Part shown: positions 1 through 64,000 of the stretch, in pieces | Layout of the letters: every line of letters starts with the position of its first letter | Position numbering within the stretch: the stretch's first letter is position 1 | Source: Anaerolineae bacterium | GTDB taxonomy: Bacteria; Chloroflexota; Anaerolineae; CG2-30-64-16 | Direction of reading: 5' to 3' | Length of the DNA: 64,000 nt | NCBI GenBank assembly: GCA_038214535.1 | Contig: JBBQRS010000003.1 | Coordinates: 16,459 to 80,458 of the forward strand | The notes under the pieces: generated by a model | Seen by the model: the letters and a program-made list of their open reading frames with translations, nothing else | What the model was told of the DNA's origin: nothing | Database searches by the model: none | Translations under genes and position numbers: made by a program

Positions 1-183
1 GCGCAGAGCGGGATGACGATGTTGGTGGTGACGCACGAGATGGGATTCGCCCGTGCGGCCGCGCAGCGGATCATCTTCATGGATGAGGGCAAGGTCATCG
101 AAGATACGACGCCCGAGGCGCTGTTCGCCGCGCCCAAGCATGAGCGCACCAAACTGTTCCTGAGTAAAATACTCGATCATTAA
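1..183 (+). CDS. ABC transporter ATP-binding protein, polar amino acid type, C-terminal fragment (5' end outside window)
   Basis: Translation ...MTMLVVTHEMGFARAAAQRIIFMDEGKVIEDTTPEALFAAPKHERTKLFLSKILDH* matches the C-terminal H-loop region of GlnQ/HisP-type ATPases; stop TAA at 181-183. Confidence 0.7.
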   Translation, partial: AQSGMTMLVVTHEMGFARAAAQRIIFMDEGKVIEDTTPEALFAAPKHERTKLFLSKILDH

Positions 184-207
184 CAATGTGAGGTTGCGAT
201 TGTAACC

Positions 208-828
208 GTGATGAACGTGATCTTGCAGGGTGTATTTGCGTTGGCGGTAGGCTACTTGCTGGGCGCGATCCCGATGGGTTATCTGGTCGGGCGCGCGTGG
301 GGCGTGGACGTGCGACAGTATGGCAGCGGCCGCACGGGCGGAACCAACGTGTTGCGCGCGACTGGCAACGTCGTGCCCTTTCTGCTGACCGGCGCGGGCG
401 ACATTTTAAAGGGCGTCGCCGCGGTGCTGATCGGGCGGCTGGTGTTCGGCTCGGAACTGGCGGCGGCGTTGGCCGGGGTTGGCGTCGTGGTCGGGCACAA
501 CTGGTCGGTGTTTCTCAACTGGCGCGGGGGCGCAGGTGGGGCTACGGCGGCGGCGGCATTGACGACGCTTTCACCGCTCGCGGGGTTCATCGTCGTGCCG
601 ATGGGACTGTCCATCCTCTACTTCTCGCGCTACGCGTCTCTGGCGACCATCACGGTCGGTCTTGGGAGCCTGATCGCGCTGGTCGCGCTGGCCGCGTTTG
701 TTCCGCCCGACCATCCCTGGCTCCACGTGCTCTACGGCGCGGCGGCGGCGATGCTCCTGCTGTTGGCGCTGCGTCCCAACTTGCGCCGGTTGGCCGATGG
801 CACGGAGCGCCGCATCACCTATTGGTGA
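208..828 (+). CDS. plsY: glycerol-3-phosphate acyltransferase PlsY
   Basis: 206-aa polytopic membrane ORF with PlsY-like N-terminus (LAVGYLLGAIPMGYLVGR...GSGRTGGTNVLRATG) and HNWSVFL motif; GTG208/ATG211 start. Confidence 0.85.
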   Translation: MMNVILQGVFALAVGYLLGAIPMGYLVGRAWGVDVRQYGSGRTGGTNVLRATGNVVPFLLTGAGDILKGVAAVLIGRLVFGSELAAALAGVGVVVGHNWSVFLNWRGGAGGATAAAALTTLSPLAGFIVVPMGLSILYFSRYASLATITVGLGSLIALVALAAFVPPDHPWLHVLYGAAAAMLLLLALRPNLRRLADGTERRITYW

Positions 829-1030
829 CGCCGCGGCGGGTTCCCCCCTGCCAAGCTCCGCGGTGCGTTCGTGACAAATCCCACTTTTTGACATAAGATA
901 GCGCCTATGCTAAGGTAGCGATGCCTGCGTGTGGACGAACTCGAACCGGACGCAGCGCCTTGCCCCGTGCCCGGAATCCCATCAACCCGGCAGGCAGTGC
1001 GGGCTGATTGCGTACAAGGAGTTTTCCCGT

Positions 1031-1537
1031 ATGAAAGATATGACGGAGCGGAACTTGCAAGAGGCTTTCGCGGGTGAGAGCCAGGCCCATGTGAAGTATA
1101 CTGTCTATGCCGAACTGGCCGAGCGCGAACGCCTCAGCAATGTGGCGCGGCTGTTCCGCGCGGCGGCGTTCTCGGAACAGATGCACGCTGCCAATCATCT
1201 GCGCGCGCTGAAGGGCGCGGGCAAGACCTTGCAGAATCTCGAGGCCGCGCTGGCCGGCGAGACGTTTGAGATTGATGAGATGTATCCCGTGTACGTGGAA
1301 GTGGCGACGCTTCAGGAAGAGCCGCGTGCCCGGCGCAGCATGGAAGACGCCCTGGCGGCGGAGAAGGAACACGCCCGTTTGTACATGGAAGCCTTCGAAT
1401 CGGTGGTCGAGGGCAATGATGTAACCCTTACCAAGCTGTGGGTCTGTGATGTCTGTGGCTTCACGCTTGAGGGGGACGACGCGCCGGAACGCTGCCCCGT
1501 GTGCGGCGCGGTGCATTCGAGGTTTCGCGAGTTTTAA
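1031..1537 (+). CDS. rbr: rubrerythrin (ferritin-like diiron domain plus C-terminal rubredoxin-like CxxC...CxxC)
   Basis: ERNLQEAFAGESQAHVKYTVYAELAERE diiron motif and C-terminal CDVCGF...CPVCGA; start chosen at ATG 1031 (MKDMTERNL) rather than the upstream in-frame M of the 929 ORF. Confidence 0.85.
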   Translation: MKDMTERNLQEAFAGESQAHVKYTVYAELAERERLSNVARLFRAAAFSEQMHAANHLRALKGAGKTLQNLEAALAGETFEIDEMYPVYVEVATLQEEPRARRSMEDALAAEKEHARLYMEAFESVVEGNDVTLTKLWVCDVCGFTLEGDDAPERCPVCGAVHSRFREF

Positions 1538-1585
1538 CTTGGCGGCGTGCGTCGTTGAGAATAGGAATTATCCTAAAACTGCGCG

Positions 1586-1648
1586 ACGCGCTTCTTTGTA
1601 GTGATGGCTTCAGCCGTTGTCGTGCCCCGCAGCGGCTAAAGCCGCCAC
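1586..1648. repeat. palindromic intergenic repeat element, copy 1 (imperfect)
   Basis: ctttgtagtgatggcttcagccgtt ... agcggctaaagccgccactacgaagg forms a long hairpin between rbr and glpK; same family as copies at 9333, 13099, 38575 and 45300. Confidence 0.7.
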
Positions 1649-1742
1649 TACGAAGGATAGCGATGGGCAGTTTTCGGATAGACACGAAGAGGTTTGGGGC
1701 ACGTGATGCGTGCCCCTTTTGGCATATGCAGGGATGGTTCAG

Positions 1743-3242
1743 ATGACCGAGTACATCGCGGCAATTGATCAGGGCACGACCAGCACGCGCTGCATGATTT
1801 TCGACCACCAGGCCGAGGTGGTCTCGATCCATCAGCGCGAGCATGACCAGATCTATCCCAGGCCGGGCTGGGTCGAGCATGACCCGGTGCAAATCTGGGA
1901 CAGGACGCAGACCGTGCTGCGCGAGGCGCTCGAACGCGCGGGAATCGGCCTCAATCTGCTGACGGCAATTGGCGTCACCAATCAGCGCGAGACGACCGTC
2001 GTGTGGGATCGCAAGACCGGCAAGCCTTACTACAACGCGATTGTCTGGCAGGACACGCGCACTGACAAGATCATCGCGGAGTTAGGGCAGGAAGGCGGGC
2101 AGGATCGTTTCCGGGCGAAGACCGGGCTGCCGCTCTCGACCTATTTCTCCGGCCCCAAGGTGCGTTGGATTCTGGATAACGTGCCCGAGGCGCGGGCGGC
2201 GGCTCAGCGTGGCGACGCGATCTTTGGCAACATGGATACGTGGCTGATCTGGAACCTGACGGGCGGCGTGGACGGCGGAGGGGCGCACATCACCGATGTG
2301 ACCAACGCGGGCCGCACGATGCTGATGGACCTGGCGACGCTGGACTGGGACGCCGAAATTTTGGATGTGATGGGCATCCCGCGGGCCATGCTGCCCGAAA
2401 TCCGCTCTTCCAGCGATCCTTCTTTTTATGGCCGCGCGATGGGCAGGGTGCCCATCTGTGGTGACCTGGGCGATCAGCAGGCGGCGCTGGTGGGTCAGGC
2501 CTGTTTTGGGATGGGCGAGGCGAAGAACACCTATGGTACGGGTTGTTTCATGTTGCTGAACACCGGGCCGAAGCCAGTGCCCAGCGTGAGCGGCCTGTTG
2601 ACCACGATGGGCTACAAGTTCGGCGATCAACCCGCGGTTTACGCGTTGGAAGGCTCGATTGCGATTGCGGGCGCGTTGGTGCAGTGGCTGCGCGACAACC
2701 TGGATTTCTTCGACTTCAGCCACCAGGTGGAGGATTACGCCCGGCAGGTGGCGGATAGCGGAGGCATCTACATCGTGCCGGCCTTCTCCGGGTTATACGC
2801 GCCTTATTGGGAGGCCGACGCGCGCGGCGTGATCGTGGGGCTGACGCGCTACATCAATAAGAACCACATTTGTCGCGCGGCGCTGGAGGCCACGGCCTAT
2901 CAGACGCGCGAGGTGCTGGAGGCGATGAAGCGCGATTCGGGCGTTGACCTGACCGCGCTCAAGGTGGACGGCGGGATGGTGTACAATAACACGCTGATGC
3001 AGTTCCAGGCTGATATTCTGGGTGTCCCGGTCGTCAGGCCGAAGGTGGCCGAGACCACCGCGCTGGGCGCGGCGTATGCCGCGGGCTTGGCCGTGGGATT
3101 GTGGGATGGCCTGGACACGCTGCGGAGCAACTGGCACGCGGATAAGTCGTGGGAGCCGGCGATGCCTGAAGAACAACAGACGAAACTCTATAACGGCTGG
3201 CTGAAGGCGGTGCAGCGGTCTATGCACTGGGGGGAAGAGTAA
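1743..3242 (+). CDS. glpK: glycerol kinase GlpK
   Basis: [21 protein letters not shown]... FGGT sugar-kinase N-terminus; ~499 aa, typical GlpK length; start at ATG 1743 within the longer ORF. Confidence 0.9.
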
Positions 3243-3245
3243 AAT

Positions 3246-4850
3246 ATGACGCTCGAATGTGATGTCCTGGTGATCGGGGGCGGCGCGACCGGCGGCGGGG
3301 CGGCGCTCGACCTGGCGCTGCGCGGGCTGCGCGTGATCCTGGTGGAGCGGGCCGACCTCACCGACGGCACGTCAGGGCGCTATCACGGGCTGCTCCATTC
3401 CGGCGGGCGCTATGCCGTGCGCGACCCGGAGTCGGCGCGCGAGTGCATTGACGAGAACCGCATCCTGCGGCGGATTGTACCTCAGGCCATCGAGGACACG
3501 GGCGGGTTCTTCGTGGTCACGCCCCATGACGATCCCACGTACGCGGATGGGTGGGTCGCCGCCTGTCGCGCGTGCGATATCGAGGTGGAAGAAATCAGCC
3601 CGGCGCAGACGCTCGCGTTGGAGCCGGCGCTCAACCCGCGTATTTCGCGCGTCTTCCGCGTGCCCGACGCTGCGTGCGATTCGTTCGACGTGCTCAATGC
3701 CCTGGCCGCAGCGATTCAGCGTGAAGGCGGGACCGTGTTGACCTATCACGGTGTGACGGCGCTGTATACCGAGCATGGCCGGGTGGTGGGCGCGATGGTG
3801 CGCCATGCACGCACGGGCGAGGAGCAGCGGATCGCGGCGCGCATGGTGGTGAACGCGGCGGGGGCGTGGGCGGGGCAAATCGCGGCGATGGCGGGCTGCA
3901 AGGTGATCGTGCGCCCCAGCAAGGGCACGATGGTGGCGATGGCTTATCGCTTCGTTAACACGATCATCAACCGCTGCCACCCGCCGGGCGACGGCGACAT
4001 CCTGGTGCCGGTGGGCACGGTCGCCGTGATCGGCACGACTTCTGTGCCGGTGAGCGACCCGAACGAGACGGGCGTCGAGGCGTGGGAAGTTCAGCGGATG
4101 CTGGACGAAGGCGAGAAGATCGTGCCGGGGTTCAGCCGGGTGCGCGCCCTGCGCGCCTGGGCGGGGGTGCGTCCGCTTTATGAGGAGAATGAGGCGGCAG
4201 AGGGCCGCGAGGCGAAACGCACATTTGCGGTGCTGGATCATGCAACCCGGGACGGCGTGGCGGGCCTGGCGACAGTGGTCGGCGGGAAGTTTACCACCTA
4301 CCGACTGATGGCCGAGCGCACGGCAGACCTCGTGTGTGCGCAGTTGGGCGCGACTTCGACATGTCAGACGGCTACTTACCTCCTGCCCGATCCGCGCCGA
4401 CCGAGTGAAGCGGCGCAACCGCACTGGCCCGGCCATCGGTTGGAGCAGATCGAGGCTTCGGAAACGCTCGACCCGTTGATTTGCGAGTGTGAGCTGGTCA
4501 CGCGCTCGCAACTGGTGGAGGCCGCCCGCGCGAACCCGCACATTGAGGCGAAGACGGCGCTGGACGACCTGCGGCGCGACCTGCGGCTGGGGATGGGGCC
4601 GTGCCAGGGTGGTTTCTGCAACTACCGGGCGGGTGGCGTGCTCCATGCGACGGGCAGCGTGGACGCAGCGCAGGCCGACCGCGCGATTGGCGACTTCGCG
4701 CAGCGCCGATGGAAAGGGCAGCGCCCGCTACTGTGGGGGCAGAGCTTGCGCCAGGCGTTGCTGGACGAGCATATTTATCGCACGATCCTGGGAATGGATG
4801 CGCTTTGTGCACCGGGCGACCCTGCCGACATGGAGCAGGCCGATGGATGA
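3246..4850 (+). CDS. glpA: anaerobic glycerol-3-phosphate dehydrogenase subunit A (FAD-dependent, C-terminal BFD-like [2Fe-2S] domain)
   Basis: N-terminal FAD dinucleotide fold DVLVIGGGATGGGAALDLALRGLRV; C-terminal CECELVT...GMGPCQGGFC BFD-like motif; directly follows glpK. Confidence 0.85.
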   Translation: MTLECDVLVIGGGATGGGAALDLALRGLRVILVERADLTDGTSGRYHGLLHSGGRYAVRDPESARECIDENRILRRIVPQAIEDTGGFFVVTPHDDPTYADGWVAACRACDIEVEEISPAQTLALEPALNPRISRVFRVPDAACDSFDVLNALAAAIQREGGTVLTYHGVTALYTEHGRVVGAMVRHARTGEEQRIAARMVVNAAGAWAGQIAAMAGCKVIVRPSKGTMVAMAYRFVNTIINRCHPPGDGDILVPVGTVAVIGTTSVPVSDPNETGVEAWEVQRMLDEGEKIVPGFSRVRALRAWAGVRPLYEENEAAEGREAKRTFAVLDHATRDGVAGLATVVGGKFTTYRLMAERTADLVCAQLGATSTCQTATYLLPDPRRPSEAAQPHWPGHRLEQIEASETLDPLICECELVTRSQLVEAARANPHIEAKTALDDLRRDLRLGMGPCQGGFCNYRAGGVLHATGSVDAAQADRAIGDFAQRRWKGQRPLLWGQSLRQALLDEHIYRTILGMDALCAPGDPADMEQADG

Positions 4851-6069
4851 CGTGCTGGTGATCGGCGCGGGGCCGGCCGGGTTGGTGGCCGCATGGACCG
4901 CGCACCGGCGCGGCGCGCGCGTCAAGGTGCTTGCATCGGGCATCGGGACGACACACGTTATGCCGGGTTGGTTGCAGGTTCTCAATACCGACGGATCGGT
5001 CGAGGCGGGCGTTGCGGAACTCGCGGCGCAGCAGCCCGATCACCCGTATGCGCTGGCGGGCGCGGGCGCGGTGCAGGCGGGGCTGGCGATGCTGCGCGAG
5101 GTCATAGAGCCGGCCGGTCTGCGCTACGTTGGGGACATAACGGGGAACTTGCTGTTGCCCACGGCGTTGGGGGCTGTGCATCGGGCAGCTTACGCGCCGG
5201 AGAGCTTCATCGCGGGCGACCTGCGCGAGCGAGGCGCGATGCTCATCGTGGGGCCGGACGCCTGGCGCGATTTCTATCCTCTGTTGTGCGCGGAGAATCT
5301 GGCGCGGCAGGGTTTTGCCGCACGCGGGATGACCTTTGCGCTGCCGGAATCGGAGGCGGGCAAGTTTGACACGACGCCGCCCGGTTTTGCGCGCCTGTTC
5401 GAGCGCCCCGAAATCCGCACGCGCGTGGCGTATCTGCTCAAGCCGCACCTGAGTGGTTTCAAGCGCGTGGGGTTCCCGGCCATCCTGGGGCTGGAGCACC
5501 ACCGCGAGGTCTGGGAAGATCTGCAAGACCGGTTGGGGCTGCCCGTGTTCGAAATTCCGACCCTGCCGCCGAGCGTGCCGGGCCTGCGGTTGTTCGCGGC
5601 GTTCAAGCGTGCGCTGGCCCCCGCGGGCGTGCAATTGCTGCTGGATATGACGGCGACGCATGGCTTGATCGAGGGACGGCATGTGACCGGCGTGGTCGTG
5701 CCCACCGTCACCGGCCGACAGGCCATCTATCAGGCCGAGCGCTACATCTTGGCGACCGGCGGGCTTTACGGCGGCGGCGTCGCCTCCGATCATCATGGCT
5801 TGTTGCGTGAGGTGGTGTTCGGCCTGCCGGTGGAGGCGCCGGGTGAGCTGGGCGACTGGTTCAGGTCGGAACTGCTGGGCGAGGCCGGGCATCCGATTCA
5901 CAGGGCGGGGGTGCGCGCCAACCATGTGATGCAACCGGTTGACGCCGATGGGCGCGTGCTATTGGAGAATGTCCGGGTGGCGGGCCGTCTGCTCGCTGGC
6001 AGCCAGCCAACATTAGAGGGGTCAACCGAAGGCGTGTGGCTTGCCACGGCCTATCGGGCGGCCTGCTGA
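4843..6069 (+). CDS. glpB: anaerobic glycerol-3-phosphate dehydrogenase subunit B
   Basis: MDDVLVIGAGPAGLVAAWTAHRRGARV Rossmann start; ATG 4843 overlaps the glpA stop (ATGGATGA); the upstream part of ORF 4489.. is an out-of-frame read-through artefact. Confidence 0.8.
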   Translation: MDDVLVIGAGPAGLVAAWTAHRRGARVKVLASGIGTTHVMPGWLQVLNTDGSVEAGVAELAAQQPDHPYALAGAGAVQAGLAMLREVIEPAGLRYVGDITGNLLLPTALGAVHRAAYAPESFIAGDLRERGAMLIVGPDAWRDFYPLLCAENLARQGFAARGMTFALPESEAGKFDTTPPGFARLFERPEIRTRVAYLLKPHLSGFKRVGFPAILGLEHHREVWEDLQDRLGLPVFEIPTLPPSVPGLRLFAAFKRALAPAGVQLLLDMTATHGLIEGRHVTGVVVPTVTGRQAIYQAERYILATGGLYGGGVASDHHGLLREVVFGLPVEAPGELGDWFRSELLGEAGHPIHRAGVRANHVMQPVDADGRVLLENVRVAGRLLAGSQPTLEGSTEGVWLATAYRAAC

Positions 6070-6080
6070 TCTGGAATATC

Positions 6081-7364
6081 ATGAGCGAAACATACACGCC
6101 GATCCTGTTGGAAGATATCCGGCGCACTGCCGATCTGTGCGTCAAGTGCAACATCTGCACCACCGCCTGCCCCGTGGCTGCGGTGACCGATCTGTTCCCC
6201 GGCCCGAAATTCGTCGGGCCGCAGGCGCAGCGTTTTCGCGACCCCGAGATGCCGTCGCCCGACGACTCACTGGACTACTGTTCGGGGTGCGGCGTCTGCA
6301 CGCAGGTGTGCCCGCATGACGTCAAGGTGATGGAAATTAACATTGCGGCGAAGGCGGAGTTGCGCGAACGGCAGTTGGAAGAGAACAAGCTCGATCCGCA
6401 CCTGTGGCGCAACTGGTTGCTGGGCCACAATGAGGCGCTGGGTGAACTGGGCGGATGGTTCGCGCCGATCTCTAACCTGGTGATGGGCATCCCGCTCACC
6501 CGGACGTTGATGGAGGTGACGCTGGGGATTGACCGGCACGCGCCGTTCCCGAAGTTCCATTTCACCAAGTTCCGTTCGTGGTTCTTCGGCGCGCACCAGA
6601 AAGAGAAGGCCCCGACGCCGCCGGGCGCGCCGAAAGTCGCCTATTTTTACGGCTGCGCGACCAACAACTACGAACCGGAAGTGGGCCGCGCCATCGTCGC
6701 GGTGCTGGAGCACAACGGGTTCGAGGTGGTGCTGCCGGAGCAGAACTGTTGCGGCCTGCCCATGCAGTCGAACGGCGACTTCGACGGGGCGCGCCGCTAT
6801 GCGAACGCCAACCTGCGCACACTGGCCCCCTACGCCGCGGAGGGGATTCCCATCGTCCTCGGCGGGACGAGTTGCGCCATGGAGTTGAAGGCCGATTATC
6901 AACACCTGCTGGGCATTCATACCGAGGAAGCGCGGCTGGTCGCAGAGAACACCTACGATATCAGCGAATTCCTGTGGATGCAGCACGAGGCCGGCCGCTT
7001 GCGCACCGACTTCGCGCGCACGGAAGCCTATCTGCCGTATCATACGTCGTGCCACCAGAAGCTCCATCGGATCGGGCGGCCCGCCCTCGAGCTGCTATCG
7101 CTCGTGCCGGGGTTGCGGGCCGAGGAAATGGGGTTCGACTGTTGCGGGATCACGGGGACCTACGGCTACAAACACGAGAAGTACGACATCGCCTACGCAG
7201 TTGGGGAACCGCTCTTCGAGCGTTTGAAGGCTTCGGGCGCGGAGATGGCGCTGTGTGACAACGAGACGTGCCGCTGGAACATCGCCAACCAGTCGGGCCT
7301 GCGGGTGGTGCATACGATGCAAATCCTCGCGCGGGCTTATGGGCTGAGCGAACATGGCCTGTAG
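6081..7364 (+). CDS. glpC: anaerobic glycerol-3-phosphate dehydrogenase subunit C (two 4Fe-4S ferredoxin motifs plus CCG domains)
   Basis: CVKCNICTTACP and CSGCGVCTQVCP ferredoxin motifs near the N-terminus, Cys-rich CCG-like C-terminal half; start at MSETYTPILLED. Confidence 0.8.
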   Translation: MSETYTPILLEDIRRTADLCVKCNICTTACPVAAVTDLFPGPKFVGPQAQRFRDPEMPSPDDSLDYCSGCGVCTQVCPHDVKVMEINIAAKAELRERQLEENKLDPHLWRNWLLGHNEALGELGGWFAPISNLVMGIPLTRTLMEVTLGIDRHAPFPKFHFTKFRSWFFGAHQKEKAPTPPGAPKVAYFYGCATNNYEPEVGRAIVAVLEHNGFEVVLPEQNCCGLPMQSNGDFDGARRYANANLRTLAPYAAEGIPIVLGGTSCAMELKADYQHLLGIHTEEARLVAENTYDISEFLWMQHEAGRLRTDFARTEAYLPYHTSCHQKLHRIGRPALELLSLVPGLRAEEMGFDCCGITGTYGYKHEKYDIAYAVGEPLFERLKASGAEMALCDNETCRWNIANQSGLRVVHTMQILARAYGLSEHGL

Positions 7365-7382
7365 CGCGCGCGGGGCGGGTAT

Positions 7383-8417
7383 ATGCGGCTGCTGATTATC
7401 GGCGCGGGGGCGGCGGGGACGTTTATCGGCGCGCGGCTGGCGCTCGCCGGGCACGCCGTCTGTCTCGTCGGGCGGCCTGCGCTGCTCGACGCCGTGCGAA
7501 GTTCAGGACTGACGCTGCTCGAACCGGACGCCTTGCCCCGCGTCACGTCCCCGCGGTGCGTGACCGAACTCGCGACGGTATTTGCCGATGCGGCCACGTA
7601 TGATCTCGCGCTGCTCACGGTCAAGGCGTATGACACGGACGCGGCGATTGCCGAGCTCCAGGCCGCCGGCGCGTCGCTCCCCCCGATCCTGACCCTGCAG
7701 AATGGCGTGGGCAATGAAGAAGCGCTGGCGGACGCGTTCGGGGCCGCGCGAGTACTCTCCGGCGCGCTAGACACGCCGGTTTCCATCCCGCAACCTGGAC
7801 AAGTGCAGGCACACAAGGCGCGTTACGGCATCGGGCTGGCGACGCTGGCGGATCGCGTCGCGCTTGAAGGGGTCGCCGCGGCGTTGACCGGCGCGGGTTT
7901 CACGGTGCGGCGGTATGAAGATTACCGCGGTCTCAAGTGGACGAAGCTGCTGATGAACATCCTGGCAAACGCGCAATGCGCGATCCTGGGGTGGACCCCC
8001 GCGCAGGTGATGCGCGACCCCGTTGCCGCCGAACTGGAAGCTCGCGCCTGGCAGGAAATGGCCGCCGTGATGCGCCTGTCAGGCATCGCGCCCGTGCCGC
8101 TGGGGGTCTATCCGTTCCCGCAAATCATGCCGCTGGTCGAGCGGCTGCCCTCGGCATGGGTGGCACGCGGGTTGCGCAGCTTCGTATCCGGGGGGCGCGG
8201 CACGAAGCTGCCTTCGCTCCGGCTGGCGCTTGAGACGGGCCGGCCTTCCGAGGTGCGCTGGCTCAACGGCGCGGTGGCGCGTACCGGCGCGACCGTCGGC
8301 GTTCCGACGCCGGTCAACGCCGCGTTGACCGAGGTGCTTGCAGGATTGACGCAGGGCACGATTGCCCCGGACGCTTACCGGGATCAACCCCAACGACTCG
8401 CTGCTTTGATCCATTGA
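7383..8417 (+). CDS. 2-dehydropantoate 2-reductase (ApbA/PanE) family NAD(P) oxidoreductase
   Basis: MRLLIIGAGAAGTFIGARLALAGHAV Rossmann motif and KWTKLLMNILANAQCAI region typical of ketopantoate reductase family; substrate not assignable. Confidence 0.65.
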   Translation: MRLLIIGAGAAGTFIGARLALAGHAVCLVGRPALLDAVRSSGLTLLEPDALPRVTSPRCVTELATVFADAATYDLALLTVKAYDTDAAIAELQAAGASLPPILTLQNGVGNEEALADAFGAARVLSGALDTPVSIPQPGQVQAHKARYGIGLATLADRVALEGVAAALTGAGFTVRRYEDYRGLKWTKLLMNILANAQCAILGWTPAQVMRDPVAAELEARAWQEMAAVMRLSGIAPVPLGVYPFPQIMPLVERLPSAWVARGLRSFVSGGRGTKLPSLRLALETGRPSEVRWLNGAVARTGATVGVPTPVNAALTEVLAGLTQGTIAPDAYRDQPQRLAALIH

Positions 8418-9325
8418 AAAACGACCAACTACGCGGGTATCTTCTGATTCTTGTTGCGGCCACGCTCTGGGCGACCCTTGGCGTGTTCTACAAGTTTCTC
8501 ATCAACAACCAGGGGCTGACCCCGCTGGCGGCCGCGACGATGCGCGGCGGGCTTGGCGGGCTGATCTTGCTGGCAAGCCTGGTGTTGTTGCGTGTTGATT
8601 TGCGCGTGCCGCGCGCCGATTGGGGCGGGTTCCTGGCCTATGGCGTGTTTGGCGTAGCGCTCTTCTTTTTGTTCTACGTCAATGCCATTAACCTCACCGG
8701 TGTGGCGGTGGCCGCTGTGTTGATGTATACGTCGCCCGTGTGGGTGGCGGTCATCAGTTCGCGCTGGATGGGTGAGACGTTGGGACCGCGCAGCATCGGC
8801 GCGCTGGTGCTGGCGCTGATCGGCGTCGCGTTGGTAGCGCGCGTCTATAACCCGGCCCTGCTGCGGCTCAACGGGTTGGGCATCCTCTTCGGGTTGGGCG
8901 CGGGCCTGACCTACGGGTTGTACAGCATCTTTAACAAGCTGCTCGTGCGCCGCAACCGACCGTGGGTGGTGCAGGTGTATGGGCTGCTCATCGGCGCAGC
9001 GGTGCTTTTCGTGGTTGTGCCAAAAGGGGAGTTAGCGGTCGGTTTCGCGACGCCGACATCTATCGCGCTGCTGATCGGCATGGCGATTGTGCCGACGCTG
9101 CTCGCCAGCCTGGCCTTCGCGTTTGGCGTGCAGTGGGTTCCGGTCAGCGTGGCGGCGATTGTGGCGATGTTCGAGCCGGTCGTGGCGGCCTTCTTCGGTT
9201 ATGCTTTCTTCGGCGAGAGGCTCGATCCCGGTCAATGGGTCGGGGTCATTTGCATCCTGGGCGCGGTGATGCTTCTGCGACCGGGTGCGGGTCAGTCATC
9301 TGAGTTGCAGGCGGAGTTGACATAA
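8414..9325 (+). CDS. EamA/DMT-family transporter (10-TM)
   Basis: Two EamA-like hydrophobic repeats; TTG start overlapping the stop of the preceding gene (8414-8417). Confidence 0.65.
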   Translation: MKNDQLRGYLLILVAATLWATLGVFYKFLINNQGLTPLAAATMRGGLGGLILLASLVLLRVDLRVPRADWGGFLAYGVFGVALFFLFYVNAINLTGVAVAAVLMYTSPVWVAVISSRWMGETLGPRSIGALVLALIGVALVARVYNPALLRLNGLGILFGLGAGLTYGLYSIFNKLLVRRNRPWVVQVYGLLIGAAVLFVVVPKGELAVGFATPTSIALLIGMAIVPTLLASLAFAFGVQWVPVSVAAIVAMFEPVVAAFFGYAFFGERLDPGQWVGVICILGAVMLLRPGAGQSSELQAELT

Positions 9326-9332
9326 TGATAAC

Positions 9333-9398
9333 TCCCTTTGTAGTGACGGCTTCAGCCGTAGAACGCATACTCGACGGCTGAAGCCGTCACTACAAAGG
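9333..9398. repeat. palindromic intergenic repeat element, copy 2 (perfect 26-bp stem, 14-nt loop); likely bidirectional terminator between convergent genes
   Basis: ccctttgtagtgacggcttcagccgt / acggctgaagccgtcactacaaaggg perfect inverted repeat, read directly. Confidence 0.8.
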
Positions 9399-9401
9399 GG
9401 G

Positions 9402-10316
9402 TTAGGGTGCGAGTTCCCAGATCAGCGCCAACCCGATGATGGTCAGCAAGATGTGCTCGATCAGGACGCGGCGGCGGATGGGGCCTTGAATGGCGCTTTG
9501 CGCCAGGCCGACCACGTTGTAGAAGAGCAAGAGCAGCACCAGGCCGCCCGTCAGGCTGTTCAATCGCCAGTAGTTGAGCGCCCAGGTCGCCTGGCCGAGG
9601 ATGAGTCCGGTGATGACGGCGTAGAGGGCGACCAGCGAAAGGGGCCGCTCGCTGCCGCGCAACAGTTCCAGCGCCAACAGGCTGCTGACCAGCGTGACCT
9701 CCGTCGCCGAGACGAGGCTGCGCACGCGGGTACGGTAGACCACCAGGAACAACAAAAGCGCGACCGCATACGTCAGTGCGTTGAGGCCGAGACGCGCGCG
9801 CCGATAGCCCGTGGCAAACGGATCAATAGTGAAGTACAATCCGGCCATGCATACGCCCATCGCAATGCCCGTCGCGACCAGCCCGGCCAGCCAGTAGGTG
9901 CTCGACGGCGCGACGGGCAAGATCAATACGGCGACGACGATCAACGCGACGGGTAGCGCCCAGAAGACCCAGTGCCCGCCGAGGCCTAAGCGGCTGCCGC
10001 GCCACTGTTGGAGGGTGGGGGTAGGAATCTGCGGGCCACCAGTGAGCGCCAGGGTGTTGGCAGGAACGCGATCCCAGAGATCAAGCCCGGCGATTTGGAC
10101 GCGGGGATGGGCGCGCACGACGGCTTCTGTGCCGGTGGCGACGAGCGCAGCCAGCAGCGCGCCGAGGATCGTGTTTGCGGTGATCGTCAGAGTGAGCGGC
10201 GAACCCAGAAGGGTGCCTTCGAAGATGCGGGTGGGGACTTGCAGAAAGCGCTGGGCCACCAAACCCATCAGCACGACCCAAATCATCACGCTTACGCGAT
10301 CTCGATAGTCAACCAA
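9402..10316 (-). CDS. hypothetical polytopic membrane protein (about 8 predicted TM segments), family not recognised
   Basis: 304-aa ORF with multiple long hydrophobic stretches; divergent from the CHAT gene with a 95-nt spacer. Confidence 0.5.
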   Translation of the reverse strand: MVDYRDRVSVMIWVVLMGLVAQRFLQVPTRIFEGTLLGSPLTLTITANTILGALLAALVATGTEAVVRAHPRVQIAGLDLWDRVPANTLALTGGPQIPTPTLQQWRGSRLGLGGHWVFWALPVALIVVAVLILPVAPSSTYWLAGLVATGIAMGVCMAGLYFTIDPFATGYRRARLGLNALTYAVALLLFLVVYRTRVRSLVSATEVTLVSSLLALELLRGSERPLSLVALYAVITGLILGQATWALNYWRLNSLTGGLVLLLLFYNVVGLAQSAIQGPIRRRVLIEHILLTIIGLALIWELAP

Positions 10317-10379
10317 ATGTACTTTCCATGATCATAGACTCGAATTCAGTGTCAGGATTGTAGCCTGCCACGGGCGGCT

Positions 10380-10408
10380 TTGTCAATTCGTCTGCCCCGG
10401 CATATACT
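10380..10408 (+). promoter_or_regulatory. sigma70-like promoter candidate (TTGTCA-17 nt-TATACT) for the CHAT gene
   Basis: Hexamers at 10380-10385 and 10403-10408 with a 17-nt spacer; the predicted TSS near 10415 implies the first ATG (10411) is not used and the transcript has a ~10-nt leader. Confidence 0.4.
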
Positions 10409-10425
10409 CAATGGTGGAAGGCGCG

Positions 10426-11766
10426 ATGCTCTACAATAATCTCACCCTGACAATCGCCCAACGCCAGACATCCGGTTACCCTGTCCAGATGGCCGTTGAA
10501 GGGTTGGGCCGGGTGTCCGGCATCCTTGCGCCCCCGCCCGATGCGTTGCTCCGTTCGCTGGCCGCCATCCCACTGCGCTCGCCTGCGAACCCCGATACGC
10601 TGCGCCAGGTCGGTGAGGGGTTGTTTCGCTGGCTTTTTGCCGGTGAACTGGAAACTCAGTTGCGGGTTGCCTGGGACCGCGCCGAGCGCGCGGGTCATGG
10701 CTTGCGCATTCGCCTCAGCCTGGATGCGCCGGAGATCGGGGCGCTGCCCTGGGAGTTACTCTACGACCCGGTGCGTGACCATCTGTTCAGCACCAGCATC
10801 TCTACCCTGCTCGTCCGCTATCTGGATCAATCAAACCGCTTTGGCGGGCTGGCCGATCAAGGCGCGGAACTTCCGCTAAGCCTGTTGCTCATCATCCCCG
10901 AAACCCCCGACCTTGACGCCGCGCGCGAACGCGGCAATGTCGAGGAGGCCCTGGCCGGTCTGCAAGACCTCATTGGCCTGACGGTGATGGATGGCGGCGT
11001 GACCCGCCAGGCGCTGTCGGACGCGCTTCTGGAGACAGGGTATCAGATCATCCATTTTGCGGGGCATGGCGCGTTCGCTCACGGCGAGGGATTTATCGCC
11101 TTGAATCTGGCTGATGGGCAGGCGGATATCGTGGACGCGCAAAGCGTTGCCCGGCTGCTGGGGAACCATCGGGCGTTGCGGCTGGTGGTGCTCAACGCGT
11201 GCAGCACCGGACAAACCAACTCGCATCGGGCTTTCGTGGGGCTGGCCCCGCAACTGGTGAGCCGGGGTGTGCCGGGGGTGATTGCCATGCAGACCCCGGT
11301 GGTTGACGCAGAAGCGGCGACTTTCGCGCACGAATTCTATCAGCAATTATGCACGGGCGAGAACGCCGGGCAGGTGGATGTGGCGCTGACCCATGCCCGG
11401 AATATGCTCGCTGTGCTCTATCCGCGCAGCGATGCCTGGGCCGCGCCGCTGCTTTACACCCACGCGCCCGACGGCATCCTCTTCGATCTTTCGGAGTTGA
11501 CGGCAAAGCAGGCGGGCGCAGGCCCGGCGCGTGCAGCCCTGGTGATCGGCTCGTTGCAGAAGAGTATGGAACTGACCGAGGATTGGGAATTCGTTGACGC
11601 TGCGCAGCTCAAAGCGTGGCGCAAGACCCTCAAACGAGCCGAGCAAGCCTACCGCGCACACCTGGATGACCCAAACCTCGATGCGCAGCAGGCCGCCCGT
11701 TATGGCCTGGCGCTGATTACCGGGCGGTTGGAAGCGCTTGAGATGCGCCTCGCTGCCCCTGTTTGA
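10426..11766 (+). CDS. CHAT-domain protein (caspase-like cysteine protease fold, His/Cys dyad conserved)
   Basis: IGALPWELLYD start-of-CHAT motif, IIHFAGHGAF (His) and LVVLNACSTGQ (Cys) catalytic signatures; no fused sensor or repeat domain visible; alternative start at ATG 10411. Confidence 0.75.
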   Translation: MLYNNLTLTIAQRQTSGYPVQMAVEGLGRVSGILAPPPDALLRSLAAIPLRSPANPDTLRQVGEGLFRWLFAGELETQLRVAWDRAERAGHGLRIRLSLDAPEIGALPWELLYDPVRDHLFSTSISTLLVRYLDQSNRFGGLADQGAELPLSLLLIIPETPDLDAARERGNVEEALAGLQDLIGLTVMDGGVTRQALSDALLETGYQIIHFAGHGAFAHGEGFIALNLADGQADIVDAQSVARLLGNHRALRLVVLNACSTGQTNSHRAFVGLAPQLVSRGVPGVIAMQTPVVDAEAATFAHEFYQQLCTGENAGQVDVALTHARNMLAVLYPRSDAWAAPLLYTHAPDGILFDLSELTAKQAGAGPARAALVIGSLQKSMELTEDWEFVDAAQLKAWRKTLKRAEQAYRAHLDDPNLDAQQAARYGLALITGRLEALEMRLAAPV

Positions 11767-11770
11767 TTCC

Positions 11771-12718
11771 TCACATCCAGTCGCGCCGGATGAAGATGCG
11801 CGCGACGAAAATCGCCAATATGATCGAGATGCCGGCAATGATGGGAAACGCCCACGGCCAGTTTGCCATGGGCACGTTGACGTTCATGCCCCAGAAGCTC
11901 GACAGGATGTTCGGCATCATCAGGATGATGGTCGCCGCTGCCAGGAATTTCATCACGATGTTGACGTTGTTCGAGATAATGGACGCGAAGGCGTCCATCG
12001 TCGAACTGAGGATATCTGTCGCGATGTTGGTCATAGCGATGGCCTGCTGGTTCTCGGTGAGCGCGTCTTCCAACAGATCTTCGTCGTCGGGATAGGTGGT
12101 GAAGAACTGGCCGCGTTGCAGGCGCTCCATCATCAACTCGTTCGAGCGCAGCGCCTCGGTGAAGTAGACCAGGCTCTTCTGATGTTTCAGGAGACCGAGC
12201 AACTCTTTGTTGCGGGTGGAGAGTTGCAACTGGTCTTCCAGCAGATCTACCGCCTTGTTGATCTCCCTCAGGTAACTCAAATACTTGGACGCGGTCAGGT
12301 GCAGCAGTTGCAGCAGGAAGCGGTTGCGCTTGGCCGTGGTCAGGCCGCGCACGCGCCCGGTCGAGAATTCCTGCATGACTTCGCTGGGCCGCCGGGAGAT
12401 CGTCAAAATCCACTGGCTGTCGAGCACGACGCCCATCGGCATCGTGATGTAGGGCACGTCGGCGGCCAGGCCCTGATATAACGGGACGCGCAGGACGATC
12501 AGGATTTCGCCATCTTCGCGTTCCACGCGGGCGCGTTCATCCATATCCAAGGGGTACGTAATAAACTCTTGCGGGATGCCCAGATCGAGCAGTTCTGCGA
12601 TTTCTTCAACCGTAGGATCCACAACGTCAATCCAGCATCCGCGGGAAACCTCAGGAATCGTCTCCAGCCCTTGATCCGTGCTCTTGTAAATGGTGATCAT
12701 GGTCGCAGCCGCCTCCAA
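11771..12718 (-). CDS. corA: magnesium/cobalt transporter CorA
   Basis: C-terminal ILSSFWGMNVNVPMANWPWAF with the GMN motif and two C-terminal TM helices; 315 aa. Confidence 0.85.
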   Translation of the reverse strand: MEAAATMITIYKSTDQGLETIPEVSRGCWIDVVDPTVEEIAELLDLGIPQEFITYPLDMDERARVEREDGEILIVLRVPLYQGLAADVPYITMPMGVVLDSQWILTISRRPSEVMQEFSTGRVRGLTTAKRNRFLLQLLHLTASKYLSYLREINKAVDLLEDQLQLSTRNKELLGLLKHQKSLVYFTEALRSNELMMERLQRGQFFTTYPDDEDLLEDALTENQQAIAMTNIATDILSSTMDAFASIISNNVNIVMKFLAAATIILMMPNILSSFWGMNVNVPMANWPWAFPIIAGISIILAIFVARIFIRRDWM

Positions 12719-13038
12719 TCCACCCCCATTGACAGGGGGCGTCAGATAGATTTTTGAAGGCAGAAGCAGCCCACCGCCGGCTCGATCGGGAATCCTTACG
12801 GCCCGGCGGTAACGGGTTTACATCCGGGGAAGGTTCCGTGAAGGGAAGAGGCTATGGGCGTTCAGTCGGCCGGAGAGCCGGCTTCCGCCATGTTTGCAGG
12901 CCCGACAAGTTGCCGGGCCGCTCATACTGGGTAAATGATCAGATGACATCATTTCTCTCAAAGGCATGGCCGGCGCACTGGCCTCACAACACCTCAACGA
13001 CTCACACAGGGATTCGGGTTCGCTCGATTGTCAACATA

Positions 13039-13066
13039 ATTATACCGCCCCGCCCCCGAAAGTCAA
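13039..13066 (-). promoter_or_regulatory. sigma70-like promoter candidate on minus strand (TTGACT-16 nt-TATAAT) giving a ~310-nt corA leader
   Basis: Minus-strand -35 at 13061-13066 and -10 at 13039-13044, read directly; corA ATG is at 12718. Confidence 0.45.
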
Positions 13067-13098
13067 AATGCGGCGCGATTTCGAGTGTTCATGAGCTT

Positions 13099-13159
13099 CT
13101 TTGTAGGGACAGCTTTAGCCGTTGAGGCTACCCCAACGGCTAAAGCCGTCACTACAAAG
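13099..13159. repeat. palindromic intergenic repeat element, copy 3 (2 mismatches in stem)
   Basis: ctttgtagggacagctttagccgtt ... aacggctaaagccgtcactacaaag immediately downstream of the murE stop; likely terminator. Confidence 0.75.
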
Positions 13160-13182
13160 TGGTCGGTCAGGCTACAAAGGCG

Positions 13183-14796
13183 CTAAGGTGTCCAGGTGGG
13201 CAGGATGTGGGGTGGCGCGGACGTGGCTGCGCCGCACACCGTGTCCAGCGCCCAGGTGAGGGCATCCTGATCGCGCCAGGGATGTTCCACGACGCCGAAG
13301 CACATGGATTGCTCGTGGCCTTTGCCGCAGACGAGCACGATATCACCGGGTTGCGCGCGCTGGACGGCGTGGAGGATCGCTCGCTGCCGGTCGGGGATGC
13401 GCGTGAAATCCTGACCTTCGACGCGTCCCATGCGCCGCATGGCGGCGGCGGTTTCCTCCAGGATGGTCGCAAGCTCCTCGGTGCGCGGGTCTTCCGCGGT
13501 GATGATGGTGAAGTCCGCGTGTTGCGCCGCCGCCTCGCCCATCAGGCCGCGCTTGGCGCGATCGCGCAGACCGGCGCTGCCGAAGACAACGATTACGTGA
13601 CCGTCCTCCGGCTCGATGAGATTGCGAGCGGTCTTAAGGACGTGGGCCAGCGCGTTGGGCGTGTGGGCGAAATCCACGATGGCGGTGAAGTCCTGGCCGC
13701 GATAGATGCGCTCCATGCGGCCCGGAATCCCGGCAACCCGGCTGACGCCCTTGGCGATGGTCGCGGGATCAACTCCCAGGGCGATGGCTGCCCCGCAGGC
13801 GGCCAGGATGTTCGAGACGTTGTACTCACCGATCAACGGGGAGTTCAGCGCCCAAAACTGCGGCGCGGCGGATGTGAGTTCCGGTCGCAGTTCGACATCG
13901 AAGTGTAACCCGGTCGCGTCCTGCCGGATATTGCGGGCAATGATCTCGGCAAATGCGCCTTCGGGAACGGGCTGTAACGGCCTGGCCTCGCGATGATAGA
14001 TCAGGGTGCGTTCCGCCGGAATGCCCAGCAGATACGGATAAGAGGCATCGTCGGCGTTGAGCACCCGTGTCTTGCGCAAGCCCGGTTTACGCTCACTCTC
14101 GCCAAGCATCCGAAACAGCATGGCTTTGGCCACGCGGTAGGCCTCATAGGAGCCATGAAAGTCCAGATGCTCGTGGGTGATATTGGTCACGACGGCGACA
14201 TCGAAGGCGCAGCCGGTGACGCGGTGTTGGGCCAACCCGTGCGAGGTGGTCTCCAGAACGGCGACTTCGGTTCCCGCCTGGACCATCTGCGCGAGGTAGC
14301 GCTGCACATCGGGGGCGTCGGGGGTGGTGGTGTGTAAACCCGTCTCGTAAGTTTGCTCGCCGATGACCGCGTTGACGGTGCTGATGAGGCTCGCGTTCAA
14401 CCCTGCGGCGCGCAGGATGCCGTGCAAGACGTTCGCGGTGGTCGTTTTGCCGTCTGTCCCGGTGACGCCCACCAACTTCAGGCGGCGGCCGGGGTGTCCC
14501 TCCCAAGCGGCGCTGAGCCGGCCCAGGGCCTCACGCCCATCGCGTACCTGGAGATAGATGACGTTTGGGGCGCGCATATCGGGGATGGGCGTTTCACCAA
14601 CGATCACGGTCGCGCCGCGCGCGATGGCGTCTGGGATGAAACGATGGCTGTCGGTTCCGACGCCGCGATAGGCGACAAAGAGCGCGTCGGGCGTCACCTG
14701 ACGCGAATCTGCGACGATGCCGTTGACTTCGACATCCGTATCTCCGGCAATTGCCACGACGCCGGGCATACCGGCCAGCAAAGCCTTCAGGCGCAT
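13183..14796 (-). CDS. murE: UDP-N-acetylmuramoyl-L-alanyl-D-glutamate--2,6-diaminopimelate ligase MurE
   Basis: GVTGTDGKTTTANVLHGIL P-loop and Mur ligase central and C-terminal domains; start placed at MRLKALLAGMPG (internal M of the 597-aa ORF) to give a typical ~537-aa MurE. Confidence 0.8.
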   Translation of the reverse strand: MRLKALLAGMPGVVAIAGDTDVEVNGIVADSRQVTPDALFVAYRGVGTDSHRFIPDAIARGATVIVGETPIPDMRAPNVIYLQVRDGREALGRLSAAWEGHPGRRLKLVGVTGTDGKTTTANVLHGILRAAGLNASLISTVNAVIGEQTYETGLHTTTPDAPDVQRYLAQMVQAGTEVAVLETTSHGLAQHRVTGCAFDVAVVTNITHEHLDFHGSYEAYRVAKAMLFRMLGESERKPGLRKTRVLNADDASYPYLLGIPAERTLIYHREARPLQPVPEGAFAEIIARNIRQDATGLHFDVELRPELTSAAPQFWALNSPLIGEYNVSNILAACGAAIALGVDPATIAKGVSRVAGIPGRMERIYRGQDFTAIVDFAHTPNALAHVLKTARNLIEPEDGHVIVVFGSAGLRDRAKRGLMGEAAAQHADFTIITAEDPRTEELATILEETAAAMRRMGRVEGQDFTRIPDRQRAILHAVQRAQPGDIVLVCGKGHEQSMCFGVVEHPWRDQDALTWALDTVCGAATSAPPHILPTWTP

Positions 14797-14804
14797 GGGG
14801 GGCC

Positions 14805-15338
14805 TTAACGCCGTTTGCGCGGCGACTTGGGTGTGGAGCTGGCGGTGACGCGGAGTCCGCTCCAGCCGCAATCCTTGTTCCAGCAACGATAGCGGCGTAC
14901 CGGCGCGAACACGTTCACGACACGGTCTGTGGGGTGACGATGCACGCGATGAATCTCGCCGTCGCAACGCGGGCATGATATCTGGGTGAGGGATTTGGAG
15001 TGCGTGACCCGCCAGCGCAACCGGTAGGCGATGGCGACGACGGCGATGAGAAGCAGGACGAAACCAGTGATTTCGGCAGGCGACAGGTCATTGAAGAACG
15101 CGATCGCTTTGTCGGTCAGGGTGTGCGCCCGCGGCGCGACGATGTTGGTCGCCTTCGCAGCGGCCCGATCCATGGCGTAGCGGATCTGGCTGTATGCAGT
15201 GAGCAGCAGGAAGCCGGCCGCGGCAAGGGCCAGCCAGAAAAGCTCGGGCATTTCGCGCCATAGCCTGGCAAGCCTGCTCTCTTTGGGTTTGCTGCGATGT
15301 TTGTGTCGCGTGGGTTGCGTGACCGGATCCTGAACCAT
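14805..15338 (-). CDS. hypothetical small membrane-anchored protein with C-terminal Cys4 zinc-ribbon (CPRC...CWNKDC)
   Basis: 177-aa ORF with basic N-terminus, two hydrophobic helices and C-terminal CxxC-x22-CxxxxC; 13 nt after the nuoN-paralog stop and 8 nt before the murE start on the same strand. Confidence 0.4.
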   Translation of the reverse strand: MVQDPVTQPTRHKHRSKPKESRLARLWREMPELFWLALAAAGFLLLTAYSQIRYAMDRAAAKATNIVAPRAHTLTDKAIAFFNDLSPAEITGFVLLLIAVVAIAYRLRWRVTHSKSLTQISCPRCDGEIHRVHRHPTDRVVNVFAPVRRYRCWNKDCGWSGLRVTASSTPKSPRKRR

Positions 15339-15351
15339 AGGATGGACGACC

Positions 15352-16845
15352 TTACCTCAGGAATGAGAGCAGACTCTGCGCCGATTCGCCGGCCCAGTTG
15401 ATCACGGGACCGGGGATCAGTCCCAACAGCAGCGTGACCGCGCCGGCCAGCAGGATCGCGCCGGCCAGGGGCGCGGCGACCGCGATGGGCGTGCTGTCTT
15501 CGGGTAAGGGCATGAAGAACATGTAGCGGACTACGTTCAGATAGTAGAATGCCGCGACCACGCTGTTGATGGCGGCGATGATCACCAGCGCCCACATTTG
15601 TTGTTGGATGGCGGCGCCGAACACGAAGAACTTGCCCAGAAAGCCGCCGGTGGGCGGAATGCCCGCCAGAGAAATCAGGAAGAGGAAGAGCAGCACGGCC
15701 AGCCATGGCGCGCGGCGCACCAGCCCCGCGTACGATTCCAATTCGGCGCTCCCCGTGACCGTCTCGATGGCTGTCACGACGGCGAACGCGCCGACGTTCG
15801 TGAACAGATACGCGAACAGATAGAACAAGACGCCGTTATAGCCGGTGAAGGTTTGATCTGGGGCGGCCAGTACAGCGGCGACGCCGATCAGGATGTAGCC
15901 GGCCTGCGCGATAGACGAGTAAGCCAACATGCGCTTGATGTTGGTCTGGCGCAGGGCGGCCAGGTTGCCGATCGTCATGGTAAGGACGGCGACGGCGGTG
16001 AGGATGGCAACCCATTGCGGCTGCGCCCAACCCATCGCCATGGTGAAGACGCGCATCAGGATGGCGAAACCGGCAGCTTTGGATACTGTCGAAAGAAACG
16101 TCGTGATGGGCGTCGGCGCGCCTTCGTAGGTGTCGGGGACCCATTGGTGGAACGGCACGAGGCTGGCCTTGAACCCGAACCCGACCAGCAGCAGGATCAG
16201 CGCCGGGATTGTCAACCACACTAATTCCGATGGCCCTGCAAAGCTCAATGCAGCGGAGATGTCGCTCAGGCCCAGTGAGCCGGTCGCGCCGAAGAGCAAC
16301 GACATGCCGAACAGCATGATCGCCGATGCGGTGGAACCGTACAGGAAGTACTTGATCGCTGCCTCGCCCGACTTTTTGTCCTCACGCAGATAACCTGCCA
16401 GCACGTAACTGGTGATGCTGAGGAACTCCATGCTCAGGTAGACCATCATCAGGTTGGCCGAACCGACGGCGAGACAGATCGCCAGCGTCGCAATGAGCAA
16501 TAACGCGTAGAACTCGCCGGGGTAGGGCGTGCGCCCCCGCAGATAGGGGATGGCGATCAGGATGACCAGTGCAACCCCCATGATCGCCAGTGCTTTGAGG
16601 AAGATTGCAAATGAATCTACCACCAACATGCCGGTGACATAGTGCGCGCCGCTCGCCTCGCCGGCCAGCGCGTTGAGTGCCGGAATCAACCTGAGCGCGG
16701 CCACGCCCAGCCCGGCGAGCGCGATGTAGGGCAAAGACTCACGGCGGCGGCCTTCGCGATCTATCAGGTCGAGCGCGAAGATGAGCACGGCCGTCAGCAG
16801 CAGAGAGATTTCCGGTAGTATGAAGACAAGATCGCTCAAATTCAA
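15352..16845 (-). CDS. nuoN: NADH-quinone oxidoreductase subunit N, second (paralogous) set
   Basis: 497-aa antiporter-like subunit, MNLSDLVFILPEISLLLTAVLIF N-terminus, last gene of the minus-strand cluster. Confidence 0.85.
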   Translation of the reverse strand: MNLSDLVFILPEISLLLTAVLIFALDLIDREGRRRESLPYIALAGLGVAALRLIPALNALAGEASGAHYVTGMLVVDSFAIFLKALAIMGVALVILIAIPYLRGRTPYPGEFYALLLIATLAICLAVGSANLMMVYLSMEFLSITSYVLAGYLREDKKSGEAAIKYFLYGSTASAIMLFGMSLLFGATGSLGLSDISAALSFAGPSELVWLTIPALILLLVGFGFKASLVPFHQWVPDTYEGAPTPITTFLSTVSKAAGFAILMRVFTMAMGWAQPQWVAILTAVAVLTMTIGNLAALRQTNIKRMLAYSSIAQAGYILIGVAAVLAAPDQTFTGYNGVLFYLFAYLFTNVGAFAVVTAIETVTGSAELESYAGLVRRAPWLAVLLFLFLISLAGIPPTGGFLGKFFVFGAAIQQQMWALVIIAAINSVVAAFYYLNVVRYMFFMPLPEDSTPIAVAAPLAGAILLAGAVTLLLGLIPGPVINWAGESAQSLLSFLR

Positions 16846-16884
16846 GGCTGTGCCCTCCTCCGGCGCGACGCGCAGGGAAACCGG

Positions 16885-18465
16885 CTACTTTCCAACGAAA
16901 CCGCTCATCAGCGAGAGAAAAGTAGGATTGAAGAACGTCAGGAGGATGGCGGGCAGGACGCCCAGCAGCACCATGAAGAAAACCAGCGGCCAGAGTGTGA
17001 TTTTCTCGAAGGGAGCTACGTCCATCGGTGCGTGTTCTTCAACGCCGGTCACGGGATCGGTCCAATGCTCGATCTTGGTGGGGTCATACGGCCCCAGGAA
17101 CATGTACTGGATCATCTTCCAGAGGATGTAGGCGGCGGTCAGGATGATGCCGATGACGCCGACGATGGCCCAGAAGGTCACGATGTCGAAGGCGCCACGG
17201 AAGACGAAGAACTCGCCCCAGAAGCCGGCCAGCCCCGGCAGCCCCAGCGAGGCAAACGCCGTCACGGCAAAGAGGCCATAGTAATAGGGCGTCTTGCCGC
17301 TTAATCCGCCGAACATCTTTAAGTCGCGCAGGTGGGCGCGTTCATAGATAATGCCCACCAGGAAGAACAACGCGCCGGTGCTGATGCCGTGATTGAACAT
17401 GGTGAGCGCCGCGCCGTTCAGCGCCATCGTGCTGCTCTCGACCTGATCGGCCACGCCGACGGCGAGGGCGGCGGAACCGACGCCCAGCAACACGTAGCCC
17501 ATGTGACTGACGGAGGAGTACGCGATCAGTCGCTTGAGATCCCACTGCGCCATAGAGACCAGCGCGCCGTAGATGATCGAGATGACGCCCAGGATCACGA
17601 TGATCAAGCCGTAGCGTTTCATCGTTTCGGGGAAGATCGGCAGGGCGATGCGGATGATGCCATATGCGCCCAGCTTCAGCATGACGCCGGCCAGGATGAC
17701 CGAACCCGCCGTGGGCGCAGCGGTGTGGGCGTCGGGCAGCCAGGTGTGCAACGGCCAACTGGGTACCTTGATCGCGAAGGCGATGAAGAACGCCCAGAAC
17801 GCCAGGCTGGCGGCGAGGGTATTCCCGGCGAAGGGTTGCAGTCGCGCCGCCTCAACGATATCGAACGTCCCGCTGGACAGGTAGATGGCGATGATTGCCA
17901 GCAGCATGAATACGGAACCGGCCAACGTGTAAAGGAAGAACTTGATGGCCGAGTATTGCGGGCGGTCTTTGGGCTGGCCCCAGATACCGATCAGGAAGTA
18001 CATCGGCACCAGGCCGATTTCCCAGAAGACGTAGAAGAGCACCAGGTCGAGCGAGACGAAGACGCCCAACATGCCCATTTCGAGCAGGAAGAAGAGGAAA
18101 AAGAACTCGCGGACGCGGACTTTGATGGCGCGTGACGAATACCAGATGCCCAGCGCCGTCAGGAACGTGGTCAGGAAGACCAGCGGGACGCTGAGGCCGT
18201 CAACACCGAGATGATAGTTGATGTTGAGGACAGCGATCCACGGGGCGTTGACTTCGAACTGGAAGCCCGCGCCGGCCTTGTTGTAGGCGAACCAGAGCGC
18301 GATGGAGAGACCCAGAGGCAGCAGGCTATAGATGATAGACCCCTGCTTGATGAGCTTTTCCTCGCGTTCTTTACTCCATCCCAGCCACTTGCCCAGGGGC
18401 AACAACACGAGGATCGCGCCCACCAGTGGAGCAAATGTAATAAGGGTGAGTAGTGCGCTATTCAT
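16885..18465 (-). CDS. nuoM: NADH-quinone oxidoreductase subunit M, second set
   Basis: Mrp/NuoM antiporter-like fold with conserved ...WLPDAHTAAPTAGSVILAG...; start at MNSALLTLITFAPL. Confidence 0.85.
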   Translation of the reverse strand: MNSALLTLITFAPLVGAILVLLPLGKWLGWSKEREEKLIKQGSIIYSLLPLGLSIALWFAYNKAGAGFQFEVNAPWIAVLNINYHLGVDGLSVPLVFLTTFLTALGIWYSSRAIKVRVREFFFLFFLLEMGMLGVFVSLDLVLFYVFWEIGLVPMYFLIGIWGQPKDRPQYSAIKFFLYTLAGSVFMLLAIIAIYLSSGTFDIVEAARLQPFAGNTLAASLAFWAFFIAFAIKVPSWPLHTWLPDAHTAAPTAGSVILAGVMLKLGAYGIIRIALPIFPETMKRYGLIIVILGVISIIYGALVSMAQWDLKRLIAYSSVSHMGYVLLGVGSAALAVGVADQVESSTMALNGAALTMFNHGISTGALFFLVGIIYERAHLRDLKMFGGLSGKTPYYYGLFAVTAFASLGLPGLAGFWGEFFVFRGAFDIVTFWAIVGVIGIILTAAYILWKMIQYMFLGPYDPTKIEHWTDPVTGVEEHAPMDVAPFEKITLWPLVFFMVLLGVLPAILLTFFNPTFLSLMSGFVGK

Positions 18466-18517
18466 GAAGCATCTCCTCCGATGCAATTCGATCCGAAACG
18501 CCCAGGGCTGCCTGAGA

Positions 18518-20743
18518 TTATTTTGGCAGCAAGAAGAACGCGCCCAGCAAAACCGAAACGGTGACCAATGCGACCAACAGGTAATTCTGTACCCGGCCGG
18601 TTTGCAGGGTGCGAACGGCCGCGCCGACCCGGTCGGTGACGACGCCTACCCCGTTCACTGTGGCATCAATGATGTGCGTGTCGAACAGCGCGCTGACGTC
18701 TGAGAAGCGCTTCGACACCTTGCCGACGCCGTCCACAATCGGGTCGATGACCAGGACATCGTCGAAGTGATAGAGCCAGTTCGCTAGCCGCTTGATGGGA
18801 CGCACGAGAATCCGGTCATAGAACTCGTCGAAGTAGTATTTGTTCTGCAGTATGGTGTAGATGGGTCCCAGAGTACGTTGCATGGGGTCGGGCTGGCGCA
18901 TGGGGTCCGCCGCATAGGCGGTGTCTTCGCTGTAGTTGCGGTAGACCAGCCAGCCGACGAAGAGGCCGCCCAGTGCGACCACCAGCGACACCAGCAGCGG
19001 CACGATGTTGAACGGTAGCTCCTCGGCGGCAAACCCGTAGGCCTCGGCCATGCTGCCCATGATGTGGTGGAACGGATTCGACGAGAGGTTCCCCAGCACC
19101 GGGAAGGTCGTCGGGATGCCGATCCAGCCGAGCGTCACGGCGAAGAAGGCCAACACGGCCAGCGGGATGATCATCCACAGGAAGATGCTGTCGCTCTCGC
19201 TCGCATGGGCGGCAGCCTGCGTGCGCGGCTTGCCGAAGAAGGTCATGGTGATCTGGCGGGCGGTGTAGAAGGCCGTCAGCGCGGCGGCCAGCGCCAGGAC
19301 GAAGAAGACGAGCTGGTGACCGTGTGCCCAGGCGTCGGCGAAAATTTCGTCCTTGCTCCAGAAGCCCGCCGTGACGATGGGGAAGCCGGCCAATGCAAGG
19401 CCGCCCAGCACAAACGTGATTGCCGTCTTCGGCATCCGCCCGAACAGCCCGCCCATGTTGCGCATGTCTTGCGGGTCGAAAATTTGCGCGTCGGCGGCAT
19501 GTTCCTCGTCGTGGCCGTGCGCCGTCTCGTGTTGGCCGTGTTCCATGCCGTGGATCACGCTGCCCGAACTGAGGAACAACAGGGACTTGAAGAACGCATG
19601 CGTCAAGAGATGGAAGGTCGCCGCGACGTATGCACCGATGCCCAGCGCGGCGAACATGAAACCGAGTTGGGAGATCGTGGAGTAGGCCAGTACCTTCTTG
19701 ATGTCGTTCTGCGCCAGCGCGATAGTGGCGGCGAAGAGCGCCGTGAACGAGCCGATGAAGGCGATGAACGTCAGCGCCGGGCCGTGATCCACCGCCGTCA
19801 TCAGCGGGTAGGTGCGGATGATGAGGTAAACGCCGGCGGAAACCATCGTCGCGGCATGGATCAGCGCCGACACGGGGGTCGGGCCTTCCATCGCATCCGG
19901 CAGCCAGACGTGCAGCGGGAACTGGGCGCTCTTGCCGATCGCGCCGAAGAAGATCAGGATGGCGATGATGGTGGCCCAGGGCGTCGGGCCGATCAGCGGT
20001 ACGTTGGCGGTAGCCGTCACCAGGGCATTCAGCGTCTCCGGACGAAAGATCGCCGAAAAGTTCAGTGAGCCGACCTGAATATACAGGAAGAACATGCCCG
20101 TCAACATGATTGTGTCGCCGATACGCGTGGTCAGGAACGCTTTCAGTCCTGCCTGTTTCGGTGTGATCTTCCTGGGGTCGGCGTATTCGCGGGCGAACCA
20201 GAAGCCGATGAGCAGGTAGGAGCAGAGGCCCATGATCTCCCAGAAGATGAACAAGAGGATCATGTTGTCGGCCAGGATGAAGCCCAACATGCCACAGGCG
20301 AAGAGGGCGATGTAGGCGAAGAAGCGCGCGGCGAGCGGATCCACGTGGCCGGGTTCGGCGGGGACGCCGGGTTCGGCGTGCGCGGCGAGTGGTTTGCCCA
20401 TCCCCATATAGCCGACCGCATAGATGAAGATTAACAGGCAGACGAAGGGCACCATGAAGAGCATCACGGCTGTCAGGGGGTCAATGGCGAACCCCAGGCT
20501 GTGCCACGTGCTACCGGTGGGCAACCAGTCGCGGAAAATGCGGAACGGGTCTTCCGCCAGCCCTTCGGTGCGGAAGGCCGTGAAGGCCATCAGCCAGCTT
20601 ACGATCCAGGCCGCGCCGATCGCGCCGATAGCGAGGCCCGCGCTGAGCTTCTTGCTGCGATGCGCCCACAGAACAATGATAACAAAAGCCACGAACGGTA
20701 AAACGGGCGGCAACCACAGCAGATTGAATATGGATTCAGACAT
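18518..20743 (-). CDS. nuoL: NADH-quinone oxidoreductase subunit L, second set, unusually long (741 aa) with His/acidic-rich loop insertion
   Basis: Conserved WLPDAMEGPTPVSALIHAATMV core; insertion HGMEHGQHETAHGHDEEHAADAQIFDPQD (approx. nt 19453-19546) absent from the plus-strand NuoL. Confidence 0.85.
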   Translation of the reverse strand: MSESIFNLLWLPPVLPFVAFVIIVLWAHRSKKLSAGLAIGAIGAAWIVSWLMAFTAFRTEGLAEDPFRIFRDWLPTGSTWHSLGFAIDPLTAVMLFMVPFVCLLIFIYAVGYMGMGKPLAAHAEPGVPAEPGHVDPLAARFFAYIALFACGMLGFILADNMILLFIFWEIMGLCSYLLIGFWFAREYADPRKITPKQAGLKAFLTTRIGDTIMLTGMFFLYIQVGSLNFSAIFRPETLNALVTATANVPLIGPTPWATIIAILIFFGAIGKSAQFPLHVWLPDAMEGPTPVSALIHAATMVSAGVYLIIRTYPLMTAVDHGPALTFIAFIGSFTALFAATIALAQNDIKKVLAYSTISQLGFMFAALGIGAYVAATFHLLTHAFFKSLLFLSSGSVIHGMEHGQHETAHGHDEEHAADAQIFDPQDMRNMGGLFGRMPKTAITFVLGGLALAGFPIVTAGFWSKDEIFADAWAHGHQLVFFVLALAAALTAFYTARQITMTFFGKPRTQAAAHASESDSIFLWMIIPLAVLAFFAVTLGWIGIPTTFPVLGNLSSNPFHHIMGSMAEAYGFAAEELPFNIVPLLVSLVVALGGLFVGWLVYRNYSEDTAYAADPMRQPDPMQRTLGPIYTILQNKYYFDEFYDRILVRPIKRLANWLYHFDDVLVIDPIVDGVGKVSKRFSDVSALFDTHIIDATVNGVGVVTDRVGAAVRTLQTGRVQNYLLVALVTVSVLLGAFFLLPK

Positions 20744-20799
20744 AAATACGTCCCCTCGGTCTTGAAGGCGAGAGAAACCGGCGACCTGTAAACTTATTT

Positions 20800-20854
20800 G
20801 TAGTCTAGCCCCTCGTGAGCGTCGCCGACGGGCACAAGGCCCCTATGCTACGGA
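20800..20854. repeat. conserved ~55-nt non-palindromic intergenic motif, copy A (between nuoK and nuoL of the minus-strand cluster)
   Basis: gtagtctagcccctcgtgagcgtcgccgacgggcacaaggcccctatgctacgga is ~80% identical to 56804-56857. Confidence 0.45.
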
Positions 20855-20860
20855 CCTGAC

Positions 20861-21169
20861 TCAACCGCTCATCAGGTCGAGTTCGGGCACATTAATGGTG
20901 TGGCGCTGCCGGTAGACGGCCAGAATCAGCGCCAGCCCGACCGCGGCTTCGGCGGCGGCCACGGTGATGACGATGATGGCGAACGCCTGGCCGTCCATCT
21001 TCGCGGCGCTGATATAGCGCCAGAAGGCTAGCAGGTTCAGGTTCACGGCGTTCAGCATCAGCTCGATGCCCATCAGGATGCCGACGGCGTTACGACGGAT
21101 CAGCGCCCCGACGAGGCCGATGCAGAAGAGGCCGGTTGCAACAACGAGATACCACGTCAGCGGAACCAT
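20861..21169 (-). CDS. nuoK: NADH-quinone oxidoreductase subunit K, second set
   Basis: 102 aa; GIELMLNAVNLNLLAF motif. Confidence 0.85.
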   Translation of the reverse strand: MVPLTWYLVVATGLFCIGLVGALIRRNAVGILMGIELMLNAVNLNLLAFWRYISAAKMDGQAFAIIVITVAAAEAAVGLALILAVYRQRHTINVPELDLMSG

Positions 21170-21694
21170 TTATTCTCGCTCCCGTGCGACGATGATTGCC
21201 CCAATCAGCGCGGCGACCAGCAGGATGGACGCCACCTCAAACGGAATGACGTATGGGCCGACAAACCCCGCCCCCAACTGCTGGATGGCGTCGGGCGGGA
21301 CGGCCTGCACGTTGACGGGCCAGGGGATTTGCGTGACGATGGCCGCCAGCGCGACAAAAAGCAGCGCGCCGAAGCCCACCACCAGCCGCCACTGGTTGTT
21401 GAACCGCGCCTCATCTGAGGCCATGACGTTGCGGCTCAACATGATGGCGAAGATAATCAGCGTGGCAATCGCGCCGATGTAAACCAGCACCTGCACGACG
21501 GCCAGGAATTCCGCCTCAAGCAGGATGTAGAGCGCGGCAATGCCGGCGAAGGAGAGGATGAGCCACAGCGCGCTGCGGAACAGGCTGCGTGATGTCACCA
21601 CCATGAGCGCCGCCCCCAGCGTCAGGAGGCTCAGCATAATGAAGATCACCTGCTGCATGAAGGCTTCCCCCCGATCAAGAACCAATGAACACAC
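21170..21694 (-). CDS. nuoJ: NADH-quinone oxidoreductase subunit J, second set
   Basis: 174-aa 5-TM ORF with NuoJ-like LLEAEFLAVVQVLVYIGAI; alternative start at MQQVIFIM. Confidence 0.8.
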   Translation of the reverse strand: MCSLVLDRGEAFMQQVIFIMLSLLTLGAALMVVTSRSLFRSALWLILSFAGIAALYILLEAEFLAVVQVLVYIGAIATLIIFAIMLSRNVMASDEARFNNQWRLVVGFGALLFVALAAIVTQIPWPVNVQAVPPDAIQQLGAGFVGPYVIPFEVASILLVAALIGAIIVARERE

Positions 21695-21700
21695 ATAAGA

Positions 21701-22882
21701 TCAGGTATTTCCCTGCGATTCGAGCGGGACCCAGCCCTGTTGGCGCGCATGGCGTTTGGCGGCCCGCCCCAGGGCCCCCAGGGTCACCAGCAACACACCG
21801 AGACTGCCGGCCAGGATGAGCGCCCACTGCACAGGGGCAGGCACGGGCAGCTTCATGGCTATGGCAATCCAGAGTAAGTTGACCAGCGAGACGGGCACCA
21901 ACACCTTCCAGGCCAGATCGAGCATCTGGTCAATGCGGAAGCGGGGCCACGTGCCGCGAATCCACATCAGCACGAAGATGACGGCCACGATCTTGGCGAT
22001 GAAGTAGAAGGGGCCGAGCGCCGGGACAGCGGAACCGCCGGGCCCGCGCCAGCCGCCGAGGAAGAGCGTCGTTGTGATGGCCGCAATGGCGAAGAGGTTG
22101 CCATATTCGGCGATGTAGAACCAGCCGAACTTCAGACCGCTGTATTCTACGAAATAACCGGCGACGATCTCCGATTCGGCCTCGAGCAAGTCGAACGGGG
22201 TGCGCCCCGTCTCGGCGATCCCGCTGAGCAGGTAGACCAGGAAGGTGGCCGGCATGATGACGATGAACGGCAGGACTTGCGCCTCGACCACGTCGCCCAT
22301 CCGCATCGAGCCAACGAGCAGCGTGACGGCGGCGATGGAGAGGATCATCGGCACTTCGTAACTCAGGAGTTGCGCTACCGCGCGGAACGCCCCCAGCAGC
22401 GCGTATTTGTTGTTCGATGACCAGCCTGCCATCAGCACGGAGACGGTGGTGATGGAGCCGATCGCGACGACGTAAAGCACACCGATGTTGAGGTCGGCGG
22501 CGGCCATGCCCCGGCCAAACGGGATCACCGCCCACAGGAGCGCCGCGCCGGCGGCGATGAGGATGGGCGCGAGGTTGAAGACCGGCTTGTCGGCCCCGTC
22601 GGGGACGACATCCTCTTTGACGAGCATCTTCACGGCATCGGCAAACCCCTGAAAGACGCCGAAGGGGCCGAGGCGGTTGGGACCGAGGCGGTTCTGGATG
22701 CGGGCGATGGTCTTGCGCTCCATCCAGGTGAAGCTGAGCGTCGCCAGCACGGGCATCATCACCAGGATCACAGCCATGATGAGGAAGTTGAGCGTGTTGA
22801 CGGCCCAACCCGGCAGGAAGCCGTCAATCCAGCCTGTCCACGAACGGGCGATATTTACGAAGAAGTCTCGAAAGTAGTCCAT
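21701..22882 (-). CDS. nuoH: NADH-quinone oxidoreductase subunit H, second set
   Basis: RKTIARIQNRLGPNRLGPFGVFQGFADAVKMLVKED signature of NuoH/ND1. Confidence 0.85.
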   Translation of the reverse strand: MDYFRDFFVNIARSWTGWIDGFLPGWAVNTLNFLIMAVILVMMPVLATLSFTWMERKTIARIQNRLGPNRLGPFGVFQGFADAVKMLVKEDVVPDGADKPVFNLAPILIAAGAALLWAVIPFGRGMAAADLNIGVLYVVAIGSITTVSVLMAGWSSNNKYALLGAFRAVAQLLSYEVPMILSIAAVTLLVGSMRMGDVVEAQVLPFIVIMPATFLVYLLSGIAETGRTPFDLLEAESEIVAGYFVEYSGLKFGWFYIAEYGNLFAIAAITTTLFLGGWRGPGGSAVPALGPFYFIAKIVAVIFVLMWIRGTWPRFRIDQMLDLAWKVLVPVSLVNLLWIAIAMKLPVPAPVQWALILAGSLGVLLVTLGALGRAAKRHARQQGWVPLESQGNT

Positions 22883-23027
22883 ACTTGCGTTCCACTCTTG
22901 ATTGCGCGGCGACGAGATTCTTCGCTGAAGTCTCTCGGCAACGAACGTTTGTCGGGCGGCCCGCTCACGTTACCGTGACAAGTGCGCGACTACCGCCGCA
23001 AATTCTCAATGTGCATGAGCCGGATGC

Positions 23028-23390
23028 TTACCACTCCAGGGCGTCTTTGCGCCAGGCGTAGAGGAGCCCGCCCAGCAATATCAGGACGAAGACCATCATC
23101 TCGATGAGCGCATATAATCCCAGCTTGTTGTATGCGACTGCCCACGGGAAAATGAAGACGGCTTCCACGTCGAACACGACGAAGATCAGCGCAAAGATGT
23201 AATATTGGGCTTTGAACTGCACCCACGTATCGCCGATGGTTTCCATCCCGCATTCGTAGGTGGCATTTTTGACCGCATTGGGTTTTTTGGGCCGCAAGAA
23301 CCGGGCAAGGATTAACCCGATGATGGGCAGCGCAAGCGCAACGAGTATGAAGATGCCCAAAAACGCATACTGTGAAGGCACAGCCAACCC
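23028..23390 (-). CDS. nuoA: NADH-quinone oxidoreductase subunit A, second set
   Basis: NuoA-like ...ATYECGMETIGDTWVQF...FIFPWAV; GTG start at 23390 preceded by GGGAGG RBS; the upstream in-frame extension of the 169-aa ORF is rejected. Confidence 0.7.
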   Translation of the reverse strand, partial: GLAVPSQYAFLGIFILVALALPIIGLILARFLRPKKPNAVKNATYECGMETIGDTWVQFKAQYYIFALIFVVFDVEAVFIFPWAVAYNKLGLYALIEMMVFVLILLGGLLYAWRKDALEW

Positions 23391-23762
23391 TCCCTTGGGT
23401 CGCGTCGTCCCGGGAAGAAGTAAAGAGACTGCACGCGGGGTTGTCAACGTTGATTCGGTTGCGGGCCACACGCGCCTGTAACCGTTCAGACTGCGTGCGT
23501 AGTGTAACACAACCAAAAAGCCAGTGCAAAGATTCACGTCTTAACTGGAAGCCAGATACCAGATTCTAGCGGTCATCCGGCCGACAATATGTATATTGTA
23601 AATTAAGTCACATAATTACCGATCAATTTGCGTTCGGATGACCAAAACGGTTTGACAATGGGCAAGCGTTCGTGATAGACTTTGCAAGCCCTGCCGGGTA
23701 TTGCCCCTGAGCGCGGGGCGAATCCTCATATCATCGGTTAGTGTCAATACACGCAGCGTTGC
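23391..23762. promoter_or_regulatory. AT-rich divergent promoter region between the two nuo gene sets
   Basis: Plus-strand TTGACA (23652-57)-17 nt-TGnTAGACT candidate for the complete operon; minus-strand TTGACA (rc of 23443-48)-18 nt-TTTACT weaker candidate; local AT enrichment (gtatattgtaaattaagtcacataattacc). Confidence 0.4.
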
Positions 23763-24143
23763 GTGGCTCGAAGGAGTCTTCCCGCGATGCCTGAAGGCTA
23801 TCTCCCTATATTAGTGATGCTCGTGATTGCGGGGGCTTTTGCCGTGATTGCCCTCGTTGCTTCGGCGCTGTTGGGGCCGAAGCGTTACAATAAGGCCAAG
23901 AACGAGCCTTACGAATCCGGCATCCTGCCGTTTGGCGACGCCAAACAGCGCTTCCCGATTCAGTTCTACGTAATCGCGGTGCTGTTCATCCTTTTCGATA
24001 TCGAAGTTATCATGATGTATCCGTGGGCTGTCGCTGCCCGCAAGCTGGGCGTCTTCGGCCTGGTCGAAATGGGTATCTTCCTGGCGATCTTGCTCGTGGG
24101 GTTCATCTATGCCTGGAAGAGCGATGCCTTCAAGTGGCTTTGA
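23763..24143 (+). CDS. nuoA: NADH-quinone oxidoreductase subunit A
   Basis: 126-aa 3-TM protein ...NEPYESGILPFGDAKQRFPIQFYVIAVLFILFDIEV...; alternative start MPEGYLPIL at 23787. Confidence 0.8.
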   Translation: MARRSLPAMPEGYLPILVMLVIAGAFAVIALVASALLGPKRYNKAKNEPYESGILPFGDAKQRFPIQFYVIAVLFILFDIEVIMMYPWAVAARKLGVFGLVEMGIFLAILLVGFIYAWKSDAFKWL

Positions 24144-24194
24144 TATGGGCAGCCTTGTGCCGCGGGTTGCTGTTCGAACGAGTCGAGGATAGTT

Positions 24195-24683
24195 ATGGGT
24201 CTTGAAGAACATTTGCCCGAAGAAGGTTTCATCACCACGACGCTGGAAGGCGCGGTGGGCTGGGGGCGCAAGTATTCCCTCTTCCCGCTGAGTTTTGGCC
24301 TGGCGTGTTGCGCCATCGAGCAGATCGGTTCAGGGACCAGCCGGTTTGATATCAGCCGGTTCGGGTCGGAGGTGTTCCGGGCTTCGCCGCGTCAGGCCGA
24401 TCTGTTGATCGTGTCGGGCCGCGTCAGCAACAAGATGGCCCCCGTGGTCAAGCGGTTGTACGATCAGATGCTCGAACCCAAGTGGGTGATCGCGATGGGG
24501 ATCTGCGCCAGCGCCGGTGGACCGTTCAATAACTATGCCATCGTGCAGGGGGTGGATAAGCTGATTCCGGTGGACGTTTACGTGCCCGGATGCCCGCCCC
24601 GCCCCGAAGCGCTGCTTTACGCCTTGACGCTGCTGCAGAAGAAAGTCCAGGAGACCAAGTTCCGGGAACAGTTGCACACATGA
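24195..24683 (+). CDS. nuoB: NADH-quinone oxidoreductase subunit B
   Basis: FGLACCAIE...[10 protein letters not shown]...PGCPPRP N2-cluster Cys motifs. Confidence 0.85.
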
Positions 24684-26437
24684 GCACGATCACCCTGGAT
24701 GTGGATGCGATCACGGGGCGGTTCCCGCACGCCGTCCATGAACCGGTTAAGCTTCTTGACGAGGCGACGCTCACCGTCCCTGCCGGTGAGCTGATTCCGC
24801 TGTTAACCTTCTTACGCGACGCGCCGGAATTGCGTTTCAACCACCTGGCCGACGTCACCTCGGTGGACATGAGCCGGTATCCGGGTCGGGCCGGAAACGC
24901 GGCGCGCTTCATGACGTTGTATCAGCTCTTTTCGACAGAAACCGGAAAACGGCTTCGCATCAAGGTTCCCGCCCCCGGCGGCGACCGACCCAGCGTCCCC
25001 ACAGTGACCGGCCTCTGGCCCGGCGCAAACTGGTTCGAGCGCGAGATCTATGATCTCATGGGCATCCGGTTCGAGGGGCATCCCGACCTGCGCCGGCTGC
25101 TTCTGCCGCAGGATTGGCCAAATCACCCGTTACGCAAAGACGTGCCACGCGGCGGCGAGGATGTGCCCTTCTCGATGACCTGGGAAGACGAGGAATTCGA
25201 GTCTTTCGGCAAGCAGATCATCGAAGCGCCGTCTGTCCGTCAGGCGCCGCCGAAACAGGCGGACGCGAACCGGCATATGATCCTTAACATGGGGCCACAG
25301 CATCCCGCCACACATGGCGTCCTCCGGTTGATCGTCGAACTGGACGGCGAGCGGATCGTGGCCGTCTACCCGGATATCGGTTATTTGCATTCGGGCTTCG
25401 AGAAGCAGGGCGAGACGATCCGGTATAAGGACTTCACGCCGTATACCGACCGGACGGACTATATGTCCTCCATGAGCAACAACCTGGGCTATGCGCTGGC
25501 CGTCGAGAAGCTGATGGGCGTCGAAATCCCGCCGCGCGCGCAGGTGTTGCGCGTGATCATGGCCGAGTTGCAACGCCTAGTATCGCATCTGGTGTGGTTG
25601 GGCACGCACGTGATGGATGCGTCGGGCGTCAGCCACGCGCTGTTGATGTACGCGTTTCGCGAGCGCGAGCAAATTCTGGATATCTTCGAGTTGGTCAGCG
25701 GTGCGCGCATGACCCTTTCCTACATCCGCCCCGGCGGGCTGTGGAAGGACGTGCCGCCCAGCTTTACGCAGCGGGTGCAAGACTTGCTGGCTACCCTGCC
25801 GAAGCGCATTGACGAGTACGAGCGGATGATCACGGAAAACCCGGTGTGGCTGGCGCGCACGCGCGGCATCGGCAGGCTGACGGTGGAGCAGTGCCTCGCC
25901 CTGGGCGTGACCGGCCCCATGTTGCGTGCGAGCGGCCTGGCCTTCGACTATCGTAAGGCGCGCCCTTACAGCGGCTACGAGAACTACGATTTTGTCGTCC
26001 CGACTTCCAACGAAGGCGACACCTACGCCCGTTACATGGTTCACATCGAGGAGATGCGCCAGAGCGTACGCATCATCGCGCAGGCGATGGCGAACCTTCC
26101 GGACGGGCCGGTGCAGACGGCGGATCGCAAGATGGCCCTGCCGCCCCGGCAAGAGTTGGACACCAGCATGGAAGCTGTCATTCATCACTTCAAGCTGATG
26201 ACCGAGGGCTTCACGCCGCCGCGGGGCGAGGTCTACGAGCCGATCGAGAACCCAAAGGGCGAGCTGGGCTATTACCTGGTGAGTGATGGTTCTGCCATTC
26301 CGTACCGGTTGCACATCCGAACGCCATCCTTTGTTAACTTGCAGTCCATTGACACGATGGCGCGGGGTGGGATGATTGCGGATCTGGTCGTGTTGATCGG
26401 GACGATAGATATTGTGTTGGGCGATGTGGACAGGTGA
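24680..26437 (+). CDS. nuoCD: NADH-quinone oxidoreductase fused subunit C/D
   Basis: 585 aa; N-terminal NuoC-like ~170 aa followed by NuoD (NiFe-hydrogenase large-subunit-like); ATG 24680 overlaps the nuoB stop (ATGA). Confidence 0.85.
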
Positions 26438-26444
26438 AATTTAG

Positions 26445-28370
<1,926 letters not shown>

Positions 28371-28405
28371 CGCCCGATTCCAGCGTTTCGTTTTGAGGTT
28401 ACGCT

Positions 28406-31024
28406 ATGCCTGACCTGGTCAATCTGACCATTGATGATCTGCAAATTGCTGTGCCGCCCGGCACGTTGGTGGTAGACGCCGCCAGGGCCGCCGGTATTGA
28501 TATTCCCATCTTCTGCTCGCATCCAAAGCTCGATCCGTTAGGGGCGTGCCGTATGTGCCTGGTCGAGTTCATGGGGCCGCGCGGCAGCCGCCTCGACACG
28601 TCATGCACGGTGCGGGTCAGCGAGGGGATGGTGGTGCGCACGGACACCGAACAGGTGAAGGCCGTGCGCGAGGCCAACCTGGCCTTCATCCTGCTGAACC
28701 ACCCACTCGATTGCCCGATCTGCGACAAGGGCGGCGAGTGTCCGCTGCAAGATCAGACGATGGAGTATGGGCCGGGGTTTTCCAAGTTCATCGAGCCGAA
28801 GCGGCGCAAGAAGAAACACTACCCCATCAGCGACCTGATTATGCTGGATCAGGAGCGCTGTATCCTGTGCTGGCGCTGTATCCGCTATCTGGAAGAGTGG
28901 GAAGACAAGCCGCAGATCGGGTTGTTCGAGCGTGGCGGCGAGACTTTGGTGGACGTTTTCCCCGGCCAACCGGTGGACGCGAAGACTTCGGGCAGCATCA
29001 TTGATATTTGCCCGGTGGGCGCGTTGACCAACCGCGTGGCGCGTTTTCGCTATCGCCCGTGGGAACTGATGCGCGTGCCCAGCATCTGCACGCTGTGCCC
29101 TGTGGGTTGTAACACGCGACTCGACGAGCGCGTGCACGAGTTGCGCCGGATTGTGGCGCGCGAAAACCCGGCGGTCAACGATGAGTGGATCTGTGACAAG
29201 GGGCGCTTCCTGCACCAGTACGTAGATCACCCGGCGCGCCTGACGCAACCGATGGTGCGCGAGGACGGCGTCTTGCGCGCCGCGACATGGGATGAAGCCT
29301 TGCACCGCGTCGTGGAGGGTTTGGAAGCCGCCATCGAAGCGGGCGGGCATCAGGCGGTGGGCGGCGTCGCCTCCGCGCGCGTCAGCAATGAGAGCGCATA
29401 CCTGTTCCAGAAGTTCTTCCGTGTCCTGCTCGGCACGAATAACGTGGACTATCCCGATGGTTCGGCGGTCTCCGCGACGCCGGGTGGGCTATCGGCGATC
29501 ACGGCCATCGGCAAGAGCGATGTCATTATCCTGGCGGGGTATGATCCCAGCGAGGCTACGCCGATTATTGACATAAGAATCAAACGTGCATTGTTGCGGG
29601 CCGGGGCCGCGCTGATCGTCATCAATGCGCGCGGCATCGAGCTGACGCGCTACGTGGACGACAAACGCGTCAATAAGGGCGCGTATCTGCCGGTAACGCC
29701 CGGCGATGAGGCGAAGGTGATTGACGCGCTGACGACGGCGATCCGGCAAGGGCAGGAGCAGGCCGCGAAGGGCGCGAAGAAGGCCGCCGACAAGAGTGCG
29801 GCCCCAAGGTTGGTCCAGATCGCGGCCGCTGTGCTGGGGGCCGCGAAAAGCCCGCTGATCCTCTACGGCCCGGATATCGCCAGGGGCGCGCGCGGGCGGG
29901 CGAACGTGACGGCGCTGAGCAACCTTGCAACGACCTTGAATCACCCCGAGGCGCTGGCGTACATCGGAGCCGAGGCCAACAGCCAGGGCGCGCGCGACAT
30001 GGGGATGCTATCCAACGCGCTGCCGGGGCAACAATCCGTGGCCGAGGCTGCCGTCCGCGAGCGGTTGGGCAAACTGTGGGGCGCGCCGCCGCCGGCCGAG
30101 CCGGGTGTCTCGTATGATGAGATGCTTGCCGGACGCGTCAAGGCGCTCTATGTGATGGGCGCGAACCCCGCGGTCGAGCCGGCTGCCGCCGAAACATTGC
30201 GTGGGCTTGATTTTCTGGTAGTGCAAGATCTCTTCCTCACCGAAACGGCGCAACTGGCGGATGTTGTTCTGCCGGCGTCGAGTTTTGCCGAGGAAGACGC
30301 CACGTATACGAACCTCGAGCGCCGCGTGCAGCGCGGGCGCATGGGCGTTACGGTGGTGGGAGACGCGAAGGCCGATTGGGCCATCCTGACCGATCTGGCC
30401 GGGCACTGGCTGGCCGTCGAAGCGGCGCACCACGCGCCTGAGGTTGTGGCGGAAGTCCCGGACTGGAAGGCGAAGAGCGCGAAACGCGGCCGCAAGGCGC
30501 GCGCCGGATCCGGCCCGGAGCATCGCCCGTGGAACTATGGCAACGCGCGACATGTGTACGAGGAAATCGGCAAGGCCGTGCCGTTCTACACAGAACTGCG
30601 CTGGGACGACCTGGGCGAGTTGGGGATGCAATGGTCGGCGCCGTTGGCGCCGCGCCAACCGCGCAAAGCCGAACCGGTCGAAGTTGCGCCGCTGCCCGCG
30701 TTGCCTGATGGTGGGTTGTGGTTGGTCAGTGGGCCGTTGTTGTGGGATAGCGGCGTCCTCATGGAGTACGCGGCGGAAGAAATTTGCAATCTGATTCCGC
30801 CCCCGTTCGTGGCCCTTGCGCCGGCGGACTTCGCGTCCGCGGGCCTGACGGAAGGCGACACGGTGACCGTCGGTTCAGAGTATGGCTCCGTGAGTCTGGT
30901 AGTCAGGGCGGATGATTCCGTCCAGCCGGGCACAGCCTGGATACCCGCGGGGCTGGTGGGCGCGCCGGCCGAGACGCTGGGCGCGCGGCGCGCCGAACCG
31001 GTTGCGGTGACCGTTGCACGTTGA
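28406..31024 (+). CDS. nuoG: NADH-quinone oxidoreductase subunit G (molybdopterin-like 75-kDa subunit)
   Basis: N-terminal 2Fe-2S and 4Fe-4S motifs (CSHPKLDPLGACRMC, HPLDCPICDKGGEC), 872 aa. Confidence 0.85.
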   Translation: MPDLVNLTIDDLQIAVPPGTLVVDAARAAGIDIPIFCSHPKLDPLGACRMCLVEFMGPRGSRLDTSCTVRVSEGMVVRTDTEQVKAVREANLAFILLNHPLDCPICDKGGECPLQDQTMEYGPGFSKFIEPKRRKKKHYPISDLIMLDQERCILCWRCIRYLEEWEDKPQIGLFERGGETLVDVFPGQPVDAKTSGSIIDICPVGALTNRVARFRYRPWELMRVPSICTLCPVGCNTRLDERVHELRRIVARENPAVNDEWICDKGRFLHQYVDHPARLTQPMVREDGVLRAATWDEALHRVVEGLEAAIEAGGHQAVGGVASARVSNESAYLFQKFFRVLLGTNNVDYPDGSAVSATPGGLSAITAIGKSDVIILAGYDPSEATPIIDIRIKRALLRAGAALIVINARGIELTRYVDDKRVNKGAYLPVTPGDEAKVIDALTTAIRQGQEQAAKGAKKAADKSAAPRLVQIAAAVLGAAKSPLILYGPDIARGARGRANVTALSNLATTLNHPEALAYIGAEANSQGARDMGMLSNALPGQQSVAEAAVRERLGKLWGAPPPAEPGVSYDEMLAGRVKALYVMGANPAVEPAAAETLRGLDFLVVQDLFLTETAQLADVVLPASSFAEEDATYTNLERRVQRGRMGVTVVGDAKADWAILTDLAGHWLAVEAAHHAPEVVAEVPDWKAKSAKRGRKARAGSGPEHRPWNYGNARHVYEEIGKAVPFYTELRWDDLGELGMQWSAPLAPRQPRKAEPVEVAPLPALPDGGLWLVSGPLLWDSGVLMEYAAEEICNLIPPPFVALAPADFASAGLTEGDTVTVGSEYGSVSLVVRADDSVQPGTAWIPAGLVGAPAETLGARRAEPVAVTVAR

Positions 31025-31071
31025 ACGCGCCGACGGCGTACGCCGTCGCGTAACAATCACAGGGATTCGCT

Positions 31072-32088
31072 ATGGACTGGCTCAACCTGATTATCTTGCC
31101 GGGAATCAAATCCATCGTGCTGGTGCTTGCGCTCCTGGGCGGCTTCGCGTATCTGACCTGGGTCGAACGTAAGTTGATCGGCCGGTTTCAGATGCGCATC
31201 GGCCCGAACCGCGCCTGGCCGTTCGGGCTGGGGCATCCCATCGCCGACGCGCTCAAGATGGTTTTCAAAGAGGAATACGTCCCCAGTCACGTGGATAAGG
31301 CGCTCTACATCCTGGCCCCGGCGATGGCGATTGTGCCCGCGCTGGTGATGTTCGCCGTGATTCCGGTGGGGCCACAGTTGAATCTCTTTGGCAAGGAAAT
31401 CCCGCTCGTCGTGGCGAACGTGAACATCGGCGTGCTGTGGGTGTTGGCGATCTCCAGCGTCGGTGTGTACGGCATCATCCTGGGCGGGTGGGCCAGCAAC
31501 AACAAGTATTCGCTGCTGGGCGCACTGCGCACCAGCGCGCAGATGCTCTCTTACGAGTTGCCGATGGGCGTTCTGCTGATCGCCGCCCTGCTGATCTTCG
31601 GCAGCCTGAACCTGAATGAAATCGTCACGCCGACGATCCCGGTGCCGTGGTATATGCGGGCCTGGCTGCTGTTGGCGTTTCCGTTTTACTTCATCACCAT
31701 GCTGGCCGAGACCAGCCGCAAGCCGTTCGACTTTCCTGAAACGGAGAACGAGTTGGTGGCCGGTTTCCAGACCGAGTACGGTGGCATCAAGTTCGCGTTA
31801 TTCTATATGACCGAATACCTGCATATCCTCGCTGCCAGCGGGCTTGCAGTGACCCTTTTCTTCGGCGGCTGGCGCGGCCCGTTCGTGGAGCAGATTCCCA
31901 TCCTGGGGCCGCTTTACTTTGTCGGTAAAATCCTGGCGTTGGTCTTCCTGTTCATCTGGGCCAGCGCCAGCGTCCCGCGCCCCCGGTACGACCAGCTTCT
32001 CAACTTCTGCTGGACGTTTCTGTTCCCGCTGTCGCTCGTTTATATGGTGATCACGGCTATCGTTGTCGTGATGACGCAGAGCGGGTGA
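31072..32088 (+). CDS. nuoH: NADH-quinone oxidoreductase subunit H
   Basis: ERKLIGRFQMRIGPNRAWPFGLGHPIADALKMVFKEE signature. Confidence 0.9.
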   Translation: MDWLNLIILPGIKSIVLVLALLGGFAYLTWVERKLIGRFQMRIGPNRAWPFGLGHPIADALKMVFKEEYVPSHVDKALYILAPAMAIVPALVMFAVIPVGPQLNLFGKEIPLVVANVNIGVLWVLAISSVGVYGIILGGWASNNKYSLLGALRTSAQMLSYELPMGVLLIAALLIFGSLNLNEIVTPTIPVPWYMRAWLLLAFPFYFITMLAETSRKPFDFPETENELVAGFQTEYGGIKFALFYMTEYLHILAASGLAVTLFFGGWRGPFVEQIPILGPLYFVGKILALVFLFIWASASVPRPRYDQLLNFCWTFLFPLSLVYMVITAIVVVMTQSG

Positions 32089-32144
32089 GGCGCGGTCGCC
32101 GCCGAATATGTAGTAGTGGTAAGGTGATGTTTTGAGGTGTAGCG

Positions 32145-32618
32145 ATGTATAGTGTGCGTGACGTATTCCAGGGAACAAAAGAAATCGCCGGATCTATGGC
32201 GATTACGTTGAAGGCGCTGCTGACGCCGCCGTTGACGGTGGAGTATCCGGAGCAGCCGATTGCTGTCTATCCGCGCTTCCGGGCGCGACACGAACTGCGG
32301 CTTTACGAGAATGGTCTCGAACGTTGCATCGGCTGCTGCCTGTGCGAAGCCGCCTGCCCGACGGGCGCGATCCACGTGGAGGCCGCCGAAAACGATCCGG
32401 CGCACCCGCACAGCCCCGGCGAGCGCTACGCCAAGGTGTACGAGGTCAACCTGATGCGCTGCGTCTTCTGCGGCGATTGCGAGACGGCCTGCCCGGTCGA
32501 GGCGGTCGTGTTGGGGCATGATTTCGAACTGGCCGTTTATAGCCGCGATGGGTTCCTGCTGACCAAGGAGGAACTCTTGCATCCTAAGACGCCGAACGTG
32601 ATTGTGCGGGCCGAATAA
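32145..32618 (+). CDS. nuoI: NADH-quinone oxidoreductase subunit I (2x[4Fe-4S])
   Basis: CIGCCLCEAACP and CVFCGDCETACP motifs. Confidence 0.85.
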   Translation: MYSVRDVFQGTKEIAGSMAITLKALLTPPLTVEYPEQPIAVYPRFRARHELRLYENGLERCIGCCLCEAACPTGAIHVEAAENDPAHPHSPGERYAKVYEVNLMRCVFCGDCETACPVEAVVLGHDFELAVYSRDGFLLTKEELLHPKTPNVIVRAE

Positions 32619-32679
32619 CGTCGGAGAGACGTTTGGTCACTTATCCTGAAGCCGATTACCCGGTGGGCATGAGGGACGT

Positions 32680-33195
32680 ATGGTTTTATTCATCATCTTT
32701 AGTCTGATTGCCGTCGTGGCCGCCATCGGCGTCGTCGTCAGTCGCAAGCCGATTTACAGCGCGCTGTTCCTGCTGTTGAACTTCGCGACCCTGGCGGCGC
32801 TGTACATCATGCTCGAGGCGCAGTTCCTGGCGGCGGTGCAGATCATCGTCTACGCCGGCGCGATCGTCGTGCTGATTCTCTTTGTCATCATGCTGATCGG
32901 CGGCGGCGAGCTGCACGACATCCGCGATCAGAGCCTTCCCCTGGCAAAACGATTCACGTGGCCCCGCATCATGGGCCTCGTGCTGTTCGTGTTGCTTGTG
33001 GGAACCCTGGCTTATAGTCTGATTACGGGCGCGTTGAACCCGGTGCAGGGCGACGCCACGGCTTTCGGGCAGGGCAGCATCCAGGCCATCGGCAGCGTAC
33101 TCTATACCGATTACCTGCTCCCGTTCGAGTTGATGTCAGTCTTGCTACTGGTCGGCATGATCGGCGCCGTCGTGCTGGCGCGCCCACCCGATTGA
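32680..33195 (+). CDS. nuoJ: NADH-quinone oxidoreductase subunit J
   Basis: 171-aa 5-TM protein, position between nuoI and nuoK. Confidence 0.8.
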   Translation: MVLFIIFSLIAVVAAIGVVVSRKPIYSALFLLLNFATLAALYIMLEAQFLAAVQIIVYAGAIVVLILFVIMLIGGGELHDIRDQSLPLAKRFTWPRIMGLVLFVLLVGTLAYSLITGALNPVQGDATAFGQGSIQAIGSVLYTDYLLPFELMSVLLLVGMIGAVVLARPPD

Positions 33196-33217
33196 GCGCA
33201 CTGTTTTCGAGGCAAAC

Positions 33218-33520
33218 ATGGTCCCGACTGAATACTATTTGATTCTTGCCGCCGTACTCTTCAGCATCGGCGCGCTGGGCGTGGTGTTCCGGCGCAACGT
33301 CCTGATTATCTTCATGTGCGTCGAGATGATGCTCAACGCCGTGAATCTGACGTTCGTGGCGCTGGCCCACCATTTCATGGACCTGAACGGCCAGATCTTC
33401 GTGCTGGTCGCCGTGGCCGTCGCGGCGGCTGAGGTGGCCGTGGGTCTTGCGATCCTGATGAAGGTGATCCGGGGCAAGGATACGACCAACGTCCAGGACA
33501 TCAATCTCCTGAAAGGTTAA
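33218..33520 (+). CDS. nuoK: NADH-quinone oxidoreductase subunit K
   Basis: 100 aa, CVEMMLNAVNLTFVA motif. Confidence 0.85.
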   Translation: MVPTEYYLILAAVLFSIGALGVVFRRNVLIIFMCVEMMLNAVNLTFVALAHHFMDLNGQIFVLVAVAVAAAEVAVGLAILMKVIRGKDTTNVQDINLLKG

Positions 33521-33555
33521 CTTCCTGCTGACAGCAGGAAAGGGCAAGGTTGCTT

Positions 33556-35460
33556 ATGTCTGATTACGCCTGGCTGATGCTGTTGTTCCCGGCCATTGGA
33601 TTGGTCGTTATATCCTTCTTCGGGACCCGGTTGAGCAAGGGCATCGTCGGCTGGCTCGCGTCTTTGATGGTTGCCTTGAGCTTTCTGGTGGCCGTGGCCG
33701 TGTTCGTGCAGATGCTCGGGCTGCCGGTTGAGGCGCGCGGCCAGCGTGTGCCGCTCTGGTCGTGGATGACCGCCGGCGATTTCCACGCAGACGCCGCCCT
33801 GCTGATTGACCAGCTTTCCATCATCATGGCGCTGGTGGTTACCGGCGTTGGTTTTCTGATCCACGTTTATTCCATCGGCTACATGCACGATGACCCGCGG
33901 TTCCCGCGCTTCTTCGCCTATATGAATCTTTTCATCCTGATGATGTTGGTGCTTGTCCTTGCCGACAATTACCTGATGCTCTATGTTGGTTGGGAAGGCG
34001 TGGGCCTGTCGTCCTATCTGCTGATCGGGTTCTGGTATGAGAAGCCCGCGGCGGCCAATGCGGGCATGAAAGCGTTCCTGGTGAATCGCGTCGGTGACCT
34101 GGGGCTGTTGCTTGCCATTATGATTATCTGGACGAGCCTGGGCACGCTCCAGTTCAACGAGGTGTTCCAGCGGGCCGAGACGTTGTGGGCCGTCGGCGGG
34201 ACGTTCGCCGTGGCGACGACGCTGCTGATGTTGCTGGGGGCGACGGGCAAGAGCGCCCAGATTCCTCTCTTCGTCTGGTTGCCGGACGCGATGGAAGGCC
34301 CCACGCCGGTCTCGGCGCTCATCCATGCCGCCACGATGGTCACGGCAGGCGTCTACCTGATCGCACGGTCGGGCGTGCTCTATGCGCTGGCCCCGGTCAG
34401 CGCGAGCTTGGCCGCGGTGATCGGCGCGGCGACCGCGCTGTTTGCCGCCACCATCGCCCTGACACAGGTAGACCTGAAGCGTATTTTGGCCTATTCGACC
34501 ATCTCGCAGCTTGGCTTCATGTTCATGGCCGTGGGCGTCGGCGCATATTCCGCCGGCATCTTCCACCTGGTCACGCACGCCTTTTTCAAGGCGCTGCTGT
34601 TCCTGGGCGCGGGCAGCGTGATGCACGCGCTGGACGGCGAACTGGACATCCGCAAGATGGGCAACCTGCGCGCGAAGATGCCCACCACGAATTGGACGTT
34701 CCTGATCGGCGCGGCGGCGCTGGCCGGCATCCCGCTCTTTTCCGGCTTTTTCAGCAAGGACGAAATCCTCTATTACGACTATCTGTATCAGCCGTTGTTG
34801 TGGCTGGTGGGGACGATCACGGCGTTCCTCACGGCGGTCTATGCCTTCCGGGCCTATTTTATGCCCTTCTGGGGGACGGAACGGGTTAAGAAGCGGTGGG
34901 ATCACGCCCATGAGTCGCCGCGGATCATGACGATCCCGCTGATCATTCTGGCGGTCGGCGCGGTGGTGGTTGGATTGATCGGTATCCCCTTCGCATCGTG
35001 GATCGAACCGTGGCTCGAACCCGTGTTTGCGACCGCACACGAGATCAAGCACGCCGAGGAAGCCGCCGGCTCAGACATGACCAAGACCGTCCTGCTGGCG
35101 ATTGCGGCGATCATCGCCCTGAGTGGCGCGTTCGTGGCCTACCGGGCCTTCCTGGTCAGCACCGAGTGGCCCAAACGCGTGCGGGCGTCGTTGGGCGGGT
35201 TCGGTACGCTGGTGGAAAACAAATACCGCGTGGATGAACTCTACAACGCGGCGGTCGTGGCTCCCCTCCTGGGCCTGGCCCGCTGGTTTGCCGGCCCTAT
35301 GGATCAACGCACCATTGACGGCGCCGTGAACGGTCTGGCCGGGCTGACGGGCAGCCTCGGTGAACGGGTGCGTCGCCTGCAAGTGGGCCAGGTCGGTATC
35401 TACGCATTGTCCATGCTCTTCGGGGCCGTCGCCATTCTCATCTGGCTTGCGGTTCAATGA
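33556..35460 (+). CDS. nuoL: NADH-quinone oxidoreductase subunit L
   Basis: ~634 aa, WLPDAMEGPTPVSALIHAATMV core and C-terminal long-helix region; start at MSDYAWLM. Confidence 0.85.
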   Translation: MSDYAWLMLLFPAIGLVVISFFGTRLSKGIVGWLASLMVALSFLVAVAVFVQMLGLPVEARGQRVPLWSWMTAGDFHADAALLIDQLSIIMALVVTGVGFLIHVYSIGYMHDDPRFPRFFAYMNLFILMMLVLVLADNYLMLYVGWEGVGLSSYLLIGFWYEKPAAANAGMKAFLVNRVGDLGLLLAIMIIWTSLGTLQFNEVFQRAETLWAVGGTFAVATTLLMLLGATGKSAQIPLFVWLPDAMEGPTPVSALIHAATMVTAGVYLIARSGVLYALAPVSASLAAVIGAATALFAATIALTQVDLKRILAYSTISQLGFMFMAVGVGAYSAGIFHLVTHAFFKALLFLGAGSVMHALDGELDIRKMGNLRAKMPTTNWTFLIGAAALAGIPLFSGFFSKDEILYYDYLYQPLLWLVGTITAFLTAVYAFRAYFMPFWGTERVKKRWDHAHESPRIMTIPLIILAVGAVVVGLIGIPFASWIEPWLEPVFATAHEIKHAEEAAGSDMTKTVLLAIAAIIALSGAFVAYRAFLVSTEWPKRVRASLGGFGTLVENKYRVDELYNAAVVAPLLGLARWFAGPMDQRTIDGAVNGLAGLTGSLGERVRRLQVGQVGIYALSMLFGAVAILIWLAVQ

Positions 35461-35467
35461 GGCCTTC

Positions 35468-36961
35468 ATGAACCCTGACATTCCTATTCTTTCCATTATC
35501 CTGTTCCTGCCGCTGCTCGGCGCGCTGGTGTTGCTGCTGCTGCCTTCCGAAAAGTTGCAGAAGTGGTGGACGCTCGGCGTCACCGTCGCCACGTTCCTGG
35601 CGTCCTGTTTGCTGATCGTCTGGTGGCAAGAGGGCTACGCGGGGATGCAGTTCATTGAGCGGTATGACTGGGTCGCGCTGTTCAACATCCAATATCTATT
35701 GGGCGTGGACGGGCTGAGCGTGTGGCTGGTGTTGCTGACCACCTTCATGACGATGCTGGTGATCGTCTTCTCGTGGGAAGGGATCGCGAAGAACCTCAAG
35801 GGCTATCTCTTCCTGATCCTGCTGCTGGAAACGGGCATGATTGGGGTGTTCGTCGCGCTGGATCTGGTGCTGTTCTATATCTTCTGGGAACTGAGCCTGG
35901 TGCCGATGTATTTCCTGATCGGCATCTGGGGCGGTCCGAAGCGCGTGTATGCCGCCGTCAAGTTCTTCATCTTCACGATGGTCGCCAGCGCGCTGATGCT
36001 GGTCGGTATCCTGATGCTCTACCGGCAGGGCGGCACGTTCGACCTGTTGGAGCTGCAGAAAATGTCACTCTCGCCGAATCTCCAGGTGTGGTTGTTCCTG
36101 GCGTTTGGGCTGGCGTTCGCCGTGAAGGTTCCGTTGTTCCCGTTCCACACCTGGCTGCCCGACGCGCACGTCCAGGCCCCCACCGGCGGCTCTGTGATCC
36201 TGGCAGGCATCCTGCTGAAGATGGGGACGTACGGGTTCCTGCGTTTCTGCCTGACGATGTTTCCCGACGCTACCCGACAATTCGTGCCGTGGATCGCCGC
36301 GCTGGCTGTGATCGGCATCATCTACGGCGGGCTGGTCGCGCTGACCCAGCGCGATGTGAAGTCGCTGGTCGCCTACTCGTCGGTCGCCCACCTGGGGTTT
36401 GTGGTGCTGGGGCTATTTGCCCTCAACTCACAGGGCATCGCTGGGGCCTCGTTGCAGATGGTCAATCACGGGTTGAGTACGGGGGCGTTGTTCTTGCTGG
36501 TGGGGATGCTCTACAACCGGCGGCACACGCGCAACCTGGATGAATTTGGCGGCCTGTGGAAGGTGATGCCGGTCTTCGGCTTTCTCTTCCTGATCGTAGC
36601 GTTTTCATCCGCCGGGTTGCCGGGGCTGAACGGCTTCGTGGGCGAGTTCAACATCCTGCTGGGCGCTTTCCGGTCGAACCCCGTGTTCGCCGTGATCGGC
36701 ACTGTGGGCATCGTGGTCGGGGCCTGGTATCTGCTGCGGGCGATCCGTGAGATGCTGCAAGGCCCGTTGACCAAGCCGGAGAACATGGCGCTGAGCGACT
36801 TGAATAAGCGCGAAGTGTTGACGCTCGTCCCGATCATCATCCTGATCGTCGTGATTGGCCTCTTCCCGAATCTGTTCCTGAGCAAAATCAACCCGTCCGC
36901 CGATGCAGTGGCCGCGGAGTTGGAAAATCGCCCCGCCGTCACCCTGATGATTGACAAGTAG
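35468..36961 (+). CDS. nuoM: NADH-quinone oxidoreductase subunit M
   Basis: WLPDAHVQAPTGGSVILAGILLK core; start at MNPDIPILSI (the overlapping upstream part of ORF 35360 is rejected). Confidence 0.85.
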   Translation: MNPDIPILSIILFLPLLGALVLLLLPSEKLQKWWTLGVTVATFLASCLLIVWWQEGYAGMQFIERYDWVALFNIQYLLGVDGLSVWLVLLTTFMTMLVIVFSWEGIAKNLKGYLFLILLLETGMIGVFVALDLVLFYIFWELSLVPMYFLIGIWGGPKRVYAAVKFFIFTMVASALMLVGILMLYRQGGTFDLLELQKMSLSPNLQVWLFLAFGLAFAVKVPLFPFHTWLPDAHVQAPTGGSVILAGILLKMGTYGFLRFCLTMFPDATRQFVPWIAALAVIGIIYGGLVALTQRDVKSLVAYSSVAHLGFVVLGLFALNSQGIAGASLQMVNHGLSTGALFLLVGMLYNRRHTRNLDEFGGLWKVMPVFGFLFLIVAFSSAGLPGLNGFVGEFNILLGAFRSNPVFAVIGTVGIVVGAWYLLRAIREMLQGPLTKPENMALSDLNKREVLTLVPIIILIVVIGLFPNLFLSKINPSADAVAAELENRPAVTLMIDK

Positions 36962-36988
36962 AACCCTGAGCGCCAAGCGGAGTCATTC

Positions 36989-38470
36989 ATGACTTTTCCC
37001 ACCATCAACCTGCTCGCCATTGCGCCCCAGATCATCCTGGTGGTTGCGGCCTGCATCACCCTGCTGCTCGATCTCGTCGTGCAGAACAAGCGCAGCCTGG
37101 GCTGGTTCAGCCTGGGTTCGGTGCTCACGGCGCTGGCCGCGCTCATCTTCCTGCGCCCCGCGACGCCGGAATTTCAACCGGGGGCCGTCGGCTCCAACAT
37201 GGCGCTCGCCGATGGCCTGAGCTGGATTGCCGGCGCGGCCATCCTGATTGCGGTCGGCCTGGCGATCCTGGTCTCCATAGATCACGTCGCAGACTTCACG
37301 CGGCGGATCGGCGCGTATTATGCGCTGCTGCTGCTCGCGGCGGTCGGTATGCTGGCAATGGTGACGGCCAGCGACTTCATGACCATTTTCCTGGGGCTGG
37401 AAATCTTCTCGCTGGCGCTCTACATCCTGGTGGGGTATTATCACAGTGACCTGCGCTCAGGCGAGGCCGCGTTGAAGTATTTCCTGCTGGGAGCCTTTGC
37501 CAGCGGCTTCTTCCTCTATGGCATCGCTCTGATCTACGGCGCGACGGGGCAGACGAACCTGGCGGCCATCACGATGTCTATCGCGCCGTTGTCCTCTAAC
37601 CTGCCGTTTGCGCCTCTACTTCCGATCGGGATGGGCCTATTGCTGGTGGGGTTTGGCTTCAAGGTAGCGCTAGTACCGTTCCATATGTGGACGCCGGATG
37701 TCTACCAGGGTGCGCCGACTACCGTGACAGCGTTCATGTCCGTCGCCGTCAAGACTGCGGCCTTCACGGCGCTGATTCGTGTGCTGGCGTCTGTCACTAC
37801 GTTCAGCCGGCCCTGGTTGCTGGTGTTGGCGGTTATGGCCGCGCTGACGATGACGTGGGGCAACCTGGCCGCCCTGCGCCAGACCAGCGTCAAGCGGATG
37901 CTGGCCTATTCCAGCATCGCCCATGCGGGCTATATCCTGACGGGCGTGGCCGCGGGCACGGAGCGCGGCGCGCAGGCGGCCCTCTATTATCTGGTGGTCT
38001 ACACTTTCATGACCTTCGGTGCGTTTGGCGTCGTCCTTGCGGCGCAGCGCCGCGATCAGAACGATCTGACGACTTCGCAGATTGCCGGGCTGGCCTCGCG
38101 CCAGCCGTTTCTGGCGGTGCTGATGTCCATCTTCATGTTCGCCCTGATCGGGATTCCCCCGCTGGCCGGTTTCTTCGGCAAGCTGTACGTGTTCGGCGCC
38201 GCAGTGGACGCCGGGTTGACGTGGCTGGCCGTGATCGGTGTCATTAACAGCGGTATCGCCGCCTTCTACTATCTGCGGATTACCGTTTCCATGTATATGG
38301 ACGCGCCGGAAGCCGCCGCGGAAGGCAGTGGGTCCATCGCGGCGCGCAACACGTCTGCGCTGGTGTTGACTGCCCTTGTTGTGGCCGCCGCCGGCACGGT
38401 CATCCTGGGCCTGTGGCAACAGCCGCTGGTCAATGGAATTGCCCAGGCGGTGGTGGCTCTCTTGCCGTAA
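36989..38470 (+). CDS. nuoN: NADH-quinone oxidoreductase subunit N
   Basis: 493-aa antiporter-like subunit, last gene of the complete operon. Confidence 0.85.
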   Translation: MTFPTINLLAIAPQIILVVAACITLLLDLVVQNKRSLGWFSLGSVLTALAALIFLRPATPEFQPGAVGSNMALADGLSWIAGAAILIAVGLAILVSIDHVADFTRRIGAYYALLLLAAVGMLAMVTASDFMTIFLGLEIFSLALYILVGYYHSDLRSGEAALKYFLLGAFASGFFLYGIALIYGATGQTNLAAITMSIAPLSSNLPFAPLLPIGMGLLLVGFGFKVALVPFHMWTPDVYQGAPTTVTAFMSVAVKTAAFTALIRVLASVTTFSRPWLLVLAVMAALTMTWGNLAALRQTSVKRMLAYSSIAHAGYILTGVAAGTERGAQAALYYLVVYTFMTFGAFGVVLAAQRRDQNDLTTSQIAGLASRQPFLAVLMSIFMFALIGIPPLAGFFGKLYVFGAAVDAGLTWLAVIGVINSGIAAFYYLRITVSMYMDAPEAAAEGSGSIAARNTSALVLTALVVAAAGTVILGLWQQPLVNGIAQAVVALLP

Positions 38471-38504
38471 GGCGTGATGGTCCGTTACCTGCACAGCTAA
38501 AAGC

Positions 38505-38538
38505 AAAGGAGCCTGTCACTTCGGCAGGCTCCTTTTTA
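38505..38538 (+). terminator. rho-independent terminator after nuoN
   Basis: ggagcctg-tcacttcgg-caggctcc 8-bp GC stem followed by TTTTT, read directly. Confidence 0.7.
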
Positions 38539-38574
38539 TTATCTATAATCTATGCGCGATCCCAAATCATCATA

Positions 38575-38620
38575 GCTCCCCTTCGTAGTGACGGCGTTAG
38601 CCGTCACTACGAAGGGGAGC
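38575..38620. repeat. palindromic intergenic repeat element, copy 4 (perfect 21-bp stem, 4-nt loop)
   Basis: gctccccttcgtagtgacggc gtta gccgtcactacgaaggggagc. Confidence 0.8.
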
Positions 38621-38671
38621 GACGCGCAGATTTTAGATCAGATACTTGCAGTTCATCCGGTCTGCGACCGC

Positions 38672-39553
38672 TTAGAGGCCCAGGGCCAGACGGATATCGG
38701 CCAGGGCTGCCGCCTCTTCTTCGCTGATCACTTTCTTGCCGATGCCCAGGAACCCACCTTCTTTGGAGGCTTCCGCGACGTTGGTGGCGGCTTCCAGGAG
38801 CATGGCGTTAAAGATTGCAGCCTGGTCCGGCGCTTTCGCGGCAACGGTGGCCGCGGCGGATTTGACGGTGCTCATCATCGCCGCCGGAGGCGTTTCGTTG
38901 ATGAACTTCTGCATATCCGCCACGTTGACTTCCTGGCCGTACGCCACGTTCATCAATGACCACGCCGAGCCACCCTTTTGGGCTGCGTTCAGTGTGTCAA
39001 CTACCGCGTTCGCTTCGGCAGCCGCATCCTTGCCTTTGGAAGGCGAGGCGAGCATGACCAGCGCAGCCGCGGCCATCGGTGCGAGGCGAATCTTGGCCCA
39101 TTCATCACCGGCGAACAGGGCCTTTGTAGATGCCATCCGCTCTGACGTGGACCACGAGACCAGATCCGGCGTCTGCTTGGCGGTCTGGACCCACTGCGCA
39201 ACCTCGTCATCACGCGGCACGCGCTGGTTGCCCATAGTGGTGGCCGTTTTAATCAACGTCGCGTGTAGATCGGCGGGGTTGGCTTTGGCCAGGTCCGACA
39301 CGGAGCGGATCCCTGCCCGGTTCAACATCACCGCAAAGGAAGCGCCGATGCCCTTCACGCGGGTCAGGTCGGTCTGCTCGATGATGTCATTCAGCATGCG
39401 TTCGTCAACGCCCAGCTTCTGCAGTAGAGACGCGCGTTGCGCCGGATCGGTGACGAGCATGAGCAACTGATCGGTGTCGGCGATGCCCATGGATTTGAGG
39501 ACTGCGGCGGTTTGCCCGGAGATGTTGGAGAACTCACTCAGTTTGTAGGCCAT
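38672..39553 (-). CDS. hypothetical protein with N-terminal tandem helix-hairpin-helix (DUF4332-like) region and Ala-rich C-terminal half
   Basis: 293-aa ORF; AAGGAG-type RBS 7 nt upstream of the ATG at 39553; GIG-containing HhH-like motifs (VKGIGASFAVMLNRAGIRSVSDLA). Confidence 0.5.
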   Translation of the reverse strand: MAYKLSEFSNISGQTAAVLKSMGIADTDQLLMLVTDPAQRASLLQKLGVDERMLNDIIEQTDLTRVKGIGASFAVMLNRAGIRSVSDLAKANPADLHATLIKTATTMGNQRVPRDDEVAQWVQTAKQTPDLVSWSTSERMASTKALFAGDEWAKIRLAPMAAAALVMLASPSKGKDAAAEANAVVDTLNAAQKGGSAWSLMNVAYGQEVNVADMQKFINETPPAAMMSTVKSAAATVAAKAPDQAAIFNAMLLEAATNVAEASKEGGFLGIGKKVISEEEAAALADIRLALGL

Positions 39554-39705
39554 GTTTTCTTACTCCTTTTTGCATATGAGCGGCTGTGGCGCCCGCGCGA
39601 ACGGCGCAGACAGACGCATAGAACGATGATGACAATTTATTATAACCTTCTTGCGCTAAATAAGGCAAGTGCCCATCTTACACTCTGCACAAATGGGCGT
39701 GGTTC

Positions 39706-39734
39706 TTGATTGAGGAAGAGGGTTGCGCTATACT
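39706..39734 (+). promoter_or_regulatory. sigma70-like promoter candidate (TTGATT-17 nt-TATACT) for the exonuclease / NTase-like / permease-peptidase operon
   Basis: Hexamers at 39706-39711 and 39729-39734 with a 17-nt spacer, ~45 nt upstream of ATG 39781. Confidence 0.45.
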
Positions 39735-39780
39735 GCGCTCGTACCATGAATGCCATCCCTTAGCCGAGAAATCATCCCCT

Positions 39781-40356
39781 ATGACGCGTTATCATCCCGA
39801 AGACGAAATCTTTATCTCTGTGGACATCGAAGCGGCCGGCCCCTACACGGAACGCTATTCGCTGCTGACCATCGGCGCGTGTATTGTGGATGCGCCGGAC
39901 GAGGCCTTTTACGTCGAACTGAAGCCATTAAGTTCAGACGCCACGCCGGAGGCGCTGGCAGTCACCGGGCTTTCGATGGATGAACTGGCTGCCAACGGCG
40001 TTGAGCCTGCCGAGGCCATGTTGCGCTTCGAGCAGTGGACGCTGAGCCACATCGCAAGGGGGCAACGCCCGGTCTTCGTGGCGTTTAACGCCTCGTTTGA
40101 CTGGATGTTCGTCAACGAGTATTTTCACCGTTTCCTGGGCTGTAACCCGTTCGGGCATTCGGCGCTCGATATGAAGGCGCTTTACATGGGGTTGAGCGGG
40201 GCGACCTGGTCTGAGACTTCGATGCGTTATGTCTCTGCGCGTTATCTGGAAGATTGCCAGTTGACGCATCACGCGCTGAATGACGCCCGCGATCAGGCGG
40301 AACTGTTTCGTCGGATGCTGGATGAAGCGTCAACCCACGGTTGGGGTTGGGTCTGA
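39781..40356 (+). CDS. DEDDh-family 3'-5' exonuclease (DnaQ/RNase T/oligoribonuclease-like fold)
   Basis: Exo I motif FISVDIEAAGP, Exo II FVAFNASFDWMFV, Exo III HHALNDARDQAELF (His = DEDDh subtype); ~191 aa if started at MTRYHPED. Confidence 0.75.
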   Translation: MTRYHPEDEIFISVDIEAAGPYTERYSLLTIGACIVDAPDEAFYVELKPLSSDATPEALAVTGLSMDELAANGVEPAEAMLRFEQWTLSHIARGQRPVFVAFNASFDWMFVNEYFHRFLGCNPFGHSALDMKALYMGLSGATWSETSMRYVSARYLEDCQLTHHALNDARDQAELFRRMLDEASTHGWGWV

Positions 40357-40400
40357 GCCAAAGCCGGCGCGCCGATAGCTCATACAGAAAGGTAATTGTC

Positions 40401-41738
40401 ATGGATCAGCAACAATCCTCCGAATCCGCAAATTCAGCCCTCGCGGCGCTCATCGAATCGGCCCAACGCCTGGGCGTCGAACTGGATGAAGCCGATGCCT
40501 TGCAATGGCTGACGGCCATTAGCGCATGGAAACCGGGCGACGCGCTGTCGGTTAATGATGAACTCGGCGTTTTTGGTCATCAGGTTGTCATGCTCGACTT
40601 CAACCCCGCGGAACTGGCCTATTTTCGGGAACTGGCGCGCGTGGTGGCGATTGACGATCAACCCGGCGTTATCGAGACGGCGATTGCACTGTCCGGTTCG
40701 GCGGCCCAGTCGAAAATCCAGACCTACCCCGGCGACTGCGACTTCTTCCAACGGGTGAACATTATCGCGCCGACGCGTCAGGAGGCGTGTCGCATTCTGG
40801 CGCAGGCGATGCGCGACAAGGCGTTGCAGGCAATGCGGGGTCGCACCTACCAACTCATCGAGGTGAAGTTCGGCTCGTATCCGCAAGACCTGGTGGTGGG
40901 CGATAAACTGATGAAGGCCGGTTCGCCGATTGCGTGGGGCGTCGGTGAGCTACGCGCCGGCCAGATCAACGCCTTCCTGCCCGATGATTCGCCCTATGCG
41001 TTGCAGTGGGATGATGTGGCCGATGACCCCGGTTGGTGCAAGCTGGATTGGGTCGTTGCCGATCCGCAGCGCAGCCGGTTGGCGAACGCCAGCAATATGC
41101 TGGATGTTACGTGGGAAGCGCCGGACGGCAGCATCACGCCGCTGGATGGCTACCTTGACCCCTACTTCCAGGAGGTCTATCTCGAAGCGGACTCGATTCC
41201 CATCTTCAGCAAGCTCTCCCGGCACGTTTCGGCTGATGCCCTCGACGATTACGTCGCGGCGCTCCAACGTGAAGTCCGCAAATATGTGACGAAAGACGTG
41301 AACTACGGCAAGGCGGCCAAGCGGATGTACAACGTCTTCCGGTTGACGGGGCGCTATCCCGAAGCGGCGTTCATCCGCGAGCTGTTCGACGAACCGGCGA
41401 CCATGCTTTACCAGGTTTGGTCTTTGATCCGCACCGTGGATGATTGGTACGAGACAGGTTCGAGCATTTCGCTGGAGATTGTTCTCCAGCAGACCGATCA
41501 ACTGATCCTATCGGTGATCAAGGCGCTGGAGGGCGAAGCGGAAGAGGAGATCGTTGAGGATCTGCTCCATTTCCGCGATATTCTGGTGCGTCACGGCAGC
41601 GACGAGTCGCTGACCGCGGAGGCCGAAGGCGCGCGCCAGCGGATCATCAACCTGGTGAACAACTTCTTTTATGAGCGATTGACCGCGTTGCCGCAGATTA
41701 AGCAGTACATGGAAGATATTTCAGCGGATCACGCTTGA
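40401..41738 (+). CDS. hypothetical protein with candidate Pol-beta-superfamily nucleotidyltransferase core (hG[GS]...DxD) plus large helical C-terminal domain
   Basis: AIALSGSAAQSKIQTYPGDCDFFQRVNI matches hG[GS]-x(9-13)-[DE]h[DE]h; candidate third acidic residue in QLIEVKF; 446 aa; its stop overlaps the ATG of the next gene (TGATG at 41736-41740). Confidence 0.4.
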   Translation: MDQQQSSESANSALAALIESAQRLGVELDEADALQWLTAISAWKPGDALSVNDELGVFGHQVVMLDFNPAELAYFRELARVVAIDDQPGVIETAIALSGSAAQSKIQTYPGDCDFFQRVNIIAPTRQEACRILAQAMRDKALQAMRGRTYQLIEVKFGSYPQDLVVGDKLMKAGSPIAWGVGELRAGQINAFLPDDSPYALQWDDVADDPGWCKLDWVVADPQRSRLANASNMLDVTWEAPDGSITPLDGYLDPYFQEVYLEADSIPIFSKLSRHVSADALDDYVAALQREVRKYVTKDVNYGKAAKRMYNVFRLTGRYPEAAFIRELFDEPATMLYQVWSLIRTVDDWYETGSSISLEIVLQQTDQLILSVIKALEGEAEEEIVEDLLHFRDILVRHGSDESLTAEAEGARQRIINLVNNFFYERLTALPQIKQYMEDISADHA

Positions 41739-44700
41739 TGACGGCGGCGGATGGCCTGCTTGTCGGCGAGGCTGTAAGCGAGGTCAAGCACCGGCGGGCC
41801 GGGGGTGAGGGCGTGCGTCGGGTTGTGCGGCGGCTGTTGGATACGTTGCTGATCCTTGCCGCCATTGTTTATCTTACCCAGTTCCTTCTTATCCTGGCCG
41901 CGCTGGGACGCGAGCGTCAGCCTGCCTCGTTCGTTCAGGTCGCCGGGCAGGCCCTGACGCAAAGCCTCGATTACGTCTTCCGGCATCCCCAGACTTACCT
42001 CTGGCACAAAGTCGAAACCGGCTCGTTTAACCTCGTCCTCACGACCTTCAGTCACAGCATTGGCCTGCTTTTATTATCCCTCGCCATCGCGACGGTGAGC
42101 GGCTGGGCGCTGGGGCTGCTGATGGCGCTGAGGCAGCGGCGCGCCGGTTCGATGTTCATCTTCACGCTCACCGTCCTGGGTACCTCGACTCCCAGCTTTC
42201 TGCTCGCGATGTTGCTCTGGATCATCAACATCCGGGTACACAACCGCTTTGACGTGCCCGCGCTGCCGCCCACCGGCTTCGGCTGGGACGCGCACCTGAT
42301 CATGCCCGCGCTGGTGTTGGCTGCCCGCCCGCTCGCGCAGATCGCCCAGGTGACGTATGTGCAGGTGTCGCAGGCGTTGGGGCAAGATTTCATCCGCACG
42401 GCGCACGCCAAGGGCCTCTCGGCGCGGATGGTGCGCGATCGCCACGCCATTCCCAACATTATTGCGCCGGTGCTCACCACCGTCGGCACGTCGCTGCGCT
42501 ATTCGCTTTCGAGCCTGCCGGTCGTCGAGTACTTCTTCCTGTGGCCGGGCGTTGGCTTGCTGATTTTGCAAGCCATTGACGCAGATATGCCGACGCTGGT
42601 GACCGATTCGATCGTCTGCCTCGGGCTGTTCTTTCTCGTCGTTAACTTGCTGCTGGATCTGGCGCTGCCCCTGCTGGACCCACGCCTGCGCGATACGTCT
42701 TCCAATCGCGTGGGCGTGGAAGGGATGGGGCTAAACGGGCTGAAAGAGGGCCTTGTCGGCATCTTCAACCGACAGAGGACGCGCGGCGAGACGTTGCCGC
42801 CGCTGCCCCGTTCTACGGTGAGCCGTGCGCTGCTTGAAGCCGGGGAACCGGCGGCCACTGCGCGCGCGACCTGGGCCTTCAAGGGCCTGGCGAGTAACTT
42901 ACCGCTGCTGATCGGCGGCGCGCTGGTAGTCGGCATGATTCTCGTGGGGATCTTCGCGCCCCGCCTGACCGCCGCCAATCCCTACCAGAGTCACGGCGTG
43001 ATGACGATTGACGGCGTGATCGGCGCGCCGCCATATCCGCCTTCGGACACCTTCCCGTGGGGCACGGATCATATCGGGCGCGACGTGCAGGCGTTGGTGT
43101 TGTATGGCGCGCGGCAAACGCTGCTGCTGGCCTTCTTCGGGATGCTTGCGCGCCTGGTTCTTGGGTCTATGCTGGGGGCCGTGGCCGGGTGGCAGCAGGG
43201 CGGACGGTTCGACCGGCTGGTGATGGGGGCGACGAACGTCTGGGCGGCGTTTCCCACTACGATTTTTGCGCTCCTGCTCATCCAGGGGTTGGGTATCCAG
43301 CAGGGGATGTGGGTTTTCGTCGTGGCGCTTTGTGTCGTGGGCTGGGGCGAGGTCGCGCAGACGGTGCGGCAACAGGTGATCCATATCAAGCCGCAGCTCT
43401 TCATCGAGGCCGCGCGTTCGATCGGCGCGCGGGCGTCGCGTACCCTGGCCCAACACGTTATGCCCGGTTTGTTGCCGATGTTGATCGTGCTCGGTGTGTT
43501 GGAGATGGGCGGCATCCTGATGCTGCTGGCCGAGCTCGGTTTTCTGAACACCTTCCTGGGCGGTGGATTCCGCGTGGAAATCGGCGAGGTCGGGCAGATG
43601 CAGCCGATTGTCGCCTATTTCTCCGACATTCCGGAATGGGGCGCGATGCTGGCGAACGTGCGCCAATGGTGGCGCAGCTACCCATGGATGGCGTGGTATC
43701 CGGGGGCGGCGTTCTTTCTGGCGATCCTCAGCTTTAATCTGTTTGGCGAAGGGCTGCGGCGCTTTTTCGAGCGCAGCCGGATTAATCTGGGCCGGCTCTT
43801 TGGCCGCTACGCGCTGCCCGGCGCAGTCGCCGCGACTTTGCTGCTCGTATGGCTGCTGCGCAGCGCGACGCCCCTGGCCGATTATCAGGGTTACGCGGAA
43901 TCGTTTGACGCGCAGCATGTTTTGCATGACGTCGAGACGCTGGCCTCCGCGGAGTACGGCGGTCGCGAGACGGGCACGCCGGGCGCAGAGCAGACCGTCC
44001 GATTCATCGCCGAACGGATGGCGGAGATCGGTCTGTTCCCTGCCGGCGACTCGACGCCGACCAAAGATCAGAATCCCTTCATTCAAACGCAGATTGTGGA
44101 GCGGCCTCGCCTGACCGGTGTGCCACAACTGACGATTGAAGGCGACCCCGGTGAGGCGCTGATTTACCGGGAGGACTTTGTCGAGCGGCCCGTTTCAATG
44201 CAGGAACGCGCGCAGGGCGTCGTGGTCGGCGTGGCGCTTGGCCCCGAACCGTCCGGCAGGCTCACCGATCCGTATGGGCTGGGGCGGCAAGACCTGCTCG
44301 ACAAGGTGCTGATCGTGCCGGAGGAGAACCTCGCTCGCCTGAAAACCAGTGTGCCGTCGGCGATTCTGGTGATTACACAGGACTCGCTGATGCTTGAACG
44401 GAGATTCCTGTTTCCCGGCGCTTTTGGGCGTGGAAAAACGCCTCCGCAAATGTACATCTCGCCGGAGACGTCGGATCGCCTGCTTCAGACGACGGGGACC
44501 AGCCTGGCAGAGTTCGAGAATGCCGCCGCCCAACTCGGGCCGGGCGAAGCGGTTGTGACCGGTGACGGGGTTTCGGTGACGCTGGAGATTCCGCTGTCTG
44601 CGCCGGATGGGGGCGAAACGCCTACCGTGGAATATTACAACATCATCGGGTTTATCCCCGGCAGCGGCGCGGAAATGCAAACCGAGACCGGCGCGAGCAT

Positions 44701-45298
44701 GGATAGCCAGGTTATCGTGGTTAGCGCGTATTACGATGGCCTGGGCATCGGCCCGGATGGGACGTTCTATCCTGGCGCGAATGACAACGCCAGCGGCATC
44801 GCCACGCTGTTGGAACTGGCGCGCTTGATGAAAGAGAGCCCATATCAACCCAAACGGACAATCGTGTTTGTGGCCTGGGCAGGCGGCGAGCGCAACGAAG
44901 CGCTGAGTGTGACGAGCATCATGAGCGCGAAGGTCGGGTTCAGCGGGTTGAACGTGGAGACCGTGATGGAACTGAGCGGCGTCGGCGCGGGCGACGGCAA
45001 GGCGGTGGCCTTCGGTGAAGGGAGCAGCTATCGTCTGGTGCAGCTTTACCAGAAAGCAGCGGCGCGCCTGGGGGTCGAGACGACGACGCGGGGGCGAGGC
45101 CCACACTACGCGATGCCTGACACGATGGCCTTCGGCGGCCGCGATGCGCTCTCGCTCCACGTCAGTTGGGACGGCTCCGACCGGACCGCGCACACGCCCG
45201 ATGACGCGATAGCGGCGATTGACATCGAGAAGCTGCGACAGATCGGCCAGTCGGCCATGCTCACATTAAGCGTGCTCAGCCGCGAGCCCACATATTAG
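41738..45298 (+). CDS. fusion protein: OppB/DppB-like ABC permease domain + OppC/DppC-like ABC permease domain + extra TM helix + M28-family zinc-peptidase-like domain with PA-like insert
   Basis: EAA-region AHAKGLSARMVRDRHAIPN and C-terminal LLDPRLR (OppB-like); PWGTDHIGRDVQALVLYGARQT and second EAA region (OppC-like); hydrophobic YALPGAVAATLLLVWLL after the permease; C-terminal SAYYDGLGIGPDGTFYPGANDNASGIATLLELAR...WAGGER...HTPDDAIAAIDIEKL (M28-like). Confidence 0.7.
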   Translation: MTAADGLLVGEAVSEVKHRRAGGEGVRRVVRRLLDTLLILAAIVYLTQFLLILAALGRERQPASFVQVAGQALTQSLDYVFRHPQTYLWHKVETGSFNLVLTTFSHSIGLLLLSLAIATVSGWALGLLMALRQRRAGSMFIFTLTVLGTSTPSFLLAMLLWIINIRVHNRFDVPALPPTGFGWDAHLIMPALVLAARPLAQIAQVTYVQVSQALGQDFIRTAHAKGLSARMVRDRHAIPNIIAPVLTTVGTSLRYSLSSLPVVEYFFLWPGVGLLILQAIDADMPTLVTDSIVCLGLFFLVVNLLLDLALPLLDPRLRDTSSNRVGVEGMGLNGLKEGLVGIFNRQRTRGETLPPLPRSTVSRALLEAGEPAATARATWAFKGLASNLPLLIGGALVVGMILVGIFAPRLTAANPYQSHGVMTIDGVIGAPPYPPSDTFPWGTDHIGRDVQALVLYGARQTLLLAFFGMLARLVLGSMLGAVAGWQQGGRFDRLVMGATNVWAAFPTTIFALLLIQGLGIQQGMWVFVVALCVVGWGEVAQTVRQQVIHIKPQLFIEAARSIGARASRTLAQHVMPGLLPMLIVLGVLEMGGILMLLAELGFLNTFLGGGFRVEIGEVGQMQPIVAYFSDIPEWGAMLANVRQWWRSYPWMAWYPGAAFFLAILSFNLFGEGLRRFFERSRINLGRLFGRYALPGAVAATLLLVWLLRSATPLADYQGYAESFDAQHVLHDVETLASAEYGGRETGTPGAEQTVRFIAERMAEIGLFPAGDSTPTKDQNPFIQTQIVERPRLTGVPQLTIEGDPGEALIYREDFVERPVSMQERAQGVVVGVALGPEPSGRLTDPYGLGRQDLLDKVLIVPEENLARLKTSVPSAILVITQDSLMLERRFLFPGAFGRGKTPPQMYISPETSDRLLQTTGTSLAEFENAAAQLGPGEAVVTGDGVSVTLEIPLSAPDGGETPTVEYYNIIGFIPGSGAEMQTETGASMDSQVIVVSAYYDGLGIGPDGTFYPGANDNASGIATLLELARLMKESPYQPKRTIVFVAWAGGERNEALSVTSIMSAKVGFSGLNVETVMELSGVGAGDGKAVAFGEGSSYRLVQLYQKAAARLGVETTTRGRGPHYAMPDTMAFGGRDALSLHVSWDGSDRTAHTPDDAIAAIDIEKLRQIGQSAMLTLSVLSREPTY

Positions 45299-45299
45299 A

Positions 45300-45366
45300 C
45301 CTTCGTAGTAACGGCTTTAGCCGTAGAAACCCCGACAGAGCGACTGAAGTCGCAACTACAAAGGGG
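45300..45366. repeat. palindromic intergenic repeat element, copy 5 (imperfect), between convergent genes
   Basis: ccttcgtagtaacggctttagccgt ... gcgactgaagtcgcaactacaaagggg. Confidence 0.7.
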
Positions 45367-45380
45367 GTGATTGTGGTTAC

Positions 45381-47141
45381 TTACGGCGACGGCAGCCGCC
45401 AATACTGGAATTGCGGGGCGCCGAACGCCGGATACTCAAACGTGACGCCGGACTTGACCAGCAGCGTCCGATCATAGAATTGCAACGGCGCGACCACGGC
45501 CGCTTCATTGAGCAGGAGGCGTTCGGCCTCGCGGTACAATTCGGTGCGCGCCGCCTCATCGGTTTCGACGCGTGCCTTCAGCATCAACTCCTCGTAGGCG
45601 GGTGACTCCCAACCCGTATACTGGAAAGCGGAGCGCGGGCTGAAAACAACGTCCAGGAGGCTTGACGGATCGGCGTAGTCCATTACCCAGCCCATGCGAT
45701 AAAGGTTATAGGAGCATTGGGCGGGCGAACTCGCGGCGCTTCGATTGGGGGCATTGCAGGCATCCAGCGTGTTCCGATGCACGTCCCAACTGCTGCTGAC
45801 CAGACGCACCGGGATGCCGACCTCTTCCAGCATCCCTGCAATCGCCTTAAACAGCAATTCATTGTTTCCTTCCCGGTTGTACCATAGCTCGACCGGCGGC
45901 GGGTTCTTCTCGTTGAAGCCGGCCAGCGCCAGGAACTCGCGCGCCTTTTGCAGGTCGTAGGCATAACCGACTGACGGGTCATCACCCTGAAAGCCGACAA
46001 TCCCCGGCGGCACGACGACCTGCGCAGACACGTGCCACGGTTGTTCGAGCACGTTCGCGATGAGCGCGTCGCGATCAATGGCGCTGACGATGGCGCGCCG
46101 GACGTTGACATCCAGCGTGGGGGTGATCTGCGTGTTGATGCCCAGATAACTGGTCCCCGGCTGCACCAGCACCTGTAGCTCCTGGGCGAACGTCGGGTCG
46201 GCCTGGATGCGTGGGGTCTGCTCGGCGGGGAACTGCGCGACATAGAAATCGCCTGCTTCGTAACGGCTCAACTGCTCGGCGGCGTCAGGGACCAACGGGA
46301 ATTCGATGCGCTCGATGGTCACGGCGTCAGCGTTCCAGTAGTTGGGGTTTTTCACCAGGGTCAGCCCTTCGCCGGGCGTCCATTGATCCAGAAGGTAGGG
46401 GCCGTTGGTGATCCGGCCGGGTTCACCCAGGTCGGCGCGGTAGGGCAGGAAGGCGCGAAACGCCAGCAGGCCGGGGAGGAAGCTCGCCGGGCGTTCCAGT
46501 GTAATGGTGAGCGTGCGTTCATCGGCGGCCTTGAACCCCACCGTGTTACAGTCGGCTACGTCGCCGGCAGCGAAATCGTGCGCCCCGGTGATCGCCAGCA
46601 CCTCGGTCAGCAGATAGTAATAGCTGTTGCCGGTCGTTGGTTCCAACAGGCGACATAAGCCGTCCACGTAATTCTGGGCGGTGAGCGGCGCGCCGTCCGA
46701 CCATGTGACGCCGGAGCGCAACGTGACGGTGTAGGTCTGGCTGTCGGGTGAAACGGTGTACTCTGTGGCGGCCGCAGGTTCGATCGCGCCGTCGCCGCGC
46801 AGATGGAACAGGCCCTCGTAGAGTTGTTCGACCACCAACCCCGCCGTCTCGTCTACCGCCTTCTGCGGGTCCAGCGACGCGGGCGCGGCCGTCAGGGGAT
46901 ACACCAGGGTTCCGGCCGGCGCGTTGATCCGGGAGACGTATATGGGCGTCGGTACGGGAGTGGCGGTGACGACCACCGTCACTTCGACAGACTGCGTTTC
47001 CACCACCACCTGCGTCTGCATCACGGGTACTTCGACTGTGACCGGCGCCGTTGCCGTTTCAGGGTCAGAGCCACACGCCGCAAGCAGCAGGGCGGCCGCG
47101 AACAGCCATATTCCCACAAATCCTCTGACCTTTGTCACCAC
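45381..47141 (-). CDS. ABC transporter substrate-binding lipoprotein, family 5 (OppA/DppA-like), paralog 3
   Basis: Signal peptide plus lipobox LLLAACGS, Pro/Thr/Val linker, SBP_bac_5-like body; GTG start with AGGAGG RBS. Confidence 0.8.
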   Translation of the reverse strand: MVTKVRGFVGIWLFAAALLLAACGSDPETATAPVTVEVPVMQTQVVVETQSVEVTVVVTATPVPTPIYVSRINAPAGTLVYPLTAAPASLDPQKAVDETAGLVVEQLYEGLFHLRGDGAIEPAAATEYTVSPDSQTYTVTLRSGVTWSDGAPLTAQNYVDGLCRLLEPTTGNSYYYLLTEVLAITGAHDFAAGDVADCNTVGFKAADERTLTITLERPASFLPGLLAFRAFLPYRADLGEPGRITNGPYLLDQWTPGEGLTLVKNPNYWNADAVTIERIEFPLVPDAAEQLSRYEAGDFYVAQFPAEQTPRIQADPTFAQELQVLVQPGTSYLGINTQITPTLDVNVRRAIVSAIDRDALIANVLEQPWHVSAQVVVPPGIVGFQGDDPSVGYAYDLQKAREFLALAGFNEKNPPPVELWYNREGNNELLFKAIAGMLEEVGIPVRLVSSSWDVHRNTLDACNAPNRSAASSPAQCSYNLYRMGWVMDYADPSSLLDVVFSPRSAFQYTGWESPAYEELMLKARVETDEAARTELYREAERLLLNEAAVVAPLQFYDRTLLVKSGVTFEYPAFGAPQFQYWRLPSP

Positions 47142-47300
47142 ATTGCCTCCTGGCCTCGCGACATTATTCTACAGCAGAATAGCATAAACTGACTGACTGG
47201 AAAAGAGACGCCGGGCTGAGCGGGCAGGTTCCCCCGCCCATACAGCCCGGCGTCAGGAGCCGGTTTGTTCTAAGCAAACCGGCTCCGCGTCTTCAGGACT

Positions 47301-49127
47301 CTATTCGATGACCCACTTTTCGTATTGATCGTAGCCGGTGATCGAGACCAGGCTCCGCACGTTCGGGCGTACCAGCCGCGGGCTGCGATACCAGTAGAGC
47401 GGCGCAATGACTGCCTCATCCTCTATCAGGATCTTCTCGGCATCAGCGTAGAGCGCCATGCGCTTCACCGGGTCAGTTTCGAGGGCTGCTTGCTGCCAGA
47501 GCGCATCATAAGCGTCGCTTTGCCAGTCAACAACATCCGCATACCCACCGCCCTTGCCGAAGACGTCCGCCGTGAAGTTGTTGGCGTCAGGATAGTCTTG
47601 CACCCAACTGCCGCGGTAGATGTTCTCGTTGCCTTCCCGACGTTGCGTCAGGTAGACTTTCCACTCCTGGTTGGACAGTTTGGCGTCGATCCCCAGGACG
47701 TCTTTCCACATCCCTTGAATCGCCTCGGCGCGTTGCTGATGTGACTCGGAGGTGTTGAACATCAGCGTTACCTGGACCTGATCCGCTGTGATGCCCTTCT
47801 CCGTCAGATATTCATCCAGAAGGGCTTTTGCCCCTTCGGGGTCATACTTGACGCCCAGATCGGGGTAACTTTCTTCCTGCGGTGAACCCGCAGCACCGGG
47901 ATGTGAGAACCACTGCGCCGGCAGGCCGCTGCCCTTGTTGACGTTATCTACCAGCGATTTGCGATCAATCGCCATGGACAGCGCCTTGCGCACGCGTGCG
48001 TCATCCGTGGGGGCTTTCTGCGTATTGAAGGCGTAGAACTCGGTACCGATGGTGTACGTGAAGTCCACCATATCCTTATACTCCGGATCGGTGGTCATGC
48101 GGTCCATGTCGCCTGAGGGAATGCCGGACACATCCAGATTTCCCGCTTCGAACTCCGCCAGCCCCGGGCTGGCGTCCAACATCACCCAGCGAAGTTCATC
48201 AATTGTGGCCTGCGGCGCGGATTCGATCCCGGGCCAGAACGGATTCTTAATCAGCGAGATGCTGTCGTCGTGGATCCATTCCTTCAGGGTGTAAGGCCCG
48301 TAGCCCTGGTAGAAGCCTTGCTCGGTCCAGCGCTCGCCGCGCGCATCGGTGCAGTCATCGCCATCAATCAGCCAGCTCGGTTGCGCGTGCGCCACCCACA
48401 GGCCCAGGATGTTCAGGTTGTAAATCGCGGGCGAGGTGACTTGGATTTCCAGCGTCCTGGGGTCAATCGCTCTGACGCCGACTTTTGCGGTATCGGTCAC
48501 TGTACCATCGTTAAAATCGGCTGCGCCGACGATGACGGGATTCAAGACATAGGCATAGTCGGAGGCCGTCAGCGGGTCGAGGGTGCGCAGGATGCCGTAG
48601 ACGAAATCGTCGGCTGTGACCATGCGATCGTTGCCGTCGCAATCCTGAACTTTCACCACCTGTCCCGACGCGGCGTCGTATTTGACCCAGGGAACACCCT
48701 CAAGGATAGTGAACGTGTAGGTCAGGCCGTCGTCTGAGACGCTATATTCGGCGGCCATGCCTTTTTCGAGCTGGGCCGTCTCTGCGTTTTGCCGCGTGAG
48801 CCCGACGGTCGCTTCTTCAATAATTTGAACGCTGGCAGCTGCTACGGCCAGCGCCGTGTCAATCGTGGGGATGTCGCCGGGGCCCATGTTCATGCGCAGA
48901 GTCTGGACGCCGGAAGTCGCAGCCACAGGTACAGGCGTAACTTCCACGATCTTTTCGACTTCTTTCTGCACTTCGACGACCTGGGTCTGAACGACTTCAA
49001 CCTGCTTCTCGACGACCTGGGTCACGACCTTTTCGACGACCTGCGGAGCAGGCGCCGCGCAGCCGGATACGATCAGGGCTGCGAGCAACAACACGGAACC
49101 GAACTGCAAGAGTCTGTGATGTTTCAT
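47301..49127 (-). CDS. ABC transporter substrate-binding lipoprotein, family 5, paralog 2
   Basis: MKHHRLLQFGSVLLLAALIVSGCAAP lipoprotein signal, repetitive VVEK/VVQTQVVEVQKEVEKIVEVT linker, OppA-like body; start at internal ATG 49127. Confidence 0.8.
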   Translation of the reverse strand: MKHHRLLQFGSVLLLAALIVSGCAAPAPQVVEKVVTQVVEKQVEVVQTQVVEVQKEVEKIVEVTPVPVAATSGVQTLRMNMGPGDIPTIDTALAVAAASVQIIEEATVGLTRQNAETAQLEKGMAAEYSVSDDGLTYTFTILEGVPWVKYDAASGQVVKVQDCDGNDRMVTADDFVYGILRTLDPLTASDYAYVLNPVIVGAADFNDGTVTDTAKVGVRAIDPRTLEIQVTSPAIYNLNILGLWVAHAQPSWLIDGDDCTDARGERWTEQGFYQGYGPYTLKEWIHDDSISLIKNPFWPGIESAPQATIDELRWVMLDASPGLAEFEAGNLDVSGIPSGDMDRMTTDPEYKDMVDFTYTIGTEFYAFNTQKAPTDDARVRKALSMAIDRKSLVDNVNKGSGLPAQWFSHPGAAGSPQEESYPDLGVKYDPEGAKALLDEYLTEKGITADQVQVTLMFNTSESHQQRAEAIQGMWKDVLGIDAKLSNQEWKVYLTQRREGNENIYRGSWVQDYPDANNFTADVFGKGGGYADVVDWQSDAYDALWQQAALETDPVKRMALYADAEKILIEDEAVIAPLYWYRSPRLVRPNVRSLVSITGYDQYEKWVIE

Positions 49128-49280
49128 CGTTTCTCCTTCTCCTTTATGTGAAATAGTTGGCTGACGGTTGATATGACAACTGCCTGATGGTCGCAATCGC
49201 ACTTACCGACAGGCAGTCGGCAGAGGTTTGGCTTGCATCCACCAGGCAGTCATCTTTGGGCCTTATGGAGGGGGTATGGC

Positions 49281-50300
49281 TTACTGCGTGCCGCGCATCC
49301 GCGGGTCGAGTGCGTCGCGCAAGCCATCGCCCAGGAAGTTGAACGCGAACATGGTGATCGCCAGCGCCAGGGCCGGGAAGACTGTTTGATTCGGATACGT
49401 GCGCACCACGCGCGAGCCGTCCGAGATCATCGAACCCCAGGAAGGCGTGGGCGGGTTGACGCCCAGACCGATGAAGGACAGGAATGCCTCCGTGGTGATG
49501 TATGCCGGAATGGCGAGCGTTTCAGCGACGATCAGGGGGCCGAGGATGTTGGGCAGGATGTGCTTGAACATGATGCGCACATGGCCCGCGCCGATGGTGC
49601 GCGCCGCCTCGATGTACTCTTTCTGGCGCACCGACAACACCTGCCCACGGGTCAACCGGGCCATCGTCTCCCACGCCGTCAAGCCAATGCCGACAAAGAT
49701 AAACAACAGACCGCCCATCTTCGCGTCTATGGCGTTGACTTGATACAAGAATGTGCCTGGGTCCGGTTTCGAGCCGCGAAAGAAGGCCATCAACAGGATG
49801 ATGAATAGCAGGCTGGGGAAACCGTAGAGCACATCTACGATACGCATCATGATGTTATCAACGCGTCCCCCGGCATACCCCGAAATGCTGCCGAATACCA
49901 CCCCGATCATCAAGCTGAGGAGCGGGCCGATCAGCGCGACGGTCAGCGAGACGCGCGCACCATAGACAATGCGACTGTAAAGGTCACGCCCCACGTAATC
50001 TGCGCCCAACGGGTACGCGTTGCTGATCTTGGCGTAGCCTTGCATGCTGGGGAAAACGGTCAGCATCCACTGTGGGACCTTGTTGTTATCTACTAGCGTC
50101 TGATCGGCATACGGCTTGAGTGCGAAGACGGGAGCAAAAATCGCCATCGTCGCGAGGATCGCGATGGTGATCAGGCCCAGGACGGCCGCTTTGTTCTTGA
50201 AAAGACGCCGGATGGCATCCCGCCAGAGGCTTTCACTTTTACGCGTCGGTGAGAGACCTCCCGCAATTGTTGTGGTCGCTGCTTGTGATTCAACCGCCAC
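49281..50300 (-). CDS. peptide ABC transporter permease, OppC/DppC-like
   Basis: N-terminal OppC_N-like region, ADYVGRDLYSRIVYGARVSL motif, EAA region. Confidence 0.85.
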   Translation of the reverse strand: MAVESQAATTTIAGGLSPTRKSESLWRDAIRRLFKNKAAVLGLITIAILATMAIFAPVFALKPYADQTLVDNNKVPQWMLTVFPSMQGYAKISNAYPLGADYVGRDLYSRIVYGARVSLTVALIGPLLSLMIGVVFGSISGYAGGRVDNIMMRIVDVLYGFPSLLFIILLMAFFRGSKPDPGTFLYQVNAIDAKMGGLLFIFVGIGLTAWETMARLTRGQVLSVRQKEYIEAARTIGAGHVRIMFKHILPNILGPLIVAETLAIPAYITTEAFLSFIGLGVNPPTPSWGSMISDGSRVVRTYPNQTVFPALALAITMFAFNFLGDGLRDALDPRMRGTQ

Positions 50301-50315
50301 AGTGGCCTCCTGAGG

Positions 50316-51374
50316 TTAAGTATACCTGATCCGAGGATCGAGGAATGCGTACATGATATCCACCACCAGGTTCGCAAGCACCAGAAACACCGCGAAGAGC
50401 AGGATGGTTCCCATGATGACCGGATAGTCGCGATTGGTGATGCTGGTGACGAAGTACTTGCCCATGCCCGGAATGCCGAAAATCTGCTCGGTAACGAACG
50501 TGCCGGTGAGCAGGGCGGCAAACATCGGCCCCAGGATCGTGATGACGGGGATCATGGAGTTGCGCATGGCGTGTCGGGTGATGACTTTGTTCTCTTTAAG
50601 GCCCTTCGCCCGCGCCGTGCGGATATAGTCTTCGCGGGTCACCTGCAGAAGGCTGGCGCGGGTGAGGCGGGCGATGATGGCGGAGCTGGCCAGCCCTAGA
50701 GCGATCGCCGGCATGATGGCATGTTGGAAGAACGGGATATAGGGCGGGCGCGGGAAGACGCCCAGGATGAACGGCGGTTTGGCTCCCCAACCTGTCGGTG
50801 GCAGCCACTTCAGAGACACGCCGAAGATCCACACCATAATTGGCCCCAGCACGATCACCGGCACGGAGACGCCGAAAATCGCGACGCTCATGCCCAGATA
50901 ATCCCATACGGTGTTCTGGCGCAACGCCGAAAGGATGCCCAGCGGCAGGCCGATCAGTAAAGCCACGGCAAGCGCCAGGCTGCCAAGCTGGATCGAAATG
51001 GGCAATTGCTGCTTGAAAATATCGTTGACGGTGCGGCTACGCGAGGCGTATGAGGGGCCAAAGTTCATCCACTTCAGCCAGCGGCCTTCGCCGACGGGGA
51101 TATTGAAAAGAAAATCGTCGCGCAGCGAAGTGCCCGGCGGGACGCTGGATATACGCGGGATCAGAATGTCGTAGACATAGCGCCCATACTGCATGGGGAG
51201 GGGTTCATCAAGATGATACCGCTCTTCGAGGTTCTTCTTGATTTCTTCCGGCACCGGTTTTTCTTTATCAAACGGGCCGCCGGGAACTGCGTGCATCAAC
51301 CCAAACGTGATCATGGAAATCACCATGATCACCAGGAGGTTCCACAGCATACGGCGAATCATGTAATTGACCAT
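50316..51374 (-). CDS. peptide ABC transporter permease, OppB/DppB-like
   Basis: MVNYMIRRMLWNLLVIMVISMITF N-terminus, long first periplasmic loop, EAA motif ARAKGLKENKVITRHAMRN, C-terminal FLDPRIRYT. Confidence 0.85.
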   Translation of the reverse strand: MVNYMIRRMLWNLLVIMVISMITFGLMHAVPGGPFDKEKPVPEEIKKNLEERYHLDEPLPMQYGRYVYDILIPRISSVPPGTSLRDDFLFNIPVGEGRWLKWMNFGPSYASRSRTVNDIFKQQLPISIQLGSLALAVALLIGLPLGILSALRQNTVWDYLGMSVAIFGVSVPVIVLGPIMVWIFGVSLKWLPPTGWGAKPPFILGVFPRPPYIPFFQHAIMPAIALGLASSAIIARLTRASLLQVTREDYIRTARAKGLKENKVITRHAMRNSMIPVITILGPMFAALLTGTFVTEQIFGIPGMGKYFVTSITNRDYPVIMGTILLFAVFLVLANLVVDIMYAFLDPRIRYT

Positions 51375-51528
51375 TCTGAAAATCCTGTTTGAATCGGTTC
51401 AGACTCGGCGTGGCAAATGCCTGGCCAATCTGAAGGTTTTAGAATCTCGGACGGCTTTATTATTGTGAAGCCGTCCGAAATTGGAGTAACCTGGGGAGAA
51501 GGCTCTCCCCAGGTTCACAGTCGCTAGA

Positions 51529-53367
51529 CTACTTGATGTCCCACTTGTTGTACGCTTGCTTGCCGCCGAGGACGGAGAAGGTCCGCTCGATGTTCGGCTT
51601 GGTCACGGCAACAGAGGTGTACCAGTAGATCGGGGCGATCACGGCATCGGTCTTGACGAACAGTTCTTCTGCGTCGGCGTACATTTGCACGCGCTTCGCC
51701 GGGTCCTGCTCGCGGGCCGCAGCCACGACCATCTCTTCGAAGGTCGGGTTGTCATAGTTCACGCCGCCGCCTTCCGCCGTGTTGGCCGAACCGCCCTTGA
51801 CGAAGACCTCACGAATGAAGTTGTTCGCGTCGGGGTAGTCCTGGCACCAGCCGAGGCGGTAGATCTGCGGTGTGTTCTCGGGGTCGCGGATGGTCTTCAG
51901 GTAGACTTGCCATTCCTGGCTGGTTATTTTGACATCCAGGTTCAGGTTGTCTTTCCACATCTGCTGAATCGCTTCCGCGATCTGCTGATGGCCCGAAGAG
52001 GTGTTGAACATCAGGGTGATGTCCAGTTGGTCAAGCGTCAGGCCCTTCTCGTCCAGGTAGGACTGAAGGTCGGCCTTGGCGGCCTCAGGATCGAACTTGA
52101 CGCCCAGGTCGGGGAAGTCGGCGATGGTCGGCGCGCCGGCCAGGCCGGGGCGAGAGAACCACTGCGCGGGTTCCTGGTCGCCCTTCAGGACGTTGTCAAT
52201 CAGGCTCTGGCGGTCAATGGACTGCGAGAGCGCACGGCGCACGCGGGCGTCGTCCACAAACTTGGCTTTGTTGTTGAAGCCGTAGTAGTAAGTGCAGAGG
52301 TTGGGGGAGATGTTCAACTCGGCCGACAGGGTCGGGTCTGCCTTGACGCGCTCGAGGTCCTGGCTTGGCACCGCGGCAACATCCAGGTTGCCCGCTTCGT
52401 ACTCGGCGAAGGCCGGCACGTCGTCCAACATGCTCCAGGTGAGTTGGTCAATCTTGGCTTCCGGCACGGCATCGGTGCCGACGAAGAACGGATTCTTGAC
52501 GAGCGTGATGCTGGCGTCATGGATCCATTCTTTCAGGGTGTATGGGCCGTAGCCCTGGAAGAAACCGGTCTCGGTCCAGCGTTCGCCGCGGGCGTCAGTG
52601 CAGTCGTCGCCCTCGATGATCCACTTGGGTTGCGCGTTCGCGACCCACAGGCCGATGATGTTCGCGTTGAAGGCGGCCGGTTCCTTGAAGGTGACTTCAA
52701 GGGTCGTGGGGTCAATGGCCTTGACGCCGACGGTCGCCGTATCGGTCACGGCGCCGGTGTTGAACTCTTCCGCGCCCTTAACCACGAATGACAGCACGTA
52801 CGCGTAGTCAGAGGCCGTCGCGGGGTTGAGGGTGCGCAGGATGCCATATTCGAAATCTTGCGCGGTGACCATGCGGTCATTGCCGTCGCAGTCCATGACC
52901 TTCTCAACGGAGTCGGTCGTGGAGTTGTACTTCACCCACGGCACGTCGTCGCGCAGGTGGAAGGTGTAGACCGTACCATCATCCGAGATGTCCCAGGTTT
53001 TTGCAATCCCGGGCTTGATTTCGGTGGTGACTTCGTCCTGGAACGTCACACCGCCCATCGTCATGGCGACGATCTGCGTGGATGACGTGTCGGTGGACAA
53101 CGCCGGGTCAATCGTGGGGATGTCGCCGGGGCCCATGTTCAGGTACAAGGTCTTCGGGCCAACGGGCGGCACCGCGGTGACCTCAACGATTTTCTCGACT
53201 TCCTTCTGAACTTCGACGACCTGGGTCTGAACGACCTGTACTTCCTTCTCTACAACCTGAGTCACGATCTTCTCAACGGTCTGCGCGGCCGGGGCAGCAC
53301 AGGCGGTGACGATCATGCTGGCAATCATCAGCAGACTCAGGAAGCTGAACAAGCGCTTCGCGGGCAT
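51529..53367 (-). CDS. ABC transporter substrate-binding lipoprotein, family 5, paralog 1
   Basis: MPAKRLFSFLSLLMIASMIVTACAAP lipoprotein signal, same repetitive linker as paralog 2, OppA-like body; ATG 53367 preceded by GGAGG RBS. Confidence 0.8.
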   Translation of the reverse strand: MPAKRLFSFLSLLMIASMIVTACAAPAAQTVEKIVTQVVEKEVQVVQTQVVEVQKEVEKIVEVTAVPPVGPKTLYLNMGPGDIPTIDPALSTDTSSTQIVAMTMGGVTFQDEVTTEIKPGIAKTWDISDDGTVYTFHLRDDVPWVKYNSTTDSVEKVMDCDGNDRMVTAQDFEYGILRTLNPATASDYAYVLSFVVKGAEEFNTGAVTDTATVGVKAIDPTTLEVTFKEPAAFNANIIGLWVANAQPKWIIEGDDCTDARGERWTETGFFQGYGPYTLKEWIHDASITLVKNPFFVGTDAVPEAKIDQLTWSMLDDVPAFAEYEAGNLDVAAVPSQDLERVKADPTLSAELNISPNLCTYYYGFNNKAKFVDDARVRRALSQSIDRQSLIDNVLKGDQEPAQWFSRPGLAGAPTIADFPDLGVKFDPEAAKADLQSYLDEKGLTLDQLDITLMFNTSSGHQQIAEAIQQMWKDNLNLDVKITSQEWQVYLKTIRDPENTPQIYRLGWCQDYPDANNFIREVFVKGGSANTAEGGGVNYDNPTFEEMVVAAAREQDPAKRVQMYADAEELFVKTDAVIAPIYWYTSVAVTKPNIERTFSVLGGKQAYNKWDIK

Positions 53368-53555
53368 TTTTCTCCTCCTAAAGAGAGAATGTAGGATGGT
53401 TTTCGTTTGCCGGCAGGCTGCCCATACCCCGTGGGGCGGGCGATGGCCGACGCTGACGGGTGAGCGTTGGTTAGAACTTAGCGATTCGGAACACCACCTC
53501 CTCTCCAAAAGCGCCGGCCTGTCTCAGGCCAAATGGTGTTCGTTGCCTGACGCAG

Positions 53556-54593
53556 TTATTCCTGCGGGTACAACCAGCAGGCCACAAAATGTCCCTCGCC
53601 ATAATCCCGGAACGCAGGCTCCCGGTCGTGGCAGACGTCCATAACTTTGGGGCAACGCGTGCTGAAGTTGCACCCCAAGGGTGGATTCACCGGTGAGGGC
53701 ACGTCCCCTTCCAGGATGATGCGTTGGCGCTTTTCCTCAATCACCGGATCCGGGATCGGCACGGCAGAGAGCAACGCTTGCGTGTACGGGTGCATCGGGT
53801 TGCGATACAACTCTTCCCGATCGGCCAATTCCATGATCTTGCCCAGATACATCACGGCGATCCGATCCGAGATGTGACGTACCACCGACAGATCATGGGC
53901 GATGAAGAGATAGGTCAACCCCAGTTGGTCTTGCAAGTCTTCCAACAGGTTGATGACCTGCGCCTGAATGGAGACATCCAGGGCGGAAATCGGCTCGTCG
54001 CACACGATGAAGGACGGATTGACGGCGAGGGCGCGCGCCACGCCAATACGCTGGCGTTGGCCGCCCGAGAACTCGTGCGGGTAGCGGTTAATGAAATAGG
54101 GGTTCAGGCCGACAACCGCCAACAACTCGCGCACACGTTCCAGGCGCTCCGCCTTGGTGCCGATATTATGGACTTCCAGCGGCTCGCCGACGATGTTGCC
54201 CACCGTCATGCGCGGGTTCAGCGACGCATAGGGATCCTGGAAGATCATTTGCATCTCGCGGCGCATGGCGCGCATCTCATCGCTCTTGAGCTTGGTTAAG
54301 TCTGTGCCGTTGTAAATAACCTCGCCGTCCGTGGGCTTATAGAGCTGTAAGATCGCCCGCCCGGTGGTGGATTTGCCACAACCCGATTCGCCCACCAGGC
54401 CGAGCGTTTCGCCCTTGATGATATCAAATGAAATGCCGTCCACGGCCTTCACGTCACCGACGCGACGCTGTAGCAGGCCCCGGTTAATGGGGAACCACAT
54501 GCGCAGATCCTTGACTTGCAGGATCTTGTCGCGGCCGTTCTGTGGCCCGTGAGGGTCCGTATCCGTAACTGTAAGGGCTGGAGTTGAAGTCAC
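53556..54593 (-). CDS. peptide ABC transporter ATP-binding protein (OppF/DppF-like)
   Basis: Walker [10 protein letters not shown], signature [14 protein letters not shown], Walker [14 protein letters not shown]-terminal oligopeptide-transporter extension. Confidence 0.85.
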
Positions 54594-55597
54594 GCTGTTA
54601 TACCTTGTGTTGCCGTTCTCACATCCACCCAGCAGGCCACTTTGTGGCCCGGTGAAACCGGTTCGAGAGCCGGGTTTTCGGTAGCGCAGTGTTCAATCCG
54701 ATAATGGCAACGCGCATAAAATGGGCAACCCACAGGAAGATCAATCAAATCAGGCGGGAGCCCTTCGATGGATGTCAGGCGATGACCGCGTTCTGCATCG
54801 AGGCGCGGGAGAGAACCCAACAGGCCGATGGTATAGGGATGACGCGGATTGGCATACAGGTCTTTGACCGGCGCTTCTTCCACAATAAAACCGGCGTACA
54901 TCACGATGACCCGGTCCGCCAATCCGGCGACGACGCCCAGATCATGCGTAATCCAGATGATCGCCATGCCGATTTCATCGCGCAGCCGGTTCACCAGGTC
55001 GGTGATCTGAGCCTGAATGGTCACATCCAGCGCGGTGGTTGGTTCATCGGCGATGAGCAATTGCGGGTTGCAACTCAGACCCATCGCGATCATCACGCGT
55101 TGGCGCATACCGCCGGAAAACTGATGTGGATAATCGTCGAGGCGGTCAGCCGCATGGGGAATGCCGACCAGCTCCAGAAGCTCGGCGGTGCGCTGCCGCG
55201 CCGCCTCTTTATTCATCCCCATATGCAGCATCAAGGCTTCAGAAATCTGATAGCCGATGGTCAGAACCGGGTTGAGGGAAGTCATCGGATCCTGGAAGAT
55301 CATCGCGATCCGATTCCCGCGCACCTGACGCATTTCCTCGTCCGGCATCGTGATGAGGTTTTTGCGGGCTTCCCCGGCCCCAAACCACACCTCTCCGCCG
55401 GTAATCTTGCCGGGCGGCTGAGGAATGAGGCGCAGAAGTGACATGACGCTGACACTTTTGCCGCAACCGCTTTCCCCAACGATGGCAAGGGTCTCGCCCT
55501 CGTCAACGGTATAGGAAATCCCGTTAACCGCGTGGACAACGCCGTCCTGGGTGAAGAAGCGCGTCTCCAACCCCTTCACCTCGAGCAATCTACTCAT
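54590..55597 (-). CDS. peptide ABC transporter ATP-binding protein (OppD/DppD-like)
   Basis: Walker [11 protein letters not shown], signature [14 protein letters not shown], Walker [13 protein letters not shown]; start placed at internal [10 protein letters not shown] preceded by GGAGGGGAAG RBS (the ORF could extend to 55654). Confidence 0.8.
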
Positions 55598-55705
55598 CCA
55601 CTTCCCCTCCGGCCCGGATAAACTGAATATGGTAGGCAAGCCCGATGATAACATACGCGAAAAATCGTGTCAAATCATCTTTGAATTTAAGCCCACAAAT
55701 AGAGA

Positions 55706-55744
55706 CCGGGAGGCAATCCAATGACTTTCTGGATTGCCTCCCGG
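55706..55744. terminator. hairpin terminator downstream of the minus-strand DUF4397 gene
   Basis: ccgggaggcaatcca-atgactttc-tggattgcctcccgg 15-bp stem just past the gene stop at 55784. Confidence 0.55.
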
Positions 55745-55783
55745 CTCACTTGCCTTGCGGGAGATATTGGGGCGGAAATCTGC

Positions 55784-56590
55784 TTACTGGCGCTGTTCGT
55801 TACGCGCCGCTGCGGTTTGCTTTTGCGACGCGACCACCAGGAGCGTGGAGCCGCCGAGCAACACCGCTGCGATCATCAGCCAGTTGGGGCCGCCGCCCGT
55901 CGTGGGCAGGGTCGTCGGGGCTGCGGTGTGCTGCGCGTCGGTAGTAAGGACTGCCGTCAACGCCGGTTCGCCGGCAGCCAGGCCCATGGCCCACGCTGTG
56001 TAAACCGTACCCGCATCCAATTTCACACCCGGCAAGGGCAGCACGACGGTGTCCGTGCCGGCCACACGCACCTCAAGATCGTAAGTTCCCGCATCCACCG
56101 GCGTATAGTCACCGACGCCCTTGAAGGGGACATTGCTGAAGAGGACCGGGCCGCCCGTCACGGCAATATCAACGGCGGGGGCATCGGGTGACGCATGCAC
56201 AAATCGCACATGCGCTTTGCCTGCTGCGGGGGCCGCGTTGTTGTCCTCAAGCACCAGCGGCTCGATGTTGGCCAACTTACCGACAGCCACGACGGAATAA
56301 TCTTTGTCGGCGGCCAGGGTCAACGTAGCATCAATCACGGCGGGTTCGGTCTGACCCGCGGGCACGACCTGCACCTTATGGTCGCCCGCGCTCAAGGGGG
56401 CATAGGTGGTCGCGGCTTTGAATGACGCATCCGAGAAGGCTTTCGCCCCGTCAACCCACACATCTACGGCCGGTGCGTCGGGGGATGCATGGATGACTCG
56501 CACTCGCGGCCCGGCGGCGAAAGCTGTGACCGAAGTGGTGAGCAGGGCCACGAGGGCCCCGACAACGACGAAACTGCGAAGGGTACGCAT
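55784..56590 (-). CDS. secreted DUF4397-repeat protein with C-terminal LPXTG sortase cell-wall anchor
   Basis: N-terminal signal peptide; two repeats VIHASPDAPAVDVWVDG / VHASPDAPAVDIAV; C-terminal LPTTGGG + hydrophobic helix + basic tail (KQTAAARNEQRQ). Confidence 0.65.
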   Translation of the reverse strand: MRTLRSFVVVGALVALLTTSVTAFAAGPRVRVIHASPDAPAVDVWVDGAKAFSDASFKAATTYAPLSAGDHKVQVVPAGQTEPAVIDATLTLAADKDYSVVAVGKLANIEPLVLEDNNAAPAAGKAHVRFVHASPDAPAVDIAVTGGPVLFSNVPFKGVGDYTPVDAGTYDLEVRVAGTDTVVLPLPGVKLDAGTVYTAWAMGLAAGEPALTAVLTTDAQHTAAPTTLPTTGGGPNWLMIAAVLLGGSTLLVVASQKQTAAARNEQRQ

Positions 56591-56803
56591 TTTTCTGCTC
56601 CTGATTTGAGATTGCGCCGCACGATGTGCCCGACGCTTGATGGTCTAAGTATAAGCTATGTATAAAGTTGGCATAGTCTTCTTCATTACAATTCGGGTCA
56701 CATCGTGCAAAGCGCTTGATCTGAGGGTTTTTGCGCCGTCGCGCCCTGTGCTACAATTCAGGCTGTAACACGTGGTAAAACCAAGGACCTATCCGAAGAC
56801 TCC

Positions 56804-56857
56804 GTAGTCTGGCCCCTGGTGGGCGTTCGCGACGGGCACGGGGCCCTACAGTACGAA
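56804..56857. repeat. conserved ~55-nt non-palindromic intergenic motif, copy B (upstream of the AcnX-like gene)
   Basis: gtagtctggcccctggtgggcgttcgcgacgggcacggggccctacagtacgaa; ~80% identical to 20800-20854, same orientation. Confidence 0.45.
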
Positions 56858-56898
56858 TGTTCGGATAGACTCCAAACCGGTGGAATGATCGAGAGCGC

Positions 56899-58203
56899 AT
56901 GACCGAGTTAATCCTCACTGAGCAAGAGCAAGCAATGTTGGCGGGGGCGGAAGGCCCCGGCGTGCGGCGCGCCATGGAGATCGTCACGGCGCTGGCGCGC
57001 ATCTATGGCGCCGCCGACCTGGTACCGATCCGCCACGCGCAAATCGCCGGGGTGTCATATAAGAACCTGGGCGACGCCGGCGTCGCCTTCTTAAGCGAAT
57101 GGGCGGACGAAGGCGCGAAGGTGCGTGTGCCCACGACGCTCAACCCGATGGGGATGGAACGCGACCGATGGCAGGAGTGGGGCATCCATGAGAATTTCGC
57201 GGCGCCGCAGTTGAGCGTCATCGGGGCTTTCACGAAGATGGGCGTCACGCCGACCATGAGCTGCACGCCCTATCTCTTTCCCGACTACACGCCGCAGCGC
57301 GGCGATACGCTGGCATGGGCCGAATCGAGCGCCGTAGCATTTGCGAATTCGGTCATCGGGGCGCGCACCAATCGCGAGGGCGGCCCCAGCGCCATTGCAG
57401 CCGCGATTGTGGGGCGCACGGCGCGCTATGGCTTTCATCTCGACGAGAACCGGCGCGCCGGTCACATCATCGAAGTGCGTTGCCCGGTGCGCTCGGTGGC
57501 CGATTTCGGCGCGTTGAGCTACGTTGTGGGCAAGGCTGTTGGCAACGGCGTGCCCTGGTTCGCCGACCTGGCCGCGTGGCTGCCGTCTCTGCTCGCCGAC
57601 ATCACGCTGGGCGGGCTGGCGGGCGATCGCCTGAAGACGCTGGGCGCGGGGCTGGCGGCTTATGGCGCAGTCGCCGTCTATCATATCGCCGGTTATACGC
57701 CCGAGGCGCGAGGCGCCGGGGAAGCGTTGATTCGGCCGGATGCGGCGCGCCTGACGATTGATAACCTGGACGAAGCATATCGTGTGATGGACGCCGACCC
57801 CGACCTGCGACAGATTGACCTGGTGACCGTGGGCTGTCCGCACGCCAGCCTGACGGAGATCGCGCAGGTGGCCGAATATCTGCGCGGCAAACGGCTGGCG
57901 ACGCGTTTGTGGGTCACGACCGCGGCGATTACCCGCGCGCGAGCCGTCGAATTCGGCTACGTGGCGACCATCGAGGCTGCGGGCGGCGAGGTGGTCGCGG
58001 ATACGTGCGCCGTCGTCGCGCCCATGCGCATGTTGAACGTGCGCACCATGGCAACCAACGCCGGCAAGATGGCGTGCTACGCGCCGATGCACAGCGGGGT
58101 TAAGATGCGTTTCGGCGATCTCGAAGCGTGTCTGGATGCCGCGGTGAGCGGCGAGTGGCGACAATCAACCCTTAGAGGAGAGGATGTCGCGTCCGATGAA
58201 TGA
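56899..58203 (+). CDS. aconitase X (AcnX, DUF521) catalytic-domain-like protein
   Basis: Recalled AcnX-like motifs [14 protein letters not shown]...[18 protein letters not shown]...[22 protein letters not shown]...[27 protein letters not shown]; 434 aa; no separate swivel-domain small subunit seen. Confidence 0.45.
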
Positions 58204-58591
58204 ACGCAAGATCCGTGTGTTGATCGCCAAACCGGGGCTGGACGGCCACGATCGCGGCGCAAAAGTTGTGGCGCGCGCGCTGCGCGACGCGGGGATGGAA
58301 GTGATCTATACGGGCATCCGCCAGACCCCGGAAATGATCGCAGAAGCCGCCCTGCAAGAAGACGTGGATGTCGTCGGCCTATCGGTGCTTTCCGGCGCGC
58401 ACATGTCGCTTTGCCCGCGCATCATCGAGCAGTTGCGCGCGCAGGGCCTCGGCGATGTGCCGGTTCTGTTGGGCGGCATCGTGCCCGAAGAGGACCTGGC
58501 GCGCCTCCAGGCGATCGGTATCCGCGCCGTGTTTGGGCCGGGCGCCAACACACAGGATATCGTGAGTTATATCCGGCAGGCCGTCCGCTGA
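58184..58591 (+). CDS. methylmalonyl-CoA mutase small subunit-like cobalamin-binding domain protein
   Basis: [35 protein letters not shown] with the DxHxxG base-off/His-on B12 motif; 135 aa; start overlaps the end of the previous gene by 20 nt. Confidence 0.8.
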
Positions 58592-58608
58592 TTAAAGGCA
58601 CACCTAGA

Positions 58609-59610
58609 TTGCACCCTTTAGCTGAAGGCATTCGGGTGGGGAACCGCCGTGCGCTCGCCCGGGCGATTTCGCTGGTTGAGGACGATCAACCTGAAGGCCC
58701 GCAAATTCTGTCCGATTTGTATGCGCACACCGGGCGCGCCCACGTCATCGGCGTCACCGGCTCACCGGGCGCCGGCAAGTCAACCCTCGTGAACGCGCTG
58801 GCAAGGTCTTATCGCGCCGCCGGCTTGACGGTAGGCGTCATCGCCGTGGACCCCAGCAGCCCGTTCTCTGGGGGGGCGCTGTTGGGCGACCGGATTCGGA
58901 TGCGCGATCTGACGGGAGACCCCGGTGTCTTCATTCGCAGCATGGCGTCGCGGGGCAGTCTGGGCGGGCTGGCGCGCGCTACCTTCGACGTGGTTCAGTT
59001 GATGGACGCCGCCGGGTTCGACCGTATCCTGGTCGAGACGGTCGGCGCGGGCCAGGCAGAGGTGGAAATTGCCGAGGCCGCGCACACGACCATTGTGGTG
59101 GAAGCGCCGGGCATGGGCGATGAGGTGCAAACCTTCAAGGCCGGCCTGCTGGAGATTGCCGACATCTTGGTCGTGAACAAGGCCGACCGCAGCGACGTTG
59201 ACCGGACGGTGCTGGCCCTTCAGGCGATGCAGTCGTTGGGATCTGCGGCTGCTGCGCATCATCATCTGACGGTGGATGAGAGGCCGGGGCCGGGCCGTCA
59301 ACCGGATGGCTCTTGGTTGCCGCCCATTGTTAAGACTGTCGCCGCGGAGGGCCGCGGCATTGAGACTGTGCGCGGCTGGGCGGAGGAACATGCCCGTTAT
59401 TTGCGAGAGACGAACGGCTACGCGCGGCATGAGGGTCAGCGCGCCGCCGCTTCGATCCGCCATATCCTCTATGAACGCTTGCCGGCGATGCTCCTGGCGC
59501 GCTTGCCGGAAGGCTACTGGGAACGTATGATTCGCGATGTGGTTAACCGCGATGTGGCGCCCCACGCCGCAGTGGATGCGTTGTTGCGCGCGGGGAACTG
59601 GTTGGGCTAA
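58609..59610 (+). CDS. meaB: methylmalonyl-CoA mutase-associated GTPase MeaB/ArgK
   Basis: GVTGSPGAGKSTLVNAL P-loop, VIAVDPSSPFSGGALLGDRIRM, NKADR; start uncertain (TTG 58609 chosen; in-frame ORF extends upstream through the B12 gene in another frame). Confidence 0.75.
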   Translation: MHPLAEGIRVGNRRALARAISLVEDDQPEGPQILSDLYAHTGRAHVIGVTGSPGAGKSTLVNALARSYRAAGLTVGVIAVDPSSPFSGGALLGDRIRMRDLTGDPGVFIRSMASRGSLGGLARATFDVVQLMDAAGFDRILVETVGAGQAEVEIAEAAHTTIVVEAPGMGDEVQTFKAGLLEIADILVVNKADRSDVDRTVLALQAMQSLGSAAAAHHHLTVDERPGPGRQPDGSWLPPIVKTVAAEGRGIETVRGWAEEHARYLRETNGYARHEGQRAAASIRHILYERLPAMLLARLPEGYWERMIRDVVNRDVAPHAAVDALLRAGNWLG

Positions 59611-59640
59611 ATTTTCCGGCATCGGATTGCCTGTGACACG

Positions 59641-60690
59641 ATGAAAACGCTGATTATTCAAAATCCATCATCCGGCGTTCGGACGCTCAGCGATGAGCTG
59701 AGTCGGGTCCCGGAGGTATTGGCGGTCCAGGGATGGGAAGTTGCCGCCATCAAGACAACGCGCGGGCGCAGCGACGCGACGACGTATGCGCGCGAGGCCG
59801 CAGCAGAGGGCTATGACGTGGTGCTGGTGGCCGGCGGCGACGGCACGATTGCCGAGGCGATAGACGGCCTGGTGGGGACGGAGACGGCGCTGGCGATTCT
59901 GCCCGGCGGCACGGGCAACGTCATGGCGCGCCAGCTCAACCTGCCGGTTCCGGGCGCGTTTCAGGGGAACGCGCTGCTTCAGGCGGCCCGCCTGAACATG
60001 AAAGGGCAAATCCGTGCGGTGGATGTGGGGCGCATGAGCTTCCCCTCGGGCAGTGCGCTGTCGCGCCATTTCCTGTGTTGGGGCGGCGTGGGCTTTGACG
60101 CCGAGTTCAATCAGCAGTTCAACCGGGATCGAGATTTGAAACGCCGGCTGGGCCTGGGCGCGATGGCCGTTGCGATGTATTACACGCTGCGCGACTTCGC
60201 CGGTACGGGCGCGATGGTCCGGGTGGACGGCAAGGTCGTCAGCCGGCGGTTGTTGATGCTTTCGGCCAGCAACATCCAGATTTACGGCATTGTGTTCAAG
60301 ATGACTCCTGAGGCGCTACTCGATGATGGGCTTCTGGATATCGTCTGTTTTCAAGGCAGCCGCCCCATTCGGATGATCGCACATCTGAGCGAGATTCTGG
60401 TTAATCAACACGTGCGCGATCCCCAGGTAGACATCTTTCAGGCGCAACGCGTGGAGGTCGTCACGACGCGGCCCTTGCCCGTGCACGTGGACGGCGATTA
60501 TATCGGTGAGACGCCGGTCGTGATTGATGTTGTGCCCCGCGCCCTGAAGCTGGTTGTGCCCGGCTCGGCGTCGCCCGATCTCTTTGTGGATCCATCGGGG
60601 ATGCCGCCGACGGAAAACCCGATGGATCGGATGGTTCGCATGGCCCGTGGCGCGCAAACAGCGATCATCGAGAGGAGCCGTCACCTATGA
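59641..60690 (+). CDS. diacylglycerol kinase catalytic-domain family lipid kinase (YegS/BmrU-like)
   Basis: VVLVAGGDGTIAEAIDGLVGTETALAILPGGTGNVMARQL DAGK_cat signature. Confidence 0.75.
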   Translation: MKTLIIQNPSSGVRTLSDELSRVPEVLAVQGWEVAAIKTTRGRSDATTYAREAAAEGYDVVLVAGGDGTIAEAIDGLVGTETALAILPGGTGNVMARQLNLPVPGAFQGNALLQAARLNMKGQIRAVDVGRMSFPSGSALSRHFLCWGGVGFDAEFNQQFNRDRDLKRRLGLGAMAVAMYYTLRDFAGTGAMVRVDGKVVSRRLLMLSASNIQIYGIVFKMTPEALLDDGLLDIVCFQGSRPIRMIAHLSEILVNQHVRDPQVDIFQAQRVEVVTTRPLPVHVDGDYIGETPVVIDVVPRALKLVVPGSASPDLFVDPSGMPPTENPMDRMVRMARGAQTAIIERSRHL

Positions 60691-61739
60691 AATGGATCAA
60701 TATCCTCTTTATCTTTGCTCCGATTGCGATCCTGGGCGAATTGCTCGGCTGGTCGCCGAATCTCTTGTTCATCACCTCGGCATTGGCGATTATCCCGACC
60801 GCCGGCTTGTTGGGGCAGGCGACCGAGGAATTGGCCGTGCGCACCGGGCCGCGCGTCGGCGGCCTGCTCAACGCGACGCTGGGCAACGCCGCGGAACTCA
60901 TCATCACGATCTTCGCGATTCGCGCCGGGCTGTTGGATCTGGTCAAGGCGTCTATCACCGGCTCCATCATCGGCAACATCTTGCTGGTGATGGGGGCGAG
61001 CATTCTGGTTGGCGGCCTCAAGAACGGGAAGCAACATTTCAACCGTACTGAGGCCGGCGTCAACGCGACCCAGTTGCTCCTTTCCGTGTTGGCGCTGGCG
61101 ATCCCGTCTCTCTTTTTCTTCGCTCACACCGAAAACTACGGCCCGGTCGAGTGGCTGAGTCTGGGTACGGCGGTCGCGATGCTGCTGATTTACATCCTGG
61201 GACTCCTGTTTGTCTTTCGGAACGGCGATACGCATGCCGCGGCGGCTCAGGAGGTGGAACACGGCAATGGCGCGCCCTGGCCGCTCAGGAAATCATTGGT
61301 AGTGCTGGGGATCGCGACGGTTCTGATTGCCGTGCTGAGCGAGGTTCTCGTGGGCGGTGTGGAGCACATTGCCGAGACCATGCACATCTCCGAGTTCTTC
61401 ATCGGCATCATCGTGGTGCCGTTGGTGGGCAACGTGGCCGAACATATGGTCGCCGTGCAGGCCGCCTACAAGAACAAGATGGATCTGAGCATGGCCGTCT
61501 CGCTCGGCTCCAGCCTCCAAATTGCGCTCTTTGTCGCGCCCGTGCTGGTGTTTCTCAGTCTGCTGATGGGCAATCCGCTGACTCTGGTCTTCAACCAGTT
61601 CGAGATCATCGCCCTGTTCGGCGGCACGTTGATCGCCGCGTTCGTGGCCCTCGACGGCGAATCGAACTGGCTGGAGGGCGCGCAATTACTCGCCCTCTAC
61701 GTCGTGCTGGCGATGGCCTTCTTCTTCCTGAGGGTATGA
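60687..61739 (+). CDS. Ca2+/H+ antiporter, CaCA family (ChaA/CAX-like)
   Basis: Two alpha-repeat motifs GNAAELIITIFAIRAG and GNVAEHMVAVQAAYKNKMD; ATG overlaps the upstream stop (ATGA). Confidence 0.8.
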   Translation: MKWINILFIFAPIAILGELLGWSPNLLFITSALAIIPTAGLLGQATEELAVRTGPRVGGLLNATLGNAAELIITIFAIRAGLLDLVKASITGSIIGNILLVMGASILVGGLKNGKQHFNRTEAGVNATQLLLSVLALAIPSLFFFAHTENYGPVEWLSLGTAVAMLLIYILGLLFVFRNGDTHAAAAQEVEHGNGAPWPLRKSLVVLGIATVLIAVLSEVLVGGVEHIAETMHISEFFIGIIVVPLVGNVAEHMVAVQAAYKNKMDLSMAVSLGSSLQIALFVAPVLVFLSLLMGNPLTLVFNQFEIIALFGGTLIAAFVALDGESNWLEGAQLLALYVVLAMAFFFLRV

Positions 61740-62980
61740 GCGTGCCGACACCCATCATCCACAGCATTGCCGAGGTCACCGCGTACATCAAGGCGCGCTT
61801 CGAAGAGGACGAATTGTTGCGCGATGTGTGGCTGACGGGCGAGATCTCCAACTTCAAGCAGCACACCTCCGGTCATTGCTATCTCACGCTCAAGGATGAA
61901 ACGACCAGCATCAAGGCGATCATCTGGCGGACGACGGCAGCGCGCTTGGTCTTGCCGCGCGACGGCGACGCTGTGATCGTCCGCGGGTACATCTCCGTTT
62001 ATGAACCGCAAGGCGCGTACCAGTTCTACATTAACCACCTCGAACCCGCCGGTCTGGGTCGGCTGTGGGTGGAGTTCGAGCGGCTGCGCGCCCGGCTTTT
62101 GGAAGAGGGGTTGTTCGACGAGGCGCGTAAACGCCCGCTGCCCGTCCTGCCGATGCGGGTCGGCGTGGTGACGTCGCCCACGGGCGCGGCGCTGCGCGAC
62201 ATTCTCCGGACGCTGGCCGCGCGCTTCTCCCTGCTTGAGGTGATCGTTGCGCCTGCGGTCGTGCAGGGTGCCGCCGCGCCGCTGAGTATTGTGGCCGCGA
62301 TTCGGGCGCTGAACCGGTGGATGGCCGAATATGGGCGGCTGGATGCGATCATCCTGGCGCGCGGTGGCGGCTCGATCGAGGAACTGTGGGCCTTCAATGA
62401 TGAGCGCGTCGCGCGCGCCGTGGCCGAATCGCTCGCCCCGATTGTGACCGGCGTTGGCCACGAAACCGATTTCACCATTGTAGATTTTGTCGCCGACCGG
62501 CGCGCGCCCACCCCCACAGGCGCGGCCATGCTGGTTGCGCCGGACGCCCGCGAATTGCGTGATAGCGTCGGCGGCCTGGCCGCTGCCGCGACGGCGCGCA
62601 TGGCCGACCGACTGGCCGCTCAACGCGCCAACCGTGACACCCTGGCGCGCCGGCTCGAACGCAGTTCCCCGGCGCTGCGGCTGGCGGCCAACCGGCAGCG
62701 GGTGGATGACCTGACCCGGCGCAGCGAACTGGCGATCATGCATCGGCTGGCGACCCTGGGCGAACGGTTGGCGGGTCGATCCCTGCGCATGACGGCCTTG
62801 CACCCGCAACAGGTTCTGGCGCGCGGCTATGCGATCGTGACCAGGCTGCCCGAAAACGAAGTTGTGACGATGACCTATCAGGTGACGCGCGGGGATGCGT
62901 TGCGCGTCCGGGTGTCCGACGGCAGTTTCACCGCAGATGTCTCCGATGGCGATCATCCCCGCGGAAAAAGTGAGAAATGA
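61736..62980 (+). CDS. xseA: exodeoxyribonuclease VII large subunit
   Basis: N-terminal OB fold (VWLTGEISNFKQHTSGHCYLTLKD) and catalytic region GVVTSPTGAALRDIL...ARGGGSIEELWAFNDE; start at MSVPTPIIHS overlapping the CaCA stop. Confidence 0.8.
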   Translation: MSVPTPIIHSIAEVTAYIKARFEEDELLRDVWLTGEISNFKQHTSGHCYLTLKDETTSIKAIIWRTTAARLVLPRDGDAVIVRGYISVYEPQGAYQFYINHLEPAGLGRLWVEFERLRARLLEEGLFDEARKRPLPVLPMRVGVVTSPTGAALRDILRTLAARFSLLEVIVAPAVVQGAAAPLSIVAAIRALNRWMAEYGRLDAIILARGGGSIEELWAFNDERVARAVAESLAPIVTGVGHETDFTIVDFVADRRAPTPTGAAMLVAPDARELRDSVGGLAAAATARMADRLAAQRANRDTLARRLERSSPALRLAANRQRVDDLTRRSELAIMHRLATLGERLAGRSLRMTALHPQQVLARGYAIVTRLPENEVVTMTYQVTRGDALRVRVSDGSFTADVSDGDHPRGKSEK

Positions 62981-63222
62981 CAGGAGTCAGCATGACGAAC
63001 CAGGTTGCGCTTTCGTTTGAAAAGCTCTATCAGGAGTTGGAAGAGGCTGTGCGTCGTCTCGAAACCGGTGAGATGAGCCTCGAAGATTCGCTTGCGCTGT
63101 TCGAGCGTGCGTCGCAACTGGCCGAACAATGCAATGCGCTGCTGGATCAGGCCGAGTTACGCGTGCAACGGCTGGTAGACCGCCCCGATGGCGGCCTGGA
63201 CGTTGCACCGTTTGACGATTGA
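62977..63222 (+). CDS. xseB: exodeoxyribonuclease VII small subunit
   Basis: FEKLYQELEEAVRRLETGEMSLEDSLALFERASQLAEQCNALLDQAELRVQRL typical XseB; overlaps the xseA stop. Confidence 0.75.
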   Translation: MTGVSMTNQVALSFEKLYQELEEAVRRLETGEMSLEDSLALFERASQLAEQCNALLDQAELRVQRLVDRPDGGLDVAPFDD

Positions 63223-63347
63223 CCGGGGCCGACCGGCGCGGCTCCGATAGAAATGAACTTGCGGGTCGGGCTTCACGGCGAAGATTGCCGTGGCGGCCCG
63301 ATTCTGCACTCTGAGGTGCTCAATTGTTTAACATCAGATCGGGAAGT

Positions 63348-64000
63348 ATGATCTTCCTCGCGCTAGTGATTGCGCTGGCGGCGCTGGCCGGGTGCAGCGG
63401 CGACCTTGCTGCGCCTGCGCCAACGCCGACGGGCGAAATTCTGGCGGCGGCTCTGCCGGATACCCCGACGAGCGCGCCGCCCACGGCGACGACCCAACCG
63501 CCCACCGCAACGGTCGAACCGACCGCCACAGCGATGAGCACGGCGACTCTACCCCCAACGCAGACCGCGTCGCCGTTCCCCACGCTGACCCTGACGCAGA
63601 CGGTAGCCGCATCGCCCACCCTCACGCTGACAGTTGTGGTGGCGTCTGCATCCACCACAGCAATATCTGCGCGCGTCGCCGAAGGGCGTTGGTTGCAACG
63701 CATCGGCGATTGCGATGGCGCGCGACGTGTGCTGGCCGATTTTCTCAGCAACGCGCCCGCGCCGCTTGACGCGGCCGAGGCGCGTTATGCCCTGGCGCAA
63801 TGCTATCTGCGAGACGGGGCGACTGTGGAGGCCGTGACCGTGCTGACCCAGTTACGTGAAACCGCGCCGCAGGATAGCCTCTTCCGTGATCCGGCCCTGT
63901 TCCTCCTCGGTGAGGCGCAATCGAGCCTGGGGCAGTGGAGTGAGGCGGAGGCCAGTTACACGGCCTATCAACCTGCCGCGCCCGAGCTTGCCTCGCTAGT
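63348..64000 (+). CDS. lipoprotein with Pro/Thr-rich linker and TPR-like C-terminal region (3' end outside window)
   Basis: MIFLALVIALAALAGCSGD lipobox, PT-rich spacer, then helical repeats (AEARYALAQCYLRDG...); open to the window end so absent from the ORF track. Confidence 0.5.
   Translation, partial: MIFLALVIALAALAGCSGDLAAPAPTPTGEILAAALPDTPTSAPPTATTQPPTATVEPTATAMSTATLPPTQTASPFPTLTLTQTVAASPTLTLTVVVASASTTAISARVAEGRWLQRIGDCDGARRVLADFLSNAPAPLDAAEARYALAQCYLRDGATVEAVTVLTQLRETAPQDSLFRDPALFLLGEAQSSLGQWSEAEASYTAYQPAAPELASL

Follow-up and report, generated by a model that had tools for sequence, protein, structure and literature searches.

A Second, Membrane-Arm Complex I Gene Cluster in an Anaerolineae Bacterium, Probably Half of a Split 11-Subunit Enzyme

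Gene Content and Integrity of the Second Set

Two sets of complex I genes lie head-to-head in the window, by which we mean the whole 64-kb stretch of DNA that was analysed. ORF listing, NCBIfam scans and tblastn identify a complete 14-subunit operon on the plus strand and a real and intact seven-gene cluster, nuoA2-H2-J2-K2-L2-M2-N2 (15352-23381), on the minus strand. The features of the locus are as follows.

14805..15338, minus strand: small membrane protein, C4 zinc ribbon at its C-terminus; lies 13 nt after nuoN2
15352..16845, minus strand: nuoN2, 497 aa; TIGR01770, 411 bits, above cut-off
16885..18486, minus strand: nuoM2, 533 aa (longest ORF); TIGR01972, 531 bits, above cut-off
18518..20743, minus strand: nuoL2, 741 aa; NF005141, 595.7 bits, above cut-off
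20861..21169, minus strand: nuoK2, 102 aa; NF004322, 133.6 bits, above cut-off
21170..21694, minus strand: nuoJ2, 174 aa (longest ORF); NF005163, E 7.5e-34, 116.9 bits against a cut-off of 174
21701..22882, minus strand: nuoH2, 393 aa; NF004741, 338.9 bits, above cut-off
23028..23381, minus strand: nuoA2, 117 aa, likely start GTG 23381 within ORF 23028-23537; NF005839, E 2e-45, 153.8 bits against a cut-off of 163
23501..23529, minus strand: putative sigma-70-type promoter of the seven-gene cluster, from conservation in six aligned intergenic regions
23652..23681, plus strand: promoter-like site of the 14-subunit operon, TTGACA-18-TAGACT with TG, from a promoter scan
23763..38470, plus strand: complete 14-subunit operon nuoA1-B1-CD1(fused)-EF1(fused)-G1-H1-I1-J1-K1-L1-M1-N1, beginning at 23763/23787

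An earlier note on this DNA had described a tightly spaced and intact minus-strand cluster holding only nuoA, H, J, K, L, M and N, divergent from a complete nuo operon, with a 145-nt gap between nuoA and nuoH and no nuoI between nuoH and nuoJ. This description is borne out by the measured intergenic gaps (A2-H2 145 nt, H2-J2 6, J2-K2 0, K2-L2 117, L2-M2 31 and M2-N2 39). Only the upper boundary, placed at 23390, needs correction, as it lies about 9 nt past the likely nuoA2 start codon. The real start of nuoA2 is most likely the GTG at 23381, which has a GGGAGGG Shine-Dalgarno sequence 6 nt upstream; the NCBIfam model matches residues 56-169 of the long ORF, and NuoA homologues in related clusters are 117-119 aa long. 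The curated NCBIfam cut-offs are passed by H2, K2, L2, M2 and N2, with A2 and J2 falling slightly under. Paralogues of the two sets are 42-50% identical (45% for H2 and H1), in keeping with the statement of the earlier note that NuoL and NuoM differ substantially between them.

The canonical motifs of each subunit are retained: YECG and FDVE in NuoA2; AEFLA and VYIGA in NuoJ2; both conserved membrane glutamates in NuoK2 (GIELMLN, AAAEAAVGL); the Glu/Lys/His/Lys-Asp motifs in NuoL2; FWE, K..H.WLPDAH...K and GFWGEF in NuoM2; and SMEF, FK..PFH.W.PD...K and GFLGK in NuoN2. NuoH2, whose best match among solved structures is NuoH of M. smegmatis (8e9g_H, E 8e-71), keeps the quinone-cavity loop motifs ERK...GPN...AD..K, GWSSNNKY, ETGRTPFDLLEAESE and RGTWPRFRIDQ, and its TMH1-2 and TMH5-6 loops are conserved when aligned to solved NuoH. 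Across the seven-gene set, all of the proton-channel charged residues that were checked and the NuoH quinone-cavity loops are present. Purifying selection acts on the seven genes as it does on the first set, with dN/dS of 0.13-0.26 in all of them, similar to the values for set 1 and murE. Neither frameshifts nor relaxed selection, the marks of a degenerating duplicate, were found.

Promoters and Neighborhood

The putative promoter of the seven-gene cluster consists of a -35 element TTGCAC (23529-23524), a 17-nt spacer and a -10 element TACACT (23506-23501), which would leave a 5' UTR of ~113 nt. The site falls below the threshold of a simple promoter scan, and its assignment is drawn from conservation: TTTGC and TG.TA.A.T are invariant in six aligned intergenic regions (the window, L002, L003, L004, L006 and L010). 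The promoter-like site of the 14-subunit operon is conserved in the same six regions, and the conservation of both sites points to separate back-to-back promoters for the two gene sets. An AT-rich palindrome, ACAATATGTATATTGT (~23585-23600), was considered as a regulatory element and rejected, being neither conserved in relatives nor similar to a Rex box.

Downstream of nuoN2, the small membrane protein gene, which has no Pfam or NCBIfam match, is possibly co-transcribed with nuoN2; only the closest relatives (L002, L004, L007, L008, L010 and L011) have it at this place, between nuoN2 and murE. With its own promoter and operon 1 on the upstream side, and this small conserved gene and murE on the downstream side, the seven-gene cluster cannot extend past the window. 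No quinone-module (Q-module) or NuoEFG genes lie at its ends. Elsewhere in the 64 kb there is no second-set nuoB, C, D, I, E, F or G; tblastn of the whole window for set-2-type B, C, D and I recovers the operon-1 Q-module genes only, and the same search for L, M and N finds exactly six antiporter-like genes. Pfam scans of the other large ORFs in the window detected neither hydrogenase or formate dehydrogenase genes nor Nuo genes standing alone, and Rfam and tRNA scans found no RNA genes in it.

Relatives of the Seven-Gene Cluster

The 80 best genomic relatives of H2 that were recovered are all from Chloroflexota. The same cluster, A-H-J-K-L-M(-M)-N, in which H is flanked immediately by A and J, is present in ~60 of these 80 loci, from Anaerolineae, Caldilineaceae, Ardenticatenia and Thermoflexales. 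Other related loci have the 11-gene order A-B-C-D-H-I-J-K-L-M-N, and E, F and G genes are absent from all related seven- and 11-gene clusters. The window's set is about equally similar to an 11-gene representative (L020: A 66%, H 52%, M 59%, N 53% identity) and a seven-gene one (L022: A 66%, H 52%, M 61%, N 50%). In a neighbor-joining tree of NuoH (like that of NuoD below, without support values), the seven-gene H2 falls with the 11-gene H and far from the operon-1 H1. By these sequence comparisons, the second set belongs to the 11-subunit, NuoEFG-less lineage of complex I. It looks vertically inherited within Chloroflexota, with conserved murE synteny. The window's clade and Caldilineaceae share the head-to-head layout with a 14-gene operon (17 loci), a possible hint of a functional tie to operon 1. 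Of 61 seven-gene clusters, ~44 are not adjacent to a 14-gene operon.

Orphan Quinone-Module Clusters

Orphan clusters of the form (iscX)-nuoB-fused nuoCD-nuoI-(apbC), whose surroundings hold no membrane genes, make up a large family in the same taxa. They surfaced only through the genomic contexts of fused C/D matches; the contexts of unfused set-2-type NuoD matches (P0044, P0080, P0037 and P0033) are complete 11-gene clusters only. Every fused-CD locus of this type that was examined is an orphan: over distances of up to 10 kb, no membrane subunit is encoded beside it (L087, L088, L092, L097-L116 and L177-L179). The fused NuoCD or NuoBCD proteins are named as from Anaerolineales, Anaerolineae or Thermoflexus, including the isolate T. 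hugenholtzii JAD2, and the family is 55-64% identical to 11-gene-type NuoD and only ~40% identical to CD1 of the window. The NuoD tree places the orphans in a single clade within the 11-gene lineage, with the Anaerolineae 11-gene group as neighbor and apart from the 14-gene operon; the seven-gene NuoH holds the corresponding position in its own tree. The orphan proteins score as NuoD, NuoC and NuoI and keep the N2-cluster cysteines of NuoB, the two 4Fe-4S motifs of NuoI and the quinone-site His/Tyr motifs of NuoD.

In T. hugenholtzii JAD2, nuoC and nuoD are unfused in the 14-gene operon, and the separate fused C/D protein is therefore an extra Q-module gene; among the gene-table rows listed in the supplement for this organism, only the 14-gene operon appears. 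No single genome was found with both a seven-gene and an orphan Q-module cluster, the nearest case being one genus, Thermoflexus (L062 for the former; L088, L095 and L179 for the latter), in which a search for NuoH homologues gave no same-genome match to the orphan clusters. None of the orphan-cluster assemblies PSMB01, JAKEGY01, CADDYW01 and JAEVEX01 (P0236, P0167, P0206 and P0200) is among the 80 seven- and 11-gene loci, and our literature search found no paper describing a split arrangement in Anaerolineae.

GlcF/LdhH-like Fe-S proteins are sometimes encoded near orphan clusters. A CCG/4Fe-4S protein in the window (6036-7364) was compared with these and set aside, as it is GlpC, 27% identical and unrelated.

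The Long NuoL2 and the Single nuoM

Mapped against NuoL1, the lateral helix of NuoL2 carries an insertion of ~26-28 aa at residues ~658-687. Likewise, in alignment with cyanobacterial NdhF (6hum_F), residues 660-687 of NuoL2 are unmatched between chain residues 603 and 605, and the distance from Y-x-D-E-x-Y to L-Q-x-G is 77 aa in L2 as opposed to 51 in L1 and 51-53 in canonical NuoL. According to the summary in PMC6606698, a longer NuoL lateral helix is a trait of the "2M" enzymes of Chadwick et al. (2018). In these enzymes the extension spans a fifth pumping subunit. Many sister seven-gene clusters do have two nuoM genes. The window cluster has no second nuoM, L2, M2 and N2 being its only antiporter-like genes, and it shares the combination of a long NuoL and one nuoM with ~20 related clusters. 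The long NuoL2 beside a single nuoM suggests that the extra position might hold a subunit encoded outside the cluster. That a fifth-pump position is filled in this way, by a second NuoM2 copy or by NuoM1 of the 14-subunit operon, giving shared parts and hybrid complexes, is nevertheless quite improbable; a more radical version might have the two whole membrane arms alternate on a single peripheral arm.

A Probable Split 11-Subunit Complex I

We consider it likely, with a probability of roughly 0.65, that the seven genes are the membrane half of a second, split-operon 11-subunit complex I whose Q-module is encoded elsewhere in the genome. From the sequence comparisons, such a split layout is most likely common in Anaerolineae-type Chloroflexota. 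The seven genes would supply NuoA, H, J and K together with the antiporter-like NuoL, M and N of an enzyme that lacks the NADH-oxidising NuoEFG. An ancestral 11-gene operon would have been split within this particular Chloroflexota lineage, with the membrane genes staying together as A-H-J-K-L-M(-M)-N and nuoB, fused nuoCD and nuoI forming a separate cluster, often beside Fe-S assembly genes (iscX, apbC/mrp). NuoH2 is expected to need a Q-module, because its loops form the quinone cavity with NuoD and NuoB in known complex I; we infer that the window's genome carries an orphan Q-module cluster and that the two halves would assemble. The donor is probably not NADH, given that E, F and G are missing from all related clusters and that the enzyme resembles NDH-1; reduced ferredoxin is the probable candidate, as in cyanobacterial NDH-1. 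Electrons would pass through the Fe-S clusters of NuoI and NuoB to quinone at the NuoD/B/H interface, and protons would be pumped through H/A/J/K and through N, M and L. This second enzyme would work beside the NADH-dependent 14-subunit enzyme next door, from an independent promoter.

The earlier note had inferred a membrane arm with no dedicated peripheral arm, which goes beyond what 64 kb can tell; orphan nuoB-nuoCD-nuoI clusters of matching lineage abound in the same taxa. It had offered two explanations, module swapping with the other operon or an electron-input module encoded elsewhere. The comparative data favor "encoded elsewhere," with an ordinary Q-module of its own likelier than a hydrogenase- or formate-dehydrogenase-like partner.

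Alternative Readings

Module swapping would seat the second membrane arm on the operon-1 peripheral arm (B1, CD1, I1, EF1 and G1), yielding a second NADH-dependent isoform that differs in how it pumps or handles quinone. We judge this unlikely. The absence of a second Q-module from the window fits it, as does the divergent adjacency, which the window's clade shares with Caldilineaceae at a protein identity of ~50%; beyond this adjacency in two lineages, nothing positive supports it. Most seven-gene clusters, however, lie away from any 14-gene operon, the orphan clusters of the same taxa represent a dedicated Q-module family of the matching lineage, and the two promoters are separate. The distances between H2 and H1 and between CD1 and set-2-type CD also speak against exchange, and a phylogenomic survey found subunit recombination between complex I clades to be rare (PMC4453560).

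It is very unlikely that the arm is served by a different input module encoded elsewhere, with hydrogenase-like, formate-dehydrogenase-like or F420-type subunits. Related membrane modules do serve group-4 hydrogenases and Fpo, to our knowledge no dedicated donor module is known for 11-subunit enzymes, and the GlcF/LdhH-like neighbors of some orphan clusters would suit such a module. Yet wherever an H2 relative has its Q-module genes in cis, these are ordinary NuoB/C/D/I; the orphan NuoD retains its quinone-site residues and has no NiFe-type C-terminal cysteines; and around the ~60 seven-gene loci neither hydrogenase nor formate dehydrogenase genes were seen.

Less probable still is that the membrane arm works by itself as an Mrp-like cation/proton antiporter. 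NuoL, M and N are homologous to MrpA/D, and a membrane-only seven-gene operon in Salinispora has loosely been read as an ion pump linked to marine adaptation (PMC3314556), but NuoH2, NuoA2 and NuoJ2 keep quinone-cavity and E-channel residues and loops that have no role in an antiporter, MrpE/F/G genes are absent, and the cluster descends from full 11-gene operons. Finally, a decaying, functionless partial duplicate, for which the missing subunits are the only argument, is effectively refuted by seven intact ORFs with all canonical residues, by dN/dS values equal to those of set 1 and murE, and by conservation of the cluster in ~60 loci of several classes together with its promoter.

Implications

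Anaerolineae-type Chloroflexota abound in sediments, sludge and hot springs. If the split-enzyme reading is true, scoring the completeness of complex I operon by operon, in annotation pipelines or metabolic reconstructions, misjudges them: it counts a partial, seemingly orphan membrane arm and overlooks that they have two full enzymes, of which one depends on NADH and the other probably on ferredoxin. This would bear on the redox-carrier balance of these bacteria under changing oxygen. Having the membrane-arm genes in one operon and the Q-module genes in another, beside Fe-S assembly genes, would mirror the modular assembly pathway of complex I, and the pairing of a long NuoL with one NuoM raises a small question about how pump number is set.

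Comparison with Known Systems

Cyanobacterial and chloroplast NDH-1, like the proposed enzyme, has 11 core subunits without NuoEFG. It is ferredoxin-dependent, and its ndh genes are dispersed over several loci. Among solved structures, NuoL2 is matched best by NdhF (6hum_F, E 9e-114) and NuoH2 by mycobacterial NuoH; the subunits of NDH-1 specific to oxygenic photosynthesis were not seen here. The Mrp Na+/H+ antiporter has homologous antiporter-like subunits, which appear as secondary NCBIfam matches, with the Mrp models scoring far below their cut-offs on the window cluster; unlike the cluster, with its quinone-cavity motifs and no MrpE/F/G, Mrp has neither NuoH nor NuoA.

Identical nuoAHJKLMN content alongside a complete nuoA-N operon is documented in Salinispora, marine Streptomyces and other Actinobacteria (PMC3314556; PMC8622039), a likeness across phyla by gene content alone, and there read as a horizontally acquired marine adaptation (PMC3314556). 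The "2M" complex I shares the ~26-residue longer NuoL lateral helix, whereas the window cluster has one nuoM. The closest counterpart is the 11-subunit complex I of Chloroflexota (Chloroflexus aurantiacus Caur_1976-1987 and Dehalococcoidia clusters), which has the same NuoH/A/J/K/L/M/N lineage and no E, F or G, and which in Chloroflexus, as in the window, coexists with a canonical 14-gene operon (PMC3150298). Unlike those 11-gene clusters, the window cluster is without B, C, D and I; in taxa with the seven-gene form, the matching Q-module is a separate cluster in which C and D are fused.

Gene Content and Borders of the Second nuo Cluster

The cluster under study (set 2, its genes marked by the suffix 2) consists of seven close-packed open reading frames (ORFs), assigned by NCBIfam to nuoA, H, J, K, L, M and N, in a window with a G+C content of about 61%. 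These ORFs run divergently from a complete plus-strand nuo operon (operon 1, or set 1), an arrangement that the earlier note had read from the sequence and that the ORF and NCBIfam results reproduce. Five of the seven proteins pass the curated NCBIfam cut-offs, with NuoA2 and NuoJ2 falling slightly under theirs (E = 2e-45 and 8e-34, respectively). The longest nuoA2 ORF reaches 23537; since the match to the family model sets in only at residue 56 and a GGGAGGG Shine-Dalgarno sequence precedes the GTG at 23381 by 6 nt, this GTG is the most likely start, and the predicted product of 117 aa sits among homologues of 117-119 aa. The features of the region are as follows.

15352-23381, minus strand: nuoA2-H2-J2-K2-L2-M2-N2
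23028-23381, minus strand: nuoA2, most likely extent
18518-20743, minus strand: nuoL2
14805-15338, minus strand: gene for a protein of 177 aa, predicted to have two membrane helices and carrying a zinc-ribbon motif (CPxCxG...RC...C) at its C terminus
23763-38470, plus strand: operon 1, encoding A, B, fused CD, fused EF, G, H, I, J, K, L, M and N
Intergenic region, plus strand: TTGACA-18-TAGACT, conserved promoter-like element of operon 1
Intergenic region, minus strand: TTGCAC-17-TACACT, conserved promoter-like element of set 2, about 113 nt upstream of nuoA2

The gaps within set 2 measure 145 nt between nuoA2 and nuoH2, as first reported, and 6 nt between nuoH2 and nuoJ2, leaving no nuoI between them. 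When set-2-type and orphan-type B, C, D and I proteins (the latter described below) were compared with the 64 kb by tblastn, only the Q-module genes (nuoB, C, D and I) of operon 1 were recovered, and a tblastn search with L2, M2 and N2 found exactly six antiporter-like genes. Pfam searches of the other large ORFs in the window returned glycerol metabolism, peptide ABC transport, murE and further housekeeping genes, with no hydrogenase, formate dehydrogenase or stand-alone Nuo gene among them. The absence of B, C, D, I and of the N-module (E, F, G) from set 2 thus holds throughout the window. The two promoter-like elements stand back to back, each retained in the window and five relatives; an AT-rich perfect palindrome between them (ACAATAT-GT-ATATTGT, 23585-23600) is not conserved in five aligned relatives and was set aside. 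At the other end, 13 nt separate nuoN2 from the zinc-ribbon gene, beyond which lies murE; the product of the zinc-ribbon gene has no family match, and the gene is kept between nuoN2 and murE only in the closest relatives (L002, L004, L007, L008, L010 and L011). With the promoter-like elements and operon 1 upstream and the zinc-ribbon gene and murE downstream, there is no room at either end for the missing Q- and N-module genes, and none lies there.

Several other features of the window deserve mention. The fused NuoEF of operon 1 (641 aa; 26445-28370, plus strand), which accompanies the fused NuoCD, is common to relatives (e.g., 644 aa in L004). A plus-strand ORF of 1187 aa (41735-45298) joins two BPD_transp_1 ABC-permease domains to a C-terminal M28 peptidase domain and adjoins a locus for peptide ABC transport that includes three paralogues of the family-5 solute-binding protein (45381-53508). 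Some 8 kb away from the nuo clusters, plus-strand genes for a GlpA-like FAD dehydrogenase (3246-4850) and GlpC (6036-7364) point to an anaerobic-type glycerol-3-phosphate dehydrogenase, another quinone-reducing enzyme.

Intactness and Ancestry

All seven genes appear to be functional. The canonical antiporter motifs of L2, M2 and N2 (TM5 Glu, TM7/TM8 Lys-His-Lys, TM12 Lys/Glu) are present, as are the two glutamates of NuoK and the motifs of NuoA and NuoJ, and alignment of NuoH2 to solved NuoH indicates conservation of the loops that line the quinone cavity in known complex I structures. Rough Nei-Gojobori comparisons with three orthologous loci (L004, L002, L010), in which dS is near saturation and the values are indicative only, give dN/dS of 0.13-0.26 for every set-2 gene, matching operon-1 genes and murE; these are not the marks of a degenerating duplicate. 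Paralogues of the two sets share 42-50% identity, which extends the divergence first remarked for NuoL and NuoM and identifies set 2 as an ancient second lineage as opposed to a recent duplicate.

To place this lineage, NuoH2 was scanned against one genome per species, and every ORF in the loci of the 80 best relatives, all Chloroflexota, was classified against both window sets. Conservation of the cluster, which the earlier note had proposed to examine, is extensive: about 60 of the 80 loci carry the order A-H-J-K-L-M(-M)-N without B, C, D or I, in Anaerolineae, Anaerolineales, Caldilineaceae, Ardenticatenia, Thermoflexales and related groups. Roughly 20 of these have two nuoM genes, many loci have murE after nuoN2, and 17 (the window's clade and Caldilineaceae) have a 14-gene operon in the same divergent position. 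An 11-gene order, A-B-C-D-H-I-J-K-L-M-N, occurs in some Anaerolineae (L012, L013, L016, L019-L021) and in Dehalococcoidia/SAR202; E, F and G are absent from all 11-gene clusters among the 80 loci. Similarity to the window set is about the same for the 11-gene L020 as for the seven-gene L022. In a neighbour-joining tree, seven-gene NuoH groups with the 11-gene lineage, beside its Anaerolineae members and far from operon-1 NuoH. Together, grouping and gene orders indicate that set 2 is the membrane portion of a NuoEFG-less lineage, one that in Chloroflexus coexists with a 14-gene operon (PMC3150298). Gene order is unusually fluid in this lineage, as another Chloroflexota 11-gene cluster (L083, 8528-21152) is rearranged to A-B-C-D-I-H-J, with nuoJ and nuoK separated by a gene for malic enzyme.

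Orphan Q-Module Clusters

The search for the missing Q-module began with NuoD of L020. Unfused matches whose context was sampled all lay in complete 11-gene clusters, but a fused C/D match (P0098) lies beside nuoB and nuoI in a locus that has no gene for a membrane subunit within 10 kb. P0098 as query led to a large family of such fusions, comprising NuoCD proteins of ~570-600 aa and NuoBCD proteins of ~770-840 aa whose labels name Anaerolineales, Anaerolineae, Thermoflexus or Chloroflexi; they share 55-64% identity with 11-gene-type NuoD but only ~40% with CD1 of the window. All visible contexts of these fused genes are orphan clusters: iscX-nuoB-nuoCD-nuoI-apbC in a Thermoflexus sp., nuoCD-nuoI in two NCBI metagenome-assembled genomes (MAGs), nuoBCD-nuoI in one MAG, and clusters on twenty metagenome contigs, several of which extend 10 kb beyond the cluster in each direction; unfused relatives from the contig scan are located in 11-gene clusters. 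A neighbour-joining tree of NuoD unites the orphan fused proteins in a single clade within the 11-gene lineage, adjoining its Anaerolineae group and well apart from the 14-gene CD1 clade, a position that mirrors that of the seven-gene clusters in the NuoH tree. The proteins of the orphan clusters retain the N2 cysteines, two 4Fe-4S motifs, and the His and Tyr motifs of the quinone site. One such fused C/D protein (SNB52409.1) is encoded by the isolate T. hugenholtzii JAD2; as nuoC and nuoD are separate in the 14-gene operon of this isolate, according to the supplement of PMC8129789, the fused gene adds to its Q-module genes.

Orphan clusters (L088, 9070-13494; L097-L109, L179) have Fe-S biogenesis genes on both sides: iscX precedes nuoB, and a gene for an Fe-S carrier ATPase of the ApbC/Mrp type follows nuoI. 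A homologue of this ATPase, Ind1/NUBPL, serves cluster insertion in mitochondrial complex I. In Thermoflexus, a rex-like gene (Put_DNA-bind_N + CoA_binding) is located a few genes upstream of the cluster. The window GlpC proved unrelated (27% identity) to a GlcF/LdhH-like gene near orphan clusters.

A Proposed Split Operon and Its Alternatives

The simplest account is that set 2 is the membrane half of a split-operon 11-subunit complex I. An ancestral 11-gene operon would have separated into a membrane-arm operon, as in the window, and a Q-module operon, often beside Fe-S cluster assembly genes and expected elsewhere in this genome; the product would be a second, NADH-independent complex I beside the canonical one. 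We assign this account a probability of about 0.65, as both halves were reached only within one genus, Thermoflexus, and in different assemblies (a seven/eight-gene cluster in L062, orphan clusters in others). The electron donor would probably be ferredoxin, by analogy with cyanobacterial NDH-1; among solved structures, cyanobacterial NdhF matches NuoL2 best. The earlier suggestion of a partner module encoded elsewhere thus gains from orphan clusters of matching lineage, although an ordinary Q-module is expected and not one resembling a hydrogenase or formate dehydrogenase.

Sharing of the operon-1 peripheral arm by the set-2 membrane arm is unlikely. The conserved divergent adjacency of the two speaks for it; against it stand the majority of seven-gene clusters, which have no 14-gene operon beside them, the existence of a dedicated Q-module family of matching lineage, and a report that complex I clades rarely form hybrids (PMC4453560). 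Partnership with a foreign input module, which finds no support in about 60 loci, is more doubtful still. We consider it quite improbable that set 2 acts as a stand-alone antiporter, a role loosely suggested for the same seven genes in Salinispora (PMC3314556), for this would leave the conserved quinone-cavity features of NuoH2, NuoA2 and NuoJ2 unexplained. Decay of a functionless partial duplicate is refuted by conservation and selection.

A Long NuoL With a Single NuoM

NuoL2 carries a 26-28-residue insertion in its lateral helix (residues ~658-687) that resembles a tandem copy of the adjoining (next) helix unit. Two NuoL motifs that flank this site lie 51-52 aa apart in 14-gene operons (L1 of the window and relatives), 52-53 aa apart in Dehalococcoidia/SAR202 11-gene clusters, and 77-79 aa apart in nearly all measured Anaerolineae-type set-2 proteins. 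[quoted passage not shown] Set 2 in the window has the long NuoL but only one nuoM, a combination shared by about 20 related seven-gene clusters and the 11-gene L081, L084 and L086. It is possible that a second NuoM is encoded elsewhere, that the same NuoM is used twice, or that the extension has another role. This pattern is the only part that a specialist might want to pursue.

Comparison With Known Systems

In the searchable literature, we found no description of the Chloroflexota split into a membrane operon and an orphan fused-CD Q-module operon. Its elements are nonetheless familiar. The 11-subunit Chloroflexota complex I accounts for the set-2 lineage and its coexistence with a canonical operon, and the partial nuoAHJKLMN operons of Actinobacteria have the same gene content. 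In cyanobacteria, the ndh genes are dispersed over several loci. Gene content, lineage and coexistence are therefore already covered by known systems, and what sets the Chloroflexota split apart is how its genes are arranged; the machine itself is of a known kind.

Follow-up and report, generated by a model that had tools for sequence, protein, structure and literature searches.

In the class Anaerolineae, the chromosomal genes exoA and ntB constitute a conserved cassette of two genes. As judged by sequence comparison, ExoA is a member of the Cap18/"Exo" family of DEDDh exonucleases, which regulates phage defense by CBASS, while structural modeling identifies NtB as a Pol-beta-fold nucleotidyltransferase of a previously unannotated, Mg662/virophage-like class. 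We tentatively propose, with a probability of roughly 0.4, that NtB makes a short nucleotide product which ExoA would degrade, and that both proteins would thereby act in housekeeping signaling or nucleotide metabolism. The adjoining third gene is an unrelated neighbor.

Results and Discussion

Arrangement of the Locus

The window, i.e., the complete stretch of 64,000 nucleotides that was analyzed, comprises the following features:

38575–38620, no strand assigned: REP-like perfect 21-bp hairpin (inverted repeat I3), upstream of a divergent DUF4332 gene
39706–39734, plus strand: promoter-like site TTGATT-17-TATACT, putatively sigma-70-type, 46 nt 5' of the exoA ATG
39781–40356, plus strand: exoA (gene 1), ATG to TGA, 191-aa DEDDh exonuclease, Cap18/CBASS "Exo" family
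40401–41738, plus strand: ntB (gene 2), ATG to TGA, 445-aa nucleotidyltransferase, unannotated family
40695–40862, plus strand: ntB catalytic segment, with G99-S100 at 40695–40700, D112 at 40734–40736, D114 at 40740–40742 and the putative third carboxylate E154 at 40860–40862
41738–45298, plus strand: gene 3, fused OppB-like and OppC-like ABC permease with C-terminal M28 peptidase
45300–45365, no strand assigned: two REP-like palindromic units 3' of gene 3

In agreement with the first-pass annotation, a promoter-like element precedes three same-strand genes; it matches nine of 12 consensus positions, and its −35 and −10 hexamers are identical in the closest relative, L007. The gap of 44 nt between exoA and ntB was likewise confirmed, as was the TGATG overlap, in which the ntB stop codon and the ATG of gene 3 share a single base. 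The gene lengths given earlier needed adjustment: ntB encodes 445 instead of 446 residues, and the 1187 residues stated for gene 3 apply when translation starts from TTG at 41735, while a start from ATG at 41738 yields 1186. A Shine-Dalgarno motif, GAAAGG, is located 8 nt upstream of ntB, and no terminator-like sites were found in the exoA-ntB or ntB-gene 3 intervals. The block had also been described as bracketed by palindromic repeats. REP-like units are indeed present on both sides, and the two behind gene 3 may form a transcript-end hairpin, but such units are dispersed intergenic repeats that occur genome-wide and are not specific for the locus (eight observed in the window vs. none expected). 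Given this dispersal, and with the divergent DUF4332 gene standing between the upstream copy and exoA, the bracketing is without special meaning.

Conservation and Linkage of exoA and ntB

The ntB gene is present in at least 589 species genomes, and the median pairwise identity of the encoded proteins (68%) is higher than that of GlyRS, DnaG and RpoD from the same genomes (62–63%). Directly 5' of ntB and on the same strand, exoA occurs in 61 of 77 species-level loci (79%), and wherever the two genes are paired, order and strand are the same and the gaps are short. The 16 loci without adjacent exoA are confined to a few ntB clades, and ntB without exoA is also encountered in more distant Chloroflexota clades, e.g., the Thermomicrobiales, such that exoA in cis is not strictly needed by ntB. 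Inheritance of the pair looks vertical. It is surrounded by housekeeping genes including dnaG, rpoD, glyQS and nuo genes, and in a subset of genomes an inherited synteny is apparent with dnaG-rpoD upstream and glyQS downstream. Neither the plasmid collection nor the IMG/VR viral contigs contained ntB, no PHROG family was matched by it, and no conserved effector was found in the neighborhoods of the 80 loci inspected.

Inherited synteny could in principle explain the adjacency of two independent conserved genes without any shared function, as part of the surroundings is also inherited in the subset of genomes just mentioned and some clades possess ntB without exoA. We regard this as improbable, however, since 79% of the loci retain the pair while any other ntB neighbor persists in at most 28 of 80 (≤35%), since order, strand and short spacing are constant, and since a Cap18-type exonuclease beside a nucleotidyltransferase recurs independently in CBASS, with the exonuclease again preceding the nucleotidyltransferase in Acinetobacter.

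ExoA Is Related to CBASS Exonucleases

The earlier description of gene 1 as a 191-aa DEDDh 3'-5' exonuclease is borne out by its matches to the PADLOC Exo model PDLC00753 (4.2e-71, full length) and to E. coli Cap18 (PDB 7T2S; 1.3e-51, about 48% identity), with D15, E17, D107, H163 and D168 as catalytic residues. In the PADLOC search ExoA reached 236 bits vs. 282–286 for confirmed CBASS copies, and it shares 45–55% identity with exonucleases located inside plasmid-borne CBASS operons of types II and III. Its nearest relatives from outside the Anaerolineae in the plasmid collection reside inside or beside CBASS genes in all five close matches inspected. Phylogenetic analysis placed the Anaerolineae exonucleases in a clade of their own, sister to those from CBASS; the DEDDh residues as well as P21, N103 and F124 are common to both clades, and only two alignment columns discriminate between them. 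The Cap18 selectivity residues were located via the offset in residue numbering rather than by aligning ExoA with the published V. cholerae or S. marcescens sequences.

Hydrolysis of a product or intermediate of cGAS-like cyclases by Exo (Cap18) has recently been reported for CBASS (bioRxiv 10.1101/2025.03.04.641389). According to this single preprint, three CBASS Exo homologs, among them the upec-117 protein of E. coli, cleave 2'-5'-linked dinucleotide intermediates and 2-5A with selectivity, intermediates of human cGAS are also cleaved, and DNA or RNA nuclease activity of S. marcescens Exo was not detectable (bioRxiv 10.1101/2025.03.04.641389).

NtB Is a Pol-beta-Fold Nucleotidyltransferase

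NtB did not match any Pfam, NCBIfam or PADLOC model. In the predicted structure, an N-terminal helical region is followed by a Pol-beta nucleotidyltransferase core with a beta-rich insert and by a C-terminal helical domain that ends in a four-helix bundle; the strand-helix-strand layout agrees with a Pol-beta nucleotidyltransferase core. The GS...DCD motif noticed in the first-pass annotation is real (ALSGSAAQSKIQTYPGDCDFF, with G99-S100 and D112-x-D114), and its four residues G99, S100, D112 and D114 do not vary within the wider family, even in members with only 26% identity (alignments A1 and A2). E154, K304, R308, Y310 and N311 are likewise kept down to 26% identity, and position 154 is E or D in 18 of 19 diverse members. 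Judging from this motif conservation, NtB looks like an active nucleotidyltransferase.

The nearest structural relatives are Mg662 from Megavirus chilensis (PDB 4AMQ, 4AMS, 4XUL) and giant-virus/virophage homologs, the latter including proteins from Zamilon, "V21 virophage-like," mavirus and the Yellowstone Lake and Qinghai Lake virophages. Distant NtB-like domains were found fused to lectin, FBA, PLAT or beta-propeller domains. Assignment of NtB to the CD-NTases was rejected: none of the PADLOC "Cyclase" models was matched, whereas genuine cyclases reach 1e-190 to 1e-226, and hhalign returned a probability of 0.1%. Sequence and profile searches likewise failed to connect NtB with CCA-adding or poly(A) enzymes of class I or class II.

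A possible, if less probable, alternative to the joint reading is that the two proteins serve RNA (or DNA) 3'-end metabolism, with NtB adding untemplated nucleotides in a CCA-, poly(A)- or tailing-like manner and ExoA trimming like RNase T or Orn in an end-maturation or repair cassette. The size of NtB and its layout of a nucleotidyltransferase head and a long helical body are those of template-independent RNA nucleotidyltransferases, ExoA weakly matches RNase T and Rv2179c-like exoribonucleases, and the housekeeping-level conservation and the synteny with dnaG, rpoD and glyQS are in line with such a role. A further point counted in its favor is that E. coli Cap18 is reportedly a non-specific 3'-5' exonuclease, an activity on DNA that Liang et al. 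are said to have described in Protein Sci in 2022. On the other hand, the match of ExoA to Cap18 (1e-51) is far closer than the one to RNase T (about 6e-5), NtB does not resemble CCA-adding or poly(A) enzymes in sequence or profile, and DNA/RNA nuclease activity was not detected for the S. marcescens Exo (bioRxiv 10.1101/2025.03.04.641389).

Gene 3 Encodes an Unrelated Permease-Peptidase

Gene 3 is an unrelated neighbor of exoA-ntB and belongs to a common stand-alone type of Chloroflexota permease-peptidase. Its Pfam matches are BPD_transp_1 (two stretches) and Peptidase_M28, Opp/Nik permease models were matched in NCBIfam, and apart from ABC-permease and M28/M20 peptidase domains neither collection revealed a known signal-sensor domain. 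At least 649 homologous clusters with this architecture exist in Chloroflexota, where the orthologs stand alone in unrelated, varied contexts. A complete opp operon faces gene 3 within the window.

The first-pass annotation had likened the three genes, by analogy only, to nucleotide-second-messenger immune modules, which amounts to a CBASS-like operon with a synthase of the signal, a nuclease as accessory and gene 3 as a membrane effector. In favor of this arrangement, the genes share the strand and the TGATG overlap in this genome and in the 89%-identical closest relative, and the exonuclease is a true relative of the CBASS accessory protein Cap18. The analogy to nucleotide-signaling immunity is thus apt for ExoA. 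NtB, however, is not a CD-NTase, and PADLOC, which recognized ExoA, matched neither NtB nor gene 3. Furthermore, gene 3 is next to ntB in none of the 80 species-level loci and was seen there only in the closest relative; other genomes carry overlapping or abutting unrelated genes (GH4, peptidase S58) or convergent glyQS 3' of ntB. As the three genes do not co-occur, the three-gene operon is effectively refuted, and gene 3 is predicted to happen to be co-transcribed with the pair in this lineage by chance. A peptide-uptake operon, suggested earlier as an alternative, fits gene 3 but not exoA-ntB.

Proposed Role of the Cassette

Proceeding from what the analysis established on protein families, folds, conservation of the catalytic motif, and the linkage and context of the genes, we infer a product for NtB, a substrate for ExoA and a physiological role. 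NtB would use NTPs to form a short di- or oligonucleotide, either linear or cyclic, that plausibly contains a 2'-5' bond, and ExoA would set the level of this product by hydrolyzing it or its released intermediate. The fold of NtB is silent on the product because the nearest structural relatives, Mg662 and the virophage proteins, have no characterized function. The cassette would most likely serve housekeeping signaling or nucleotide metabolism rather than abortive infection, a view derived from the missing adjacent effector, the vertical-looking inheritance and conservation at the level of core informational genes.

Alternatively, the pair could act as a two-gene anti-phage or stress sensor in which NtB would synthesize an immune signal in the manner of CD-NTases or OAS and ExoA would be its threshold-setting Cap18, with the effector encoded elsewhere or overactivity of NtB itself being toxic. 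The CBASS surroundings of the five close plasmid-borne exoA relatives are consistent with this idea, the domains fused to distant NtB-like proteins could be sensors, and the structural relatives of NtB stem from conflict-prone elements, i.e., giant viruses and virophages. Still, we consider it unlikely: a conserved effector is absent near the pair, which is not located in defense islands; ntB is missing from plasmids, viral contigs and PADLOC models; and conservation exceeding that of RpoD together with vertical-looking descent across at least 589 species is atypical for defense genes. Very strong conservation, apparently vertical inheritance and housekeeping surroundings thus set the pair apart from a defense module.

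Comparison With Known Systems

Among known systems, CBASS with Cap18/"Exo" (E. coli upec-117, S. marcescens, V. cholerae; PDB 7T2S) shares with the cassette the exonuclease family and its DEDDh core, an exonuclease gene adjoining a nucleotidyltransferase gene, in Acinetobacter even in the same order, and, by analogy, the proposed logic of a synthase and a hydrolase that would remove its product or intermediate. It differs in that NtB is not a CD-NTase, that exoA-ntB lacks effector, Cap2/Cap3 and HORMA/TRIP13 genes, and that the pair is chromosomal and vertical-looking, with NtB more conserved than RpoD.

Mg662 and the virophage proteins originate from eukaryotic viruses, unlike NtB, and share only 9–16% sequence identity with it, a relationship undetectable by sequence. 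We found no published function for these homologs in the literature, and to our knowledge an exonuclease partner is not known.

Gene 3 resembles Opp/Dpp/Nik ABC permeases and M28 aminopeptidases in its two OppB-/OppC-type BPD_transp_1 domains and its M28 domain, while it differs by fusing two permeases and a peptidase into one 1186-aa chain and by orthologs that usually lack an adjoining ATPase or binding-protein gene.

RNase T/Orn and the CCA-adding enzyme act in tRNA 3'-end turnover and dinucleotide clearance. Within the DEDDh exonucleases, ExoA falls into the RNase T/Orn lineage, and NtB has a nucleotidyltransferase head and helical body of similar size as well as a housekeeping character; nevertheless, ExoA is nearer to Cap18, and similarity of NtB to CCA-adding enzymes or poly(A) polymerases was not detectable.

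NtB resembles OAS and cGAS (Mab21-type) only in the generic fold (Foldseek E = 0.2–0.7, probability ≤0.15, for ClCdnE, OASL and MiD51), and the 2'-5' phosphodiesterases of eukaryotes come from enzyme classes other than that of ExoA. What the cassette may have in common with them is the concept of a Pol-beta-fold nucleotidyltransferase that makes 2'-5'-linked nucleotides and a dedicated degrading enzyme. Other nucleotide-signaling synthase/phosphodiesterase pairs would likewise offer a parallel to the roles proposed for NtB and ExoA.

Organization of the locus

The locus had been proposed in the first-pass annotation as an operon of three genes: exoA for a DEDDh exonuclease, ntB for a nucleotidyltransferase (NTase), and a third gene, here called gene 3, for a permease-M28 peptidase fusion. 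The promoter-like site, the three genes on the same strand, the 44-nt gap and the TGATG overlap on which this proposal was built are all present in the sequence.

Features of the exoA-ntB locus and its surroundings
1598-1651, 9340-9393, 13136-13155, 38575-38620 and 45300-45365: REP-like palindromic units
38672-39553, minus strand: DUF4332/helix-hairpin-helix protein (293 aa), divergent and adjoining the pair, kept there only in the closest relative
39706-39734, plus strand: sigma-70-like site TTGATT-17-TATACT, both hexamers kept in the closest relative
39781-40356, plus strand: exoA, 191 aa
40401-41738, plus strand: ntB, 445 aa, with GAAAGG ribosome-binding site, 44 nt after exoA
41738-45298, plus strand: gene 3, 1186 aa, its ATG overlapping the ntB stop codon (TGATG)
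45384-55654, minus strand: opp-type ABC operon (three family-5 binding proteins, OppB, OppC, two ATPases), converging on gene 3
55787-56590: DUF4397 protein, after the opp operon

No terminator-like sites were found between exoA, ntB and gene 3, and an Rfam scan of the window returned no RNA family. The window has a GC content of about 62%, a nuo operon lies upstream, and the nearest relatives are from Chloroflexota, mostly Anaerolineae. A k-mer search of the region 5' of exoA in 58 loci yielded only -10-like TATAAT boxes and no LexA-type or other common operator. In many orthologous loci from Anaerolineae (L016, L024-L028, L037, L049, L061, L062, L065, L068, L074 and L087) a perfect TATAAT is located 5-12 nt before the exoA ATG, a spacing that suggests leaderless mRNAs; in the window, in contrast, the -10 box precedes the exoA ATG by 46 nt (39729-39781).

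The palindromes had been regarded as brackets of the three-gene block. The REP-like unit (consensus about GTAGTGACGGCTTCAGCCGT) occurs in eight copies in the window versus none expected by chance, often as inverted pairs and in intergenic position, so that it is better described as a dispersed intergenic repeat than as a unit boundary, and the bracketing was rejected.

Gene 3 and the opp operon

Gene 3 encodes an OppB-like permease, an OppC-like permease and an M28 peptidase in one polypeptide (PF00528, 3.4e-44, in two stretches; PF04389, 8.8e-22; NCBIfam OppB- and OppC-type models at residues 98-320 and 386-678). This architecture is present in at least 649 clusters from Chloroflexota at E <= 1e-20, the best 120 listed being 50-70% identical. 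Variants of about 1690 aa with an extra M20 domain and of about 1425 aa with a dephospho-CoA kinase (CoaE) domain also occur. Orthologues are located alone after a his operon or beside trpA (L097, L098), and usually have no neighbouring ATPase or binding-protein gene. Gene 3 adjoins ntB only in a relative of 89% identity and in none of the 80 species-level loci that were fetched through ntB. Beyond this relative, co-occurrence of all three genes was not found in this neighbourhood check, and the three-gene operon was discarded as a conserved unit. The same holds for gene 3 as a signal-sensing effector, since it is not kept beside ntB and contains only permease and M28 domains without any PADLOC match. 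The alternative of a role in peptide uptake had been raised for the whole block; because gene 3 has Opp-like domains and faces a complete opp operon, it is reasonable for gene 3, and for gene 3 alone.

ExoA belongs to the Cap18 family of exonucleases

Pfam and NCBIfam models gave only weak RNase T/DnaQ-type matches for exoA. On the other hand, exoA matched the PADLOC CBASS model 'Effector / Exonuclease' (PDLC00753) at 4.2e-71 and 236 bits over profile positions 4-181 of 184, where confirmed CBASS exonuclease copies score 282-286 bits, and in the PDB it matched E. coli Cap18 (7T2S) at 1.3e-51 with about 48% identity. The DEDDh catalytic set (D, E, D, H-x4-D) is present: D15, E17, D107, H163 and D168 of exoA align with D12, E14, D104, H160 and D165 of E. 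coli Cap18, the last of these being the position changed in the published catalytic-dead Cap18. The pocket residues P21, N103 and F124 were checked for conservation against the CBASS exonucleases and are common to both clades. The earlier assignment of gene 1 as a DEDDh exonuclease therefore stands, with intact residues and with PADLOC and 7T2S placing it in the Cap18 family.

A tblastn search of a plasmid collection with exoA returned 97 records of 39-55% identity. Among the loci examined, the homologues from Klebsiella, Pseudomonas and Acinetobacter plasmids are located inside type II CBASS operons with genes for a SAVED or HNH effector, a CD-NTase (the cGAS/DncV-like cyclase), E1/E2 and JAB. 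On Agrobacterium and Bradyrhizobium plasmids an AAA ATPase and another protein precede the exonuclease, and in the Agrobacterium locus this second protein matches the PADLOC CBASS TIR-effector model; the arrangement probably represents type III CBASS. A Chondrinema litorale plasmid (L096, 4995-5513) encodes a remoter Cap18-like exonuclease of 39% identity that stands alone; its neighbours are an antirepressor gene and an IS element, and both CBASS genes and ntB are absent. The Cap18-like family is therefore found in other contexts too.

In a neighbour-joining tree the Anaerolineae and the CBASS exonucleases formed sister clades, with a median identity of 56% within each and 47% between them. 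Only two alignment columns separate the two groups, which otherwise have the DEDDh set and the greater part of the conserved core in common.

NtB is predicted to be a nucleotidyltransferase of the Mg662 class

Searches of Pfam, NCBIfam, PADLOC and PHROGs with ntB gave no match apart from an insignificant one to CARF (E = 0.016), and neither sequence nor profile comparison with the PDB yielded a meaningful match. The family is very large: it comprises more than 6000 homologous clusters (698 when counted at 50% identity), and at least 589 species-representative genomes of one lineage contain a relative. In an alignment reaching down to 26% identity, W36, R76, G99, S100, D112, D114, D235, D249, K304, R308, Y310 and N311 are invariant, and position 154, the putative third carboxylate of the fold, is E or D in 18 of 19 diverse members. 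This layout is the hG[GS] … DxD … E pattern of Pol-beta NTases, and in the AlphaFold (AF2) model (pLDDT 77.8, above 90 in the core) the motifs are located on the expected strand-helix-strand.

Foldseek confirmed the NTase fold against solved structures. In the PDB only Mg662, a nucleotidyltransferase of Megavirus chilensis (4AMS, 4XUL, 4AMQ), was matched at 3e-6 to 9e-6; AadA, a CD-NTase, OASL and MiD51 followed at E = 0.08-0.7. Among predicted viral structures, 15 giant-virus and virophage proteins were recovered at E <= 1e-3, the best matches reaching 4e-13 (Zamilon, a Mimivirus relative, a Pithovirus 'nucleotidyl transferase', 'V21 virophage-like', two lake virophages and mavirus), and no phage protein was significant. 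Motif pattern, model layout and Foldseek matches together identify ntB as a predicted Pol-beta-fold NTase of the Mg662 class, which bears out the earlier reading of the 446-aa protein as an NTase and supplies its class. No relevant literature was found on Mg662, on its PDB codes or on an NTase role of virophage V21, nor was a description found of the ntB family or of the exoA-ntB pair.

Several relatives have additional parts: in P0228 (1291 aa) the ntB-like domain follows AbfB, F-box-associated, C-type-lectin and PLAT domains at the C-terminus, in P0169 (1067 aa) it is C-terminal to a PQQ-type beta-propeller, and P0198 and P0218 have hydrophobic N-termini. These proteins may be fusions of a sensor to an NTase, or may be secreted.

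A CBASS module at the locus is not supported

The first-pass annotation had compared the block with nucleotide-signal immune modules, with ntB as synthase and gene 3 as effector. Assignment of ntB to the CD-NTases was rejected: it matched neither PADLOC 'Cyclase' nor Pfam models, where control CD-NTases beside the plasmid Cap18 genes reached 1e-190 to 1e-226 on the PADLOC cyclase models, and its best CD-NTase fold match had E = 0.2 and a TM-score of 0.19-0.25. Profile-profile comparison with hhalign against a CD-NTase control alignment (A3) gave a probability of 0.1%, a value that rests mainly on three true cyclases, together with the PADLOC controls, because two proteins in A3 proved to be TIR effectors. 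No cyclase or effector was found near exoA among the window genes or in 61 orthologous loci; both are present beside the plasmid homologues from Klebsiella, Pseudomonas and Acinetobacter. With exoA as the only gene of the three recognized by PADLOC, with ntB outside the CD-NTases and with no conserved effector, a three-gene CBASS-like module is scarcely credible.

Conservation of the exoA-ntB pair

Among the 80 best species-level loci, ntB is 60-73% identical, and 77 loci had enough upstream sequence for the presence of exoA to be judged. In 61 of these exoA is located directly upstream of ntB on the same strand, with a short gap (median about 100 nt, counted from where the exoA alignment ends to the ntB start); the 16 loci without adjacent exoA are confined to a few ntB clades. 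Clustering of all neighbouring ORFs revealed no other conserved partner. The next commonest neighbours are a convergent glycyl-tRNA synthetase gene (28 loci), DnaG and RpoD, which reflect housekeeping synteny in one sub-lineage. Elsewhere the genes downstream of ntB are a GH4 glycosidase (4-nt overlap), peptidase S58 or convergent glyQS. Distant members of the family from Thermomicrobiales and other Chloroflexota (30-46% identity) occur singly among housekeeping genes. That the two genes share nothing more than inherited adjacency is most improbable.

A metagenomic protein of 213 aa (P0162) resembles exoA in its N-terminal part and also contains a stretch from the middle of ntB. It probably arose as a chimera, by misassembly or a frameshift, instead of representing a genuine fusion, and was therefore set aside as Rosetta-stone evidence.

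In the same genomes ntB has a median pairwise identity of 68%, as against 55-58% for exoA and 62-63% for GlyRS, DnaG and RpoD. The genes flanking the pair are core genes. NtB does not have the patchy, mobile distribution of defence genes; it had no match in the plasmid collection and no relative in IMG/VR viral contigs. An immune sensor made of these two genes, its effector being encoded elsewhere, would agree with the CBASS affiliation of exoA and is improbable; apart from the family of exoA, the pair is unlike a defence system.

Possible functions of the pair

As far as can be judged from sequence, exoA and ntB are two enzymes with intact active sites that have been kept together across a bacterial class. 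The Cap18-type family has only recently been tied to selective hydrolysis of 2'-5' bonds in CBASS: Exo proteins, including that of E. coli upec-117, were described in a single preprint of 2026 to act selectively on 2'-5'-linked linear dinucleotide intermediates and on 2-5A, and the same preprint reports that this hydrolysis sets the cyclase activation threshold (bioRxiv 10.1101/2025.03.04.641389). Because a conserved NTase partner is combined here with an exonuclease family whose characterized members act on small NTase products or intermediates, we favor, with a probability of about 0.4, a synthase/hydrolase pair serving a housekeeping signal or metabolite, in which exoA would degrade a short nucleotide product of ntB that may contain a 2'-5' bond.

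Alternatively, ntB could tail RNA or DNA 3' ends that exoA trims. In an earlier structure paper on Cap18, published in Protein Sci in 2022, non-specific DNA exonuclease activity was reportedly observed. The Exo protein of S. marcescens had no detectable DNA or RNA nuclease activity (bioRxiv 10.1101/2025.03.04.641389), and ntB gave no match to class I or II CCA-adding enzymes or poly(A) polymerases (PolyA_pol, tRNA_NucTransf2 and related profiles or structures). We consider tailing and trimming possible, if somewhat unlikely.

Returning to the synthase/hydrolase pair, a broader proposal can be formulated, which as a whole we regard as unlikely: ntB would found a new class of nucleotide-signal synthases common to Chloroflexota, giant viruses and virophages, its product, a 2'-5'-linked second messenger, would be a core, non-immune signal of Anaerolineae, exoA-ntB would represent the ancestral context of Cap18 that was later borrowed by CBASS, or the reverse, and the viral Mg662- and V21-like enzymes would synthesize a molecule of this kind, or imitate it, in their eukaryotic hosts.

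Significance and comparison with CBASS

Although the very large ntB family surpasses the primary sigma factor in conservation, it lacks annotation, a Pfam model and any characterized relative, and the steady Cap18-type partner offers a concrete handle on what ntB makes. Should the pair produce and degrade a nucleotide signal, this would bring to light a new class of synthase, show that chemistry hitherto linked with immunity also has a housekeeping use, hint at the origin of the CBASS accessory exonuclease and provide the first functional clue for the giant-virus Mg662 and the virophage proteins. Should the two proteins instead be RNA-end enzymes, a large and little-studied class of bacteria would have a new core activity in RNA processing. 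The pair itself is robust and widespread, and its function is a prediction. CBASS likewise combines an NTase with a Cap18-type hydrolase; what is new here is that the hydrolase is paired with an NTase of a different class, without an effector and with the character of core genes.

What the first reader, a model, noticed from the sequence alone, without database searches (positions are those of the whole stretch)
40401..41738. 446-aa protein with GS...DxD nucleotidyltransferase signature and ~110-aa N-terminal extension
In AIALSGSAAQSKIQTYPGDCDFFQRVNI, a beta-strand ending in GS is followed 11 residues later by DCD. This is the Pol-beta fold metal-binding arrangement hG[GS]-x(9-13)-[DE]h[DE]h. 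A further acidic residue sits in a hydrophobic strand (QLIEVKF) ~50 residues on. The C-terminal ~250 residues are predicted helical, as in cGAS/DncV-like and OAS-like enzymes. The N-terminal ~110 residues could be a sensor domain. I could not assign a known family.
Basis: inference. Interest (0 to 1): 0.5.

Follow-up and report, generated by a model that had tools for sequence, protein, structure and literature searches.

The report
Unannotated nucleotidyltransferase paired with Cap18-like exonuclease
The gene encodes a real but unclassified nucleotide-joining enzyme found throughout one class of Chloroflexota bacteria. It almost always sits next to an exonuclease whose CBASS relatives cut 2'-5' nucleotide bonds, which suggests (untested) that the pair makes and destroys a 2'-5'-linked nucleotide signal.

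Summary
The ORF at 40401-41738 (+) is real and encodes 445 aa. The GS...DxD motif alone is at chance level: 24% of shuffles of this protein contain it. However, G99, S100, D112 and D114 are invariant in 85 species-level orthologs and at least 90% conserved in relatives of 25-49% identity.

The key new fact is the upstream gene (39781-40356). It is a DEDDh exonuclease of the CBASS Cap18/Exo family (7T2S E=2e-51; PADLOC CBASS model 6e-71). A preprint reports that this family is a 2'-5'-specific phosphodiesterase. Exo and NTase lie adjacent on the same strand in about three quarters of related genomes and co-evolve. Other neighbours vary and are housekeeping genes.

Best model (inferred): the NTase makes a 2'-5'-linked nucleotide product and the Exo degrades it, as a vertically inherited module rather than a mobile defence island.

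The parts
39706..39734 (+). Sigma-70-like promoter match (TTGATT-17-TATACT) upstream of the exonuclease gene
   Evidence: Consensus scan, 9 of 12 matches. Weak evidence only. No terminator-like site lies between the two genes.
39781..40356 (+). Cap18/Exo-family DEDDh exonuclease (191 aa from ATG 39781), the conserved operon partner of the NTase
   Evidence: PADLOC CBASS model PDLC00753 'Exonuclease' E=6.4e-71, full length. PDB 7T2S '3'-5' exonuclease' E=1.9e-51, against RNase T at only 4e-5. It is 46-52% identical to exonucleases inside type II and type III CBASS operons. In the numbering of the 191-aa protein, the DEDDh residues D15, E17, D107, H163 and D168, plus P21 and N103, are invariant in 53 Anaerolineae copies.
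40387..40392 (+). Shine-Dalgarno-like GAAAGG, 8 nt before the NTase ATG
   Evidence: Read directly from the sequence. The gap between the exonuclease stop and the NTase start is 44 nt.
40401..41738 (+). 445-aa Mg662-like Pol-beta-superfamily nucleotidyltransferase (the finding)
40401..40595 (+). N-terminal extension, residues 1-65: two predicted helices plus a loop, function unknown
   Evidence: pLDDT 34-63. The sequence is nevertheless conserved within Anaerolineae (S20, A21, G25, E27, Q35, W36, G56 and G59 invariant).
40695..40742 (+). Codons for G99-S100 ... D112-x-D114: the NTP/metal-binding signature at the end of strand beta1 and on strand beta2
   Evidence: Invariant in 85 of 85 species-level orthologs and at least 90% conserved in the wider family. 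Strands 91-98 and 112-122 flank helix 101-107.
40860..40862 (+).
   Evidence: E in 84 of 85 orthologs. By my reading of the alignment it is E or D in most of the 29 wider-family members, but R or Q in at least two (P0128, P0132).
41103..41105 (+). D235 in strand 226-239 (NMLDVTWE): alternative and better-conserved candidate for the third catalytic carboxylate
   Evidence: Invariant in the 29-member wider family and in 85 of 85 orthologs. The assignment rests on analogy with the hxhDh strand of OAS/PAP-type enzymes (inference).
41187..41726 (+). C-terminal all-helical region, residues 263-442. It includes the conserved NYGKAAKRMYNxFRLTGR helix (K304, R308, Y310, N311, R314) and a terminal helical bundle

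Best explanation
The ORF encodes an active, metal-dependent, template-independent nucleotidyltransferase of the Pol-beta superfamily. It belongs to an uncurated family whose only solved structural relative is Megavirus Mg662. It is the downstream gene of a two-gene operon whose first gene is a Cap18/Exo-type DEDDh exonuclease.

Proposed mechanism:
- The NTase binds NTP and Mg2+ through G99-S100 and D112/D114, with a third carboxylate (D235 or E154).
- It joins nucleotides through at least one 2'-5' phosphodiester bond. The product would be a linear or cyclic oligonucleotide.
- The co-transcribed Exo hydrolyses the 2'-5'-linked intermediate or product. This sets a threshold or terminates the signal, as reported for Exo in CBASS.
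- The N-terminal extension and the C-terminal helical bundle would regulate activity. Any receptor is encoded elsewhere.

The pair is vertically inherited, very conserved and embedded among housekeeping genes. I therefore read it as a domesticated nucleotide-signalling (or nucleotide-turnover) module of Anaerolineae-type Chloroflexota, not as a mobile anti-phage island.

Shown here: the ORF, residue conservation, the NTase fold, the Cap18-family identity of the neighbour, conserved adjacency and co-evolution.
Inferred: catalytic activity, the 2'-5' chemistry, a signalling role and the regulatory role of the extra domains.
For: Fold:
- Foldseek against PDB: Mg662 at E 1e-6, then OAS1, FAM46A, CD-NTases and cGAS.
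- Foldseek against BFVD: 16 hits at E<=1e-3 (best 2.5e-13), nearly all from giant viruses and virophages, one named 'Nucleotidyl transferase'.
- The secondary structure is beta(91-98)-GS-helix-beta(112-122, DxD)-helix-beta(150-159).

Active-site conservation:
- G99, S100, D112, D114 and D235 are invariant in 85 orthologs.
- They are at least 90% conserved at 25-49% identity.

The partner gene:
- It matches the CBASS exonuclease model at 6e-71 and PDB 7T2S at 2e-51.
- Its plasmid relatives (50-55% identical by tblastn) sit in SAVED-Cyclase-Cap2-Cap3-Exo and HORMA-TRIP13-TIR-Exo operons.
- Catalytic and pocket residues are conserved.
- bioRxiv 10.1101/2025.03.04.641389 reports that three CBASS Exo homologs hydrolyse 2'-5' but not 3'-5' dinucleotides, degrade 2'-5' oligoadenylate, and show no activity on ordinary DNA or RNA.

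Linkage of the two genes:
- Exo lies directly upstream on the same strand in 62 of 85 genomes, including the window. The median gap is 73 bp.
- The pairwise distance matrices of the two proteins correlate (r=0.86, Mantel p=0.001).
- No other neighbour is conserved across the set.

Housekeeping character:
- At least 589 species genomes carry the gene, nearly all labelled Anaerolineae or Chloroflexota.
- The NTase is as conserved as NuoN in the closest relative (89% versus 90%).
- Window neighbours are nuo, Mur ligase, CorA, opp transporters and XseA.
- There is no copy on plasmids or in viral contigs.
Against: - No biochemical data exist for this family or, to my knowledge, for Mg662 beyond its PDB titles.
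- The 2'-5' inference is guilt by association and rests on a single preprint about proteobacterial Exo proteins.
- The Anaerolineae Exo differs from those proteins at base-contacting positions. The stacking Phe (VcExo F120) is His in 51 of 53 copies, and the D49 equivalent is variable.
- About a quarter of orthologs lack an adjacent Exo (some of these loci are simply cut short upstream), and distant family members lack it too.
- No receptor or effector gene is linked.
- Some distant relatives carry signal peptides or extracytoplasmic-type fusions, which fits poorly with NTP chemistry.
- The third catalytic residue is unresolved.
- The AF2 model is only moderately confident (pLDDT 76).
Confidence: 0.4

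Rival explanations
1. It is an RNA 3'-end nucleotidyltransferase (a tailing or repair enzyme like poly(A)/CCA/TUTase-type NTases). The DEDDh exonuclease is the trimming partner, as with RNase T and the CCA-adding enzyme.
For: The fold class (NTase core plus helical substrate-binding domain) is shared with FAM46/TENT5 and other tailing enzymes. The partner has weak RNase T similarity (4e-5; TIGR01298 5.6e-9, far below its cut-off). High conservation and a housekeeping context suit an RNA-processing role.
Against: The partner is about 50% identical to CBASS Cap18 but only marginally similar to RNase T. The characterised Cap18-family enzymes showed no activity or binding on ssRNA, dsRNA, ssDNA or dsDNA. 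No RNA-binding domain was detected, and no RNA gene or Rfam element lies nearby.
Confidence: 0.2
2. It is a small-molecule or protein nucleotidylyltransferase (ANT/KNTase-like, GlnE-like, or an AMPylating enzyme). Adjacency to the exonuclease would be conserved synteny without a shared substrate.
For: NTase plus a C-terminal helical bundle is also the architecture of aminoglycoside NTases; AAD(9) is a weak Foldseek hit (E 0.09). Roughly 20-25% of orthologs and the distant members tested lack an adjacent Exo. Some distant members look extracytoplasmic.
Against: The Exo-NTase order, strand and short gap persist while every other neighbour changes, and the two proteins co-evolve. Identity of 65-70% across a whole bacterial class is unusual for resistance-type NTases.
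Confidence: 0.15
3. It is a bona fide anti-phage CBASS-like system: a divergent cyclase plus Cap18, with the effector encoded elsewhere or built into the NTase.
For: Cap18-family exonucleases were found here in CBASS operons, and about 4% of CBASS operons carry one. The fold is related to cGAS and OAS.
Against: No PADLOC cyclase model matches and hhalign against a CD-NTase finds nothing. No effector, Cap2/3 or HORMA/TRIP13 gene is linked. Strong purifying selection and the absence from plasmids and viral contigs are the opposite of defence-island behaviour.
Confidence: 0.1
4. It is a catalytically dead NTase-fold scaffold (pseudoenzyme), like MiD51 or NF45/NF90.
For: MiD51 and NF90/NF45 appear among weak Foldseek hits. 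A few divergent family members have degenerate motifs (P0132, P0152, P0246).
Against: GS, DxD and several further acidic and basic residues are invariant in all 85 orthologs. That is the pattern expected for an active site.
Confidence: 0.03

Closest known systems
Megavirus chilensis Mg662 nucleotidyltransferase (PDB 4AMQ, 4AMS, 4XUL) and its uncharacterised giant-virus and virophage relatives (Zamilon, Yellowstone Lake and Qinghai Lake virophages, mavirus, 'V21 virophage-like protein')
   Different: Only 9-15% sequence identity, and no HMM-level link. The bacterial protein has an extra N-terminal segment of about 65 aa. It is bacterial, chromosomal and paired with a Cap18-type exonuclease. The function of Mg662 itself is unpublished as far as I could find.
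CD-NTase plus Cap18/Exo of CBASS (for example E. coli upec-117 CdnC/Cap18; Klebsiella type II CBASS)
   Same: An NTase-fold enzyme is encoded next to a Cap18-family DEDDh exonuclease. The working model (synthase plus 2'-5' phosphodiesterase that degrades its intermediate) is borrowed from this system.
   Different: The NTase is not a CD-NTase by sequence or profile. No effector or Cap2/3/6/7 gene is linked. The gene order is Exo then NTase. The pair is vertically inherited and highly conserved rather than mobile. The Exo carries His where VcExo and SmExo have the stacking Phe.
2'-5' oligoadenylate synthetase (OAS1) with 2'-5' phosphodiesterases (PDE12, AKAP7, viral ns2)
   Same: NTase core plus helical C-lobe; OAS1 is the best non-Mg662 Foldseek hit (E 3e-3). 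The synthase/2'-5'-PDE logic is the same. In one sub-lineage a 2H phosphoesterase also follows the NTase; AKAP7 and ns2 belong to that superfamily (my own knowledge).
   Different: No OAS Pfam domain is detected and the structural score is weak. There is no evidence for dsRNA activation or an RNase L-like effector. The PDE here is a DEDDh enzyme.

Membership tests
Pol-beta-like nucleotidyltransferase superfamily | G[GS] at the end of strand beta1, followed after 9-13 residues by [DE]h[DE]h on strand beta2 | tested here: met
   G99-S100, 11 residues, then D112-C-D114-F. The motif lies on strands 91-98 and 112-122. It is invariant in 85 orthologs and at least 90% conserved family-wide. The residue before G is S, not hydrophobic.
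Pol-beta-like nucleotidyltransferase superfamily | A third catalytic carboxylate on a neighbouring strand | tested here: inconclusive
   Two candidates: E154 (strand 150-159, R or Q in at least two divergent members) and D235 (strand 226-239, invariant family-wide).
Pol-beta-like nucleotidyltransferase superfamily | Alpha/beta NTase core fold | tested here: met
CD-NTase (cGAS/DncV-like; CBASS cyclase) | Match to CD-NTase, SMODS or Mab-21 profile models | tested here: not met
   No Pfam hit for the protein or for 29 relatives. No PADLOC 'Cyclase' hit, whereas a genuine cyclase hits 14 such models. hhalign of family profile A2 against that cyclase gives probability 0.1.
CD-NTase (cGAS/DncV-like; CBASS cyclase) | Operon with a nucleotide-sensing effector (SAVED, STING, patatin, TM and so on) | tested here: not met
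   Only the exonuclease is a conserved neighbour in the 77 loci clustered. Loci without Exo have unrelated neighbours.
OAS family | OAS1_C or NTP_transf_2 domains; strong structural match to OAS | tested here: not met
Mg662-like viral NTases | Global structural similarity over both lobes | tested here: met
Cap18/Exo family (the neighbouring gene 39781-40356) | Full-length match to the CBASS exonuclease model or structure, well above matches to other DEDDh nucleases | tested here: met
   PDLC00753 236 bits, positions 4-181 of 184; a true CBASS copy scores 309 bits. 7T2S E=1.9e-51 against RNase T at 4e-5.
Cap18/Exo family (the neighbouring gene 39781-40356) | DEDDh catalytic residues and the pocket residues named in the Exo study (VcExo P15, N97, V55, F120, D49, E51) | tested here: inconclusive
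   D, E, D, H, D, P15 and N97 are invariant. V55 is I or V in 49 of 53. E51 is kept in 45 of 53. F120 is His in 51 of 53. D49 is variable. The residue mapping assumes the +3 numbering offset inferred from D165 and H160.
Cap18/Exo family (the neighbouring gene 39781-40356) | Selective 2'-5' phosphodiesterase activity | not testable with these tools
   [quoted passage not shown] It needs an enzyme assay for the Anaerolineae protein.

The most novel reading that the evidence does not exclude
Anaerolineae-type Chloroflexota carry, as a vertically inherited near-core module, a synthase/2'-5'-phosphodiesterase pair that makes and clears a 2'-5'-linked nucleotide second messenger. In effect it would be a domesticated OAS/cGAS-like signalling pathway used for housekeeping regulation rather than phage defence. 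It is built on an NTase family otherwise seen, by structure only, in giant viruses and virophages.
Probability: 0.3. Interest if true: 0.75.

Novelty: new variant of a known kind. Interest (0 to 1): 0.6.

Why it matters
- The family is large: more than 6,000 clusters at 90% identity and at least 589 species genomes. It has no Pfam, NCBIfam or literature description, so a class-wide conserved enzyme is currently invisible to annotation.
- Its obligate-looking partnership with a Cap18-type exonuclease gives a concrete, testable hypothesis: synthesis of a 2'-5'-linked nucleotide.
- If that hypothesis is right, 2'-5' nucleotide chemistry would extend from mobile immune systems (OAS, cGAS, CBASS) to a vertically inherited bacterial module.
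- The structural link to Mg662 and to virophage and giant-virus proteins could also give those viral ORFans a functional handle.

Tried and rejected
Searches that found nothing for the NTase:
- Pfam, NCBIfam, PHROGs and PADLOC gave no significant hit. A weak CARF9 hit (E 0.016) was judged noise.
- A Pfam scan of 29 diverse relatives gave only scattered single hits at E of 0.04 or worse.
- PDB sequence search found only noise, both with the single protein and with family profile A2 (coiled-coil and designed-bundle hits).
- hhalign of A2 against a genuine CD-NTase found no relationship.
- tblastn against plasmids and a pattern scan of IMG/VR viral contigs found no relatives.

Other dead ends:
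- Rfam on the whole window and a permissive scan of the operon leader found no riboswitch or other RNA family.
- The AFDB50 fold library was unavailable.
- Literature searches for Mg662 and for virophage V21 NTases returned nothing relevant.

Hypotheses examined and set aside:
- Loci without an adjacent Exo were checked for an alternative conserved partner; none was found.
- The 2H phosphoesterase downstream was examined as a possible third component. It is confined to one sub-lineage (NTase identity 79% within it against 67% overall), so it is not a general part of the module.
- A deeper AF2 run was not possible, because the divergent sequences came from a tool whose outputs cannot be submitted.
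Full report
1. THE OBSERVATION

An ORF runs on the + strand from ATG 40401 to the TGA at 41736-41738 and encodes 445 aa. The mechanical ORF list extends it to a TTG at 40341. However, GAAAGG lies 8 nt before the ATG, and all homolog N-termini align with the ATG start.

QLIEVKF is at 151-157.

The motif by itself means little. The pattern G[GS]x9-13[DE]x[DE] turns up in 24% of shuffles of this protein and in 9 of 50 ORFs of the window. The strict 'hydrophobic-G-[GS]' form is not met. What makes it meaningful is conservation and structure.

2. A LARGE, UNANNOTATED, STRONGLY CONSERVED FAMILY

Sequence searches gave the following.
- The word-indexed search returned more than 6,141 clusters. The top 120 are 64-100% identical over the full length, and every one that carries a name is called 'hypothetical protein'. 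None has a Pfam domain, and the labelled sources are Chloroflexota/Anaerolineae.
- A profile search of 1.84 billion representatives at 50% identity found only 696 clusters. The family is therefore numerous but narrow.
The 80 loci kept are nearly all labelled Anaerolineae, Anaerolineales or Chloroflexota.

Conservation is high at two depths.
- Among 34 close homologs, mean column identity is 76%.
- G99, S100, P110, D112, D114, R118, D216, D235, W238, D249, D253, Q257, K304, R308, Y310, N311 and R314 are invariant across 85 species-level orthologs. E154 and K156 are conserved in 84 of 85.
- In a 29-member alignment reaching down to 25% identity, G99, S100, D112 and D114 are at least 90% conserved and D235, W238, D249, R308, Y310 and R314 are invariant. 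E154 is mostly E or D, with R or Q in at least two members (P0128, P0132).

No curated family matches.
- Pfam, NCBIfam, PHROGs and PADLOC give nothing for the protein.
- Pfam gives nothing for 29 relatives.
- No PDB sequence is detectable even with the family profile.

3. FOLD

The AlphaFold2 model (34-sequence alignment) has mean pLDDT 76 and pTM 0.74. Residues 1-65 are poorly modelled. The order of secondary-structure elements is:
- helix 69-82;
- strand 91-98, ending at GS;
- short helix 101-107;
- strand 112-122, carrying DxD;
- helix 126-143;
- strand 150-159, carrying E154 and K156;
- a beta-rich stretch to about residue 260, including strands 214-221 (D216) and 226-239 (D235);
- an all-helical region 263-442.

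The first part is the canonical Pol-beta NTase core.

Structure comparisons:
- Foldseek against PDB agrees: Mg662 at E about 1e-6 with probability 1.0, followed weakly by OAS1 (3e-3), FAM46A, CD-NTases, cGAS, MiD51 and NF90/45.
- Foldseek against BFVD returns 16 hits at E<=1e-3, nearly all from giant viruses and virophages. Examples are Zamilon (E 2.5e-13, TM 0.57), Yellowstone Lake and Qinghai Lake virophages, mavirus, a 'V21 virophage-like protein', Klosneuvirus, Tupanvirus and a Pithovirus 'Nucleotidyl transferase'.

Three corrections apply:
- The helical C-terminal part is about 180 aa, not about 250.
- The N-terminal extension is about 65 aa, not about 110.
- The third catalytic acid is as likely to be the family-invariant D235 as E154. 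D235 sits in an hxhDh-type strand resembling the OAS/PAP arrangement (my inference). I could not access coordinates to decide.

4. THE DECISIVE CONTEXT: A CAP18-TYPE EXONUCLEASE

The gene immediately upstream (39781-40356, 191 aa, 44-nt gap, no terminator-like site between) is a DEDDh exonuclease. It is not a generic one.
- It matches PADLOC's CBASS 'Exonuclease' model over its full length (E 6.4e-71, 236 bits).
- It matches PDB 7T2S at E 1.9e-51, against 4e-5 for RNase T.
- Its plasmid-borne relatives (50-55% identical by tblastn) lie inside CBASS operons. In Klebsiella the order is SAVED-HNH effector, cyclase, ThiF/Cap2, JAB/Cap3, Exo. In Agrobacterium and Bradyrhizobium it is HORMA, TRIP13, TIR effector, Exo.

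This family was named Cap18 in E. coli upec-117 (bioRxiv 10.1101/2022.01.04.474952). A recent preprint (10.1101/2025.03.04.641389) reports several properties of CBASS Exo proteins:
- They do not cut ordinary DNA or RNA.
- They selectively hydrolyse 2'-5' phosphodiester bonds: the pppA[2'-5']pG intermediate of cGAS-like enzymes, and 2'-5' oligoadenylate.
- They thereby set an activation threshold for signalling.

I aligned 53 Anaerolineae copies with four CBASS copies.
- The DEDDh residues and the equivalents of VcExo P15 and N97 are invariant.
- V55 is I or V in 49 of 53.
- E51 is kept in 45 of 53.
- The stacking Phe (F120) is His in 51 of 53.
- D49 is variable.

Catalysis and pocket shape thus look conserved, but base preference may differ.

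5. THE PAIR IS A UNIT

Across the fetched loci the exonuclease lies directly upstream on the same strand in 62 of 85 genomes, including the window. Several of the remainder have truncated flanks. ORF clustering gives 56 of 77 loci with a median distance of 80 bp. From alignment-inferred starts, the median gap is 73 bp and the range is -13 to 255 bp.

No other neighbour is conserved across the set.
- The next most frequent is a fused glycyl-tRNA synthetase on the opposite strand, in 29 loci (identified by Pfam on L001).
- Loci lacking Exo show no alternative partner.

Pairwise distance matrices of the two proteins correlate (Pearson 0.86, Mantel p=0.001), so the two genes have been inherited together.

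The NTase evolves slowly. Mean pairwise identity is 68%, against 57% for Exo. In the closest relative the NTase is 89% identical, comparable with NuoN at 90%.

The window itself is ordinary chromosome: nuo genes, Mur ligase, CorA, opp-type ABC transporters, AcnX, MeaB and XseA. The NTase has no relatives on plasmids or in IMG/VR contigs. This is the signature of a vertically inherited module under purifying selection, not of a defence island.

6. MECHANISM

Shown:
- an NTase-fold protein with an invariant GS/DxD site;
- a Cap18-family exonuclease as conserved, co-evolving operon partner.

Inferred:
- The NTase condenses NTPs to a product containing at least one 2'-5' bond.
- The Exo removes the linear 2'-5' intermediate or product, acting as threshold or turnover.
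- The N-terminal 65 residues and the C-terminal bundle modulate activity.
- The receptor lies elsewhere.

I put this at about 0.4.

Rivals:
- an RNA 3'-end tailing enzyme with a trimming exonuclease (0.2). It is disfavoured because the partner is about 50% identical to Cap18 yet barely similar to RNase T, and Cap18-type enzymes were inactive on RNA and DNA;
- a small-molecule or protein nucleotidylyltransferase with merely syntenic Exo (0.15);
- a true anti-phage CBASS variant (0.1). It is disfavoured by the lack of effectors and by conservation and inheritance;
- a pseudoenzyme (0.03).

7. COMPARISON AND NOVELTY

The protein works like a cGAS/OAS-class enzyme at fold level, but it fails the membership tests for CD-NTase and OAS:
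- no profile matches;
- hhalign null;
- no effector operon.

Its nearest structural kin are Mg662 and uncharacterised giant-virus and virophage proteins, at 9-15% identity. The neighbour is a Cap18-family member by sequence.

I found no paper describing this family or the Exo-NTase pairing outside CBASS. I rate it a new variant of a known kind: an NTase plus 2'-5'-PDE module built on a different NTase family, without effector, and domesticated.

8. LIMITS

- No activity data exist.
- The 2'-5' inference rests on one preprint.
- The model has only moderate confidence.
- The AFDB50 library was unavailable.
- The third catalytic residue is unresolved.
- I could not measure genome-wide co-occurrence of the two genes.

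Noticed in passing
L015:7758-8402 (+) and 17 other related loci: In 18 loci a 2H phosphoesterase (PF13563, '2'-5' RNA ligase superfamily', E 7e-16) follows the NTase by about 200 bp on the same strand, giving Exo-NTase-2H. DUF1232 and further small genes come after it. The arrangement is confined to one sub-lineage: NTase identity is 79% within it against 67% overall. The window has no copy. From my own knowledge, the 2H superfamily includes 2'-5' phosphodiesterases.
   Followed up: partly
Proteins P0198, P0218, P0169, P0228 (distant family members; not in the window): Some divergent relatives (about 30% identity) start with what look like signal-peptide or transmembrane segments (my reading of the sequences). 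Others are fused to extracytoplasmic-type modules: a PQQ/BamB-like propeller in a 1,067-aa protein, and AbfB, F-box-associated sugar-binding, C-type lectin and PLAT domains in a 1,291-aa protein. They keep GS...DxD. An NTase-fold domain outside the cytoplasm is unexpected and unexplained.
   Followed up: partly
BFVD hits to model m674aeb322beb: The closest predicted structures among viral proteins are uncharacterised ORFs of virophages (Zamilon, YSLV5, QLV, mavirus, a 'V21 virophage-like protein') and of giant viruses. A bacterial class-wide protein sharing a fold family with virophage and NCLDV ORFans hints at an old or horizontal link.
   Followed up: no
window 39781-40356 and 52 orthologs from the related loci: The Anaerolineae Cap18-like exonucleases carry His (51 of 53) at the position of the Phe that stacks on the substrate bases in V. 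cholerae Exo. E. coli Cap18 has Ile there. This may signal a different base preference.
   Followed up: partly
window 41735-45298 (+): A 1,187-aa ORF fuses two ABC-transporter permease domains (BPD_transp_1) to a C-terminal M28 peptidase domain. Its TTG start overlaps the NTase stop codon by 4 nt. The same fusion follows the NTase in the closest relative (L006) but not in other genomes.
   Followed up: partly
window 10411-11766 (+): A 451-aa CHAT-domain (caspase-like protease) protein (PF12770, E 5e-33). It is the only window ORF that matches the strict hG[GS]x9-13[DE]h[DE]h regex, evidently by chance. It lies 30 kb from the finding.
   Followed up: no
window 38672-39553 (-): A 293-aa DUF4332 protein with a helix-hairpin-helix motif is divergently transcribed from the Exo-NTase operon. 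The neighbour relationship is kept only in the closest relative.
   Followed up: no
window 15352-22882 (-) and 24195-38470 (+): Two apparent NADH:quinone oxidoreductase (nuo-type) gene clusters lie on opposite strands of the same 64-kb window. The + strand cluster is supported by Pfam calls on the syntenic locus L006. The - strand cluster is only my reading of the ORF translations.
   Followed up: no
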